DNA of 62,066 bases, the filler included, from Hausera hauseri (Eukaryota), in assembly GCA_046269625.1 (NCBI GenBank). It is 12 parts of 12 records of this genome, joined end to end, with 100 filler letters (N's around TTAATTAATTAA, not from the genome) between each part and the next. Parts side by side here need not be neighbours in the genome. Positions count along the whole stretch, not along the records: positions 4,619 to 8,776 come from JBJURY010729879.1; 11 more parts are not named here. One strand, given 5' to 3'. The notes below the pieces were generated by a model, which had not been told where the DNA came from, made no database searches, and worked only from the letters and a program-made list of their open reading frames with translations. Shown here one piece after another: positions 1-62,066 of this stretch. The first letter of the stretch is position 1. Each line of letters opens with the position of its first letter. The position numbers and the translations under genes are program-made.

Positions 1-655
1 ACGTTCCATACTGTTCAGAACTAAACGAACCCTTTGAATACCTAAGTACCGGAAAAAGAATCAGCCAATACTGTTGACACTGGAACTGCTGGATAAGTTT
101 GATAAGTTAAGAGAAGGCCTAAAAACAGTCGATATATTAGCATACCCTAAGCCAGACTCCTAGCTTATCCTTACTATACATGCCTCCACCACGGCCGTAG
201 GCGCTGTACTGTACCAGATTCAAAAAGTCGAAAATCAACCGCTGGAGGTCTTTTCACGCAAACTAATGCTGCTCGAAACCAGACATTCCACTTTCGAACA
301 AGAACTACTGGCGATAGTTCTCGTTTTAAAATATTTTCACATTTACTTATTGCTCGACGCTTCATCATATAAACTGACCATTAACCCTTAATAAACATCA
401 TAGGAATGAAGCAAACTTCTGCTCGACAGAAATGACAGATTTCGGACTTGTCGACATGTAATTTCCAAATTAAACATATTAACCGCATTAAGAACTTAGT
501 CGCCGACTTTTTATCTAGGTCAATTAGCTCGATTAACTTTAAATCTATTTTCACTCAAAACCAGCTTCAGAAAAACCAGCCACCTCCAGACATCCTAAAA
601 TCCTCTAAATCGTGCAATATCATTGATTGCGTGGCCTTAGATACGTCCAAACCAG
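1..655 (+). mobile_element. Decayed Ty3/Gypsy pol fragment (RT connection/RNase H and start of integrase linker)
   Basis: Translation across stops and frameshifts gives ILAYPKPDS*LILTIHASTTAVGAVLYQ...STFEQELLAIV...TDH*PL...NLVADFLSRSISSINF. This is colinear with the RNase H ORF at 31678-32373 up to 'DTS'. Confidence 0.85.
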
Positions 656-819
656 GACTGTGGCGCCCACATGATGTGTTGCCCAGTGGCCCATTTTGGC
701 CGGATACAAGCGGATGCTGCGTTTTTGCCCCGATGTCGTCGATGGCTGTTGCACTTCGTCTTCCATCGCAGACTCTTGCCGTTAGACGGTCTTTACAAAA
801 CTACTGTTTTATAATTGAA

Positions 820-3800
820 AATAACGTGCGAATTAAAAAAATGCGTGACCAGACAGGAGTAAAAATTAACGTGCCGCCACCGACCGTTGAATCAGAGGAG
901 ATCATCGTTAGCGGCGAGAGAGAAGGAGTTTATCAGGCAATGGATATTCTACGACAGATTTATGACGATGCCAGTAAGAATTATTGCTCGTTGAATTTGC
1001 CGATTGAGAAGAGTCAACATCGGTACGTTTATGGCAGCCGCGGTTGTGGCATCATGGAGATACTGGACAAGACTGGAGTGAGTGTGGAGATGCCCTCGAG
1101 CGATTCCGATGATGACACGATTGTGTTATTCGGTCCAAATGATGGATTAGCCACAGCATTATCATTGGTTATTCAGAAATCCGAGTCGATGTTATGCAAT
1201 ACGATCAGCGCACCGAATTGGCTGCACAGATTCATCATTGGTAAACAAGGTGTGAATTTGAATAAACTACTGGAGAAATACGATCGAGTATTTGTCAATT
1301 TCCCCGAAGATAGTGATGAAATAACAATCGAAGGACCGAAAGATGACGTTCGTGACGTCAGTCAGTTACTGAAGCAACAAATCGATGAACTGCGGCGAAC
1401 GATGGACGAGACAGAATTGTCGGTAGATCCGCGATTTCATCGGCATATTATCGGTAGAAATGGTGTGAATATTCAGCGGATGCAGGAGGAATATCGAGTG
1501 CAAATTCGAATGCCTAATAATGCCGGTGGTAATTCGGGTTGGACGATACGAATTGAAGGTGATTCTGATGGAATTGTTGGTGCCCGAGCTGAAATTGAGA
1601 GTATGTCACAGAAATTAGAGAATGAGAAGATAAAAGATGTGATAATTGATCACAAATATCATAGTCAATTGATCGGTGCTAATGGAACTCGAATTCGTGA
1701 CATTCGTCAACAATATCCCGATGTAATGATAACATTTCCCGAATTATCATTGAATAGTGATATTGTGCAATTGCGTGGTCCACGGCAACAAGTTGATAAT
1801 GTCAGCAAATTATTGATGAAAATTTATCAAGAATTTGTGGATAATAATTATACAAGAGACGTGCGGATATTTAAACAATTCCATCGGAATATTGTTGGGA
1901 AAGGAGGACAAAATATTCGTAAATTACGCGAGGAATTATCCATTCGAATTGATTTACCGGATGAACAGTCGGATAGCGATTTGATCCGTTTAATTGGTAA
2001 ACAACAATCGGTTGATGAAGCTGTACAACGAATTGAACAATTACAGTCGGAATTAATTGCTATTCGTGAAGATTCAGTGACAATTCCTCATAATCTTCAC
2101 GAATTGTTAAATGGCCAACATGGGCAAATCATTCGATCTATACAACAAGAATGCGGTGGGGTTATTATAGAATTTCCGTTAGTAGGAAATGTCATTAAAA
2201 TTCGTGGACCGGATAATGACGTTGAAAATGCTAAACAACGATTGTTGGAATTAGCGAATAAAAATCATTTGTTGAGTTATCACGAATTTATGCCGGTTAA
2301 AAATGAATTGCATAAATTTCTTATTGGACGTAAAGGTCAAAAATTGGCGGAATTTCGTCGTCGGCATTCCGTTATTGTAATATTTCCTGATTCTAATGGA
2401 TATTGTCAACCGCAGCAACAACAGCAGCAGCAACAACAACAAAATAAAGATGAAATAGAAATTATCGGCACAAAAGACGCTGTCCAACGAGCCCGCACGG
2501 AATTACACGACATCATTCGATCGCTAGAAAATGACCGTGAACAAGAAATTATTATCGATCCAAAATGGCATCGACATTTTTTCCGTCGTCGTCAGGCAGT
2601 AATCGATGAAATCTATCGGGAATTCGGTGGTGTACGGATTTATTTTCCAAAACAAGATGCCGCAATAGAACAACAAGATAAAGTACGAATTGTCGGTCCA
2701 AAAGGATGCGTTGATGACGCAATCCAACATATTATGGATATAATCGATAATTTGGAATCCCAAACAACAATTTCTGTATTTATAGAACAGCGATATCATC
2801 GTGGATTATTGACGCGCAATATGTCGGATATAAAATTGATTCAATCGGATTATGACGTATCAATTAAATTCCCATCACGGATAATTGATTACGATAACAA
2901 TCCCGCTAATTTTGTGACCATATCCGGTCGACGAGATCATTGCGAATTAGCACGGAATGCACTCATTGAACTCGTTCCGATCACCGTTGATATCCCATTA
3001 GTCAATGAATTCCATCGTAATTTTATCGGACAAAAAGGACAAGGAATTAATGCATTCTCCTCGAAATTTAACGTCGTTGTCAATATCCCACAAGCTAACA
3101 AAGCATCGGATACGATATCGATTAAAGGTACAAAGAAAAACATTGCTGATGCAGAATTGGGATTGCAGGAACTGATCAACGAATGGGAACGTGATAAAGA
3201 AGATCGAATTGCACGGAATTATGAATTATCTGTGGATGTACCAATCGTCTTTCATCGGCAAATCATTGGACAACGTGGGGCGAATATCGAACATTTCCGT
3301 AATAAATTTAATGTCAACATACAAATCCCTGAACAAAATAGTGGATCAGCAACAATTATCATTCGTGGATATCAAACTGATGCCGAACGTGCCCGTGATG
3401 AACTCTTATCAACAATCCGTCGTCTTGAGGCACAGGTAAAAGAAGAACTCCACATCCCAAAAGAAGTCCATCCATTGCTCATCGGGACACGAGGATTCGC
3501 ATTGAAAAAACTCAAAGATCAATTCAAAGTGGACATTTCGTTCCCGAGTAAAACATGCAGTCCAGAACGGGCAAATTTTGTTGAAGTCATCGGTGACAAA
3601 CAAAATGTCGATCAGTGTTGCGATTTTCTCATCGAACGTGCCAATGAATTACTCGATGAATTCGACGAAAGAAATCAGATTCGCGATTTTAACAGTAGTC
3701 GGCAACAGTTCGCTGATAGCAGCGGAAATGCACCGAAAAATAACGGCCCCGGTTTTCTGTTGACTGGTGCGCCGTGGCAACGAGTGCCAGATGCTAAGAG

Positions 3801-3882
3801 TAACGAGGATTTCCCTCGAATGGACGGTGGTGGGGATAAGTCCGTTGTTGGAACTTGCCTCGTGAATGGTCATTCAGAATAA
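820..3882 (+). CDS. HDLBP: Vigilin (multi-KH-domain RNA-binding protein), lacking its N-terminus, intronless; C-terminal part of ORF 448..3882
   Basis: About 12 tandem KH repeats with HxxIIGxxG motifs (HRFIIGKQG, HRHIIGRNG, HRNIVGKGG, HRQIIGQRG). The vigilin-like start TGVKINVPPP and end GAPW...EDFP are present. Confidence 0.92.
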   Translation, partial: NNVRIKKMRDQTGVKINVPPPTVESEEIIVSGEREGVYQAMDILRQIYDDASKNYCSLNLPIEKSQHRYVYGSRGCGIMEILDKTGVSVEMPSSDSDDDTIVLFGPNDGLATALSLVIQKSESMLCNTISAPNWLHRFIIGKQGVNLNKLLEKYDRVFVNFPEDSDEITIEGPKDDVRDVSQLLKQQIDELRRTMDETELSVDPRFHRHIIGRNGVNIQRMQEEYRVQIRMPNNAGGNSGWTIRIEGDSDGIVGARAEIESMSQKLENEKIKDVIIDHKYHSQLIGANGTRIRDIRQQYPDVMITFPELSLNSDIVQLRGPRQQVDNVSKLLMKIYQEFVDNNYTRDVRIFKQFHRNIVGKGGQNIRKLREELSIRIDLPDEQSDSDLIRLIGKQQSVDEAVQRIEQLQSELIAIREDSVTIPHNLHELLNGQHGQIIRSIQQECGGVIIEFPLVGNVIKIRGPDNDVENAKQRLLELANKNHLLSYHEFMPVKNELHKFLIGRKGQKLAEFRRRHSVIVIFPDSNGYCQPQQQQQQQQQQNKDEIEIIGTKDAVQRARTELHDIIRSLENDREQEIIIDPKWHRHFFRRRQAVIDEIYREFGGVRIYFPKQDAAIEQQDKVRIVGPKGCVDDAIQHIMDIIDNLESQTTISVFIEQRYHRGLLTRNMSDIKLIQSDYDVSIKFPSRIIDYDNNPANFVTISGRRDHCELARNALIELVPITVDIPLVNEFHRNFIGQKGQGINAFSSKFNVVVNIPQANKASDTISIKGTKKNIADAELGLQELINEWERDKEDRIARNYELSVDVPIVFHRQIIGQRGANIEHFRNKFNVNIQIPEQNSGSATIIIRGYQTDAERARDELLSTIRRLEAQVKEELHIPKEVHPLLIGTRGFALKKLKDQFKVDISFPSKTCSPERANFVEVIGDKQNVDQCCDFLIERANELLDEFDERNQIRDFNSSRQQFADSSGNAPKNNGPGFLLTGAPWQRVPDAKSNEDFPRMDGGGDKSVVGTCLVNGHSE
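2413..2442 (+). repeat. CAG/CAA repeat encoding Q10 inside vigilin
   Basis: Sequence cagcaacaacagcagcagcaacaacaacaa in frame. Confidence 0.9.
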
Positions 3883-4518
3883 TAATACTACAATGCGATA
3901 CGATACAAAAGTTACTTTCAAATTTTACCGATGGCTTTGAATAAATTTTGATTCAAATTTGACATTATTGTTGATGGAAAGGAGAGTTTTTTAGTAATGT
4001 TAAATTCTCGCATGTTTTTCATTTTTAATTTTCTTGTCGATTATGCAACTGTTAATTGTTGAAATAAATGGCGGTGGGGGGTTAATAATCATGTGCCATT
4101 TGGCTATGAATTGTTCAGTACAATTTATGGATCATTAAAACATAAAATGCGGGGTGAAGTAAGCAGCCATTTGTCGTCTATGAACAACAGTAATACAGTA
4201 GAATTTATTGATTATCGAAATAAAAATTGTGTTGGAGTGTGGCGTGGAGGCAATACAATTCTAACCAACCACTTACCTGTTAATATCAGTAATTAACATT
4301 CAATTTCTATTGATTACTTTACCATTACAAATATTCCGTGTGTGTGTGTGCATTCGTTTAATCCCCACGACTAAACTGTGTGAACAAATTCTGTCTGTCC
4401 GTGTTTGTGTGTGTGTATGTGTGCATATTGCACTAATTGTGCTGCTCGTGGCGGTAGCAATTCTCTACTTACTCAGTCACATGAATAATAATTACACTGT
4501 TTATTGATTTGTGGTTTA

Positions 4519-4618
4519 NNNNNNNNNNNNNNNNNNNNNNNNNNNNNNNNNNNNNNNNNNNNTTAATTAATTAANNNNNNNNNNNNNNNNNNNNNNNNNN
4601 NNNNNNNNNNNNNNNNNN
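4519..4618. other. Artificial 100-nt contig linker (44N-TTAATTAATTAA-44N). The same linker recurs at 8777, 12820, 19108, 23430, 29698, 33853, 38062, 42640, 48524 and 53402
   Basis: Identical length and a core with stops in all six frames at all 11 sites. Confidence 0.98.
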
Positions 4619-4939
4619 ATGTGAACTGACAATTTTCGCAATATTTCCTTTGAGAAAAATCGACAATGTATTTCGGATATCGTTACTCAACGCCAAGTTA
4701 CTGTCAACATTTCTAGTTGTGTCTTTCATTGTATCCAAATCATCATCGCTAATCCTTTTCACTAATAGATCATATTTCACCGGTTTGATTTTTACCGTTT
4801 GCGTCAAAAGCAATTGAATAGCGTTGCGTAAATAATGTAAGTTGTATCCATTATACAATCGGAAATTTCTGAGCAAATATTCGCTGTACCGTGGCTTTTT
4901 TGAGAGACTGTCACTTGTTGAATTGTTTTCCAAATACAC
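4619..4939 (-). CDS. Hypothetical viral protein, truncated by contig end
   Basis: Open frame co-oriented with neighbouring genes, with TATAAATA upstream at 4985-4978. No recognisable domain. Confidence 0.4.
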
Positions 4940-5254
4940 TGTTTAAAGAAGACAAACGTAAAATGAAATTGCATCTCTATTTATATCAAATTTGTTTATA
5001 CCGGTTTGTTTTCATTGTAAACAATAGACACTTTTTGTGTATTGCCTCATATTACAAATACACATTGTCTAATCACAATAGTGTATACTAGTTAAAATTA
5101 CTTCCACAATATTGAAGCCCATGACACTATTTTGTCCCGTTATTGAAGTGATTTGTAATAAATGTAAACAAGAGATATTTTATTGTAAACAATAGATATT
5201 TACCTTGTGAATATTGTCTCATCAGAATGATACAAATTACCTTCACGTTTCCGT

Positions 5255-5722
5255 TCATTCGTAATAAATGTGTACAATTTCCATTATAACACATTTATAT
5301 TCTGGACATTGGTGTGTTACTTTGGTGGAACACATTTGACAAATAACAAGATGGCCGCACATTAAGAATACCGTATGCACTTCTCTTTGTTTACATAGTA
5401 CACACATAAACTGACAGTCTCGTACTTTGTCCATCATTTTCTCTTTCAAGTTCGTTAATTCACCGCGTACCTTTTCAACAGTATTAAAGTCATTTGTATC
5501 ATACAATCGATGAATGTACATTTGATTTAACACAATAATTAGATTTTCTAGAGCTGCAATCTGTTGTCATCAATGCTATTGACGCTAAATATTCTTTAAA
5601 TCCAAAATTACCTGCTGCTCCCGCAACCAGATCACTATCAAGTACTTGTCACCATCGTACCAAGTCTGAAATTGATAATCCATCAAAATTTTGCAATTGC
5701 TTCAATTGATTAAATATTTCCA
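5255..5722 (-). pseudogene. RING-HC (IAP/MDM2-type) E3 ligase-like protein with disrupted 5' part
   Basis: C-terminal CVLC..VFLMCGHLVICQMC..CPEYKC. The probable start MEIFNQL at 5722 is separated from it by a stop and a frameshift. Confidence 0.75.
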
Positions 5723-6324
5723 TGATGATTCATATAATTTCTACCCGTAATTATAATTTTTGAATTATTCAATTGATTAATACGATGGACCTTATTTAGG
5801 GAAAGAAAGAAACAGAGAAATACAATTATGTATTTGCATGAAATGTAATCAATACAAAGCCGTAGACATTTCTTGTAAGAACAATGCGGTCCATAATCAC
5901 GATACAGACATCTAATATTGTTAGGTACCATCGTCAGCGAGCTATTTGATGTTGATGTTAAATACGTCGCCATTCGCAACTCGGGAAAATGTAAATGGCG
6001 TTGTGTAAACTTTTGTCCGCCAATTTGATCTTTAATGTAAAATATTGTATTTTCAATGTCAAAGCGATCACAAATGTCTCGCATGATACATGATACGCAA
6101 AACGTTGAATTGTCTTCGTGCCAACAAAGTCCATGACGAAGTCGTATAAGACATCCGTTGGTAATTTTAGCTTTTTCTGTCAACTGATTCCGCATAATGG
6201 CAGGCTTGAATACATACACAAGCGGTTTGAAAATGTTACAGACGTCCATAACGCATAATTCCTTTGTTAGGTACCGGGCATTATAATCTTGGAAAGCTTC
6301 AATATCTATAAATCCTGTCGCCAT
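5710..6324 (-). CDS. DEDD/DnaQ-like RNase H-fold nuclease-like protein of the kind seen in invertebrate Polintons
   Basis: N-terminal FIDIEAF...KEL, VFKP and HGLCW motifs, plus a C-terminal Cys/His cluster. Confidence 0.55.
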   Translation of the reverse strand: MATGFIDIEAFQDYNARYLTKELCVMDVCNIFKPLVYVFKPAIMRNQLTEKAKITNGCLIRLRHGLCWHEDNSTFCVSCIMRDICDRFDIENTIFYIKDQIGGQKFTQRHLHFPELRMATYLTSTSNSSLTMVPNNIRCLYRDYGPHCSYKKCLRLCIDYISCKYIIVFLCFFLSLNKVHRINQLNNSKIIITGRNYMNHHGNI

Positions 6325-6410
6325 TACTTATCATGTACAGAATCATTTTTGTTTATAACACAAACAAAACAACTAACAATTAGTATTATTATTATTGTCA
6401 TCACAAATCA

Positions 6411-6889
6411 CTAAACATAGGTGGTTTTAAACATATCACCAAAGCCTAATTTTCTTTACCAAAATTTCTTTGCGTTCATTTTGTATTGCTTCATTGAAAC
6501 AAAACAATCCCCATTGTTCCGGTGACATTACACTGAATTCAGCCTCTTCACGTCGAAGAAAAACGATTTGTGCGATTGCACTGCCTTTCGAAAAAGCATA
6601 CGGTTCCCCAGATTGGTTTTCCAGCAACAGTTTAATTTCATCACGAAAGTCTGAATCAATGACCGCCCACAACCGTCACTCCGAGTTTTACCAATCCGCC
6701 TTTCGATAAAGGTTGACCGTAGTAACCGGGTGGAATCGCCAATAAAATCCCAATCGTTATGCATTTGATTGTGCTGTCCGAAATTGTCGTCTTGACATTG
6801 GAAAACACATCGTAGCCCGCACTGCTTGCCGTAACACGTCTCAGTACAGTAGCGCTTTCATCCGTCAAAATAATCTTTAAATCATTCAT
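6411..6889 (-). pseudogene. dut: Trimeric dUTPase, frameshifted
   Basis: Motifs SAGYD, YYGQ..SKGGL, VIDSDFR, AIAQ and a terminal GFG, spread over ORFs 6656-6913 and 6436-6672. Confidence 0.9.
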
Positions 6890-6975
6890 GATCATTATTA
6901 ATGAAAAGCCCATTACACATGTATATTTATACTCATTGTTGAAGAAGAAAAAAATTAAAGCAAAAACATGAACAT

Positions 6976-7296
6976 TTATTGATAATCAAAAATTGCTTCG
7001 GAGAAACGCCAAATTAAGCTTTTGATACTGTCCTTTTCTTTGTATCCCCGCAATTCAATGTTGAGTCGACATTTTAAGTCATCGGACGCATTAGATATTT
7101 CACGACCGATGAAATCAATCAGTTTAGATTTTGCGGTCGGTAAAACAACATACTGCTGTTGTAAGGCTGTTTCGTTCAGTTTTAAATCCATATTTAATTG
7201 ACTTAAAGCATCAACAAGTTTCTCAACATTTTTACTCGATACCTGCCTTACACGATAACTGTACTTGGGTGTGATCAACAACACCGGATCATTCAA
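6976..7296 (-). CDS. Conserved hypothetical Polinton protein
   Basis: Clear homolog at 41701-42057 (NDPV...YSY.V...KL.DAL.QLN.D.KLNET...KL.DFIG.E.S). Confidence 0.7.
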   Translation of the reverse strand: MNDPVLLITPKYSYRVRQVSSKNVEKLVDALSQLNMDLKLNETALQQQYVVLPTAKSKLIDFIGREISNASDDLKCRLNIELRGYKEKDSIKSLIWRFSEAIFDYQ

Positions 7297-7314
7297 CGAA
7301 ATCTGTACAGACGT

Positions 7315-7698
7315 TTACAGATAATGCATTTCATACTTTCGAAAACGTCGCGTCAGTAAAAATGTCGGTGTTTGATGCGTGAGCTTTAATTTTCGTTTCT
7401 TTGTTCCATTAGTCATTCGCGCTTGTCGTTTTAATTTAGGCTTTTCTAATTTTTGGACAGGTTCTATTTTCGTTTCCAGACAGTTGACATTAGAATTGTT
7501 CCCAACAAACACTCGTGACAAATCGGAACCCTCATTGTCATCATCACCATTGAATATTATCGCTCTATTTTCGTCTGACATGTGTTGACGAAGACAGTTG
7601 ACATTGTCATTCTTGTCACTAAAGAGCCATGACCAATCTGTACTTTTGTCATTGTCAGAAGTATTATACAGCAGAATCGTTTTATCGTCGTTTTCCAT
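7315..7698 (-). CDS. Hypothetical Polinton protein (acidic N-terminus with DWSWLF, basic C-terminus)
   Basis: Decayed homolog at 41372-41700. The start is taken as MENDDK because the upstream 'MDYKY' overlaps a TATA box conserved in both copies. Confidence 0.6.
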   Translation of the reverse strand: MENDDKTILLYNTSDNDKSTDWSWLFSDKNDNVNCLRQHMSDENRAIIFNGDDDNEGSDLSRVFVGNNSNVNCLETKIEPVQKLEKPKLKRQARMTNGTKKRKLKLTHQTPTFLLTRRFRKYEMHYL

Positions 7699-7746
7699 CG
7701 TAGTAATGTCTGAACGAATATTGGAATGATATTTATAGTCCATTGA

Positions 7747-8226
7747 TTAGAGTATATTACTTTGATTCAATAAAACACTTATGCGGTGTTTAATTTGATT
7801 AATAGCCGTCTCAAAGTTGATTGACCGAATCCCCAGTACGACAATTTTTCCACTGCTAAACACACTGACACAAAGTGGGCGGAATAGTGTTAGTCGCAGT
7901 GAAGGAAACAGTTTGGGCTCATAAATACATTCGGCAGCCATTGCTAATTTGTGCAGATTAACTGATGGTGGTGATGGTGATGAGCAATCTAACTGAGTCG
8001 TTACAGTTATTGATTCAATTTGGTCAATGACAATTCCGAATGGTAGATATCCATTAATTGTGATTTGTTTGCGACAACCCATAATACGACACTTTCCCGA
8101 TGGAAATATGATGCATGTAATATTCAGTGGATATTTGTGGACATACTGCCTTGGCTTCAATTGATTAAACGGCTGTACATTAATACTCTCAGTAACATGT
8201 CCGCGGTAGTTGATATTAGCTATCAT
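7747..8226 (-). CDS. TATA-box-binding protein (TBP)-like, 159 aa, core domain only
   Basis: Two TBP half-repeats: IANI...CIIFPSGKCRIMGC and IESI...VNL..L...CIYEPKLFPSL...VFSSGKIVVLG. Confidence 0.85.
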   Translation of the reverse strand: MIANINYRGHVTESINVQPFNQLKPRQYVHKYPLNITCIIFPSGKCRIMGCRKQITINGYLPFGIVIDQIESITVTTQLDCSSPSPPSVNLHKLAMAAECIYEPKLFPSLRLTLFRPLCVSVFSSGKIVVLGIRSINFETAINQIKHRISVLLNQSNIL

Positions 8227-8282
8227 GATTGATTGAAATAATGTTCATGCTGCACCTATTTATGTGTGTGGTTATAAACAAA

Positions 8283-8776
8283 ATGTATGAGAAATGCATA
8301 ACCAACGACATTAAGCTGCAGAATAGTGCCATTTTCCAAATTGTGGGCCAAAGTGGAAGTGGAAAAACGCACATTATTTGCAAATTGCTGCCGAACTACC
8401 GTGAAATATTCCAATCGCCGCTGTTCAATCACATTTACTGGCATCAGGGCAGTGATGATGATGGAGAGTCCGGTTTGACACATTGGGAATTTTGTAAACT
8501 GAAATCGGTAACAGTAATTGATGGGTTTGACGAGAACTGGTCAGGGAGATTACGCAACGTTGACGTTATTGTTATTGACGATTTATCTCAAGAGGCAACG
8601 AAACAAACCGACTTCAACAACCTGCTGACGAAGATTGCACGGCACCGTGGTGTGACGGTTATTTTCATTACGCTAAACATGTACCATCAGGGCGGAAAAC
8701 ATCGAACAAGAAATCTAAACGTACACTATTTGGTGTTGTTCAAAAATCCCCGTGATCAGACTATCATTGATTATGT
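8283..8776 (+). CDS. A32/FtsK-type DNA packaging ATPase, 3'-truncated by contig end
   Basis: Walker A GQSGSGKT, Walker B VIVIDD, and ARH...IFIT.N...R.N.HYLVLFKNPRD, typical of Polinton ATPases. Confidence 0.92.
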
Positions 8777-9290
8777 NNNNNNNNNNNNNNNNNNNNNNNN
8801 NNNNNNNNNNNNNNNNNNNNTTAATTAATTAANNNNNNNNNNNNNNNNNNNNNNNNNNNNNNNNNNNNNNNNNNNNAGGAAGAAATATTAGTGATTACGA
8901 TTGATAATTAGACGAATACATTGTACTTTGACATAACATGAACGATAAACTGGAGATTCGACCTTAGTAAAATATTGGTTAAAAAATTAAACGAAAATGT
9001 TATTGAATTTCAACATGTCTCTTCATGTTAGGGAGAAAATTGAAGAAGTGCAAAATGACGTAACATTTAGTAGCCCATATTGCATATCTTGGATTTGTTT
9101 GTAAAATTGTTTTTCATATTATTAATCACCATAACATTTTATACTTGTTAGAATCTGTAAAACTTGTAAAATCCTGATTAGAAGTAGGATGTTGTTCCTT
9201 GTAAATATATCGTGTTATAATTGAAAGTTATTAGTTATGCAATTGGTACAGTTTCTTATGTCATTTATATTTTCAGATCAATAGAGTCTA

Positions 9291-10698
9291 ATGACATTTT
9301 TCAAATTTTCTACAACAATTGGCGGTGTGTTGATTTTGGCATTCTCGGTGGTGATAACAATTACATACGTAGTGGTTTTTATATTACACATCAGTGCAAT
9401 TTATTACGCTCGACGCAGACTTTATCCAAAGTTTGACATGGAGAGTCGACAAGGTGATACAAAGTTTCCTGGTGTATCGATTATAAAACCGGTTATGGGA
9501 ATCGATAATAATTTAGAAATTAATCTTGCAACATATTTCAAAATGAAGTATCCCAACTATGAACTGTTGTTTTGTCTTCCATCTGAAGATGATGAAGCTC
9601 TACCAATCGTGAAGCAATTGGCCTTGCAACATCCGGAAGTTGATTGCCAGATTCTCGTTGGTATTTCAGATGTTGGAGTTAATCCGAAAATTAAAAATAT
9701 GTACAAAGGATTTCAGTCAGCAAAATATTCATTGATACTCATTTCCGATAGTGGTATTTTCATGAAACCTGACACGTTATTCGATATGGTACTGTCGTTA
9801 GAATCTGACGAACGGATCGGTTTAGTCCATCAAGTACCTTTTCTTCATCCCAGTATCAGTAGTCGATTTGCGCATTTGTATCAACTTGTCTATTTTGGTG
9901 GTTGACATGCTAAGATTTACATGAGTGCAGCATTTTTTGGATTTAATTGCACAACGGGTATGTCGTGTCTGTTTTGGAAACAAGTACTCGACGAAATCTG
10001 TATTCAGTCATTCGGCTGTTATTTAGTCGAAGACTATTTCATTGACAAATATTTCTATGACAAAAAATGGCGTTGCGTCATTAGCAGTCAACCGGCGTGG
10101 CAGAATTCAGCGTCCGATACAGTTGCTAAGTTTCAAGGTTGAATTATGAGGTGGTATCAGTTGCGTGAGTCGATGGTGCATCATACGATTTTGTTTGAAT
10201 CGCTAACCGAGTGCGTTCTGAATGGATCCTTGATGAGTTGGGTTTGCTATTTTTTCTTGCCCTACTGGATAAATCCCGCCGTGTATTTCGTTTGTCACAT
10301 TCTGATTTGGTTTCTGTTGGATTATACGTTGTTGCGTCACCTGTTCCCACCGGGTGAAACTGTGAGTCTCAACAAAGCGGAATTTTTAGCCGTTTGGCTG
10401 TTTCGAGAATCAACATCACCGTTTTTTACAACTCAGAGCTCTATGTCGTCGATCAGTTGAGTTGAGAAAACATAAATTCCGAGTCCACTTGGGTGGTTTG
10501 ACAGAAGAGATCACCGAATCCAAATCGTCAAATCTGTCAAAATGCGGCGATTCGGTTGATGGTAAACGTATGATGAACAATACTCGATCTGTGTTCTCTT
10601 CCAAAGATTCGGACGTTAAAAGTTCTCTGAAAAACTTTCAGTCACATTCAGCTAATCCCTATTCCGTTGTCAGTCTGGATGTATCAATAAAATCCTAA
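9291..10698 (+). pseudogene. UGCG: Ceramide glucosyltransferase (glucosylceramide synthase), with two in-frame TGA stops and one frameshift
   Basis: PGVSIIKP, GVNPKI.N, ISDSG, TGMSCL, EDYF, RW..LR and GG..EEI motifs. Stops lie at 9903 and 10140; the frameshift is near the T-run at about 10423. Confidence 0.9.
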
Positions 10699-11625
10699 TA
10701 GTCCAAGACAATTGTATTTTATAAAGTCTTTGTTTGAAATTTAATACTGTGATGATGCGTTAAAAAATTTGTTTGAAAATGGTTAGAAAATTTCATTTTC
10801 GAGTACTATTTATAGAAAAATAATCTGTTGTATTTTAAGACGACTTATGGAAGATTGATGAGTAATCAAAAATTATATACTATAGGTGATGGTTATATAT
10901 GAGTGTATCACAGCAAGGCCGTGTTGAAAATGAAGTTCTGTGTGAATTTGGTAAATGATCGATTTTTTCAACTGGCAGATTTAAATACGATAATTTTAAA
11001 TGACTTTGATAAAGCCATGACCTGTCGACCGTGTCTGGAAATGAGACGTGTATTTTTAGCGGTTTTGTATGTAAAGTTCTTTGTATGTAAAGTTCTGAAT
11101 TTTTCAGTTGGATTAAAGTGAGAAATTATGTCAATTATTTTGATTTTGATAATATAACTTATTGTGGCGGCTTTGTATAATATTGGCTTATTGATTTACT
11201 ACAAAACGACGATAGTGTTGAAAACGAATAAACAGTTGACATCAGTGTCTATTTTAGTAAATCATTATTTTTGAATAACTCGGTGAATCAATAGATATCT
11301 CAGATGGATTTTATCACCTTTTTTTAAACACCATCGCAAGCATGCTTTATATAATAAATACGGTTGTCGTTTAATACGGACTTGTGTGATAAAGTTCAAA
11401 TTAATTATAGATAGTAAAATGTGTGGTATGGTACTAACAATCTCATTTTAATTTTGGAAACAATATTACATTATTTTCAATGAATCAATGGTGGATTTTG
11501 GCTTTAAATATACAAGTTTGTGGTATTTCAGATTTCAGTGGTGTATTCAGGAAATCTCTAAACAGTGTCGGCATGTAGTTCCAAAAAATTAAAAGTTTAT
11601 ATTTTTGAAGATGTTAGTCGGTATA

Positions 11626-11648
11626 TACAGTAGTACCTCGGATAACGG
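11626..11648 (+). repeat. Possible solitary Tc1/pogo-type terminal inverted repeat
   Basis: TA followed by CAGTAGTACCTCGGATAACG. No partner end found. Confidence 0.3.
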
Positions 11649-12244
11649 TTTTCAGGTTAAATACATATGTATGTGTATTGTGTGCACTGAAAATATGGTC
11701 AATTTTAGAATGGTCTTGCGCGTTTTAATTATTTTTACATAATGTATGTAGAAATGCGTATATAACAGCAGCAATTATAAAAATAAGTAGAGGCATAATT
11801 AGATTTAATAGGAGTCATGCATAGTGTTTGAATCCAGTCAACTCTGGATCAGTGTTTCAAATATCCTCCAGCCAAGGCTCATTATTCGGTGTACCAGGAT
11901 TCAGCTCCCAGATCCATCAGGGCCAGCTAAATCTTTCGGTTAACTTGAAGGAAATAGAAGATTGTGACGGTATCATAATGAACTATGAATGAATAGCTAT
12001 CACGGTCTATCTTAACCCATTTATCACCAAAAACTATATACTTTCAGACTAAAACCATTGTCGTCCAACTCAATACTTACATAACAATATTTCATCCCAT
12101 AGTTTCTAGCCTTATTTAGCTGGAAACCGTAAGTCTGATGCAATGCATGACCCACACATACAGTTTCACTAGCACTACTATTGATACACGATTACACAAT
12201 ACTAAGTTCTACATATAATGTTTCATTATGTAAATAGTGTGAAT

Positions 12245-12819
12245 ATGGCGGTTCTGCACCCCACCGGGGGTGTGCAGAATCTATATTGCACATGTGCCGA
12301 TCGATAGTGCATACTGTGTACTATCGATCCATAGAGTGCCTAACAACGGTGCCGCTAGGCACCGTTGCTATGCACACTTTGCACTTTTGACAAATCGATT
12401 GCTGCACAGTGCAGTATTGATCGAATCGATCGGCACAATATGCTAATCGACAGAGCACATCAGTGCGCATCGATTGGTGCACAGTGCAAGTGTGCATCAC
12501 ATATGCAAGTGTGCAAAAATCTATAATATCAGATTTCCGATATTCCCAATATTGATTATTGGAGCATGGCACCGGGTGAAATCGGAAGCACAGATGATGG
12601 ACTGTGTGTATGTGCAGTTAGAATTTAAATATATTGATTGGTTTTCGAATAATTGTCAACTGAGGGAGAACCCGCATAGGCCTTTCCGGTATAAATTGAA
12701 AATCAATAATCTCAAAATTGCACATATACTGGCGGGTGCAGTACTTGATGTACTATCGTTCAGTGCGAAACTCGAGTGTGGTGTGCACTTCGATACGGTT
12801 GCCAGGGCACTTTTTCACT
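12245..12819. repeat. Palindrome-rich (TGCA/ATCGAT) dispersed repeat; related copy at 48436-48523
   Basis: Hairpins at 12252-12279, 12299-12329 and 12344-12367. The start matches 48436-48523. Confidence 0.65.
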
Positions 12820-12920
12820 NNNNNNNNNNNNNNNNNNNNNNNNNNNNNNNNNNNNNNNNNNNNTTAATTAATTAANNNNNNNNNNNNNNNNNNNNNNNNN
12901 NNNNNNNNNNNNNNNNNNNA

Positions 12921-13040
12921 ATGAGTGAAGGAGATAATTGTTATACAAACTTTTATAATAAATCTCTTATGAATAATTCTATTTTACAATCATCAAGTCA
13001 GGTTGAGGTTGGGATGGTAGAGATGCGATCTACTAACAAT
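12921..13040 (+). repeat. Dispersed repeat of about 120 bp, also at 48838-48958
   Basis: atgagtgaa...taattgttata...tataataaat.tcttatg.ataattc...caatcatcaagt...ggtagaga.gcgatctactaaca occurs at both places. Confidence 0.8.
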
Positions 13041-13245
13041 ATCAACATGTTCATAACAGTCAAGAAAGGAATATTCCAAAGATTTTTACCACAAATGGTA
13101 ATTTTATTAATTCTCATTTACTAAATTAATTATATACTCAGATGTCAACTTTATCAAATGACCCCAACAAAACATTGAAAAATGTGAAATATACACATAT
13201 TGTGTATCAAATGGTTCACATGATGTCCAGAAATGCCATGAAAAT

Positions 13246-16200
13246 ATGAGAAAATATTATGGCCATATCTGGAACAGCGAAGAATATTTTCTATGCCCCG
13301 AATGTGAGACTGTCAGCGCAGGAGAATACTGTAAGTTTTATGAATTTCATAAAACCAACTTGTGCGATTTCACGGCCAAGTCCAAAAAGGCCATATTCAA
13401 GACAAGCATTGTTCCCGTTATGCCTTCAACATCTACACAGATGGGAGGTATTGTTCCAGTTATACCAACCCTATCTGCACAGACGGGGGCATTGTTCCGG
13501 TTATGCCTTGTACAGCTGCAGCGCCGCTAGTCCTCGCAGCATCAACCTCGGCACAGCGCCCTGGATCCCCGGCACAGCATAATGGATCCTCAGCGCAGCG
13601 TAAACGATTCGCAGCGGCAGCGAATGATGTATCACTAAAAAGTCAACGGCAGCGAGCAGTTGATGCCGCTGCACTGAAGATCAAAATGCGGCGATACTCC
13701 ATAGATGCAATGGGACAGACATCGCTCCATGAATTCCTGGAATATTCAAAGGAGGCAGCTGGAATTCTCCAGGACAACTTGTCGGAGCTGAAGGCCCTTA
13801 AGGTGAACTTCAAATTGGAAGCCACCTTCACCAATGTCGAAGGAGAGCAATCTAGTAGAGCCGTCAAGACAAAGAACAGGCCACTATTGAAATCCTCTAA
13901 CATTAAGGACTTCATTATTGAGGACTATGCAAGGCTCATCTACGAAGCCGAAGAAAGCCAAGACAAGAAGAGCGGTTGGACTCTAGCAGCAATAAAGGGG
14001 TTACTTGTGCATGTGCACAAGTATTCTCCCATGAGAGGCAGCTTCTGCATACCGCTTCCCTAATGGATAGTTAAGAAACAGGCATGCATCAATGTCCATA
14101 ATGAGGACAGCATGTGTTTCATGTATGCTATTTTGTCAAAACTCGTCCAGGATCAACATAATGCTTCCCGAATTTGGATATATGACAAAGTGCAGCACAC
14201 ATACGACTTTAGCTATATTTCATTCCCGCCGAGCCTCGATGAAGTCGCGAAATTTGAAAGCGTCAACATTTCCATCAACATCTTCCGATTGAAGGAGGAC
14301 AAATTTTATCCCTTACATGTGTGCAAGGAGGAATTGGAAGATCATAGGGATCTGCTCTTGCTAAGTGATGGAAAAACGAGGCATTTCATCTGGATCAAGA
14401 ACTTTGAGCGTTTTGTAGGATCCCAAATATCAAAGAATAAGTCAAGGCGGGAAATCTGCAAACGATGTCTATCCTATTTCAGTGGTGACATGGCCGCAGA
14501 AAAGCTCAAGGAGCATAAGACCCATTGCAATACAAACTATAGCATCATAGCAGAATTCCCCAAGGAGGATTACCTGGAATTCAGAGTCTGAAAAGATGTT
14601 AAAAGTGCCGATTGTCATATATTGTGACTTTGAGGCCATCCTCAGCTCAGTTCACAGCTGCACTCCGAATCCGCAGCAAAGCAATGCGACAGCTTACCAA
14701 TATCATGAGCTCTCATCATACTGCATGTATGCATTAGGAATGGACAAAGAACCATTCCTATACCGGAGTTCAGATGCAGCGCTTCATTTCATGAAGCGCT
14801 TGGAGGAAAATGCACATAAGATCTAAAATATGCAGCAGCAGTGTAAGAATGCTATGAAAATGTCGCAAAAGGATAAATGTGAATGGCAAAATGCAACACG
14901 GTGTTACTTGTGTGAAAAGCCTTCACATTGGACAAACACAAAGTCCGAGATCATTGCCACACAGGCATGTATCGAGGCGCAGAGTGCAATGATTGCAACT
15001 TACGCTGCAAAACATGCACATATGTCACCGTGGTATTCCACAACCTCAGAGGCTATGATTCCCATTTCATAGTTCGGGAATTGGGGGCTCTTGAAGGAAA
15101 CATCGATGTGATCCCAAACAGTGAGGAGAAATGTCACATTCACGAAGCATGTGCGGAGAATCAGGCTTTGTTTCATAGACAGCTTCCGCTTCATCAGCGA
15201 TGCGGACTATCAGCATGCTCAAAATGTCTGGAAAGCATTCAAATGTAGGACACTAGGGGAATATAGTGACATCTATCTCCTCACAGATGTGCTTCTGCTA
15301 AAGGATGTATTTGAAAGCTTCCGGGATGTCACACTTAAGAGCCACAAATAGGATCCAGCTCATTTTTTCACAGCTCCGAGAATGAGCTGGGCAGCGATGC
15401 TACGCTATACAGGCATACGGCTCCAGATCTTGAAGGACTATGATATGATTCTGATGAACGAGCGAGGCATTCGGGGCGGAATACATCCAGGCCATCATCA
15501 TATATAACATGCCTGGATGCAAATAATTATATGGATGGGCAATGAGTGTCCCATTGCCCTATGACAATTTTAAATGGGTGTATCATCACGAAGAGCTCTC
15601 AATACAAGATATGGAACCCTATGGAGATACGGGATACATATTGGAAGTGGATGTAGAATATCCCCATAGCATCCATTCAGGGCATGAACAACTGCCTTTT
15701 CTCCCGCAGAGCAAGCAACCACCAAATAGGAAACACAAGAAGTTGCTTTGCCACTTGGATGATCGGGAGAGGTATGTAGCCCACTATATAAATCTCCAGC
15801 AGGCTATGAGGAATGGTGTCAAAGTCACAATGATCCATCGTGCCCTATCATTTAACCAGTCTCTGTGGTTGGAGCCCTACATAGACTTCAACACGCAGCT
15901 GAGGGCCAATGCCAAAAATGACTTCGAAAACGATGGAGAACATCCACAACAGGATAAATATCGAGTTGGTGTGTGACTGGAAGCGGGCAAAGAAGCTCAT
16001 TGCCAAGCCCAACTTCCATTCCAGCACAATATATACAGAAAACCTGTGAGCATACATATGCTCAAGACATCCCTGGAGTTTAACAAGCTGATCTATGTCG
16101 GGATGTCAATCCTGGACTTGTCAACGATCCTAATGTATGATTTTCAATACAACATCATGGTCCTCACATTCAAGTCCATACAACTGATGTATATTGATAC

Positions 16201-16662
16201 TGATAGTTTCATCTATCTGATCCATACGGAAGATCTGTTTGTGGACTTTGCTAAGTTGGCACAGCATATGGATGCCTCAGACTATCCGAAGGATCATCCC
16301 AACTATTCAATTACCAACAAATAGGTCCTTGGGGAATTCAAAGACGAGGTGAATTGGCCAATCATCTTGAGATTTGTGGCACTGCGTAGCAAAATGTATG
16401 CTATTGATGTACGTGGCCAAGTAAAGAAGCGGGATAAAGGGGTTCAAAGTCGACCTTAGCCAAGATCAGCTTCGATGACTATGTGAGAGTTCTGCACGAG
16501 CAGACTCACATCATATCAGAGATGCGAAGGATCCAGTTTAGGGCTCATACCATTGAGACAGTTACACTACTGAAGAAAAGCCTAGATTGGATGGATAACA
16601 AAAGGCAGATCCTGGGTGATGGAATAAGCACACTATCTTACGGGCATGCTAAATTAATGTAA
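13246..16662 (+). pseudogene. Polinton/adintovirus-type protein-primed DNA polymerase B, copy A, decayed
   Basis: Motifs SGWTL, IYCDFEA, VRDHCH.G.YRG..C..CNL, FHNLRGYDSHF, DANN.YGWAM, YIDTDSF and DNKR...TLSYGH. Many stops, frameshifts and internal deletions. Confidence 0.92.
13405..13508 (+). repeat. 42-bp tandem repeat (about 2.5 units) in the N-terminal region of PolB copy A
   Basis: Units encode SIVPVMPSTSTQMG / GIVPVIPTLSAQTG / GIVPVMP. Confidence 0.7.
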
Positions 16663-16836
16663 ATATCTTTTTTATGACGTGTTGAATTTTTTGTATTAAT
16701 AAATCTTATAAAAATATCGTGTTGTCTTTTTGATCAAGTAATGCAGGATATAGAATAAGGCGAAGTAAAATTAAGTAACTACTGTGTAGGATAAGGCCAA
16801 CTAATTTCATAACACATTTATTTCATAACAATATAA

Positions 16837-19107
16837 CTATGGCAATGGGACGCTCATTGCCCATCCATACAAGTTGTTGGCATCCAGGTATAATATATGT
16901 GAGGATTCCTTGGATGAGTCGTATTCGGTCATATACTTGTTATTGGCCTCGCTAAACCGGTGAATGGCCTGGCATATTCCGCCTCTTATGCCTCTCTCAA
17001 TCATAAAGATCATGTCGTAATCCTTAATGATCTGCAGCCTAATACCAGTATATCTCAGCATTGCTGCCCAGCGCATCCCTGGATCCGTAAAGAAATGAGC
17101 CGGATCCAATACATGACTCTTCATTGTAACATCCCTGAAGCTCTCAAAGACATCTGTCAGCAACAGCATGTCCGTCTTGAGGTATATGTCGCCGTATTCC
17201 CCTATTGTTCGGCACTGAAATGCCTGCCAGACATTCTGGGCATGCTGGTAGTCAGCATCACTGATATCGCAATCAGAGAGGATATTGTAAAAATCCTTCT
17301 TGGCCGACAATAAGGTCTCATCCAGTGTTTCCCATGAAGTTATGTAGTCATAAGGAAAGACGCCTTTCCTCTTGACGCGGTCAAATGCAGTGGGGAAGAA
17401 CCGCTTCGTCTCCTTGAGTTCTTCTGCAAGGAGGTTCTTCACTAAACCATCCAGTGAAGACGACATGAAACCACAGCTGTCTATGAATCGAAGCCTGATT
17501 TTCCCAACATGTTTCGTAAATGTGATATACTTCTCACTATTAGGTATCACCGCAATGTTTCCTTCAATGTTGCCTAATTCTCGGACTATGAAATGGGAAT
17601 CATAGCAACTGAGATTATGGAACACTACAGGCACATATGTACATGTTTTGCAGCAAAGATTGCAGTTATTGCACGCTGCTCCTCGATATGCATCTGTAAA
17701 ATGGCAATGATCCTTGACTTTATGATTTCCCTTGGTGAAGGACTTGTCGCACTAGTAACATGTTGTTGCCTTGCGCTATTCTTCTGCTTGATTCCACGAC
17801 ATGCTGATGGTACCCTTATGCTGCTGAAGCATGTTTTCAAGCTTATTATCCATATCTTCAAGTCGTTTCATGAACTGTGCTGCTGTACCTGGACCTCTGA
17901 ATAGAAATGGTTCACTGTCCAGTCCTTTGGCATACATGCAATACGATGAGAGTTCATAATATTGATATGTCGTTGTGCTGCTATGTTGAGGACTGGTAGT
18001 GCAGCTGTGACCTGGCCGGATAATAGCTTCAAAGTCGCAATAAATAACTATTGGGACGTTGATCTTTTTCTCGAACTCCTTGAATTCAATATTGTCTTCC
18101 TTGAGAAATTCTGACCTTACACAGTAATTGTTGCTGCAGTACATCTTGTGCTCTGCAAGCTTGTCCACTGCTGAATCACCACTGAAATGAGACAGACATC
18201 GCTTACATATTTCTATGTGAACATGGTGATTCGTACTTTTGGATCTGACTAGACGCTCAAAGTTCTTTATCCAAATATAATGTTTCTTTTCTCCATCATC
18301 TAGTAGGAGCAGATCCCTATGATCTTCCAATTCATTATCATATATCCTCAAAGGCTAGAATTTGTCCTCCTCATCCAATCCAAAGATGTTGGTTGATATG
18401 TTGTTGATTCGACTAAACTTTTTAATTTCATCTAAGGATGGAGGGAATGCCATACATTAGAAGTCATAGTTGTGCTGCACATCCTTATATTGCTAAACTC
18501 GTGAATCAGTATGTTGATCAGGTACGAGTTTTGATTGAATGGCACACATGAAACACATGTTGTCATTATTATGGACAATGACACATGCTTTTTTATTAGC
18601 GATCCAATCAGGAAGTTGAATATATGAACTACCCTGCATGGGGGCAAATCTGTGCCCATATACAAGCAATTTCTTGATGGTTGTCAGAGTCCATCCGCTC
18701 TTCTTACGCTGGCTCTCATCGGCTTCACGGATCAGCTTTGAATGCTCTTCATGCAGCCATTCTACTATATTGGTGGCTTTAAAAATGGGTCTATTTCTTG
18801 CCTTGAAGGCCCTTTTGGACACTTCGCCATTACCATTGACGTATGTGGCCTCAAGTTTCATATTAGCCTTAAGGGCTTTGAGCTCTGCTATGTTATCCTT
18901 GAGAATTCACTTTATTTCTTTCTCTGTGTACTTCAGGAACTCCTTGATGGTTGTTTGACCAGTTGCATCAATGATATATTTGCGGCATTTCCTTTTTAAT
19001 GCTGCAGCATCAACTGGCTTCTGTCTTTGACTCTTTGATGGAGCCGCTACGCCTGATGCGCCTGATGGGTCTGATGCGCGTTTTAGTCCTGCATCTGGCT
19101 GTGGTAC
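16837..19107 (-). pseudogene. Protein-primed DNA polymerase B, copy B, decayed and truncated after motif A
   Basis: Motifs KKSGWTL, IYCDFEA, FHNLSCYDSHF, RKGVFPYDY, GIRGG and YLDANNLYGWAMSVPLP, followed by an abrupt end. Confidence 0.92.
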
Positions 19108-19862
19108 NNNNNNNNNNNNNNNNNNNNNNNNNNNNNNNNNNNNNNNNNNNNTTAATTAATTAANNNNNNNNNNNNNNNNNNNNNNNNNNNNNNNNNNNNN
19201 NNNNNNNATGGTTGGTTTATTATTTCCTTTACGTGCTACCTGTGGCATTATAATTACAGAATATATGCCCCTGAATCAACAACAGATATTACAAATAATA
19301 AATCGGACATAATTAAATTAAATTTTAGCTTAATAATGTATATTTGGATTTTTCATTTACGAACTGTTTTATTAACTAAAATTTCGACAAATATTTCAGA
19401 AACTTAACTTGAAAGAATCTTTTACTATATAGTTCTGCAGCGAAAATATAATTAATGATATAAAAAGAATTCTTGAATAATAATTAGTGATTGAAAAAAT
19501 TAATTGAAAATTGTTTAAATGTGGAGACTTCACCCCTACTAGGAAGCAATTTGTAACCAACAGCTTGCGTCTCTCATCAGCATAATTAAACCCTTCTTGT
19601 TTTAGTTTAATATATACTTAGATATATTCTCCGACACAGATTTTTTATCAATTTTTCTAACGAACTTGTATTTACGTTTGCCAGACATTCCGCATTTATA
19701 AGCCTGCTAAAATAGTTAAAATTAATAAAGTCTTACAATTGGTGCACATATGATCTTCCTAATTTAACATGTATAAAATCGTGAAGAATAACATTTATTA
19801 TAATACATTAGCATCCATTCATTATTTAACGAAATCAAAACTTTAACAAGTTCAGTCCAAAT

Positions 19863-20300
19863 CTAAGAAGACAATATTAAAACAGCACACAAATATTTTT
19901 TACCATCCGACATGTGAACTTTCGGTTCAGAAAACGACTCGTTCGTATCCATCGGACTTGACCGAGCCCCAGCGCTAAACTTTCCTTGCATTTTTTGAAT
20001 AATTTTCGCAACTTTCGGATTACTGGCATGTTGCATTAATAACATCGGATTCGACATCGCTTCAGCTAAAATTTTCATCACTTCAGGATCCTATTAAAAA
20101 CAATAAATAATCTTAAATAACAAACATCAACCTTAAGATCTTCGACTAATTCGGGATCATTAAGTAAGTCACCAATGCCCCCCATTGGATCATCATGACT
20201 ATGATGGCTCTTAAAATTACCAAAATCTCCCGACTTTGGATTCTTTTCTTTAGCTTTTGCATTCACTTCCTGTGCTTTCCGAACTCTCTCGCGTCTTGCA
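19863..20300 (-). pseudogene. ST13: C-terminal fragment of Hsc70-interacting protein (Hip/ST13) with STI1 domain; intron at 20091-20131
   Basis: Spliced translation RRERVRKAQE...MGGIGDLLNDPELVEDLK|DPEVMKILAEAMSNPMLLMQHASNPKVAKIIQKMQGKF. The intron is a 41-nt GT-AG. Confidence 0.8.
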
Positions 20301-20406
20301 TTCAATTCCTTTTCTTTCATCTGTTTCCATTCCTCCTGTTCTTGATGGAATCTCTGTCGTTTTCGCTGGAATTCCGCCTGCGATTCTTCGAATTTCCGCT
20401 GTACTT

Positions 20407-22362
20407 GATGATCGATATTTCGTTGGATCGATGGGCACCATTTTCTTTTTCGATTTGGATTTACCTGTTTGTTGTTTGGTATTTCGATTGGAGACTGGCG
20501 TGGAGTTGTTTTGTTTTTTGACGGTTTGAACCTGCCAACGTTCATCTGCATTCGGACTCGACAGTTCCTTTCGTTTTTCGACGAAGTCCTGAGCGAACCG
20601 TCGAGTATATTCGGAGTCATCGAGCAGTTCTTGTAGAAGATCCAAAACATCCGAATCGGGTACATCATTGAGTAATTCGACAATAGCAACGATATCTCGT
20701 TCACCAGATGAAAATCGACTTAATTTGCCAGTGCACCACGAATTTAATGAACACGAATCACTACTCGATGATGTTCGATGTTTTCGTTCATTTGATTTGG
20801 TTGTTGCTGTTATTGTCGTTGTCGATAAGGATTTGTGATTGTTATCATCGACTCGACTGTCAATTGGAGCAGGGTCGGTCCCATATGGCATGTCCCATAT
20901 CGATTTGCCCATGGGAATTGCTGGCTTGTTTATGATCGATGACGATCCTTTTAATAACAAATCTTTGAATGAATTGATTTTTGTCTGTGATTCTGATTCG
21001 AGTAACATGGCTGCCGCTTCTTGAATTTCTCTCTCGCGTTTTTGTAATTCCTCTTCTTCCGCTTGAATTTCCAATAAGGATTTTGCCGGTGTCGATGTTG
21101 ACCACTGCTGAATAATTGGTCGACTGGAATTCGCCATATTCCAATGGACTGATGGCGATTCCGGTTTTGATTGGTCCGTTTTTTGGATAACAACGGCCGT
21201 TGCCGATCTGTTGGTCACCTGTTCGGTATTGATTGGAATTGGCGTTTTGTTGGTGGAATCGATGGAATTTCTAAATTGGACTCGGTGATAATTTTTATGT
21301 TCATGCAAATATGCCGTATGTAACTTGGTTTGTTTGGTTTTGTTTTTCTTTACTTTCTTTTGGCTTTTGGATTCTTTGAATGACTGCCATTCGTTGGTGT
21401 TTCCATCTGGGATTATTGATTCGCTCGTCTGGTTTGCTGGAGGCGGTTCTGTTGACTTTTCCTCTTTGATTTCTTTTGCCGGTGCCAGTGCTGCCGGTGT
21501 CGGTGCTGCCTGTGCTGGTGACAGTGCTGGCGGTGTCGATACTGCCGGTGCCAGTGCTGGCGGTGTCGGTACTGCCGGTGCCAGTGCTGCCGGTAGCGGT
21601 GGTGGAGAGGGGTTCGGTCTAACAGCCGCCGGCATCGTCGTTGTCTCCTTATTCTCAATTTCCCGCTCATTAACCTGACGAGTCAGCTTATTCTGACACA
21701 TCGTATTCAACTCCTGTTCTTTCATCTGTTTCCATTCCTCCTGTTCCTGATGGAATCTCTGTCGTTCTCGCTGGAATTCCGCCTGCGATTCTTCGAATTT
21801 CCGCTGTACTTCCATGAATACTCGACGTTCGAATTCTGCCTGCCGTTCGGCAATGAATTTCTCATTAATCAGCGATGCCTGATCCGATGGCAAAATGGAT
21901 GCCTTAGACAACACCTGGAGAGAAAAACAAAACGTTATTTATTCCCCGAATCGAATACCGAATAACAAAAATGACCTCAACGAGAAAATTTTTATCCACA
22001 CCAACGACGAGTTGAGAAACATCAACGTTGATTTCTGTATTTTCATAAATCGGTGGAATTTTCGGCCCTTCTGTAAATGGAATTCGACCGTAAAGAGCAC
22101 GGAATTCGGCAAGGATAAGAAATCGTTCGTCACATTTTCGTCGAATTCGAGTTGCCGAATTGAAATAGCCTGTTGCTAACCAGTTGGCCATATTGTGACT
22201 GGGGAATGGACCCTGTTCCTTTTCTGATAGATCGATATAATACCAGAGATTGAATTCCGATTCATCGATAATTGGCTGTACCGGTGGATTATCGAATATT
22301 GTGTCATCTTCAATTGGTTGAATCTGCAACAATCGTAAATTATCGACTACATATTCACTCAC
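20407..22362 (-). CDS. GIGYF: GIGYF-family GYF-domain protein (exons 22362-21976 and 21914 to about 20407), extreme C-terminus replaced
   Basis: GYF domain WYYID...QGPF...M..W...GYF, KSLLEIQAEE motif, C-terminal WC...FAQDFVEKRK and KKKMVPIDP. There is a 61-nt phase-0 intron at 21915-21975. Confidence 0.85.
21478..21600 (-). repeat. About 30-bp tandem repeat encoding PPALAPAVxT units
   Basis: Recurrent gccggtgccagtgctg(g/c)cggtgtcg units. Confidence 0.8.
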
Positions 22363-24489
22363 AAATCTCTACAAACAGCGGCAAAATTTAACATTTTCGC
22401 AACTTGTTCACTATTCACCCCCAGCCCCACCCCATCATAATTCATTCATAAAATGTCTTAAATTTAAGCTCTGACAATTTACTGTAAATTAAATGTCAAA
22501 GTTATAACTGCCCCGACCACCTGAAATCACTTCAATGTTTGTGGCCCCTGGACGGAGAATTTTGGTAATTGAATTCTACAATGTATGACTTGAATTTTTT
22601 TCATACTTGGTATTCCATATAGTTCAGATTCATTTTTCATTTAAATGCCATAAATATTGATAAATAAAAACAGCTCAATTATGAACTATATAGAATATTA
22701 AGCTAAATGGCCTAAAGGTCATTTTAAGGAAACCTATGCTCAACTCAATTCATTCCTTATTACATTACACTTCTATCATTAAGAAGTAAACAAAAAAAGT
22801 AAATTTTGAAAACATACAGGCTCCAATTCGTGAGGCAAATTTAATTCATCTAAAATGATCTCCGGCTGCGCCAATATCTCAGATTTCATTTCTGTATCCC
22901 AATCGTCCTGCCAAAGATCCTCAGTTTGACCTTGTTGGTCCTCAAAAGAAGACGTCGAATATAGCTACTTACATAATGAAATTATCATAAATATTCGGTA
23001 CTTTTTTGGGATTCTGATTAACTTCTCCCTTTTTCCCCCAATTCAATCTATCCGGTCTCATGGCCGAGCCATGTTGCTGTACAACATCATCAGCGGTAAA
23101 ACTAATAACAACTAAATACTCGATTCCGGTCGCCTTTAAAGGCTCCATCTTTACTCCACTTTTTCCAATGGTTCTCGTTCGTATACAAATTTTGACTGTA
23201 TGGACGTGCTGCGTTCTGGCCACGATTCAATTTCATTTCCACTTTCTGCCATGGAATATCTTGCGTATATGAGAAATCATCCGGATTTACGGTGAACCTT
23301 TCAGAATTGTTCAAATTTTCATTGGAATTATCACCACTTGCGTTGTTGGGTTTATTTGGACGGGTGTTTCTGAACTTACTACAAAGAAATTCAACGGGTT
23401 TAATTTCATGAGTTCTTTACGATTCACTCNNNNNNNNNNNNNNNNNNNNNNNNNNNNNNNNNNNNNNNNNNNNTTAATTAATTAANNNNNNNNNNNNNNN
23501 NNNNNNNNNNNNNNNNNNNNNNNNNNNNNAACAAACATAGTGCACAGTACAATCAACATGGACACACATACATTCATATATACATTATATAATTTTATTA
23601 TATATACAATTTATGTACATTTATGCACCCCCTATAACTCTTCCGTTGGGGTTTGACCGAATTCCCCAACCAGTCAATCTGGTTCCAACACCACAGCTGG
23701 CGAAAGGAAGACCGTAGTGATTCCGGGATACCGCATCCCCAAGGCACTCCGCCCAACGCACGCCCAAGCGGAAAACAATACCGACAGGCGTACTGCCTCG
23801 AAGGAGCAAACCCGATCAGAAGATCGAAAACAGAGCCCAGAGGGACACCATCTCCAGTGGAAAACGACGCCGCATCCGGGAGTGTCAAGCACCGTGCCGT
23901 TCTTATTCTGATTATCAGACGGTGCAAGAGTTGCTGCAGCGGAGCCGTTTCGTGCGGCACCTCAGCAGAATGCCCGAGAACAATCCGTACTGCCTACCTA
24001 CAGGACATCTTCGTAGGTTCTACGCCGATGGAGACAGCCGACGGTTGTTCGACTTCTCTGCCTTCTTGCCAGTCTTTATAAGACTTATGGCGGCAACAGA
24101 TCGGCTATTCGAGTCTATGGCTCCATCAGAGAGCCAGTTGATTCCTGACCGCCGAACCGCTGAGAAGCGGACGTCTAGGACAGTGAGCTCTAGCCCAGAA
24201 GAAGTTCCCATACCGCTCCGGCGACGCCGGTTGGAGCCGACAAGACTTGAACCATCATCAACTAATTTCAGTTTGGACGACATTCCGATTTGTCCGCGCC
24301 GAAATCCGAGGATTTACCCGGCCCTTTCCTCAACCGAGAATTCGTACGCTTAGGCGGACGATTTGCGAGAACTGAATAAATATTACTCTCATTGTTTTTT
24401 CGTCTTATAAGTGTTTGTTTCAGTTGTTTTATTCGACTGTGTTTGAATGTTTATCCTTTTTATATTTAAAAGTTCCATCCACAAAGAAG

Positions 24490-27400
24490 GAAAAACTACA
24501 ATGGTGGCAGCGAATACCGCACACACGTCTTTTTCTCACAGAACCGTACAGACTGGTTCGGGCATTTCGATAAACTCAGCCGTTGAAAACAATTCGGCTC
24601 AAACACCGCACACATCAGATGACAGGAGTGAAGCTAAAATTCAGAGTAGTGCCGTCGAAAACAATCCTGCCACAAATACTAACATCACTAAAAGTGATAG
24701 CACGAGACCCGCTAACCCTACGACTATCACAATGAGCAATTCCGAACAAGTGCTAAAATATCCTAGCACTGAGCCACGCACCTATATCGTAAAATCGGAA
24801 TACAAACCAGAGTATACTAATCGTGCCAAAATAGCACACATAACAAGCGAAAAGTCGCTACGCAACCACTTACCCAATCGTCAATCAATTGAAATCGCCA
24901 ACAAAATCCACAATGGTAAAATAACATCGACCGATAGTACTCCAAACGAAGTACAACTCATTGTACAAAATTGGCGTCGGACGAAAGCTCATCACTTTCC
25001 ACCTATCCTAGACATGTCGGGTATGCTGGAAGTTCTAAAACAACAATATCCCGAGCATACATTTTCCCCTAATGGAAAATTATTGCGTAAGAATAATTGC
25101 ACAATCAGGGCAATATTCACTTTAAACAGCACCATACTAGCGACTCCCAGACAAAAAGGAGGCGTCGATACTCACACGCCCGACAAAAAAGCCGAAACTG
25201 CATCATCAGCACCGGCCAAACCTCCCAAATTAGCATCTCCAACCTTCTTCATAAGTTCGGACGGAACTTCATTGAAGTGGTTCCATGTGTTTGAAACAAG
25301 GGCCACTCAATTCAGCATCAACGGCCAACTAAACAAGGCCTTAACACTTATACAATGCCTGCAGCCAACAACTCCCGCAGCAATAACGGATCTAAACACG
25401 TTACTGTCAGATGAAAAGCCCTTTGACAAAATCAAAGCAGCCATATGCAAAGCATAACTGCCATCCCAACAGGACCATTTCATCCTGGTCTTCACAAAGC
25501 GACATACATGGAATATAAAACCTTCTGGTCTGCTTCAAAAGTTACGCTCAGACTTGAGCAATGCTGAGTTGGACCTCCACACCAACAGGCACATGCTACG
25601 GCGCTACTTCCTAAGTAGTTTGCCCAACCAAATTCAAGCGGCATTTGTGATATTACCTCCCTATACCACTTTGGACGAAATGGCATGAAAAGCCGACAAA
25701 ATACATAAGTGCACTAAAGGCACCGTAGAATCCACACCAACGGAAAACATCCACTATGTAACAGCGACCAATCCAAATAAGCTGGACACCATTATTGCCG
25801 CACTGCAGGCACTTGTAACGCGCAACAATCTTCCAGCTATGGACAAACCGTCATCTCCGCCCCAATCCCCCAAGAGAAAGAAAGGCAAATTTTCCAAAAT
25901 CTGTCATTTCCACACACGATTTGGCGAACCCGCCTACAAATGATTTTATGGTTGTCAATTCGACAAGCCATTCGCAAATATAAAAATGCAAGACACTTGC
26001 ATTTATCACAAACATTTCAGTCCAGACGTAAAAATCTGTCGACCCGGCTGCAAATTTCACAAGCCATGGGTCCAGACGACCAATGGCACGTCGACTGGAA
26101 ACCCAATCACCACAACTGCTGTGCATAGATAGCGAACCCATTGTCGATGCTATTTTCACTCTCGAGGCGGAGCCACTACACTCTGACATCTCAAAACAAC
26201 TCGATTTTCTAATCGACACTGGTGCACCTTTATCGCTGATACCTAGCGCCTACGCTGGACCTACACTGGTCTCGCATGAATCGCTCAAAGCTGCCAATGA
26301 CACGAGTGTAGCAACCACAGGTACATTATATCTACAATTTCACCTACAATACCCACAATACGCTTGGTGATTCATATTGGCCGATGTCATGCAACCAGTC
26401 CTTGATTCTCACTTCCTAGATTACTACAATCTCATCGTTAATTGCCGAAATCAACAACTCACCTGCGGGAGCAATCCACAACCTCTACCGGCATTTATAC
26501 TAACCATAAACGGAGTCACCGGCATCAAAATCGGAAATCCCATTGACATCGCACCATTGCTGCAAGTGCAATACCCTAACCTATTGAAACGCTCAGCACA
26601 ACTCACAGAGAAAGAGGTGAAGACATCACACTTTCTCGTCACATCATGTGACCGACCGATTCGGCAAACCCGGAGGGAGCTTGACCCTGTCAAGAGAGCA
26701 GCCGCGGAAGCCAAATTTCGACACTTCGAAGAAACGGGCATTATACACCGCTCCACATCACTGTTGGCATCACCATTGCACATGGTTCCAAAAAAGGAGG
26801 GATCATACCGGCCTTGTGGTGACTATAGAAAGTTGAATAACGTCGCCATCCACGATTTATAGCCAACACCGTTGGTAACAGACATATTGCATTGCCTACA
26901 TAGTGCCGCAATATTCAGCACAATAAATCTGTAACGGGCATACCACCAGATCCCAGTGGCTACCGAAGACATTCCAAAAACGGCCGTAACAACGCCTGTT
27001 GGTTTTTTCGAGTATTTACGCATGCCTTTTGCTTTACGGAATGCAAGTCAAACATTTCAACGCCACATAAACCAAATCCTCATCGACATGCCTTATGCGA
27101 TCACATATATAGATGATATATTGATTGTATCATCCGATTAAGCGACTCATAAACACATCTCCAACATGTGTTTCATAGGTTGAATGAAAACAACCTACAG
27201 TTGAACATAACCTATGTTCATTCTTTAAAAATGAAGCCGTATTTCTCGGACTTCGGTTAACACCACATTGTCACAGTCCAGTTCCTGAGCGACTAGAAAT
27301 CATTAAACAAATACCGAAGCCATCCACAGTGACTGGACTTTGCAGCTTCCTTGGCACGATCAATTTCTGCCATCGCCACATTCCGCATTGCTCGGAAATC

Positions 27401-29400
27401 CTGTCAACTCTATCTGCTCTAAGCCAAGGACCCAAGAAATCCCAGGTAAATTGGACAGATAAGTCTGAACAGGCATTTTTCAATGCAAAAATGGCGCTTC
27501 TCCACCTACCTACACTGCACTATCCTAAACAAGATGCACCGTTTATCTTAACAACAGATGCATCCACAATCGCTGCAGGCGCCATGCTTGCCCAATCAAT
27601 CGATAGCAAAAATGCTCCCATTGAATTCTTTTCCCACAAATTCAATTCGGCTGAGCAACGCTATTCAACCTTTGACCGAGAATTACTAGCCATAATCCTC
27701 AGTGTCAAACACTTCCGACACTTCCTCGAAGGAAATGTGTTCACAATCCGTACGGATCACAAACCACTCATTCACATGATGAGTATGAAGAACCAATCCC
27801 CTCGTCAAGAGCGACACATCTCATTTCTGTCAGAATTTTCATTCCAGATAGAACACATAACTGGAAAAGATAGCACAGTTGCTGACTTCTTTTCCAGAAC
27901 TGGGATATCGACAATATCCTATGACCCAATTTTCACGGAAGAGGTTCTCCGATCGAACCCTCCAAATGAAGACGATGTTACGTTCTTCAAAACAGTCGAC
28001 ACAAAGAATGAAATACACTACAACACCATCCTCAATGGTTGTCCACGCCCAATTCTGGCAGCAAACCTATGAAAACAGGCGTTTGACACCATTCATAACA
28101 TCCATCACCCTGGATCAAAAGCCACAGCTCGCTTATTGAGCCGTAGAGTTTGTTGGCCTCGCATTCTAAGTGATATAAAGCAGTGGACGAAAGAATGTTC
28201 ACTTTGCCAACAATACAAAGTAAACAAGACTATACAACCCCCAATCTTACACTGTCCTACTGGCTCACGGTTTGAAACCATCCACATGTACATAGTAGGA
28301 CCACTTCCCGAATGTAACGGATTTCAGTATATCCTAACCATTCTGGACAGGAAAACAAGATGGCCCAAAGCCATTCCAATCCGCCAAATAACAACGCAAA
28401 GCGTTGTGACTGTATTGCTCAATACATGGATTTCTCGATTCGGAGTACCCAAAAACATTATAACAGATCAAGGTACCCAATTCGAGTCAGCCATTTTAAG
28501 CAATTAACCAAATCGCTTGGTTCAATGCATATTCACACATCTCCTTATCACCTGCAGGCAAATAGCTTGATTAAACGATTTCATCGTACACTCAAATCAT
28601 CCCTACGAATCCTATGCCACGAAAACAAGAATTGGCTGGAAGCCTAACCCATCTTGCTATTAGAATGGAGAAACACACCGAACAATAGCACTGATGCCTC
28701 TCCGGCACAACTATTATTTGGTGCCCACCTTACGTTCCCACAAGATCTGGTGAGCAACGAGGAAGTAACCTCAATCCCTGCTCTCAACCAAGCCGGGAAG
28801 CATTTCCTGTCAAATGACACGAACTCTGCATTCCACAACAATCACAAAAAACCAATAATTGCCCAAGAACCCACGAGATGCATCTTTTGTTTGGCTCAAA
28901 AGCCAATAGAAACACGGTTTTGAACCATACTATATGGGCCCCTACAATCTCATAGAAATCACTGAGCACAACACCAAAATACTGCGCAACAATGAGGAAC
29001 ATACAGTTTACTTGTCGAATGTAAAACCCGCATTCGACTATCACGATTCCAATACCGAAGATCCTATAGAACAAAGCATACCAAGTATGTCAAAAGCAGA
29101 CAAGCTTCGATAAAACTACGAGAAGATTGATCCATTCAGTATGGACACTCCCGTAGCATGTGACCCAACCCCGGTCCAAGCTGAAACAAATATTACCCCA
29201 ACGCCCATACTTCCGGAAACGGAACGTACGACCATACGTAGTCAAACTCCTGCCGCCCCAGTGTCGAGTCACACCAGGAGTGCATTCAAGATACCTCGAC
29301 TCCAATAAAACCCTACATTGACCAAGAAGCAAATGCCTGGTTGCATGTAGCGCAAATGCTGCACCAAAACAGGTAGGGTTCAAATCCAGTGCCGAACCGA
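24490..29400 (+). mobile_element. Decayed Ty3/Gypsy LTR retrotransposon (gag-PR-RT-RNase H-IN)
   Basis: Gag KPPKL..F..WF..FE and ICHFH.RFG; protease FLIDTGA; RT YRPCGDYR, MPF.L.NA and YIDD; RNase H TTDAS/DRELL/TDHKPL; integrase HH..CC, TDQG, RFHRTLK and YMGPY. Confidence 0.95.
24502..24512 (+). promoter_or_regulatory. Primer-binding site (tRNA-Leu type) just after the putative 5' LTR end ...ACTACA at 24500
   Basis: TGGTGGCAGCG one base after ACA, upstream of gag. Confidence 0.7.
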
Positions 29401-29797
29401 CACTCATTCATGATGTTTTTTAAAAGGCAACGAGTACGCTAGATGCAACCATCTCTGAAACCCTAGCGGGTGCAGGAGCACTAAAAAACGTCGGGGAAAG
29501 TCGGCAAAAAGGTGCCAATTCATCACGGGTGAAAAGTGAACAAGCGTCAAATTCAAGTTATATTGAATAAGTACCGATAGGAACAATTCAGACGACGAAT
29601 GCCAACAAAGATTACGTTCTCCCCAATTTAAATTTTAAAATGATTTCATTTAGAAATCTAAAAATGATTAATTTCGCTTCAAATTTCTGTGGAAAACNNN
29701 NNNNNNNNNNNNNNNNNNNNNNNNNNNNNNNNNNNNNNNNNTTAATTAATTAANNNNNNNNNNNNNNNNNNNNNNNNNNNNNNNNNNNNNNNNNNNN

Positions 29798-30000
29798 TCT
29801 TTGAAACAGTTATTATACACGGTTTCCGGTATAGCCTGCAAAGCCTACAGCAAATTCTCTTGGATGGCTTCTATTGACTCAAATCGATGTCCGCAAAGTG
29901 GTAATTTCAATCGAGGAAAAAGGCGAAGTCACACGGAGCCATATCTGGCGAATACGGCGCTTGTGGTACGATATTCATTTGATTTTTGATGAAATACGGA
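29798..30000 (-). mobile_element. Mariner transposase C-terminal fragment
   Basis: Minus strand reads FIKNQMNIVPQAPYSPDMAPCDF...RLKLPL.GHRFESIEAI, the mariner YSPDLAPxD signature. Confidence 0.85.
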
Positions 30001-30001
30001 C

Positions 30002-30306
30002 TGTCGTTGCAACGATAATACTGACATTGGGTTGAATAAAAGGAGAGTCAGGATTGATAACTTTATTTCTAACCTCAAAAACAAATTCTGTGAGTAATTG
30101 ATATTTTGAGCACAAACAGAAATAACGCCCAGTTACTAAATGGTAGGCACTAAATCGGAAAATTCAAAATTTTGTTGATAAATCAATTGTCGTAATTATT
30201 AATTTGAAACTTATATGAATAGATGTAAAAGTGTATTCACATAGTGGGGAAAATTTCCTCACCGATCCGCTAACCCCTACAGTGCAACCACATTTCAGGC
30301 ACTACA
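30002..30306 (-). repeat. Putative 3' LTR (305 bp) of the adjacent Ty3/Gypsy element
   Basis: TGT...ACA termini (tgtcgt / actaca), AATAAA inside on the minus strand, a G-run just upstream (30310-30314), and an end exactly where mariner coding begins. No second LTR is available. Confidence 0.6.
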
Positions 30307-33300
30307 TCACCCCCGTGGCAAAATGAAGACTATAAAGAAGGAAAAACAAACGTAGAATATCGTAAGAAAAGGAAGAGCTTGTACCTATTCGATTTTGGTA
30401 CGTGTCAGACGTTGGATTCCATCTATGAACTTCTCCCTACTGTAGGTGCTAAATGTCACTTGGCGTGACCTGTTAGATGCTGCTGGTGCTTGTGGAGTTG
30501 TTCGAGGGAGAGATGCTGTGGATTTTGTGGTGTTTTAGAAGGATGTTTCATCAAGAGGTGAAGGTGGAGAAGAAGCTCAAAGGGGAACAGGATCACGCGA
30601 AAAAGGCGAGACTGAAGATGGAAGCAAATCGTGCGATGAAGGTGAAATGGGTAGTGGGTGTGCAGGCGATGACGGCGAAGTAAGTGGTGAATGAGCACTG
30701 GACGATGACGGAAGTAAAAAGAACTTATTGTGACGCGATGGTGATTGCTGCGACGGCTCAAAATCATCGAGGAAATTAGATAATGGCTTGAGGGGAGCGA
30801 AAATAGCGTCAGGATTTGAAACAGGGCTGTTATCCTGGTCATATTCAACGAAAAATGCTGGCTTGAGATTGGAAATATGTACATTTTGAGGTCTATCCTT
30901 GCGTAAAATAGTAGCTTTCTGTGAAGAAAGGTTGAGTAGTTTGTAAAGGCCAACGTACTGAGGCCGAAAACCAGAAGGTGACGGATTCTTCAACCACACA
31001 AACTTGGCTGAGTATAAGTCTTATGGAATATAGGATTTGTCATTATTTATAAGGTAGCAAAATGCGTTTGAGTTGACATTTATAAAGGGGGACTGTGCCG
31101 CACGAATAGCTTCATTTGACGGACTTTCATCGAGATTGGAAAGCTCGAATAGGGCACGAATTTGTGTCCCAAAGTTAGCCCCAGCTGGAGCACAACTTGT
31201 GATGGTGGATGGCGTGTTGCGCCAACCGAGTAAGATAAAAGGAAGAATTGAGGTCCAATTATGGTTGTAGTTTGCCAAGATTTTTAAGGAAATCTTCATG
31301 GTGGGGTGAAATCTCTCAAGAAGACCATTTGCTTGGGGATGGTATGACGTCGTATGGAAATAAGCTATCCCCAAGTGCTTTACAAGAGATTTAAAAATAT
31401 CAGCTTCAAATTGCGGACCCTGGTCCGTTATGATGTGACGTGGTGAGCCAAAACGGCTGACCCATATCTTGATAAATCCATCTGCTACTGAGTCAGTGTT
31501 GGTTGATCGAAGCGGAACGACTTCAGGCCAGCGGGAAGCACGATCCATTATGGATAAGATATATTGATAGCCATTATCAGAAGGTAGAGGACCCACAAGA
31601 TACAAATGAACGGTATCAAAACGAGACGTGCAAGGGAAGTGATAAAGTGGTGGTTTGAGGTGTTTATGAACCTTATATTATTTACATGCCACACATTCTT
31701 TAATCCAGATCTGTACATCGGTATACATAGTTGGCCAAACAACGTGGCGTTGAAGTAGGCGAAATGTGGCTTTTGAACCTGGATGGTGAAGAGAGTGAAA
31801 GTGAGTGAAAGCTGTCTTTTGTAGCGACGAAGCAAGAATAATTTTTTTATTAGTCGAGATGGATGTGTCGTAGGCGATTCCATCGATGATCTCAACCGAT
31901 TTAAAAGCTTGAAAAATGTCAAATGATGGCTGATTGCTTCTCAGGGTTTCAGATAAAAAAATTGACTGAAATGTAATTGAGTTGACCGACCGCGAAAGAA
32001 AGTCTGCTACTAAATTCTCGGTGGCTGAAATATATTTCATGCAAAAACTAAATGTCGACAGGTATAATATCTGTCGTTTTTGTCTGGATGATGGCTGTTT
32101 CAAAGTCATGATATGAAGTAGAGGCTTGTGGTCTGTTTCTATGATAAATTGACGTGATAAAATCAAATGCTTGAAATGCTTTACGGCTAGAACTATTGAC
32201 AGGAGTTCACGATCGAATGTTGAGTATCGGCTTTCTAGTTGCGTAAGTTTTTGTGAATAGAATTCTAATGGCTTGTCAACACCCTTGTATATTTGGTGTA
32301 ATATCGCACCAGTGGCTGTGGTGGAGGCATCAGTAGTTAATATTAGTTCCGTGTTTGGTTTTGGAAAAGCCAAGATTTCAACGGTTTTCAGACTTTCACG
32401 AAGGCTATTAAATGTATTTACTAGATCGGGAGTCCAATAGATTTATTGTCTTTTCCTCCCGGATGAGAGGTGTGCAAAAGGTGCCGTTAGTTCGGAGCAG
32501 TGTGGCACGTATTTATGTGCAAAGTGCAGTGTCCCTAGAAGACTCTTCATGTCGGTAGTGGTGATTGGTAATGTCACATTTTTCAATTGTTGTAAGCAAT
32601 CAGGCTGGGGCGAATGACCTTCGGCAGTAATTCTGTGGCCTAAGAATTTGACGCGTTTCTGGAAGAAATTGCATTTGACGAAATTGATTTGCAAGTTGCT
32701 TTGATGCAATCTGTGGAAAATAATTCTAAGGTGCTCATGATGTTGTTTGATCGAGGTGGAAGCGACTAATATGTCATCTATGTATGGGTGAGCAAAGTCA
32801 AGAAATGAGAGAATGGTGTCAATGTGGCGCTGAAAGGTCTGAGATGCGTTACGTAGGCTGAATGGCATGAAGATGTATTCATAAAGGCCAAATGGTGTGA
32901 TAACAGCAGTTTTTGGAATATCATCAGGTGCAACAGGAATCTGATGGTAGGCCTTGTGCAGATCAATGTTAGAGTAGGTATTGGTGTTATTGAGGCTATG
33001 AAGAATATCCTTAATGAGTGGTAGTGGATAGGCATCTGTAATAGTTAGATTATTTAATTGGCGATAGTCGCCACATGGCCTGTAGGTACCATCTTTCTTT
33101 ACTACTACATGAAGAGATGCCCATGGAGAATTCGATCTCCGAACGATGCCAGACGTTTCCAGTTCATTAAATTCCTGTTCCACAGCTTTACGTCTGCGTG
33201 GCGACAAAGGTTTCGCCTTTTGTTTGATAGGCCTCTGATGCTCTATTACTATATGGTGATAAGTTTTGGATGGAGGCTTGAAGTTGACATCCCTTTTAAC

Positions 33301-33852
33301 TATGTGAAAGCAAGACGTTGTGACGTATGATTTAAGATTGGAGTCTAGAGATAAGAATGAATGAGGCATATCATGGGACAAGATAGTTGCAGTAATTGAT
33401 GAAGAACAACCGGCACTGCCACTGTCAATATTCAGTTTGGATTTGTGTTTTAAAATTGATTTGTGATTGTTATATTTGTTAGCATTTGACGATGTATCAG
33501 TATATTTATAGAAGAGTGCATTGAGGTGTTCGCTAGATTGTCTGCGAGACATATGTTTGGAATTGCTATCGACTTACTGCTTAGAAGACAGAAGTATTTG
33601 CAGTCGACCAATAGATCATGCGAGCAAGGAAATTTGAGTCTATTATGGGAGATTTAATATTGGCCACGTGGAACTTCCAGACAAACTTATCTGGCAAGTT
33701 GACGAATGTGAAAGTCCGTTCCGTGGTTCCTGCAACGTGCAACGGTTGCCCACTGGCAATGAAGAGCGGAGGACGGGAAATTATAGTGGATGTAGGAGTG
33801 AAGGACAAGGGAAGGAGTGAAAAGGCAGCTCCTGAATCTATTAGGAATTCGA
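30002..33852 (-). mobile_element. Ty3/Gypsy retrotransposon pol (PR-RT-RNase H-IN) with several stops, 5' end cut by contig
   Basis: Motifs FLIDSGA, YRPCGDYR, PYIDDIL, LTTDAS, TDHKPL, H..HH..CVAC, TDQGPQF, QANGLLERFH and YVGLY. Confidence 0.95.
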
Positions 33853-33973
33853 NNNNNNNNNNNNNNNNNNNNNNNNNNNNNNNNNNNNNNNNNNNNTTAA
33901 TTAATTAANNNNNNNNNNNNNNNNNNNNNNNNNNNNNNNNNNNNNNNNNNNNGTTGACCAACCATGTTATACG

Positions 33974-35940
33974 TTGCTAAATGTTAAATTTTCAAATTTT
34001 CATCAGTTACTTGGGCATATTGATATTAAAATATTGTTTCTTTTAATCAGTATTAAATTAGTTTGTACAAATGGAAATATTTTATCAGTCGTTTTGGATG
34101 CGAAATGGGAAAACACCCCGTTAATTGCCGAAGCCAGTGAATTTTTCATGAATGAATCACCAGAACTCTTTTGGAAATTCGTCAGTGAATTGAACAGTGT
34201 TCGTGACAAGTTAAGCATTGATAATAATGAATTGATAAATCATGAAATTATTACGAAAATTGCTAAAAAGCTTTTAAACTCAGGGCAATTGTCGATTTTG
34301 CAATTGTCATTGGCAATGAAATTGTATTCGTCAGCAGTAGAAATGAATCATCAGTTAGGTACTGATTTGAATTGTTCGGATTCTTTGATAGCGGCTAAAG
34401 TAGCCGATAGGGTTTTTTACGATTTAAACAGTTTAATTGAATTTATTTCTATCGGGCGAGATGCTTCTTTTCCCAGTCTTGGTTTGTATAGAACAGATAA
34501 GATATATCCAATTGTTGATTCAATATCTGATATGGATGTGTCCATTATGAAAGTCGTAATATATGGTGATCTCAGAGATAAAAGTTACTATGAATGGCAT
34601 AATGCAATATTTAAATTTGCCGAATCTCGAAAAATTTATTTTATTTTCCGACATCGAATTAAGGTTAGATACGGCAAAACAAGACTTAGCGGTTATGGAG
34701 TTGAATTAGCAATCAAAAGTACTGAATATAAAGCTGTAGATGATAACAAAGTTACCGGTGCTGGTAACGATGAGTCCACTAAGAAATCACAAAATAATAA
34801 ACAGAATTTCTCGCAGTATGACGAAGTTCAGGGTTTTGTATTTTCAAAATTGAAACAGTTACATTCAAATGCATCCGATGATTTGGATTCCTTTAAACAG
34901 CATCTGCTGAAGTCCGATTCGGAAATTAGGCCGCTAAAAGCCTGGCAAATTCAAGAGTTAAGTTTAAAGGCAGGTCAGTTTGTTATGAACTCTTTAGAAA
35001 CGAATGAGGCACTTGAAACACTTCGTGACGTTAGCCAGAATTATCCCGTTCGAACACATTATCTGTCGGAAGTTCCTGTTAGTCAGGAATTTAAAAATGA
35101 ACTTATAGTTAATCAGGCGGTTCTCGAACAAACGTTTGGACTTCAACCCGGACAGTCTCTAGTTACTTTTAATGGTTATGTGCTTTCACAGGATCTCGAT
35201 ATTTATGAAATATTGGATTTGGCACGTAGGGAAATGGGAGTAATGCAGCGGCTGCACAGTTTTGGTTTGCAAGGTGATCAAATTTCATCGATTATGAATA
35301 TTCAACATTCTGAAAGTGATTCAAATACTGGTAATCAATTTCTGTTGGACGATAGAAATGCTCCAGCTGTGTATGTGAATAACCTTGAGAAAGATAGTCG
35401 CTATTATTCATGGCCTAAATCAGTTCGTGATTTACTTACACCTACATATCCTGGAGTTATGAGAAGAATAGCTAAAAACTTTTTCAATGCCATTTTAGTT
35501 CTCGATCCATCACTTATTGAGAGCAGAGAATATGTTAAATTTGTTGAGGCTTTTGTCATACACAATGCACCGATTAGAATGGGTTTTTTGTGGGCAGTAG
35601 ATCCCAGTGAAAAGTTGGAAAACGCTCCTGGCAGAGCTTTGGTCAGAGCCTTCAATTTCGTTTCTTCAGAACGGGAAGATCCCTTAGCTGCTCTTAGTTT
35701 CATTACAGATTTCTACGCGATGAATGATGATGGTGAGCCAATTACCGTGCCTTTGGTTAAAGAGTATCTGAAGGAAAAGTATCCAGATGTGGACTTAGAC
35801 GTTACATTTGGGGAGATATCGGATTATGATGATAATATTAAGGCGTCGTGGAAATATTTGCAAGAGAGCGGACTGGCGAACTTGCCAAAACCATTAGTTT
35901 TGCTAAATGGCTTGCTCATCGATTCAAAATCTCTAAATGA
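33974..35940 (+). CDS. UGGT: UDP-glucose:glycoprotein glucosyltransferase N-terminal (TRXL) region; first part of a fused ORF
   Basis: Signal-like hydrophobic stretch, LDAKW..TP...EASEF, LSGYGVELAIKSTEYKAVDD and NNLEKDSRY..WP....LL.P.YPG. No GT24 catalytic domain. Confidence 0.92.
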
Positions 35941-37875
35941 AATGGGATTTTTTCTTCAGTGCAATGCTTCGTCTGATTCCACTGTTTGGCATTGTCATGC
36001 TAAAGCAGAGCTGAGACTTGTTGTACAGCGCAAAGGATTAAATTCTCAAGATATAGTGAAAAATATTGAGCACAACTTCTTCTATCGAGAAAACGACTGG
36101 GGCTATTCGAACTATATTATATGGACAGAACTTGTTAATCCTGAAAATGGATTCGTTGGTCAAGATGACAGTATATTACTTCGTGTGAAAGTCCAAGCCG
36201 ATGCACCTCACGGAGTTGATTGGGATTCTAAGAAACATACCGGTTTTGTTGGTTTGAAAAATCAGGGAGCGACATGTTATATGAATTCATTACTCCAGGC
36301 CTTGTTTTTCACTAACAAATTACGAAAGGCTGTTTATCTTTTACCGACTGAAACTGATGATGAGCAACGATCGGTTTCCTTGGCATTACAACGAGTGTTT
36401 TATGAATTGCAATTTGGTATAAAAGCTGTTGGTACGAAACGTTTAACGAAAAGTTTTGGCTGGGAAACACTGGATACATTTATGCAACACGATGCTCAAG
36501 AATTGTGTCGAGTGCTTTTAGATAATTTGGAAAGTAAAATGAAAGGAACTCAGGTTGAAGATACCATTCCGAATTTATTTTGTGGAAAAATGATGTCATT
36601 TATTCGGTGTAAGAAGGTTCCCATTGAATCTAAACGAGAGGAAGCATTTTATGATATTCAGTTGAAAGTCAAAGGAAATTCTGATGTATATGAAGCATTT
36701 AAAGAATACATAACGGTAGAATCTCTTGATGGTGATAACAAATATGATGCAGGAGAATGTGGACTGCAAGATGCTGAGAAAGGAATCGTTTTTCTAAAAT
36801 TTCCACCAGTTCTATATCTTCAGTTGATGAGATTTCAGTATGATTATGAGGCAGATGCTAATATTAAAATAAACGATTCATTCAAATTTCCGTATAAACT
36901 ATATCTGAGTAATTATCTACATGACCGATCAGACAGTCGTACTCAATATATTCTTCATACAGTACTTGTTCATTCGGGTGATAATCATGGCGGTCATTAT
37001 GTTGCGTATTTAAATCCTGGTGGTGATAATAAATGGTATAAATTTGACGATGACGTTGTAAGTAGGTGTTCAAGAAGAGAAGCAATTTTATCAAACTATG
37101 GAGGAAACGACGGTGATTCCAGTATAAAACAGTGTACAAATGCTTATATGTTGGTTTACATAAGTGAAGCAGATCTAGATGATATTCTGTGTCCAATAGA
37201 AGATGATGATATACCGCCAAACCTACATCAAAGGTTTGCAAACGAAAAACATGTTGAAGATCAAAAACGTCAGGAAAAGGCTAAAGCCCACCTTTATTCA
37301 TCTGTCATACTTCTTTTGGATGAAGATTTTTATGGATGGCAAGGATACGAATTATTTGATATCGAAAAAAGTTCTTATTGGAGACGGTTCAAATTTCCTA
37401 GGAAATCGAATGCGACAGATTTGACTCGTATGATATCAGAAACACTTCATGAATCCTGTGATCGAATTCGCTTATGGTATGTAATTCAAAGGAATAATCA
37501 GATTCAACTATCTCTTTTGGATGGTAAAGATAGCTCTATTCTTTCATCAGACAACCCTGTAATGATCTGGATACAGACTGTTGCAGCTGATAATCCTACC
37601 CAAACTTTAACCCCTATAGATTCAAAACAGATTTTAATATTTTGTAAATATTTCGATCCTGCCAATAATTCTATGCATTTCGTTGGATGGATACATTATA
37701 AAATTGCTTCTCAAGTTAGAGAAATATTTCCTGTTTTAAGAAAGTTTGCACACTTATCCGAAAATGTTCAGTTGATATTATGGGAAGAACGAGGACGAAA
37801 TCTAACTGTGATAAATTCTAGTGAAAGCTTTATATCACCATTTAATGGAATGATAATTATATTTGAACCAAATGT
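35941..37875 (+). CDS. USP7: USP7/HAUSP (half MATH domain, complete catalytic domain, UBL1-2); second part of the fused ORF
   Basis: GFFLQCN, ENDWG, ADAPHGV.WDSKKHTG.VGLKNQGATCYMNS, QHDAQE, HSGDNHGGHY, KFDDD and NAYMLVY. Confidence 0.95.
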
Positions 37876-38061
37876 CAAACCATCCTTATATAAGATCTCT
37901 AGGAGTGATTTTGGCAAACTTAAAAAAATTAAAAATCGAGATCAGACCATACTTTTTGCAAGAAAGTTCGATAGATTCATCGATACTGATATCCTTGATT
38001 TGTACACCTCTAATCACACTGATCGTTGCAACATCAAACCTTACAGACATATACTCAATTT
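37876..38061 (+). CDS. Possible GT14 (core-2/I-branching or xylosyltransferase) fragment; third part of the fused ORF
   Basis: DF.KL...LFARKFD...D.DIL does not follow USP7 and resembles the end of the GT14 domain. Confidence 0.45.
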
Positions 38062-38161
38062 NNNNNNNNNNNNNNNNNNNNNNNNNNNNNNNNNNNNNNN
38101 NNNNNTTAATTAATTAANNNNNNNNNNNNNNNNNNNNNNNNNNNNNNNNNNNNNNNNNNNN

Positions 38162-38327
38162 AATCCAGGTATTCATTGTCCGATGCCATAATGTTGAATT
38201 GAATGTCAATGTTATCATCCGTTGAAACCGAATTAACGAGGTAGATTTCTTTAAATGCTTTATTGTCAATAACAACGTGTTGCGCGCTTTGGTCAAATAT
38301 ACACAATTCAGATTTTGAAGATGCCAT
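38162..38327 (-). CDS. Major capsid protein (double jelly-roll), N-terminus only
   Basis: KSEL.IFD...Q......EIY.V.S......IQFNI......YLD matches the Polinton MCP N-terminal pattern. It lies after the penton and core genes. Confidence 0.8.
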
Positions 38328-38362
38328 TTGTTTGTCTGTCTGTCTGTCTATCAGTCAATCAA

Positions 38363-38730
38363 TCAATCGAAAATCGTACGACGACGACGTTTGTTTATAG
38401 CTGATGAACTCGATGATACTCTACGGTGTTTTCTCATCAAGCCACTGCCAGCGAATTGTTTTTTGACTAATTCAACGACTGCCGGTGCAGCGCTTTTTAT
38501 TTCGGACAAGGCGTGTTCCGTCAGTGAGGTAAAATCGATTTCTTTTTTATATAGTGCGTCCAGTGCTGTTTTTGCTGCCACGGCACTGATACATTTCAAC
38601 ACCGGAAATGCTAAACGTGCCAATGTATGCAAGCATCCAGAGCCATACTGTTTACTGACGAAATACAGCAGTTCCCCGCCATGCTGGGGTTACTTTAAAT
38701 AGAAATGATTTCAGAATCAATTATGTTGTT
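38363..38730 (-). CDS. Small basic virion core protein (pVII-like), 5' end disrupted
   Basis: QHGG, QYGSG and FAGSG motifs, and an Arg-rich tail KRRRRTIFD. Confidence 0.65.
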
Positions 38731-38734
38731 ATTG

Positions 38735-39295
38735 TTATTGGATTGGACGGAAATGAAGAGTTAGACTGGTTGTGGTACCATACGGAAATTCAATTAGGTA
38801 GCTCGTGTCACATCGGATATTCACTTTAACATTGTTTATAGAGGTAGATGCCACAGGTAGGTACATTGGATTATCGAGTTTGACAGTGACATTGTCACCG
38901 GCAGTATACATGCTGCTTTCCGGATAAATTGCACGGAGTAGATGTACACGTACTCTACCGACCAAAATCGCTTCGGTGATATTGACGTAAATGTACATTT
39001 GACATAGTCCCGTTTTCAGTTTGGATTTAAGTGTTACAATATGTTCTGCCGCCGCCGTCTTCGATGCCTCAAACAGAAGTTTTCCAAAACTCAATACCAT
39101 GGCTAAAGCTTTGTCCAATGAAATGCCAACAGTATCCTTAGCCAGTTCAAATTGAATGTACCCATTTGCATCTGACTCGAAAATTTTAAATATCGTCTTG
39201 TACTTTTGATTTGAAGAAGAAAAGTGTTGACAAAGCTGTGATACAGATTCGCAATAGACATTGTCTCCAATCGATACGTAAAACGTTAACACCAT
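38735..39295 (-). CDS. Minor capsid (penton) protein
   Basis: MYIY.NI....VG.....LLR.I...NPMYLPV....IN...V.I......I.F.......LHFRP. Confidence 0.8.
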   Translation of the reverse strand: MVLTFYVSIGDNVYCESVSQLCQHFSSSNQKYKTIFKIFESDANGYIQFELAKDTVGISLDKALAMVLSFGKLLFEASKTAAAEHIVTLKSKLKTGLCQMYIYVNITEAILVGRVRVHLLRAIYPESSMYTAGDNVTVKLDNPMYLPVASTSINNVKVNIRCDTSYLIEFPYGTTTSLTLHFRPIQ

Positions 39296-39407
39296 TTCTG
39301 TTGTAAAGGTTGGTTCAAGTGCACGGTAAACTGTTTAGCAGTATTGTCGTCATTGTCGTCATGTTGTGATAATGATATGTTACCATCAAGTACCAAATAA
39401 ATGCTCA

Positions 39408-40457
39408 TCATTCAATCTGTGATGCAAAAATCCAGCTCGGTGTAGTGTATCCGTAACACTTGATGAAATATTGTTTATTCGAATCTTTGCCACGTGAAAG
39501 TAGAATTTCCTAAATACGATATACATCGGGTGTCTCGGACAGTACCTGCAGTTTTTCTTCGTAGAATTTACCGCGTATTTCGTCACCGTTTTTATCATCT
39601 AAAACGTACATGACAAGTGTTTGTCTTGTGTTGATTGCCGAAATGCGGAAAACCTCATCTCTCCAGTTCTGATTGAAATTCTTAATGAATGGCGTGGTAC
39701 TTATTTTCGAAATACATACGTAAGCACCGGTTTTATATTTTGGGCGTTTAATTCCCTGTCATCCTCGTCGGTTTTGATAAAGCCACATGTTCAAATCATC
39801 GATTACGTCAACTGGCCATAATCCTTGATACCACGATGTGTCTAATGATTGTATGCATGAATAATATCCGGTAGTACATCTATCCAGCGTTTATTGCCCT
39901 GCTTCGTAAAGAATTTGTTTAGGCAACCGCACAATGCTCGATTAAATCGTTCAACGAGTGCAGCCTTGTATTGGGAAAACAGCGAGTAGTGGTTTACGCC
40001 GAACCGTTTCAAGACCGATGCAACGTGGGCGTCGTAGAATTCGTTACCCAAATCCGTTTGTAAATGCTTCGGTTGCTGCCGTTGTTGTTGTTGTATCAAT
40101 GTCTGGACAGCGTCGGCAATCTCTTTACCGGATTTAGATTTGACAGCAATTGCACGTGCAAAACGACTAAACACATCAACGCATGTTAGCACGTACCGAT
40201 ACCCATCGTTGATGCTGGCATACGGAATCATTTCCATCAGTTCCATTTGCCATACGTTATTTACATCGGAAGCGCGGTATGCACGAGTTGGAAACCACCT
40301 TCTTATCGGTTTATTTAGGCTAACTTTTATGCAAACTTTTTCCCGACCTAACGTTGGGTCTGTTTCCGAATATGTTTGGCAGTCTTTCCCAGTTTTTCGA
40401 CTCCAGTATACCCGAGGGATCACGCGGATCGAGCTACACGTCGCCCATCGTTGTCAT
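39408..40457 (-). pseudogene. Polinton rve integrase with C-terminal chromodomain
   Basis: VWQ..L, YRYVLTCVDVFSRFA, LQTD.G.EF, KAALVERFNR and YN; downstream GKFYEE.LQ and YFIK..GY...SWI. Confidence 0.92.
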
Positions 40458-40592
40458 CGATGATTTTGTTTTTGTTTACATTGCAGCAATTAGAACGAAA
40501 CGTAAATGAAAGATTCCGTAAACTGGGACAGAAAGATGAAAACCATGTACCCATATCGCCGAATCATCATATACTTACTGTCATTGCTTATA

Positions 40593-40903
40593 CTATGCTG
40601 TAGAACCAATGCATCTACCAAATAATGACGTGACAATCGGTAGAACTGCACCAAGGAATCCACCGCCTAGCTGATACATGATATCCCATTTCAGTCGTTT
40701 ACTACGGGCGTTGGCAAGGTCACTGAGTCATTTTCGATACTTTAGTAAATTCCTCTTTCCACTACCAATGTCAACGTGACCCACAACGATATTGTATAAA
40801 ATTTCCATCAAATCGTCTACTACAAACTGTAGGAATGATCGCAGTATGTTTCGTATGTCTCGTAGGTGCCTTGAGCAAAGTAATAAAGTACGGCTGACTA
40901 CAT
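40593..40903 (-). pseudogene. Small Polinton structural-type protein with a Q.GGFLG amphipathic C-terminus
   Basis: LMEILYNIV.G.V...KYRK*L..LA.......YQLGGGFLGAVLPIVTSLFG. Confidence 0.6.
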
Positions 40904-40959
40904 TTGAATCGAATGCTTTCTTTTTTCTGAACGTATTGATGCTGATGAGACGTAGTTGT

Positions 40960-41170
40960 TTATAACCGTTGCCACTGAGGCGGTAATTTGCGTCTAGTTG
41001 TTGCTCGACGAAGCACAGAATTGATTAATCGCTTGACTGTAGAGGTGGTTCGTTTTGATACACATTTCTTGCAGCCGAACACCCGCTTGGTAGTAGATTG
41101 TTTACGTTTAACAATTGTTTTTCGGAAATTTTTCATTTTATCACTATTGTGTCGTCGATTTTTGAATTTG
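40960..41170 (-). CDS. Small Arg/Lys-rich hypothetical protein
   Basis: Highly basic open frame ending in WQRL, located between the ATPase tail and the integrase arm. Confidence 0.45.
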
Positions 41171-41175
41171 TTTAT

Positions 41176-41325
41176 AGACACAAACCTTTCTGATTGAAAA
41201 TGTCCGTTTATACACACATGTTATCGGGACACTGTTGTGTAAAGTCGATGAACAAGTATCCGTGTGGCTCCGTCGTGGCATCATGATATGCATCTATCAA
41301 GTAGGCTCGGCTGTGAGAAATTGCA
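41176..41325 (-). pseudogene. C-terminal remnant of the packaging ATPase
   Basis: Manual translation YLIDAYHDATTEPHGYLFIDFTQQCPD..., the usual Polinton ATPase tail. Confidence 0.75.
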
Positions 41326-41371
41326 CAACACACTATAAATACCATCCCATGCTCATTCAGGTATTACTGCC

Positions 41372-42057
41372 ATGGAAGACAACGACAAAACGATTCTACT
41401 CAATGATGCCAATGATTAAAGTTCAGATTGGTCGTGGTTGTTCTGCTACAAAAAGGACAATTCTAATGTCAAATTTTTTGAAGCGAAAATAGAACCTGTC
41501 CAACAATTAGAAAAACCCTGTGATTGTCTGGATATTGATTATCTGGAAACGAAAAAGGATCTTGCTCAGAAATCATCATCATCAGCAGCAAAACCGACAT
41601 AAAAAGGCAAAGTGCAATGATTGGAATACATAAAGGAAAATCAAACCCGTGGCACCAAACACAGACATTTTTACCTAAACGAATTTTTCGCAAGTGTTAA
41701 ATGCATTTTCTGCAAACGCGCGTACTAATTTCATTGAATGATCCCGTGTCGCTATGCGTACCCAACTACAGCTATCTTGTAAAATGGCTTTTGGGTGAGA
41801 ATTTGGATAAACTTTCTGATGCTCTACACCAATTAAACGTGGATGTAAAGTTGAACGAAACGAACGTACTACAGCAATCCGTCGTTTTACTGGCGCAGAA
41901 AACGAAATTGTTTGATTTTATCGGTGGCGAAATGTCTCCTGTACCCGATGATGATGGTTTAATGTTGACTGAATATTGAATTGCAAAGATACAAGGAAAA
42001 AGCCGGTATCAAAGGGTGATTTGGCGTGTAGGTGAAGCACATTTTAATTGTCAATAA
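41372..42057 (+). pseudogene. Decayed homologs of the two hypothetical genes at 7315-7698 and 6976-7296
   Basis: MEDNDKTILL...DWSWLF and NDPVSLC.PNYSY...KLSDALHQLNVDVKLNET. Confidence 0.8.
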
Positions 42058-42155
42058 ATTTTGTTGTTTTGTTTTACCTTTCTTCTTCTTTCATTAACCA
42101 AATTAACGAGTATAAATATACGTGTAATTTTAATATAGGCATAAGAATATTGATA

Positions 42156-42601
42156 ATGAATGATGTAAAGATTATCTTAACAGGCGAAAATGCCTTTGTA
42201 CCGATACGTGTTACAGCAAACATTGCAGGCTACGATGTGTTTTATAATGTCAGTACGACAATTACGGATAGTACAATCAAATGCGTAACGACTGGGATTC
42301 GATTGGAGATTCCGGCCAGTTACTACGGCCAACTTTCATCGAAAAGCAGACTGGCAAAGCTGGGACTGACGGTTGTGGGCGGCGTCATTGATTCAGATTT
42401 TTGTGGTGAAACCAATCCGGGGAACCGTATGCTTTTTCGAAAGGCAATGCAATGTTGCAAATCGTTTTTCTTCGCTGTGAAGAGGCGGAATTTAGTGTAA
42501 TGTCGCTGGAACAATGGGGATTGTTTTGTGTCAATGAATCGACACGAAATGAACGCAAAGAATTTAACTTTGGCGATATGGACAAAACCACCTATGCTTA
42601 G
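42156..42601 (+). pseudogene. dut: dUTPase, second copy, with a frameshifting deletion
   Basis: MNDVKIILT...AGYD...YYGQLSSKS.L...GGVIDSDF, colinear with 6411-6889. Confidence 0.9.
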
Positions 42602-42739
42602 TGATTGTGATAATAATAATAATAGTTAGTTGTTTTGCTNNNNNNNNNNNNNNNNNNNNNNNNNNNNNNNNNNNNNNNNNNNNTTAATTAATTAANNNNN
42701 NNNNNNNNNNNNNNNNNNNNNNNNNNNNNNNNNNNNNNN

Positions 42740-45700
42740 GTTCTGTTGGAACAGAAAAACGATCTTTTCCTTCAATTGCAAACCGAGCAGGATAATCTCA
42801 GCGATGCTGAAGAGAAGATCCAAAAATTAGTCCACCAAAAAGCCGACATGGAAAGTCAACTAAAAGATTTGGAAGATCAGCTGATGGAAGCTGAAGATAT
42901 TCAGGATGAACTCGAAGCTGATAAAAAGAAACTCAAGGGCGAAATTGAAGAAATGAAGGCCGAAATTGATGAGTTAGAGCTGGATCTTGAAAAATCCGAA
43001 CAAGAACGGGCTACTCGTGATAAACAAATAGCCAGTTTGAAAGAAGAAATTGAGAAGCAAGACGAGGCTCTAAATAAAGTTAGTAAAGAAAAGAACGCTC
43101 TCGAAGAAACCCTTACCCAATGCCAAGAAGAATTGATGAAACAAGAGGCAAAGAGTAATCAGTTAGATAAACTTAGAATCAAGCTCGAAAGCCAGCTCGA
43201 TGAGGTTTTATCGTTCATTAATTTTCTTAGATAATTTCTGTTTACAGCTCGAGGACAGCCTGGAACGGGAACGCAAGATCCGTTCAGATGTCGAGAAATC
43301 CAAACGCAAAGTTGAAACTGATCTCAAAGCAAATCAAGAGGCATATAGTGATCTGGAAGGTATAAAACAGTCATTGGAGGAAAACATTCGTCGAAAGGAT
43401 GTCGAGTTAGCCAATCTAAATAGTAAAATCGAAAGCGACTCCGCCATTGTATCGCAACTCCAGAAGAAGATAAAAGAATTACAAGTAGCGATTATTTGAC
43501 TTTTATTCAGTGTTAAATATTGTCACAGACTTTAATACAAGAGCTCGAAGAAGAACTGGAAGCTGAACGACAGGCCCGGGTAAAATCTGAAAAGGCGCGA
43601 AAACTGGTTGAAAGCGAGTTGGAAGAATTGGCTGACAGACTCGATGAACAAAACGATGCTACTGGTATCCAAGCCGAATTAACTCGAAAGAGAGAATCCG
43701 AACTTCAGAAACTTAAGCAAGAATTGGCAAATGCTCAAAATCAGCACCAACAAGCCATCACTGCTCTTAAACAGAAATCACAGGACTGTGAAAATCAGTT
43801 GCGCAGTCAGTTAGACCAAATGCAAAAATTGAAGTCAAAGTAAGACTTCCTGATGTATATAATTTTTACGTTTCTATCGTAGGACTGAAAAAGAAAAGGA
43901 ATCAATGAAAATGGAACTCGACGACACTATAACCCAACTGAACAATGTTCTGAAACAAAAGGCAAACCTGGATAAACAAAACAAGACACTGGAAGTCCAA
44001 ATATCTGACTTACAGAGTAAATTCGATGACCAAACTCGACAACTGTCCACGATGACGAACCAATCCACCTCATTTAGTCAATCAGCCAACAGTTTACAAA
44101 TCAAATTAGAAACAGCCGAGAGTCAACTTAGTCAACTTAACAAATACAAACTACAACTTGAACAGAATCTCAAAGACACACAAACTCATTTGGAGGATGA
44201 AGAACGAGCCAAATCGAAAATGGCCAATGAAATTCGCAATCTGAACGACGAATTGGATAATTTACGAGACAGTATGGAAGAGGAGATAGAATCGAAAGAG
44301 ACCATTCAGCGACAGCTGTTCAAAGTCCAATCGGAATTGAACGAAGTCAAAAATCGACCGGTAGTCAGTTCAGGAATGGACGATGAGACTCGACGAAAAC
44401 TCCAGAGTAAACTACAAGAAGCTGAAAATGAAATTGATGCGTTACAAACGAAATGTGCTCAATTGGAGAAGATCAAAACTCGATTAAGTGGAGAGATTGA
44501 AGATATGAGTGTTGATGTTGATAGAGCTAATGCCTTGGTGAGAATTTTGTCGATTTGGTGCCGAATATTAATGTATTTGTAAAGGCTAGTCAATTGGAGA
44601 AGAAACAGAAGAACTTTGACAGGACAATCAGTGAATGGCAATCAAAATGTTCTGCACTGCAGTCGGATGTTGACAGTGCTAATCAGGAATCTAGATCACT
44701 TTCTACAGAGGTGTTCAAGTCAAAGGCCATGTATGACGAATTGCTTTTGCAAATAGAGTCCGTAAGGAAGGAAAATAAATGTTTGCAAGGTATAAATTAT
44801 ACTCGTTCCGTAAATTACCCATTCACGAATTCCAGATGAGATTCACGAGTTGACCGAACAACTCAGCGATGGAGGCAAGTCAGTCCATGAAGTGGAGAAA
44901 ATCAAACGACGACTAGAACTGGAAAAGGAAGAATTGGAGCATGCTCTCGAAGAAGCGGAATTGGCATTGGAAAACGAAGAGAACAAAGCCCAACGAGCTC
45001 AACTAGAAATTAGCTTCGTACGACTTTATTCCAATCAGTACCTAAATTACTTTTCACGTAATATTTAGATGAAAAACGAAATCGACCGTCGACTATCCGA
45101 AAAAGAAGAAGAGTTCGAAGGCACTCGTAGAAACCACCAGAAATCCATGGAATCCATGCAAGCGTCTTTGGATGCCGAAATAAATAGTCGACAGGATATT
45201 GCTAAAGCCAAAAAGAAGCTGGAACAGGAAATCAGCGATATTGAAGCTCAGCTCGATCAATCCGAAAGACTGGGATCCGAACTGGAAAAGAACAACGCAC
45301 GACTGCAACAACAAGTTAGCGAACTTAACGCAGACGTAAGTCATTGTCGTACTATGTTTCTCATTATCATGGTTTATTTCACAGATCGAGCTGGAACAGC
45401 AAGCCAAAAATGAAGCTCGAGAACAAGCTCAGACCACGGAAAAGAAATACCTGGCGGCAAATTCTGAACTTGAAGAACTTCGTTCAAAATTAGAACAATC
45501 CGAACGATTGAAACGAAATATGGAATCGGAACTCCAAGAAGCCATAGATAAAGTATCCGAAAACAAAGCCATCCTTGCGGCTACGCAGAGTTCAAAGAGA
45601 AAGCTCGAAGCCGATGTTTCAGCAATGCAGTCCGATCTGGATGACATGACACACCAGCTGCATCAGGCTGAAGATGAGGCCAAGCGATTGTCCAACGATG

Positions 45701-46345
45701 CCATTCAAATTGCCGAACAGCTTCAACAAGAACAAGAACAATCATCACGCACTGAGAAAGTGAAGAAGCAGCTTGAGACGAAAGTCAGAGAATTGGAAGT
45801 GAAATTAGACGACGCTGAAAATAATGCCTTATCTGGAGGAAGACGAATGATGGCTCGATTGGAAGAAAAGATTCGAGAACTTGAAGGATGTCTGGAAACA
45901 GAACAAAGACGACATACTGATACTCAGAAGAACTACAGAAAAGTTGAACGAAGATTGAAGGAAGTAACCTTACAGGTAAACATAGTTAATTAATCAGGTG
46001 CCCGTTACCATGGAACTTTAGGCGGATGATGACAAGGCTCAACAAATTAAAATGAATCAGTTGGTAGAGAAAATGGAAGGCCAACTGAAAATCTACCGAA
46101 ATCAGCTGGATGAAGCTGAAGAGATTGCCGCTATGAATTTAGCCAAATACAAGAAGGTTCATACCGAGTTGGAAGAAGCCGAAGAACGAGCTAACGAAGC
46201 CGAACAAACTTTACAAAGACTCAGAGCAAGAAATCGTACATCTGTTTCTACAGTCAGAACTGTTCCGGCCAGATCACAATCTCGGGGTCCATCGACAGCA
46301 CGAGGATTGTCGTCAAGACGATCGGTTTTCCCATCGGATGACTAA
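42740..46345 (+). CDS. Mhc: Muscle-type myosin II heavy chain, coiled-coil tail; 9 exons (introns 43205-43247, 43485-43528, 43840-43882, 44538-44584, 44790-44835, 45018-45068, 45336-45384, 45976-46021)
   Basis: EKNDL.LQLQ.EQDNL.DAEE, LQKKIKELQ, ELEEELEAERQAR.K.EK, LEKKQKNFD, EKEEEFE.TR.NH and ELEEAEERA. The GT-AG introns restore one continuous frame. Confidence 0.95.
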
Positions 46346-46613
46346 GAACTGCTTGGATAACTTTAGGACTTTTCATTTGGAAAATATTTAATCGACTGTT
46401 TCGTATTTCATTTCGACTAGCTTTAGATTGAATAAATTTTGTTAGTTTACTCTGTTTTTATTTTTTGAATAAAAAATACTATTAATAATTAATAATAATC
46501 AATAATTGTACCGAAAACACTTGACTTACCTTCACGGTTTTTGAAAAAACCGCCGAGAAAATTTGAAGTAGTTCGTGAACTTTAGTAGTGAATTTAGTAG
46601 TCATTTATTCAAA

Positions 46614-46869
46614 ATGGTTAATAGACTGCACTACTTATGCATTGTATTGACCATTGTGATTTGTAAAGGAAATGATAACAGCAATGTTATGATTATCGAC
46701 GGGTCTAATGATAGTGAAGGATCAGTATTAGTGTGTAACAATAATCAATGGGGTACGATTTGCGACGATAACTGGGGAATCAATGAGGCAAATGTCGTCT
46801 GTAAACAACTCGGATTTACCTATGCCCTACGAGCCACTCAAGGTGATTATTTTCGATCCAACCGTCCGG
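46614..46869 (+). CDS. First exon of a secreted SRCR-domain protein
   Basis: Signal peptide followed by G....EG.V.V..N.QWGTICDDNW....ANVVCKQLGF. Splice donor GTAAGT at 46870. Confidence 0.85.
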
Positions 46870-47423
46870 GTAAGTATTTATGAAGAGTGCACTGTTTTGA
46901 CGCAACGTTCCTAAATCCTAAATATTCGAGATTGCGTAATAAATAAGTACCAATATTTTTTTGGAATAGAATTTGTCATCTACTTTCTATTAAAAGTAGT
47001 ATGAATTTTGTTGAAAATTTGTCTTGGTAATGTAGCGAGTAACCAGAGGATTTGATGTTGGAATGAATATATTCGGATTGTCCATTTTCTCGAGAGTCGA
47101 ATGGAAAGAAATAGAAATATCCAATTGATTAAGCTTATTACAGATTGTAGATTGAATATCTTCACAAAACAAAATATGAATTGCTATAATTGAAAATAAT
47201 CAATATCCAATTTTTAAACCTGCATAATCTGGACACTGAAAATGTGGTTCAAATATTATATATTTGCCAACGATAAGTGATGCATAAAACATTATTGAGC
47301 AATGCGCAAAAAGGACGTAAGAATAAGTCTGCACCTATATACCATTTATTTCATAAACAAACTTATAACCTATCGTTTAAAGAAAGTGTCCAATGTTGAA
47401 TGTTTAGCCATTCTTAATATTCT

Positions 47424-48420
47424 TTAATAAACAGTTTTCATAAGCAGAAGTAAAATCATTAAATTTAACATTAGACTAGGCTCCTTTACCAGAATGAAAG
47501 TTTTCATTATGATTAAACACTCTTGAAACTCACCTATTGTTATCATTGGCACATGAGGTTCTCCACTTTTATCTTCATCATCTTCGCTTTCAGAATGGTC
47601 CACAGATGTTGTGTCCTGATCCAGAGAATTGTGTAGAATTTGTAGAATTGATAAAACGTTGTCCGCAATAACATCATTAAATTCCAACTCCTTCATAATA
47701 AAATCAATTTGTTTAAGAGGCTCGTCATGAACTAACGTTGCGTTTAGGTTTGGAATAGAGAAACCCGCTTTGTGGAAGCAATTTTGAATTGTGCTGTCGG
47801 CAATATCATTCCAGACTGCGTTGATCCACAAAACGGCGCCTAAAACATTAACAGCTTTTACTTGGGCGGAAATGCTGACTGTGGTATCAAGAGTAGGAAG
47901 TATTTTTTTCAATAGAAGCTTGTGATATCGTACCCTAAAAGCCCGAATGATAACCTGATCCAGTGGTTGTACTATTGATGTACATTTAAAAGGGAAAAAT
48001 GAGATTTTATCATTAAATAAGGTGAGACCTGAGCGAAATGGTGCATTGTCAATGAATAATATAATTCTTCTATTACCTTTGATAATTTGGGAGTCGGCAT
48101 CGTTTAACCATTCAGCAAATAATGTGCTGGTCATTTATGCTTTCTTGGTCCACGGCCATTTGTGAGGGAGATTTGGTACATTTTTAAAACATCGAGGGTT
48201 TTGGCTCTTCCGATTACTAAGGGTGGTAGCTTTTCTTCCGCCATACTTGAACAAAATAGAATTGTCAGTCGTTCTTTTATCAGTTTTTCGCTCTTGCATT
48301 GATCGGCTTTAATAGCAAGTTTTACTTGGTAATGCCTTAAACATCAGTCCTGTTTCATCTGCATTGAAAATATCTGCATTATTAAAAACAACACAAAGAT
48401 CTGGAAGCTTGACTTTCCAT
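47424..48420 (-). mobile_element. Tigger/pogo-family DDE transposase fragment, decayed
   Basis: IFNADETGL.FKALP, PLVIG, NPRCFKN, MTS.LF.EWL, LFIDNAP and TS..QPLDQ.II. Confidence 0.9.
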
Positions 48421-49293
48421 TATAGTAGGAGGAAAATGGTGGTTCTGGCCTACCCCCGGGGGCGGGGGAATAATCGATAAATCGATTTTGCATTTGCGCC
48501 GATTGATAGTGCACACTGTGCACNNNNNNNNNNNNNNNNNNNNNNNNNNNNNNNNNNNNNNNNNNNNTTAATTAATTAANNNNNNNNNNNNNNNNNNNNN
48601 NNNNNNNNNNNNNNNNNNNNNNNAAGTCTTCGAACAGTGTGTTCATCAGTCGCTGAAAAGTTCCAGGGGCCGTTGAAAGGCCAAATGGTACTCGGTTGAA
48701 GCAATATTGTTGTGATTTCGTGCATGTGAGGAGGAATTTAAACGAATATTGATGTTTGAATTTAATTCAAAGTCAATTAAATAAATAGCCAATAGAAAGT
48801 CGAGAAATTCCAAAAAGGATGAAAACAAGACTCATTTAATGAGTGAATGATCTAATTGTTATATCAACTATTATAATAAATATCTTATGGATAATTCAAC
48901 TTTTCAATCATCAAGTGATGTAGAAGTCGGGACGGTAGAGACGCGATCTACTAACACTCAAACTTCTTTTCTTATCAATACAAAAAACGATAGTTTCAGT
49001 TTCGTTCTGTATTTCATCCGAAAAACGTATTCTACTTGCCAATTTTGTAGTTTTTAGTTGGTTATGGTTTCTAATTAAAGTCAATAGTTGATCAAAATAT
49101 TTACTTTTGGATTCTTCCGGTTAGCATAAATCTGTGAGAATCTGTAAAGCGGTTTCGCCCGAGTTTTAGAAATATTGTTCTCTTTCTGTCGTCCAGGAAA
49201 TTTCTCAATTGCCTTTCGTAGATCGAAAATTCCGATCTCATTGAGTCAAATTCTGAAATATTTCCAACAAAGGGCATCTTACTCTCGTCGCCA

Positions 49294-49397
49294 AATATTG
49301 AGTCTTTAACAAGAAAAAGTTAAACTATATTTCAAAAACGTAGCACAACTGAAATTCTATTAATATAAACAAATTATTTCTAAACGGAATATATTAC
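49294..49397 (+). repeat. About 100-bp direct repeat, second copy at 52983-53086
   Basis: aaagttaaactat.tttca.aaac.tagcacaac.gaaa.tctat.aatataaacaaattattt occurs in both copies. Confidence 0.8.
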
Positions 49398-49950
49398 AAA
49401 GAGCATTGTATCCCCTCATAATAAAATTCGTGAGTTCATTGAGTTCATATAGCAAGTATAATTAAGATCATCAAAAATAAGGTATTGGTTTGCATGTTTC
49501 AGAATTTATGGTATGTCTCAGTGCATCGCCTCTCCGACCAACCGATAGCAAATCAAACTCAGTAACTCAACTTTGGAATGAAATTCGCTGCTGATCTGCT
49601 AACTACTGAAGAGAACGTAGAAGAGAATTACTTTTGGCGACATCCCGGATCTTGTCTGAAATACCCCATAAACTCGCAACGGTGACATAATCAATTTGGA
49701 ATAGATCTAACAAAAGCCGCAACCCTCATGAAATGATGTACATTGTCAGTTCTTATGCCTCTGGATTTTTCATAAAAATAAATTGTTATACAAAAAATTT
49801 CTAGCGTTCAGTTCATTTTTATCCAATTTAAATCATACTAAAAAGTTCTGTTTAAAGCTTTTATTATTTTACAGACAACCCTGTGACAATTAAAATACTC
49901 CATCAGTGCAGTAATGAAATAATATCAGTTCTTGTGCACACAATTATTTG

Positions 49951-50946
49951 TCAATTTCTCGAAAAGACCTGCATAGCTTTTCGACTTTCATAGAAAGTCG
50001 TTGTTATACATTGATTATCCTGGATAACATTTTTGCAAAATAGTTTCTTCAAAAAAAGTCGAAAATGTTGAGTAGCGAGAAAATAGAATACAAATTTTAA
50101 TTCGGATGGACTTTTCAAAAAGATAAAATTTATATAGGTCAAGGTCATAGTTTGAATAGTGAATTGAATTTTCCCCAGACTTATACAGAAAAGAATACAA
50201 AATTTTGGTGTCAACACAATAATGCTATGTATGGCCAATATAGTTGTCATTTTGATTGCCCATAGATGTTTGTTTGTCATGGAGGGATTTTTCTGCTTGG
50301 GATTATTCGATATGCTGCTTCTATTCTGAAGTTTTTTCAGAAGGTATATGGCAGAACCTAAATTGATAATTAATGGAATGACTCCATAAATTATCACAAT
50401 TACAATGTTTACAGATAAATAAGTAATGACAATAGGGTAATGAAAGTTTGCTAAGAGTACTACTCTTGGATCATAAGACCATATGGCAATGTTGATGACT
50501 GCAATAATTGTAATGACTATTAGTCCATTCCACCATTTTAATGCCTTGACAAATCTGTTTGTTGGATATCGAACCATGATGAATCTGTCCAGTGAAACAG
50601 AAGCCGTGCACATTGATGCACCATAAAGACCAACACGTGTTAAAATATTTGTTACGGCATTCAATACACTGTTATCTCCTCGAATATCAGTCTGTAATAG
50701 AATCCACGGAGCATTTAACAAGACTGTGAATAGAGACACTGTAAAATCGTAAATGACTTGATTTAGTAAAAGAATTTTCGTGAATATTCGAATTGATCTA
50801 TCACTGAAGAATACAGCAAAGTTCAAAATGCTGCCGATAATTCCGATAGAACTAAATAAAACGAATGCTGTAAAAACGCCGATTGTAACTGATGTTATGC
50901 CTTCTGTTGACGGAGTATCAGTATTCGTCGAATATTGTGCAATCAC
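49951..50946 (-). CDS. Divergent class A (rhodopsin-like) GPCR, intronless over this span
   Basis: Seven hydrophobic segments, TM1 GS.LN, and SLDRFI.V.YP after TM3. There is no ATG at the ORF start, so an upstream exon is possible. Confidence 0.8.
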   Translation of the reverse strand: MIAQYSTNTDTPSTEGITSVTIGVFTAFVLFSSIGIIGSILNFAVFFSDRSIRIFTKILLLNQVIYDFTVSLFTVLLNAPWILLQTDIRGDNSVLNAVTNILTRVGLYGASMCTASVSLDRFIMVRYPTNRFVKALKWWNGLIVITIIAVINIAIWSYDPRVVLLANFHYPIVITYLSVNIVIVIIYGVIPLIINLGSAIYLLKKLQNRSSISNNPKQKNPSMTNKHLWAIKMTTILAIHSIIVLTPKFCILFCISLGKIQFTIQTMTLTYINFIFLKSPSELKFVFYFLATQHFRLFLKKLFCKNVIQDNQCITTTFYESRKAMQVFSRN

Positions 50947-53701
50947 ACTGGAAATCTAAAGTTTAAAAATGTAATAGAAGTACTCTGCAAATTTATCAAA
51001 CAATGCTTATTCGAAAATAGATGAATCACCTTTAGTAATAATTTTAGTCTTATGGGTTGTGAGAAAAGGATCTTGGTGTTGCTTTAGGTTTTCTTTCATT
51101 TCGATTTATGATTTCACCATCGAAAACCTTTTGTGCGGATACGTTTATGTATGCATTCCTTACTCGTCTACAATTCGGTATTGATCGATTATTTGCTCAT
51201 GTTGTATAAAATTGTGGTGTCAGTTTACGATTCTCCTACAATGGATTTCTACTGTGAACTTTTTTTGAAGGTTCCTGGTTTTTAATAAATTCATGTTCAA
51301 GTTGCCACATTGCACACGAACTTATAACTTTCCTGTGTCCATCAATGCAAACAATAAAATGCAACCATTGAGAATCTTTTCTAAATAAGCTTTTTGTAAC
51401 GTAACTTACAAGAGCCGTTGAACATTTCACGTTGAAAATAAATTGAAGTTAAACATCGAATGTATCAAATGATAGAATTTGTGCAGAATTTCCGAAATTT
51501 TCTCATCATCCGTAGATAAGACTAAATGTTAATCTTATGTTAATTTTGACTGGAATGACACGTTGCTACATCTTCTTCCACATTCTACGACATCTTTATA
51601 TGCTTAACAAGCCCATTTTACCAATCATCAATTTCGGTTTAACAAAAACAATAATAATTACTTACTGTGTTAATATTTTGAGTGCTTGCCATTTCTCAAA
51701 ATTTTTCACAATAAAATCTCAAAATGTTTAGCATATTTATAATTATGTCATGTATTTTATTTTCCACTCTGTTCGTTTTGAACATAATTTGCGTGAGAAA
51801 ATCGTCGACTCTTACTGTTTGAATGAAAATATTTTGGATAACTATTCGCTTCGATGAATTTTAGTTGTTTAATGAAGTCTGATAAAAAATTAATGAAGTT
51901 TGTGTAAATTAATGCTTAATTAAGAGAACATATTAGGTAATTAAAATTAAACAACGCCATTTATAAATATATTTCGATGAATTAACCATCATCGTCAGTA
52001 AAATAATGTTATAGAAACAAATTTTCCATTGCTTTTCTCTAGTAAATTTCAATGTGAAACTGTAGCAGAACGAATCCGTGAAATACTTGTAAATTAATTG
52101 TAAATTAATCATGAAACAGAAAAACGGACTTCAAAAAATCTGTCTGTTTATTAAATGTTGAAGTAAATTCTTAATACAAATAAATTATGCCGCCATACTT
52201 GGATCTGGCGGCATAATTACTGGAAAATCTTTTGATATCGTAGATGCTTATAGTGAGTTATAGAATTTTTTAGAAACACATGCATCTGGTTTTAATACAC
52301 ATTCACTGATAAATTATGGTCCAATCGTTTACTGAATGAGTCATCATGCCGGTCTACCTTTGTGACGCCCGAGGAACATTTGCTGAGAACAAAATAGAGT
52401 AATAAAATATTTAATTCTTCCATTTTTAAGAATATCAAACATGTTGGACTTTTCTGCTGATTGCATGTTTATTAGACCTTGTAAAATACATGTTCTCCAT
52501 GTGCTTTGGGAAATTCTCTTTATCATGTATTTGTGCAATATTCACAAATCGGGCATATATCAGTTAAGCGTCACACGGAGTCAATTCACGAAATCGGTAA
52601 ATTTGGCCCACAATTCTATTTTTTTAAAAACAGAATTGAAAAAGCGAAAGATCAAAGGACCAAGATAATAACAAAAACTCCGAATAAAGCAAAATATAAC
52701 AAGATGGCTGATATACAATGATCGCTGAACTCAATATTTTATGATCGACATTTTATTTCAGAAATAAATGTATTTTTGGATCAGAATTTATTGAATGTAG
52801 AAATCTTGAGAACATTTCTAAAGGAGTCGATTATTATATCTGGGTGCAATATAGTGTTTAAACGTTTTACGAATCGGTTTCTCGTAGTATTTTTGCACCC
52901 GAAAAGAGAGATTCTTATGTTGTGTGATTTATGTATTGAATATCAGAATGAGCCATTCTGCAGCAAAACATGATCAGAAAAGAGTATTGTGTCTTAACCA
53001 AGGAAAGTTAAACTATGTTTCAGAAACTTAGCACAACCGAAAATCTATGAATATAAACAAATTATTTTTAAATTGGAAATATTACAGTTGTTTCCATCTT
53101 AGTATTCAAATGCTATTTGAACATGTATGATAATATTTACCATCAAATCTAGTGTGTTTTTGGTGCATTCTCTTTGAGCCTCTGAATTCTCTACATATCA
53201 CTATATATAATCCATATTACATATGATAGTTCTAACTTGATCTATGTAGTATTTAATTACCTGGCCTTATCCAATATCCTACATTACTTAATCAAAAATA
53301 CAACACGACTTTTGAACAAGATTTATTGATAGAACAATACAACACGTAATACAAACAATACAGCAAAGCTATTTACATATTCACAATGCAGCATACCCGT
53401 GNNNNNNNNNNNNNNNNNNNNNNNNNNNNNNNNNNNNNNNNNNNNTTAATTAATTAANNNNNNNNNNNNNNNNNNNNNNNNNNNNNNNNNNNNNNNNNNN
53501 NATATTTTGAATTACAGCAATATTTACAAACACTGTTAGGGCAGTGAGAAGTTGATCTTGGCTTTGCAAGGACGACATTTGAAAGTACAAGGCATCGTTG
53601 TCTGCGTAATGTATATCAAGAATAAAAATGTGTTCAGGGTGGTCGTAATCAATTGTGATGGTGTTTTGATGTGGGCGTACTTTTAAGGTGATTTTCATAG
53701 T

Positions 53702-55753
53702 TTATTTTAATATAAAGGTTGTGGTTTCCGTGTGCGTCAGGGCCTTGGGTTGGTAGTCATCTACATTGGTGAGGAGGGCATAAGTTTGAGCCAGTTTTTC
53801 TGGTGTCAGGGCTGTTGAAATAAGACGAGTAGATAAGGTACGAAGGCAAGGTATGCAACAGCAGCCGCAAACAACTAATATAGCAAGACAAACTCCTACA
53901 GCAATGATTAAAGACATGACAATACCCTTCCATTGTCCAAAAACTCTATTAAACCAATTTGATATTGGGTCGGACACACCTGATGCATCTTGCATTTCTG
54001 TAGATAGGTCTTTGATGCCCTGTAAGGCTTTGGACACTTTACCATCGGGTGCTGTGTTATTGGGTATGAATGTACAACATTCGTCACCAATCATGTGACA
54101 GACGCCTCCTTGTTCAGCTAAAAGCATGTCTAATGCAATCCTATTTTGTACGGCCATTTTGGACGTGGGGCGAAGTTGGTCAGCAAGGCCTTCTATGGCG
54201 TCGCGAGTTAAATTGGTCAGGCGTAGGACATTGTAATGGACAAAATTTATTCTAGCTACGTTTTTGTTTACTGTTACGTAGGGAATTAGGGATTCAAAAC
54301 CTGCTAATATGGGGTTAGCTAATTTATATTCATCAGGCACACCTCTAGGGACGCCAATAGCATCTATGTAAGTTGGTGAAGCTTCTGGGTCAAAATCTGT
54401 AGATCTTCGTTTTCTAGTGAGTGTGGTTGCGACAGAAGTATGTCCTAATAAGGTGAGGGGTGCAGCGAGACGAACTAAAGCACAGAGTTCTACGGTTTGG
54501 GTAGGGATTTTTACAGATAGTCTTTGGCCGCCACAATAGTAATATAAACCTGCTCTGGCCCAGGAACCGATAGTCTGGTTGTATTCATTCGTGGTAGTTA
54601 CCTGGATTGTGGTGTTACACCAGTCGTGGTTTATTTCTCCATAACTTTGAATTGGACTAGTTGTAGTAAAATTAAAACAGTGATATCCGCCTATGATTTT
54701 GCGGGGTTTAAATGATCCGGGGTGTGTTCTGTTATGAATGGGTGGATAGATGTCAGTTAGGGTTGTACAGTTTGATACAGTGTATTGTCTGGTTAGGTTT
54801 AACATGCAATTGTATCCCCATGTATCATCTGGGAACAGTGGAGCTGGTTGAGTAATTAGTTTGGGTCTAGCTGCGGCGCAGGCAACGCAATTGCTGAGTT
54901 GAGCCTCCCTAGCCGCCTCCACCAACCATGAGAGCCATAAATTGTCGTCTTCATGGCCAGTCGCTCTTTCTATTAACTGTTCAGGTTTAAGCTTAGTGTA
55001 ATCTACCGATACTACTGGAATATGGTCTTCCTAAAGACTTTCAGTCTTAAAAGTTGAGGAGTTAGACACCTTGGATGGTTTAGGCTGAGGAGGGGGAATA
55101 AATCTAATTGTGATAAATCCCTTTGGATCTGTGCCCGTTACGTGAGCTTGGATTAAGAAAACATAGAAATTTGATTTTGTTCGTGAGACAAAATATTTTG
55201 GCGGACCAGATAACTTACTCAGTGATAGAGTGATTGGATTTTTTACTGGGTCGTAATCTCTTTGAAACCTAACCTTGTCCCACCATGCCTTTGTGTCTTT
55301 AGTCAAACCAGAACGTGGGGGTGTCCAAAGTCCTGTGTATGCAGTAGCTGTGGACCAGGAACAGATTGGTTCACGAGTTCCTGGATACTGCAGTCCTGTT
55401 TGATGAGCAAACCTACGCATCCGAGTCGTGTGGTCAGCAAAACCATCTGCGTTCATTGAAATATCAAGACACAAATACAGATCAGCACTTCGATACCATA
55501 GATCATGGCCACCACAATTAATTACATTACACAGATCGAACTGAAATGCAGTGGTTGAGTTGATTTCATAGTCAAGGATCAATTTTGTGTAGGCAGATGC
55601 TGGAATACTCCTTCTGGTGACCTTTGTCTGCGTGCAGGGTCCTTCATTTGGAAACATGCAGAAATATTCACACAGAAAAACAATAAAAGTAACTAAAAGA
55701 GTTATGGCCCCGAATATCAGGGCGCTTTTCCAGGGGTGTAGAAACAGATTCAT
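53702..55753 (-). CDS. env: Envelope glycoprotein interrupted by one in-frame TAG (55033-55031)
   Basis: Signal/anchor, CVAC (CXXC), furin site RKRR, ISD QNRIALDMLLAEQGGVC, CX6CC and a TM helix. The two ORFs share a frame and the gap between them is otherwise open. Confidence 0.92.
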
Positions 55754-56174
55754 TTTACTGCAGTCCTTATCAACCTTTAACTGTGTGTGTGTAATAAAAA
55801 GTTATAAGGAAAACCTGATGTATGAGTTTCTGGTGTAGTTTCAGCTCTGGGATGGCCTTGGTTTCCTCTTCGGCTCCCTCGTTGCCAGAGGTACTCTAAA
55901 CTGTACGTAGTTTAGAGTGACTGTCTGGGCGCGGTGCTCCTACGTTGTCAGACTCACCGAGTGACAGTCTGAGTTGGGTGGAATGTGTGTGTAAAAAGTC
56001 TCTATATCAGTAAGGTATGGCAGGTGTTTGTGTGTTAATGCCTTGGCAATAGTTCAGTTTGTATGTCAGGTCACCTGTCCTGACAAAATGAGGAAAGGGG
56101 TAAAGGGGACGCCGCCTCACCTGAGCTGATGCCAGTGAGTGTGCTGTCCTGGTTCTGTTAGGCTTGGACTGGAC

Positions 56175-59100
56175 CTAACAAACCGCTGCCTCAGCTGCCC
56201 GTTGGCACTGAGTGGGCCGAGGTGGGGCTGTCCCTCTGAACAGCTTACAGTGAGATGCGTGGATCCAAGTAGCTCTCTCAGCTACTTTCACTGCAGTGTG
56301 GGTTACGAGTAGCACCTGGAACGGTCCTGTCCACCTGGGAGAGTTCCACCTGGTCCTCCTGAAAGATTTAATCATAACAAAATCTCCAGGGGTTATGTCA
56401 TGGAGCTGTTTCTGTGCTGGGCCAGGAAGGCCTCCTTGGACCTGCAACCTAAGGGATTTAAGTTGGTTAGTCAAATTAATGCAATAAGCAAGCATGTTGT
56501 GATCACAAAGTTTTAAATCACTGGTGGTGGCTGGTCCCACTCCTAGATTGGGAGGAGCTGCAAAAAGAATTTCAAAAGGGCTAAGGTTATGTTTAGCTCT
56601 TCTGCGCATGCGCATATACATTAGTGCGATGGGTAAGCATGTAACCCAGTTGAGTTTTGTCTCGTCACAGATCTTTGTTAGTTTATTTTTCAGTGTTCCA
56701 TTCTCTCTCTCTACTGCCCCTCCACTCTGTGGATGATAGGCACAGTGTTTAGTGAGATCAAAGTTCAGCGTGACAGACACTTCTTGAAGTATCTGGTTTG
56801 CAAAATGTGGGCCGTTGTCACTGGAGATTCTTTGTGGAATACCCCATCGTGGTACAACTTCCTGTAACAGAAGTCTTGCAACTGTGCTGGCTGTTGCATG
56901 TTTCGTGGGGAAAGCCTCTATCCATTTAGAAAACATGTCAACCATGACCAGACAGTATTTTTTGTTTTGAACTGGTGTTAGTTCAATAAAGTCAATCATC
57001 AGATGTTGAAATGGTGCTGTGATGTTTCTATGTGCTCCAGGGGCTGTTGTTTTTATTGTTTTAGCAACATTGTGTGTGGCACAGATTAAACATGCATCAC
57101 AATGTTGGGCTGCAGTTTTTGAAAAATTTACTGTGAACCAATCAGCATTAATCTGTCTTATCATTCCTCCCTTTGACACATGATCCAAAGCATGTGTCAA
57201 CACAGCAAAGGAAGGAAAAAAATGTTTGGGTAGGCAGGGGTTACCATTTGGTCCAATCCAGATGTTGTCAGAAAAGGTGCAGCCATGTCTTTTCCATTCA
57301 GCCTTTTCACTTGCAAGGGCAAATTTCTGCATGTCTGAAATCGAGAATGAAACATCTGAGGAAGCAGGTTGGTGAGTCATTGTTAAAGTTAGTGAGTGAG
57401 GCAGGTGTGAAGCAGCTTTTGCAGCTTCGTCAGCAAGAGCATTTCCTCTTGAAACATAATCTGTGTTTGAGGTGTGTGCAGCACATTTTATGACAGCAAT
57501 CTGTGAGGGGAGTGTGATAGAGGTCAAAAGGTCAGACACCAGCTTGTGGTTAAGGATAGGCTGACCATCTGATCTAAGGAACTGTCTGTGTTTCCACAGT
57601 GCTCCAAAATCATGTACTACTCCAAAAGCGTACCTGCTGTCAGTGTAAATGTTTACTTTTTTCCCTTCTGACAGTGTGCATGCACGGGTGAGAGCAATCA
57701 GTTCACAAGCCTGAGCAGAGCATGGGGTCAAGGGTGCTGATTCTATGGTGTGTGTGAGTGTCACAACTGCATATCCGCTGTGAATCAGACCTGTGTGTGT
57801 GTCACGAGAAGAGGAGCCATCAACAAACAATTCCCAGTCTGGACTGTCCAGAGGGTGCTGTTTTAAGTCAGGACGGGGTGTACAAACAACTTCTAGTTCA
57901 GCCATACAATCATGGGGTGAGCCTTCTTCCTCATTTGGAAGTAGTGTGGCTGGATTGAGAACATTACAGCGTTGTATGGTAATGTTGGGCATGTCCAATA
58001 AGGTGGTGTGGTACTTAAGCCATCTTGCTGTAGACAGGTGAGCAGTTTTTTGCTCATTCAATATTTGTGTTACAGCATGAGGAACCAGTAGGGTTAGGTC
58101 AGAATACCCTACAATGTCACGACTCGCAAGAACTGCTTTCTCTGCAGCTGCTACAGCGCGCAAACATAATGGTAAACCAGCAGCTACAGGATCTAATTTA
58201 GCAGAAAAGTATGCAACCGGTTTCAGTCTGTCTCCATGTTTTTGGAGGAGAACAGATGTCATACAGCCACCTCGCTCATCCACAGCCTGGATAAATGGGC
58301 GTGTTGGATCTGGAATACCAAGAGTGGGGGCTTTTTGTAGTTGTTGTTTCAATGTGTTAAAGGCCTGCAGTGCCTCAGGTGACCATGTAATATGTGAGCT
58401 CATTTGAAGGCCTTTTTCATGACAAACTTTCCTCAATGGAGCCTCTAACTCAGCGTAGCTAGGAATAAAATGCCTACAGTAACCACACAGTCCTAAAAAG
58501 GACATGAGTTGTTTCTTAGTTTCGGGACGAGGCAATTTAACAATCGCTGCAACACGCGAGTCTGCTATCTCCCTTCCTTCTGCAGAGATCCTGTGGCCCA
58601 AAAATGTCACAGTGGTCTGCACAAACTGCAGTTTAGACAAAGATGCTTTATGCCCCTGTTCAGCTAAAAACTGGAGCAGACGGACAGTGTTTTCTTTACA
58701 AGATTGTTCAGAGGGTGCTGCTAACAATAAATCATCCACATATTGCAACAGTGCACAACCAGCAGGAAGTGAGAAACCAGCCAAGCTGTCATTCAGCGCT
58801 TGGTGAAAAATGGTGGGTGACTCACAATAACCTTGACAGAGACGTGTAAAAGTGTAGGATTTTCCCAGAAACTGAAAAGCAAACCAGAATTGGCTGTTGG
58901 GATGAACAGGGACGCTAAAAAAGGCGTTGGCCAAGTCTATGACGCTAAAATGAGTAGAGCCTGCAGGTATCTGTGATAAGATGACATAAGGGTTAGGTAC
59001 AATGGGTGCGCGGGCCTGGACAGCTGCATTAACTGCCCTCAGGTCCTGAACAAAGCGCCATTCATCAGGGGGGTGGGGCCTAATCTTTTTCACAGGAAAA

Positions 59101-59354
59101 ATTGGGGTCCTGACAGGGGATGATGGACAAGGGACAATTACTCCAGCTTTCAACAAAGAGTGAAACACAAGAGTAATTCCTTGTTCGGCGTCAGGTTTTA
59201 AGGGGTACTGGGGAACTTTAGGCCTGTAAGAGGACTTGGGCGTGATCTCAATTGGTTTTTGGCCCTTAATTAATCCTACATCATATTTAGTTCTTGCCCA
59301 TAGGTGTTGAGGGACGTCAGCCAATTCAGGACTGTCCAGAGACAACATGGACAT
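56175..59354 (-). CDS. pol: Pol: reverse transcriptase, RNase H and integrase, uninterrupted
   Basis: WRFVQDLR, IDLANAFF, LQYVDDLL, FVDGSS, YTDSRY, H..H/CxxC, IDF..SDNG..VER and WTGPF. Confidence 0.97.
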   Translation of the reverse strand: MSMLSLDSPELADVPQHLWARTKYDVGLIKGQKPIEITPKSSYRPKVPQYPLKPDAEQGITLVFHSLLKAGVIVPCPSSPVRTPIFPVKKIRPHPPDEWRFVQDLRAVNAAVQARAPIVPNPYVILSQIPAGSTHFSVIDLANAFFSVPVHPNSQFWFAFQFLGKSYTFTRLCQGYCESPTIFHQALNDSLAGFSLPAGCALLQYVDDLLLAAPSEQSCKENTVRLLQFLAEQGHKASLSKLQFVQTTVTFLGHRISAEGREIADSRVAAIVKLPRPETKKQLMSFLGLCGYCRHFIPSYAELEAPLRKVCHEKGLQMSSHITWSPEALQAFNTLKQQLQKAPTLGIPDPTRPFIQAVDERGGCMTSVLLQKHGDRLKPVAYFSAKLDPVAAGLPLCLRAVAAAEKAVLASRDIVGYSDLTLLVPHAVTQILNEQKTAHLSTARWLKYHTTLLDMPNITIQRCNVLNPATLLPNEEEGSPHDCMAELEVVCTPRPDLKQHPLDSPDWELFVDGSSSRDTHTGLIHSGYAVVTLTHTIESAPLTPCSAQACELIALTRACTLSEGKKVNIYTDSRYAFGVVHDFGALWKHRQFLRSDGQPILNHKLVSDLLTSITLPSQIAVIKCAAHTSNTDYVSRGNALADEAAKAASHLPHSLTLTMTHQPASSDVSFSISDMQKFALASEKAEWKRHGCTFSDNIWIGPNGNPCLPKHFFPSFAVLTHALDHVSKGGMIRQINADWFTVNFSKTAAQHCDACLICATHNVAKTIKTTAPGAHRNITAPFQHLMIDFIELTPVQNKKYCLVMVDMFSKWIEAFPTKHATASTVARLLLQEVVPRWGIPQRISSDNGPHFANQILQEVSVTLNFDLTKHCAYHPQSGGAVERENGTLKNKLTKICDETKLNWVTCLPIALMYMRMRRRAKHNLSPFEILFAAPPNLGVGPATTSDLKLCDHNMLAYCINLTNQLKSLRLQVQGGLPGPAQKQLHDITPGDFVMIKSFRRTRWNSPRWTGPFQVLLVTHTAVKVAERATWIHASHCKLFRGTAPPRPTQCQRAAEAAVC

Positions 59355-59360
59355 TGCTAA

Positions 59361-60350
59361 TCATTTGTTATTGTCAATCACTTCCTTTGTTGGGCGAGCT
59401 GTCAACATGTGACAAAAATCTTGTCTGTACATGTTGAGAGTGGGTGAGTAAAAACAATTGTCACATGGTTCCCAGTCTGAGGCAGTGTGTGCCCTGAGTG
59501 CTAAGGGACCCAGAGAACGCCACTGTGAATCAGGTGGTTTGGCCAGTGAGATGTGAGGAAAAGAGTTTGTCACTGTGAAGTAAGGTGTTTGTGGTGTCAT
59601 GTTATCATTCAAGTTCAACAAAACAAAACAACAGTCAGGTGTCCAACAAATGGAGGCAGAGGACAGCTGTGTGAATGGTGTCATTAAAAATGAATCTCCT
59701 AAGTGATCAGCTGGGTCTGAAGTTACGTGGGCTGTGCAGTGCAAACGTTGCTCAGACATAAAACAAGTGGTGGGCGGGAGTCTTTCTCTAGCTGAGTTGA
59801 GCAGAGCGTGTTGCTGAGCTGGGTCTGTCAATAACCACTCAAAAATGTACAGCAGCTCAGGGGTGAGTGAGGTCAAAGTGTGTGAGGCCTCTGTTTGTTT
59901 TGAAACAAGCAAACCCTCAGGTCCACAGTTAATGTTTAACTGGAATTTTAAAATCAAATCTCGTGCCAGTAAATTTACTGGACAGAGGTCTGATAGTAAA
60001 AATTGATGAGTGTGTGCTGATTGATTGAAAGGATCAGTTATTTTAAGAGGGATAGTTACAGCTTCAGGGACAGCTAAACCTGATGCTCCTGTTGAGTGGA
60101 CAATTTTGCCTGAGAGTGGAGCGTCAGGGAGACATTTTTTCATTATCAGGGATTGTGTTGCACCTGAGTCAACCAGAAATCTTACAGGTGTGTTCTCTAC
60201 CAACACTGTGAGCATGGGTAACTTCAGACATGCTGATTGTGTATATTTGCAGTATGTAGAAACAACTTTGCCTGTGTATGTAGGAAAAACAGCTGTGTGT
60301 GTGCTGATACTTGCGGGTTGGGGTCCAGGATCTCGGCCATCCCCGCCTAG
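59361..60350 (-). CDS. pro: Aspartic protease followed by a 2H phosphoesterase-like domain
   Basis: FLVDSGA and NLLARD, then LHCTA and PHISL (two HxT/S motifs 62 codons apart). Confidence 0.88.
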   Translation of the reverse strand, partial: LGGDGRDPGPQPASISTHTAVFPTYTGKVVSTYCKYTQSACLKLPMLTVLVENTPVRFLVDSGATQSLIMKKCLPDAPLSGKIVHSTGASGLAVPEAVTIPLKITDPFNQSAHTHQFLLSDLCPVNLLARDLILKFQLNINCGPEGLLVSKQTEASHTLTSLTPELLYIFEWLLTDPAQQHALLNSARERLPPTTCFMSEQRLHCTAHVTSDPADHLGDSFLMTPFTQLSSASICWTPDCCFVLLNLNDNMTPQTPYFTVTNSFPHISLAKPPDSQWRSLGPLALRAHTASDWEPCDNCFYSPTLNMYRQDFCHMLTARPTKEVIDNNK

Positions 60351-62066
60351 TCAGGTTGAGTAACCACCTCTGTGACCTCGACCACCGCGTTGCCCAGGAC
60401 CGCGTCTGCCACGTGAGTGTGGGCCTGGAAAAAAGTTCTGTTCATTTTGATGTTGTTGTTGCTGGTACTGGTTCGGTTCTGGACCTTGCATCTGGAAACG
60501 TGGACCTTGAGGTCTGAACTGGTGTGCCGGTCGTCCTCTGTTGTAACGTTTGTGAGGGCAGTGTCTGACCCAGTGGTCGAGGCCTCCACACAGGAAGCAG
60601 GGTTGGAATCCCTGAGGTCCATCGTGATTTTGGTATGGCCAGGCAGCTTGTTGTGGTGGATATGGTGGGAGGGGTGGTCTTTGTTGCAGCAGCTGGGGTC
60701 TTTGGGGACCTTGGGGTCCAGCTGGGTTAAGAGTCATGTGAGCTGCGGCTTGGAGGAGCGTGAGTTGAGCATCCTCCGTTTGTTTTTGTTTCTTTTTCTG
60801 CGTGGTGTTCACTTCTGCAGTGTGATGATCCCATGCATGTTTTGCATGTTTCAAAAGTTCATCCAGACGTACACCAGATTTCCATCCGATGTAGGTGGTC
60901 TTGACAGCCTTTTGAATTGGTGGGAGGAGCCCACTCATTAAAGACTGGCAGAAAATGATTTCGAATGATGTGGGTGGGTTGTCTGTGCGCCAATTATTTT
61001 CTGGTGCAGCAATCCCAGAGTGTGTCCTGAAGATGGGCAACAGTCTATCTGCATAATCTTGTGGAGTTTCATCAGACCTTTGGACTGTGTCAGTGATGGT
61101 TGAATAGTTTGGAGTTTGTGGAAAACTCTCTTCGATGCGTTTTGTGATCCTTGTCAGCTGATAGACGAAGGCCTTGTTGTCCTTATGGCCAAAGTCGTTG
61201 TTGAGAAGGCGTTGTCCTTCTTCTACATCGAACAACTGAGTCCCAATGGTGTTGACAAAACCAATTCCGTACACAGAAACCAGTATCATCTTAAATTCAG
61301 CGATGGAGGGGCGGATTACGTCTGCCATGTTTAGGACTGCTTGTGCAATTGCAGCTCCACCTTGGGCCAGGTCTGGCAGGTGTTGGTGTGCTATTTCGAT
61401 CAAAGTTGCTTTTGGCCATGCTCTGTAGACAAGTTGAGGTCCCTCGGGTCCCCCAACTTCCACCATCGGAAAATTGTTTACATCTGACTCGTTGCATGAT
61501 TCAGAGGCGGAGTCGTGGTCGGAAGATGATGATTTATGCTTGTGCCTGGTGTTATCTGCAGGACACCCATCAGTGATAGAATTAGGGTTTGTCACGTTTT
61601 TTCCAGAGTCCTTGCTTTTTGTTTCTTGGCTTTTCCCACAGTAATCATCAAGATCCAATGTCCAGATGGGTGCTGAGGAGTTTAGCTCTGGTGGGACGTA
61701 CGGTGGGGGTGAGGCGGTCAGGCCGGTCAGAGAGGGGTAGAGTGGCGCTGTGGGAGGCAGAGATCCATTGGACTCCGGTGCATGTGGGACAGAGAGAAAA
61801 GGAGAAGAAGTGGTTAGTTTGGCCAACAGTGAAACTTGTCCTTTCTTATTTTTCTTTTTCTGTGTCAAGGTCTCATTTTTTGGAGCCAGTGTAGTTGACT
61901 TTCCGATTTTCTGGGACATTTGTAAAATCTTAGAAGCTGATTTTTGTGTTACAGACTTGGATTCATTTTTCCAGAGCTTAAAAGCCTGTTCGTGATTGTG
62001 CATTGCTGTAAGTGTGGCTTGTGGGATCTTTTTCATGCTACACATCTTCTGTTTCTGACGTGTTAA
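60351..62066 (-). CDS. gag: Gag, N-terminus beyond the window
   Basis: Late-domain motifs PTAP, LYPSL and PPPY; MHR-like Q..DE....Y..RL; a single zinc knuckle CFLCGGLDHWVRHC. Confidence 0.92.
   Translation of the reverse strand, partial: LTRQKQKMCSMKKIPQATLTAMHNHEQAFKLWKNESKSVTQKSASKILQMSQKIGKSTTLAPKNETLTQKKKNKKGQVSLLAKLTTSSPFLSVPHAPESNGSLPPTAPLYPSLTGLTASPPPYVPPELNSSAPIWTLDLDDYCGKSQETKSKDSGKNVTNPNSITDGCPADNTRHKHKSSSSDHDSASESCNESDVNNFPMVEVGGPEGPQLVYRAWPKATLIEIAHQHLPDLAQGGAAIAQAVLNMADVIRPSIAEFKMILVSVYGIGFVNTIGTQLFDVEEGQRLLNNDFGHKDNKAFVYQLTRITKRIEESFPQTPNYSTITDTVQRSDETPQDYADRLLPIFRTHSGIAAPENNWRTDNPPTSFEIIFCQSLMSGLLPPIQKAVKTTYIGWKSGVRLDELLKHAKHAWDHHTAEVNTTQKKKQKQTEDAQLTLLQAAAHMTLNPAGPQGPQRPQLLQQRPPLPPYPPQQAAWPYQNHDGPQGFQPCFLCGGLDHWVRHCPHKRYNRGRPAHQFRPQGPRFQMQGPEPNQYQQQQHQNEQNFFPGPHSRGRRGPGQRGGRGHRGGYST

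Follow-up and report, generated by a model that had tools for sequence, protein, structure and literature searches.

The open reading frame at positions 7747–8226 (minus strand) raises the question of whether a Polinton/Maverick-type virus can encode its own TATA-binding protein (TBP) and, if so, which promoters such a protein would serve. The window, that is, the whole stretch of 62,066 nucleotides analysed here, consisted of 12 separate contigs joined by N-spacers, and the TBP-like gene was located on the 4.2-kb contig at 4619–8776. The frame was open, intronless and 159 codons long, with a reduced N-lobe (residues 1–64) and a complete C-lobe (residues 65–158) according to Pfam PF00352, AF2, Foldseek, VIA-align and the family alignments. 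The E-value and score against the Pfam TBP profile were 2.7e-14 and 53.2 bits, respectively, compared with a curated cut-off of 22.9, and the match covered only residues 70–137 in the C-lobe. The AF2 model, obtained with a 10-row alignment, had a pLDDT of 87. Foldseek returned 44 matches to this model at E ≤ 0.001, and a TBP stood in every listed row down to rank 44. Furthermore, VIA-align placed residues 1–154 of the model onto residues 160–337 of human TBP (Z about 12, 146 residues aligned, rmsd about 3 Å), which indicates that both repeats are present; the next fold after TBP appeared at Z 6, and Rep proteins were weak matches (Z about 6). As judged from the predicted structure, the TBP fold of the 159-aa ORF is genuine and has two lobes. 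The sequence-only reading had described an intronless two-repeat TBP core of this length, and the description was borne out by the profile and structure searches.

The relatives of the gene were then collected. A word-based search found nine relatives, and a profile search of 1.84 billion protein representatives gave 56 matches at E ≤ 1e-30. Among the best 150 profile matches, 134 carried the R-x-M-G signature of the family or started inside it, and more than 130 clusters at 50% identity had the family form. A metagenome scan yielded 44 TBP-family loci (given L numbers below), with a Polinton core gene in 15 and a shared neighbour in 36; the eight loci lacking a shared neighbour were all shorter than 1.6 kb. 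L019 carried TBP, the ATPase, an integrase with a chromodomain, capsid-like genes and pPolB, and adenain was also present in L023. L051, which was retrieved by its capsid gene alone, was near-complete, with pPolB, ATPase, integrase, capsids, adenain and TBP. pPolB and the rve integrase thus stood together in L019 and L051, and an integrase was also found on the sibling contig at 38162–42639. The packaging ATPase lay on the window contig, and the double-jelly-roll (DJR) major capsid, minor capsid and adenain genes were spread over L016, L019, L023 and L051. The model of the major capsid protein (MCP) was poor (pLDDT 46.5), and its top structural matches were DJR capsids; the labels minor capsid and pX were assigned from position and mutual similarity. 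Unlike the capsid of the TBP-less L053, the family capsid gave no match to the Pfam DJR-like_dom, which points to a distinct virion clade. The TBP-fold gene belongs to a conserved Polinton family. The assignment of the element itself to the Polintons was upheld by the ATPase on its contig and by the core genes of the relatives, whereas no pPolB, integrase or capsid gene was found over the whole 4.2-kb contig, on which the ATPase was truncated by the contig end; the contigs stop short of the element termini.

The dN/dS values among related loci were 0.07–0.38 in 14 of 15 pairs, and the remaining pair was saturated. In one public run, 17,722 contigs were distributed over all 30 bins of the window contig, most of them 90–99% alike, indicating that the family has many variant copies; among the pieces listed from that run, none spanned the whole contig stretch. 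The window contig belongs to a high-copy, probably decayed Polinton. For the phylogeny, 92 of 138 rows were used (every second representative match was dropped), comprising 83 family rows and nine outgroup rows, none of which was labelled as an animal TBP or TRF. A 100/100 branch parted the 83 family rows from the nine cellular or large-virus TBPs, so that the phylogenetic check put forward earlier gave a clear split, but it names no donor because the outgroup was thin. In the scan of viral contigs for the TBP family, only the large-virus-like L001 was recovered; its ordinary two-lobe TBP (9683–10231) lay between PolB and ribonucleotide-reductase-like ORFs on a 45-kb viral contig and grouped with cellular TBPs. 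The family capsid had no match in viral contigs and GenBank phages, and the ATPase search of viral contigs gave five weak, unrelated loci. No TFIIB-family Pfam match was found among 14 ORFs of L019 and 12 ORFs of L051, these elements being incomplete and their small ORFs partly scanned.

Several further features of the relatives were recorded. L035 (1–2062) and L044 (1–1568) formed a sub-lineage whose TBP, encoded beside PLA2 and ATPase genes, apparently has a full-length N-lobe; its upstream regions contained CATAAAC and the canonical TATAAATA, and the box described below may differ with the lobe. GT...AG intron-like stretches preceded the 112-aa ORF and the Cys-rich ORF in L002 (2690–2756), L004 (1440–1503), L012, L014 and L021, and these suggest spliced early genes. 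In addition, a ubiquitin-conjugating-enzyme gene (L019, 225–719, minus strand) and a dual-specificity phosphatase gene (L004, 4008–4316, plus strand) were located near the TBP gene. Binning contamination probably explains why the Polinton contigs L051 and L052 sit in genome bins titled as bacteria (Lysobacterales and Planktothrix).

The surroundings of the gene in the window were mapped on the same contig. On its 5' side, a degenerate TATA-like word (8256–8264) and an initiator-like word (8236–8244), neither an exact match to the patterns used, were read from the minus strand and would form a candidate early promoter (8236–8264). A TATAAACA box on the plus strand (8273–8280), a candidate late promoter, was followed by the A32/FtsK-type packaging ATPase (8283–8776, plus strand), which was cut by the contig end and had an uncertain start codon; such a box was present in seven of eight ATPase upstream regions. 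The Pfam match of the ATPase was weak (Pox_A32, E 2e-4, under the cut-off), and the assignment also drew on the alignment and on 63% identity to the L019 ATPase. Downstream of the TBP gene, all on the minus strand, lay an acidic 142-aa ORF (7315–7743) that had no family match but has acidic counterparts at the same place in L002, L004 and L021, and a conserved 112-codon frame (6976–7317) whose family was found in 13 of the 44 loci and gave no Pfam or PDB match. In the window copy the latter was interrupted by an in-frame stop (7315–7317) near the point where the relatives begin; a short intron was ruled out as its cause, since the frames do not fit. A dUTPase remnant (6463–6913), 81–84% identical in nucleotides to the sibling contig, ended early and matched profile positions 3–66 of 129. 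A second TATAAACA box (6350–6357) stood 33 nt 5' of the next gene, a DEDD-like ORF (5710–6324) with 34–35% identity to ORFs of L023 and L019, no Pfam match and family members in 14 of the 44 loci. From its motif, we take this ORF to be, probably, the gene named MAEL on adintovirus maps. The MAEL label stands in the text of Fig. S2 of Starrett et al. (PMC8502044). Further along were a RING-finger frame (5258–5566; zf-C3HC4_3, E 2.8e-7), presumably an IAP-like C-terminus, and a third TATAAACA box (4993–5000) before a frame (4619–4942) that runs off the contig. This last frame resembled the 112-aa family region weakly (E 1e-5 to L039) and is perhaps a paralogue.

The separate contig at 38162–42639 (minus strand) held a degraded sibling element with the ATPase C-terminus, integrase, minor capsid, a pX-like ORF and the MCP start, and it was 74% identical in nucleotides to the TBP contig over 1.1 kb. 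The TBP gene and the ATPase N-terminus were absent from it, with no TBP profile match, and it is a deleted copy. It retained four TATAAACA boxes, all on the coding strand, though the TBP gene was gone. At 12920–19107 lay two degraded copies of pPolB facing opposite ways, with 79% nucleotide identity between the arms, 33% identity to the L019 pPolB and no TATAAAC sites.

The TBP gene of the window is probably itself a decayed copy. Its second stirrup reads YEPKLF, with a Lys private to this copy, a Ser occupies a column in which 127 rows carry Asn, and a short insertion is found at residues 81–87. Decay is also suggested by the neighbouring genes: the dUTPase is truncated, a stop interrupts the 112-codon frame and the ATPase start is doubtful. 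The copy departs from the family at 2 of the 15 columns that are conserved to 90% or more; 11 of 129 rows are at this level, and the count was weak evidence alone. The conserved box begins 10 nt from the ATG at 8283, compared with a distance of 32–48 nt in six relatives, and the window copy had no ATG where the ATPases of its closest relatives begin. The 56 bp reported between the divergent starts is exact for the ATG at 8283, but it is probably not the true spacing of the TBP and ATPase starts and it is not a family feature. Nor is divergent transcription conserved: it was seen on the window contig and in L014 and L018, whereas the two genes were in tandem in L003, L010, L019 and L035, and the TBP gene of L023 and L051 sits after adenain.

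Residue conservation was counted over 129 family rows, some of which duplicate each other. Three of the four DNA-wedging (intercalating) Phe were kept, each in 128 of 129 rows, and the Phe of the first stirrup was replaced by Pro in 122. On the DNA face, the lobe-1 Asn was kept in 109 rows, and the lobe-2 Asn was changed to Ser or Thr in 127; the lobe-2 Leu had become Asn in 127 rows and the strand-1 Val of lobe 1 had become Asn in 91. The lobe-2 Thr was kept in just 24 rows, and the lobe-1 Thr was Met. The replacement of the strand-5 Val and Thr of lobe 1 by Arg and Met in 129 of 129 rows is a circular count, because the rows were chosen by that signature. The family as a whole had neither the four intercalating Phe nor the paired central Asn and Thr of the canonical DNA face. 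The glutamates of the TFIIB stirrup (E-x-E) were kept in 117 and 126 rows, respectively; at the second of these positions, Lys was found in one row, that of the window copy. A shortened first stirrup and YEPKLF had been noted from the sequence, and both are present in the window copy. The N-lobe also lacks two helices. The argument on TFIIB contact drawn from YEPKLF was not supported: the family keeps both glutamates, and the private Lys belongs to a probably decayed copy.

The N-lobe helices H1 and H2 were missing from the AF2 model, with no long helix at residues 52–64. The segments that hold them were 37 and 22 aa, compared with 47–51 and 31–36 aa in eight cellular-like TBPs, and the family median for the H2-holding linker was 24 aa (22 aa in the window copy). 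The canonical H2 with its basic regulator patch was absent from the window copy. The N-lobe helices are apparently retained in longer members (L035, for example), so the reduction seems to be graded; most members were bare cores of 135–200 aa. In its passages on TBP surfaces, PMC7221094 assigns the TFIIB contacts to two stirrup glutamates, of which C.L3.2 is only about 40% conserved in known viral TBPs, and places the surface for TFIIA, TAF1, Mot1 and Brf largely on H2. With the TFIIB stirrup kept and the H2 regulator surface gone, the family looks shaped to use host TFIIB and to dodge host regulators. The loss of one Phe and the polar DNA face could weaken or abolish DNA binding.

A variant TATA box, TATAAAC(A), recurred before the virion genes. 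TATAAAC stood within 90 nt upstream of the start in 20 of 22 genes of the ATPase, post-ATPase, MCP and MAEL-like groups, compared with 4 of 37 in the TBP, acidic and orf250 groups (Fisher 7e-10; shuffles averaged 0.63 and never exceeded 3), the late and early groups having been defined after the motif was seen by eye in upstream regions and near-duplicate loci having been excluded. Of the 27 TBP upstream regions, 10 contained canonical TATAWAWR, 18 an initiator-like word and one TATAAAC. No box was found within 90 nt of four minor capsid, three pX, two adenain and three integrase starts, several of which had it at 99–107 nt, and the MAEL-like gene of L051 had TATAAAT in place of TATAAAC. Intergenic boxes mostly lay 32–52 nt before the ATG. 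All 32 occurrences of TATAAAC in five virion modules fell on the coding strand. Moreover, within the final 40 codons of ORFs, 10 of 11 Tyr-Lys codon pairs were spelled TATAAAC, compared with 0 of 23 elsewhere, which argues that the word is not a protein constraint. In L051, which was found after the idea had formed, 11 TATAAAC sites stood on one strand and none on the other, and the 8-mer occurred seven times against 2.1 expected, a count reached by one of 200 shuffles. In the window, seven of nine TATAAACA sites fell on the two Polinton contigs; the total of nine was marginal (5 of 100 shuffles).

The box was also compared between loci with and without the gene. For 15 TBP-bearing loci (L051 and 14 of the 44), an automatic count placed TATAAAC upstream of 37 of 93 ORFs; for 21 TBP-less loci, the figure was 3 of 247. 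The latter were polinton-like viral contigs found by integrase or pPolB, with no TBP profile match; since they were partial contigs from other virion clades (ATPase 23–24% identical), the co-occurrence of gene and box is one clade contrast and not independent replication.

Taken with the protein, the sequence patterns lead us to favour, at somewhat better than even confidence, a reading in which the viral TBP would recognise the TATAAAC(A) late box and recruit host TFIIB and Pol II, much as herpesvirus ORF24 does but in minimal form. In the relatives, most packaging and capsid genes stand behind one non-standard TATA box, and the viral TBP is therefore likely to be a one-gene switch aiming host Pol II at the late genes. 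An ordinary TATA-plus-initiator promoter, served by host TBP/TFIID, would drive the viral TBP gene first; viral TBP would then bind TATAAAC(A) and turn on the packaging and capsid genes. This implies a preference of viral TBP for TATAAACA over TATAAAAG or scrambled DNA. The N-lobe of TBP covers the 3' half of the TATA element. The remodelled N-lobe would then sit on the 3' half of TATAAAC(A), and the conserved lobe-1 Arg would lie near base pair 7, where C probably suits host TBP poorly. The conserved stirrup would recruit host TFIIB and Pol II, and a TBP lacking H2 would escape the contacts with Mot1, TAF1, TFIIA and Brf1 that need this helix. By its title, PDB 1qn3 has TBP bound to a C(-25) variant of the TATA element, and the relevant passages of PMC4402545 state that C-G pairs in TBP-bound TATA elements turn Hoogsteen, which avoids a clash with a TBP leucine. 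We too favour the earlier proposal that the protein serves host Pol II as a viral basal factor, and the proposal now has a matching promoter-like box, whereas its YEPKLF argument does not stand. Whether an animal-associated Polinton clade in fact runs an autonomous early-to-late cascade by way of one half-dismantled TBP of 150 residues, which would read TATAAAC(A), borrow host TFIIB and ignore the regulators of host TBP, appears to us evenly balanced.

Other explanations of the box and the protein were considered. A host factor, either Forkhead or a host TBP/TRF tolerating the variant, might read TATAAACA, with the viral TBP as an accessory activator or acting elsewhere; we regard this as unlikely. 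ATAAACA, which is contained in the box, matches the Forkhead consensus, the co-occurrence of box and gene rests on a single clade contrast, and the sibling contig at 38162–42639 has the box and no TBP gene. Host TBP can moreover bind a C(-25) variant (PDB 1qn3, by title; PMC4402545, in the passages cited above). A core-promoter element nevertheless fits the strict 32:0 strand bias and the spacing of mostly 32–52 nt before the ATG, where intergenic, better than an orientation-free enhancer site does. In addition, the box was near absent from the TBP-less loci, and the DNA face of the viral TBP has been remodelled in a conserved way. A decoy, which would not bind promoters productively but would damp down host or antiviral transcription by sequestering TFIIB (or Brf1/2) at its acidic stirrup, is improbable in our view. 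It would account for the TFIIB-contact glutamates being the best-kept surface (117 and 126 of 129) in a protein with one Phe, the lobe-2 Asn and both Thr changed; but near-invariant DNA-face positions, such as the lobe-2 Asn change (127 of 129) and the three Phe (128 of 129), are needless for a pure decoy, which also leaves the box unexplained.

The viral TBP might also bind the repeated box for genome organisation, packaging or replication, a suggestion that we consider slightly less probable still. The box recurs along the virion module and Rep proteins show TBP-like folds, albeit weakly (Z about 6), yet there was about one box per gene, 5' of the starts and on the coding strand, and the TFIIB stirrup was retained. 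The least credible explanation by a wide measure is a one-off host TBP retrocopy inside a decayed element. The ORF is intronless and the window copy shows decay, but a retrocopy is refuted by the breadth of the family (more than 130 clusters of the same form), by purifying selection (dN/dS 0.07–0.38) and by the Polinton neighbours. The 100/100 branch from the nine cellular or large-virus TBPs, and the 17,722 contigs of one run along the whole contig, speak against it as well.

The Polinton TBP was compared with known TBPs. Like cellular TBP (PF00352; 1cdw, 1c9b), it has a two-lobed saddle, three of the four Phe, the lobe-1 Asn and the E-x-E TFIIB stirrup. It differs in being virus-borne, in its identity of about 20% and length of 145–160 aa, in its polar DNA face and in the Pro that replaces the first-stirrup Phe, and lobe 1 of the subclade of the window lacks H1 and H2. 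As described in the passages of PMC12529657 that concern them, the TBP mimics of beta- and gammaherpesviruses (KSHV ORF24, EBV BcRF1) act on TATTWAA late promoters, and the likeness to the Polinton protein extends to a viral TBP-like protein, a polar-rich DNA face, a variant TATA box on virion genes and host Pol II. The same passages present ORF24 as a large protein in a six-factor complex that binds Pol II directly and is predicted to be incompatible with TFIIB; unlike it, the Polinton protein consists of the bare TBP core, retains the TFIIB stirrup and would be paired with a TATAAAC(A) box. The structural similarity to BcRF1 was weak (E 0.024), and no large multidomain protein with a Pol II-binding N-terminus was present, so the relation to the herpesvirus vTBPs (ORF24/BcRF1/UL87) is one of analogy only. 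The TBPs of large dsDNA viruses share the viral TBP fold and the loss of the N-lobe regulator signatures, and are, in the relevant part of PMC7221094, mostly paired with a viral TFIIB and variable in their glutamates (about 40% at C.L3.2). The Polinton family differs from them in the retained glutamates (117 and 126 of 129) and in having no TFIIB in the scanned ORFs.

Among Polintons/Mavericks (adintoviruses), the relatives have the expected pPolB, rve integrase with chromodomain, A32 ATPase, adenain and DJR-like capsid; they differ from other Polintons in the TBP gene, the box and a capsid with no Pfam DJR-like_dom match. In the part of Starrett et al. 2021 (PMC8502044) that deals with non-animal datasets, the Fig. 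5 legend includes the entry 'TBP' for a MELD virus whose PolB is adintovirus-like. This is a legend entry only, and no family, remodelling or promoter is described with it. In the text of Fig. S2 of the same paper, no TBP label was found on the animal adintovirus maps. The mentions of TBP seen in PMC10675990 concern HK97/mirusvirus-like elements, those in PMC12220804 are confined to its reference list, and word searches of further polinton papers gave neither TATA nor TBP. No account of the family, the remodelling or the box was found in the polinton, adintovirus and Maverick literature, though subscription papers, Repbase and supplements may hold one, and TATAAAC combined with polinton terms occurred 0 times among the matches listed. 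The system had been put forward as undescribed; no paper describing the family was found, but a 'TBP' already stands in the 2021 legend, in the part of the paper noted above. A viral TBP with a late promoter is a known kind of system, and the Polinton TBP family, its remodelling and its box appear to be new.

Other contigs of the window carried features of their own. A 1369-codon frame filled a whole contig (33953–38061, plus strand) and combined UGGT-type thioredoxin with USP7-type MATH, UCH and ICP0-binding domains, either by chimeric assembly or as an odd fusion. An intronless 1049-aa vigilin with 13 KH matches (733–3882, plus strand) lay in frame behind a Ty3/gypsy-like fragment. The contig at 53502–62066 (minus strand) was endogenous-retrovirus-like, with gag-like, protease, RT/RNase H/integrase and env regions; its GC content of 45% was unlike that of the other contigs, and a second organism in the sample may be its source. 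Glycosyltransferase-21 pieces, two broken gypsy-type elements, a short-intron myosin tail, a DDE_1 transposase and a GPCR-like frame were located at 9291–10460, 23530–33852, 42740–48523 and 49954–50955.

According to the abstract of PMC8097293, Maverick particles have not been observed. Whether Mavericks make virions, and how capsid expression is timed with no RNA polymerase of their own, become directly testable questions with a named factor and an 8-bp box. The finding would show how much of a TBP can be removed, and its specificity changed, before it ceases to use TFIIB, and a compact orthogonal pair of TBP and promoter would be on offer. If the autonomous cascade is real, no viral late-transcription switch smaller than this TBP and its box would be known; it would have converged with the TATT promoters of herpesviruses and would give direct evidence of a regulated virion-producing phase in these 'transposons' that needs no helper virus.

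What the first reader, a model, noticed from the sequence alone, without database searches (positions are those of the whole stretch)
33974..38061. Single 4.1-kb open frame fusing UGGT misfold-sensor domains to an intact USP7 catalytic domain and a probable GT14 fragment
Seen: no stop or intron across the whole span. The switch at about 35941 (NGLLIDSKSLNE|MGFFLQCN) enters USP7 mid-MATH, the Cys/His/Asp triad motifs are intact, and a second switch occurs at about 37876. Known: UGGT is ER-lumenal and binds misfolded glycoproteins, while USP7 is a nuclear/cytosolic deubiquitinase, and I know of no such fusion. Inference: if real, a misfold-targeted DUB or a recent chimeric retrogene. The conflicting topology and mid-domain breakpoints also fit an artefact.
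Basis: partly seen in the sequence, partly recalled or inferred. Interest (0 to 1): 0.72.

Follow-up and report, generated by a model that had tools for sequence, protein, structure and literature searches.

The report
Amplified five-gene mRNA patchwork in flatworm
In a probable flatworm, cut-down pieces of about five unrelated housekeeping genes, mainly UGGT and USP7, are joined into one open reading frame; this is likely an mRNA-derived patchwork made and multiplied by a jumping gene's copying enzyme, a known process, and probably not a working new enzyme.

Summary
The open frame is real but is simply one whole 4,109-bp contig, with no start of its own gene and no stop. It holds truncated UGGT and truncated USP7 (catalytic triad intact), plus smaller pieces at both ends. 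Public-run contigs show each parent going on past its joint. At the UGGT/USP7 joint the parents share 7-8 bases, in frame in both. In run X1 the fused path has depth 85.7 against 7.6 for UGGT's own continuation, and a depth-4 contig joins USP7 through an intron-like acceptor that the fused copy lacks. The USP7 exit is bridged in a second study; the UGGT/USP7 joint is seen only in X1, possibly the source run. Best reading: a young, likely amplified multi-parent retrocopy made by template switching, probably LTR-driven (flanks not on the contig). In-frame joints need no selection: about half of 7-8-base matches between this window's genes are in frame. A misfold-targeted deubiquitinase is unlikely, since USP7 lacks its activating end and both joined domains are cut. 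The scan already noted many similar mosaics elsewhere in this genome. Whether all pieces lie on one molecule is not shown.

The parts
33953..38061 (+). Whole contig; one open frame of 1,369 codons running off both ends
33953..33984 (+). Piece A, 11 codons; with its continuation it looks like the N-terminus of coatomer beta (COPB1). Label recalled, not tested
   Evidence: Contigs of X3 and X4 leave the window after 33984 and stay open in this frame for the 30 letters shown (read by hand); no hit
33985..34029 (+). Piece B; with its continuation it looks like a dynein heavy chain AAA2 motif (DYNC2H1-like). Label recalled, not tested; left edge unsure
   Evidence: Contigs of X1 and X2 leave the window after 34029 with the same 30 letters
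34030..35949 (+). UGGT piece: hydrophobic part of the signal peptide without its own Met, TRXL1, TRXL2, most of TRXL3; stops at about residue 625 of about 1,520
35942..35949 (+). 7-8 bases shared by the UGGT and USP7 parents, in frame in both
   Evidence: Loose ends at 35942 and 35949; homologue alignments
35942..37880 (+). USP7 piece: last two thirds of MATH, whole catalytic domain, UBL1-2 region; matches residues 113-764 of a 1,101-aa homologue
36275..37048 (+). Catalytic triad codons C775 (36275), H1015 (36995), D1032 (37046)
36703..36704 (+). Position where a low-depth USP7 contig has an intron-like acceptor and the window copy has no intron
   Evidence: X1 contig of 330 bases, depth 4.08, AT-rich loose end finishing in TTTTTAG at a codon boundary; donor side not seen
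37881..37900 (+). 20 unassigned bases between a merge point and the last piece
   Evidence: X1 contig of depth 235.6 starts at 37881
37901..38061 (+). Likely xylosyltransferase (GT14) piece from the donor-binding region; no enzyme domain of its own
   Evidence: Loose end before 37901 in X1 and X2 reads W-C-G-C-S-P in frame (read by hand); human XT1 has W571, C572, C574, S575 and R598-K599 (PMC5992326 passages); here R-K lie 29-30 residues after the first Cys against 26-27

Best explanation
The contig is a patchwork of cut-down pieces of UGGT, USP7 and probably three more genes in one frame, likely built by a retrotransposon's reverse transcriptase hopping between spliced mRNAs at a few shared bases, likely multiplied afterwards as passenger DNA, and probably not a working enzyme. 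Shown: the pieces, the open frame, separate parent continuations, 7-8 shared bases at the main joint, and the depth steps. Inferred: that spliced mRNA was the template (one intron-like acceptor), that the higher depth means many genomic copies, that a Gypsy-type LTR element did it (no flank on this contig), and that the frame is intact because the copy is young and shared words between coding sequences are often in frame.
For: Parents exist apart: in X1 a contig carries UGGT on past 35949 and its 30 letters read F-E-E-T-V-V where homologues have F-E-E-G-V-V or F-E-E-A-V-L; contigs of X1, X2 and X3 carry other sequence, open in frame, into USP7 at 35942, where homologues have their own upstream part. 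The fused path lies in an X1 contig of depth 85.7 with no differences, against 7.6 for UGGT's own continuation and 4.08 for the intron-bearing USP7 contig. Depth changes at piece boundaries: 70, 85.7, 168.8, 133.1, 235.6, 424, as expected if pieces are reused in several mosaics; another partner joins USP7 near 36769 at depth 133.1. An X2 contig, 37543-37930, crosses the USP7 exit (338 letters left and 50 right of 37881). A decayed copy of the UGGT front exists in X1 (depth 5.88, 33 other letters, 8 gaps). A myosin gene in the window has 45-60-base introns every few hundred bases with similar acceptors. Contig 1 of this window shows a decayed Gypsy RNase H running on the same strand into an intron-free, truncated vigilin. 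Tan et al. describe partial, multi-parent, re-mobilised retrocopies with a median 6-base match at joints (PMC5131818 passages). 48-51% of 7-8-base matches between six coding pieces of the window are in frame.
Against: No LTR, primer site or target-site duplication is on this contig. The main joint is seen in 1 of 6 runs laid (X1), which may be the source; X2's contig stops at 35948, and X2's USP7 contig runs through 35942-36105 from USP7's own 5' part. The X1 contig has only 22 letters beyond the shared bases, short of the tool's 31-letter bridging rule. No contig spans the whole stretch, and X1 has no contig at 36734-36768, so the phasing of UGGT with the USP7 3' half is not shown. The intron evidence is one acceptor, no donor. 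The tool warns that contig depth is not copy number. Contig 5 of this window has an in-frame join whose downstream piece keeps a 41-base intron, so not every join here need come from spliced mRNA. Whether the myosin and Gypsy contigs are the same organism is assumed.
Confidence: 0.66

Rival explanations
1. The joints are real but were made at the DNA level (ectopic repair or gene conversion between gene copies, as at 'tinkering loci'), then multiplied by segmental duplication.
For: Contig 5 has an in-frame join with an intron kept. Weisman reports ectopic recombination as the main source of fragment clusters in Drosophila (bioRxiv 10.64898/2026.08.09.743762, sections 8 and 13). No LTR on this contig.
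Against: All pieces are sense strand and purely coding over 4.1 kb, with no parent intron or flank; USP7 appears to have lost an intron at 36704. Only 4 of the 184 tinkering-locus proto-gene regions in that paper give single chimeric proteins.
Confidence: 0.13
2. The contig is an artefact: either a library chimera at the UGGT/USP7 joint, or an assembler path that strings together real joints from different mosaic copies.
For: Main joint only in X1; no piece spans the stretch; X1 gap at 36734-36768 with a different partner joining near 36769; half of the USP7 depth at 35942 comes from a different 5' partner (97.8 against 85.7).
Against: The fused path is about 11 times deeper than UGGT's own continuation; X2, another study, holds contigs across 34029 (28 letters left), 36696-37227 and the USP7 exit. 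A random chimera would not remove an intron. 7-8 shared bases are too few for a graph misjoin (inference).
Confidence: 0.15
3. It is a functional chimeric gene: a deubiquitinase aimed by UGGT's misfold-sensing domains, amplified by selection.
For: 1,369 open codons, intact triad, only 13 departures from near-invariant USP7 columns in the aligned part, several joints in frame, high depth.
Against: TRXL3 and MATH are cut mid-domain; the USP7 end needed for activation is missing (PMC6335408 passages); signal-peptide remnant and ubiquitin substrate belong to different compartments (established knowledge). The copy is nearly identical to its parents where they overlap (0 of 30 and 1 of 38 letters differ), so intactness says little. 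21 listed variants in other contigs are 13 amino-acid-changing and 8 silent, close to the neutral 69%/27% (many are in contigs under depth 5). None of the 120 best USP7 hits or 120 best UGGT hits carries the other part.
Confidence: 0.06

Closest known systems
LTR-mediated multi-parent retrocopies of animals (Tan et al. 2016, PMC5131818; passages and section 12 read), e.g. CG4799_CG11924_r and the mouse four-gene 'Super' retrocopy
   Same: Partial parents, several genes in one copy, short shared bases at the joint, intron loss, signs of further rounds of copying.
   Different: No LTR flank seen here; about five pieces appear to be in one 4.1-kb open frame; depth suggests pieces reused across many mosaics; host is a probable flatworm.
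Maize Bs1 (as summarised in PMC5131818 section 12)
   Same: Retroelement-borne chimera of three host genes.
   Different: Bs1 has one parent out of frame and is reported as functional; no function or expression is shown here.
Tinkering loci of Drosophila (Weisman, bioRxiv 10.64898/2026.08.09.743762; abstract, sections 8 and 13)
   Same: Gene fragments from unrelated loci gathered together and spread, linked to transposons.
   Different: There mostly DNA-level with parent flanks kept and rarely one fused protein; here seamless coding joints and an apparently lost intron.
USP7/HAUSP and UGGT themselves
   Same: USP7 piece up to 55% identical to animal USP7 and grouped with flatworm USP7; UGGT piece up to 39% identical to animal UGGT.
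   Different: Both are truncated; neither has its full domain set.

Membership tests
LTR-mediated chimeric retrocopy | Parents only partly copied | tested here: met
   UGGT stops at about 625 of 1,520; USP7 covers 113-764 of 1,101
LTR-mediated chimeric retrocopy | Short shared sequence at switch points | tested here: met
   7-8 bases at the UGGT/USP7 joint; the other joints could not be scored because only one parent side is visible
LTR-mediated chimeric retrocopy | Parent introns absent | tested here: inconclusive
   One intron-like acceptor at 36704 in a depth-4.08 contig, donor not seen; favours loss but is a single observation
LTR-mediated chimeric retrocopy | Flanked by LTR retrotransposon sequence | not testable with these tools
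   Frame runs off both contig ends; no genome held; pattern scans found nothing. A Gypsy-vigilin join lies on another contig
LTR-mediated chimeric retrocopy | Further rounds of copying (several copies) | tested here: inconclusive
   Depth 85.7 against 7.6 and 4.08 in one run; contig depth is not a copy number
LTR-mediated chimeric retrocopy | Transcribed from the LTR | not testable with these tools
   No RNA holder listed
L1-type processed retrocopy | Poly(A) tail and target-site duplication | not testable with these tools
   Both ends lie off the contig
USP7 | Catalytic domain with Cys-His-Asp triad | tested here: met
   UCH 1-254 of 254; C775, H1015, D1032
USP7 | Complete MATH/TRAF domain | tested here: not met
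   MATH_2 only from profile position 43 of 136
USP7 | UBL3-5 and activating C-terminal tail | tested here: not met
   Match ends at residue 764 of 1,101; USP7_C2 (PF14533), listed for 118 of the 120 hits, is not found here
UGGT | TRXL1-3 sensor domains | tested here: met
   Thioredoxin_12, _13, _14; the third is cut at 205 of 255
UGGT | TRXL4, beta-sandwich and glucosyltransferase domain | tested here: not met
   None found; listed for homologues
GT14 xylosyltransferase | Active-site flap W-C-x-C-S followed by the R-K donor-binding pair | tested here: inconclusive
   Pattern fits but no search hit; the flap itself lies outside the window copy

The most novel reading that the evidence does not exclude
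This flatworm runs a retroelement-driven gene-shuffling system in which mRNA pieces from many housekeeping genes are repeatedly recombined, and only patchworks that keep one long open frame survive and multiply (for example because RNAs with early stops are destroyed before they are recopied), so that long chimeric proteins such as this UGGT-USP7 fusion are made in numbers.
Probability: 0.12. Interest if true: 0.72.

Novelty: new member of a known kind. Interest (0 to 1): 0.33.

Why it matters
As a single locus it is a real-looking but probably inert product of a known process, and a warning for annotation: it would be called a novel fusion gene. What it adds to the scan's earlier notes on this genome is read-level support: separate parents, a shared-base joint, an apparently lost intron and an apparent excess of the fused form over the parent. 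If long reads show many such open-frame patchworks inside one LTR family, the organism would be a good system for measuring how fast retroelements create multi-gene proteins and whether open frames are favoured.

Tried and rejected
No whole genome is held. Tail identity by search failed: Pfam 0 families, PDB 0, representatives 1 hit that is an unrelated repeat protein, homologue search 0 of 5 candidates, plasmid tblastn only E=3 matches; the Atlas gave no answer. The 5' 37 residues gave no PDB hit. Pattern scans for the contig's 5' end and the main joint found 0 matches in metagenome contigs, and the 5' end 0 in viral contigs. No RNA holder listed. X6 laid nothing and X5 two short pieces on 35700-36900. 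No repeat explains the joints; only short chance-like pairs, and the contig matches no other contig of the window. A fusion in print: 9 papers hold UGGT, USP7 and fusion (titles and abstract starts only), none on such a gene; two searches listed nothing on a flatworm case or on selection for in-frame capture. Rejected: contamination by a vertebrate host (USP7 groups with flatworms); reading the open frame as proof of selection. No structure was predicted: the protein is over the size limit and a model would not separate the rivals. Amplification-chimera papers were seen as a listing only.

Full report
Setting. The window is 12 contigs of 3.9-8.6 kb joined by 100-base linkers of N with a stop-codon core. 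The finding is the whole eighth contig, 33953-38061. Frame +1 is open for all 1,369 codons and runs off both ends. No genome is held. In a quick tree of the USP7 piece with 39 of the 120 hits, chosen by me for taxon spread, it falls in a 12-row group with all 9 named flatworms (SH-aLRT 99); its branch is long, so the place is unsure.

Anatomy. Pfam gives UGGT Thioredoxin_12, _13 and _14 (the last to 205 of 255), MATH_2 from 43 of 136, UCH complete and USP7_ICP0_bdg 1-149 of 241. The UGGT piece starts inside the signal peptide, without its own Met, and ends at about residue 625 of about 1,520. The USP7 piece matches residues 113-764 of a 1,101-residue homologue at 54%. The triad is C775, H1015, D1032. 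Of 283 near-invariant columns among 60 homologues 226 are kept; 44 of the 57 misses lie past the truncation. The whole-protein search gave 590 hits; the best 120 are all plain USP7 covering 35-55% of the query. The UGGT-piece search among longer proteins gave 880 hits; the best 120 list only UGGT families. Neither set matches the other piece. I did not see the hits below rank 120.

Public runs. Six runs from six studies hold part of the contig; X1 holds 0.96 of its words and may be its source, X2 0.70; none is on record as RNA. All are contigs, not raw reads. Loose ends show where each parent goes its own way (translations read by hand from 30 letters). After 35949 an X1 contig of depth 7.6 continues F-E-E-T-V-V, matching UGGT homologues at that column. 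Before 35942, contigs of X1 (depth 97.8), X2 and X3 bring other sequence, open in frame, into M-G-F-F-L-Q, which I take as USP7's own upstream part. So 35942-35949 is common to both parents; one letter in the 38-base overlap differs and its place is not given, hence 7-8 bases. The fused path lies in an X1 contig of depth 85.7 that ends at 35971, 30 letters into the shared USP7 node, which is where a 31-letter graph must break at a merge (inference); it is 22 letters past the shared bases and short of the tool's 31-letter rule. X2's contig stops at 35948, so it neither confirms nor denies the joint.

Other joints. Before 37901, X1 and X2 contigs read W-C-G-C-S-P; human xylosyltransferase 1 has W571, C572, C574, S575 and the donor-binding R598-K599 (PMC5992326, passages), and the window tail has R-K at nearly that distance. 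No search confirmed the tail. An X2 contig, 37543-37930, depth 7.75, crosses the USP7 exit with 338 and 50 letters around 37881 and 30 letters past 37901. At the 5' end X3 and X4 leave after 33984 and X1 and X2 after 34029; these look like the coatomer beta N-terminus and a dynein heavy chain motif, both labels recalled and untested. X2 crosses 34029 with 28 letters on the left. One search left 18 loose ends and 29 pieces unshown.

Processed and apparently amplified. An X1 contig of depth 4.08 joins USP7 at 36704 through AT-rich letters ending TTTTTAG at a codon boundary, like the acceptors of the short introns in the window's myosin gene. The window copy has no intron there. The donor side was not seen. 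X1 depth steps at piece boundaries: 70, 85.7, 168.8, 133.1, 235.6, 424. The tool warns that depth is no copy number, but the two branches at one node differ about 11-fold in favour of the fusion. A second partner of 466 letters joins USP7 near 36769 at depth 133.1, and X1 shows no contig at 36734-36768, while X2 crosses that stretch as in the window. A decayed UGGT front with 33 other letters and 8 gaps exists at depth 5.88.

Is the open frame selected? Among six coding pieces of the window, 47.6% of 2,630 shared 7-base words and 51.2% of 725 shared 8-base words are in frame. Four in-frame joints then have a chance of about 6% if all were made at matches of that length, and this locus was picked because it is open. 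The 21 distinct listed variants in X1, X2, X4 and X5 are 13 amino-acid-changing, 8 silent and 0 stops, against a neutral 69%, 27% and 4%; many are in contigs under depth 5 and some may be parent alleles, so this is weak either way.

Mechanism. Tan et al. describe LTR reverse transcriptase switching onto co-packaged mRNAs at short shared stretches (median 6 bases), giving partial, sometimes multi-parent copies that are copied again (PMC5131818; passages and section 12; supplements not read, and their tables may bear on in-frame counts). The contig fits this in its parts, its main joint, its lost intron and its depth. The LTR flank is not visible. In the same window, contig 1 has a decayed Gypsy RNase H region (55-58% identical to the Gypsy of contig 7) running on the same strand into an intron-free, truncated vigilin. 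Against a pure mRNA route, contig 5 has an in-frame join whose downstream piece keeps a 41-base intron, which keeps DNA-level recombination (Weisman preprint, abstract and sections 8 and 13; supplements closed) as a rival. Earlier scan notes on this genome describe many such mosaics; they changed my first guess of misassembly, and I checked the pattern here only on contigs 1, 5 and 8.

Function. The USP7 catalytic domain alone has low activity and needs UBL4-5 and the tail (PMC6335408, passages); these are missing. MATH lacks its first third and TRXL3 its end. In the ER lumen there would be no ubiquitin substrate, and in the cytosol no glycoprotein clients for UGGT (established knowledge). I put a working misfold-targeted deubiquitinase at about 6%.

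Verdict. A probably real, young, multi-parent retrocopy; a new member of a known kind. Open points are whether all pieces sit on one molecule, an independent witness for the UGGT/USP7 joint, and the flanks.

Noticed in passing
window 1-4518: Decayed Gypsy RNase H region (68-648) runs, in one open frame from 436, into an intron-free, 5'-truncated vigilin that ends at its stop (3882): a second likely capture.
   Followed up: partly
window 19700-22400, minus strand: GYF-domain (GIGYF-like) gene with a second, 96% identical 107-base copy of its coiled-coil joined in frame to an STI1/HOP-DP tail that keeps a 41-base intron.
   Followed up: partly
window 36734-36800: In X1 a contig of depth 133.1 joins USP7 here from 466 other letters; its last 30 letters share an 11-base word with the loose end at 35942. 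Unexplained.
   Followed up: no
window 34120-34487: A diverged, frameshifted copy of the UGGT front exists in X1 at depth 5.88.
   Followed up: partly
window 4619-8776 and 38162-42639: Two related contigs (74% over 1.1 kb) with TBP-like, A32-like ATPase and integrase frames, likely decayed Polinton-type elements (label recalled).
   Followed up: no
window 12920-19107: Large diverged inverted repeat (about 70% over 1.6 kb) of frames that look like DNA polymerase B elements (label recalled).
   Followed up: no
window 53502-62066: Retrovirus-like element with long gag, pol and env frames (RVT_1, rve, MLVIN_C, TLV_coat), higher GC than the worm-like contigs; possibly from a vertebrate host.
   Followed up: no
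window 9285-10460: Glucosylceramide synthase-like gene (Glyco_transf_21) broken by stops with little or no intron between pieces; possibly another dead processed copy.
   Followed up: no
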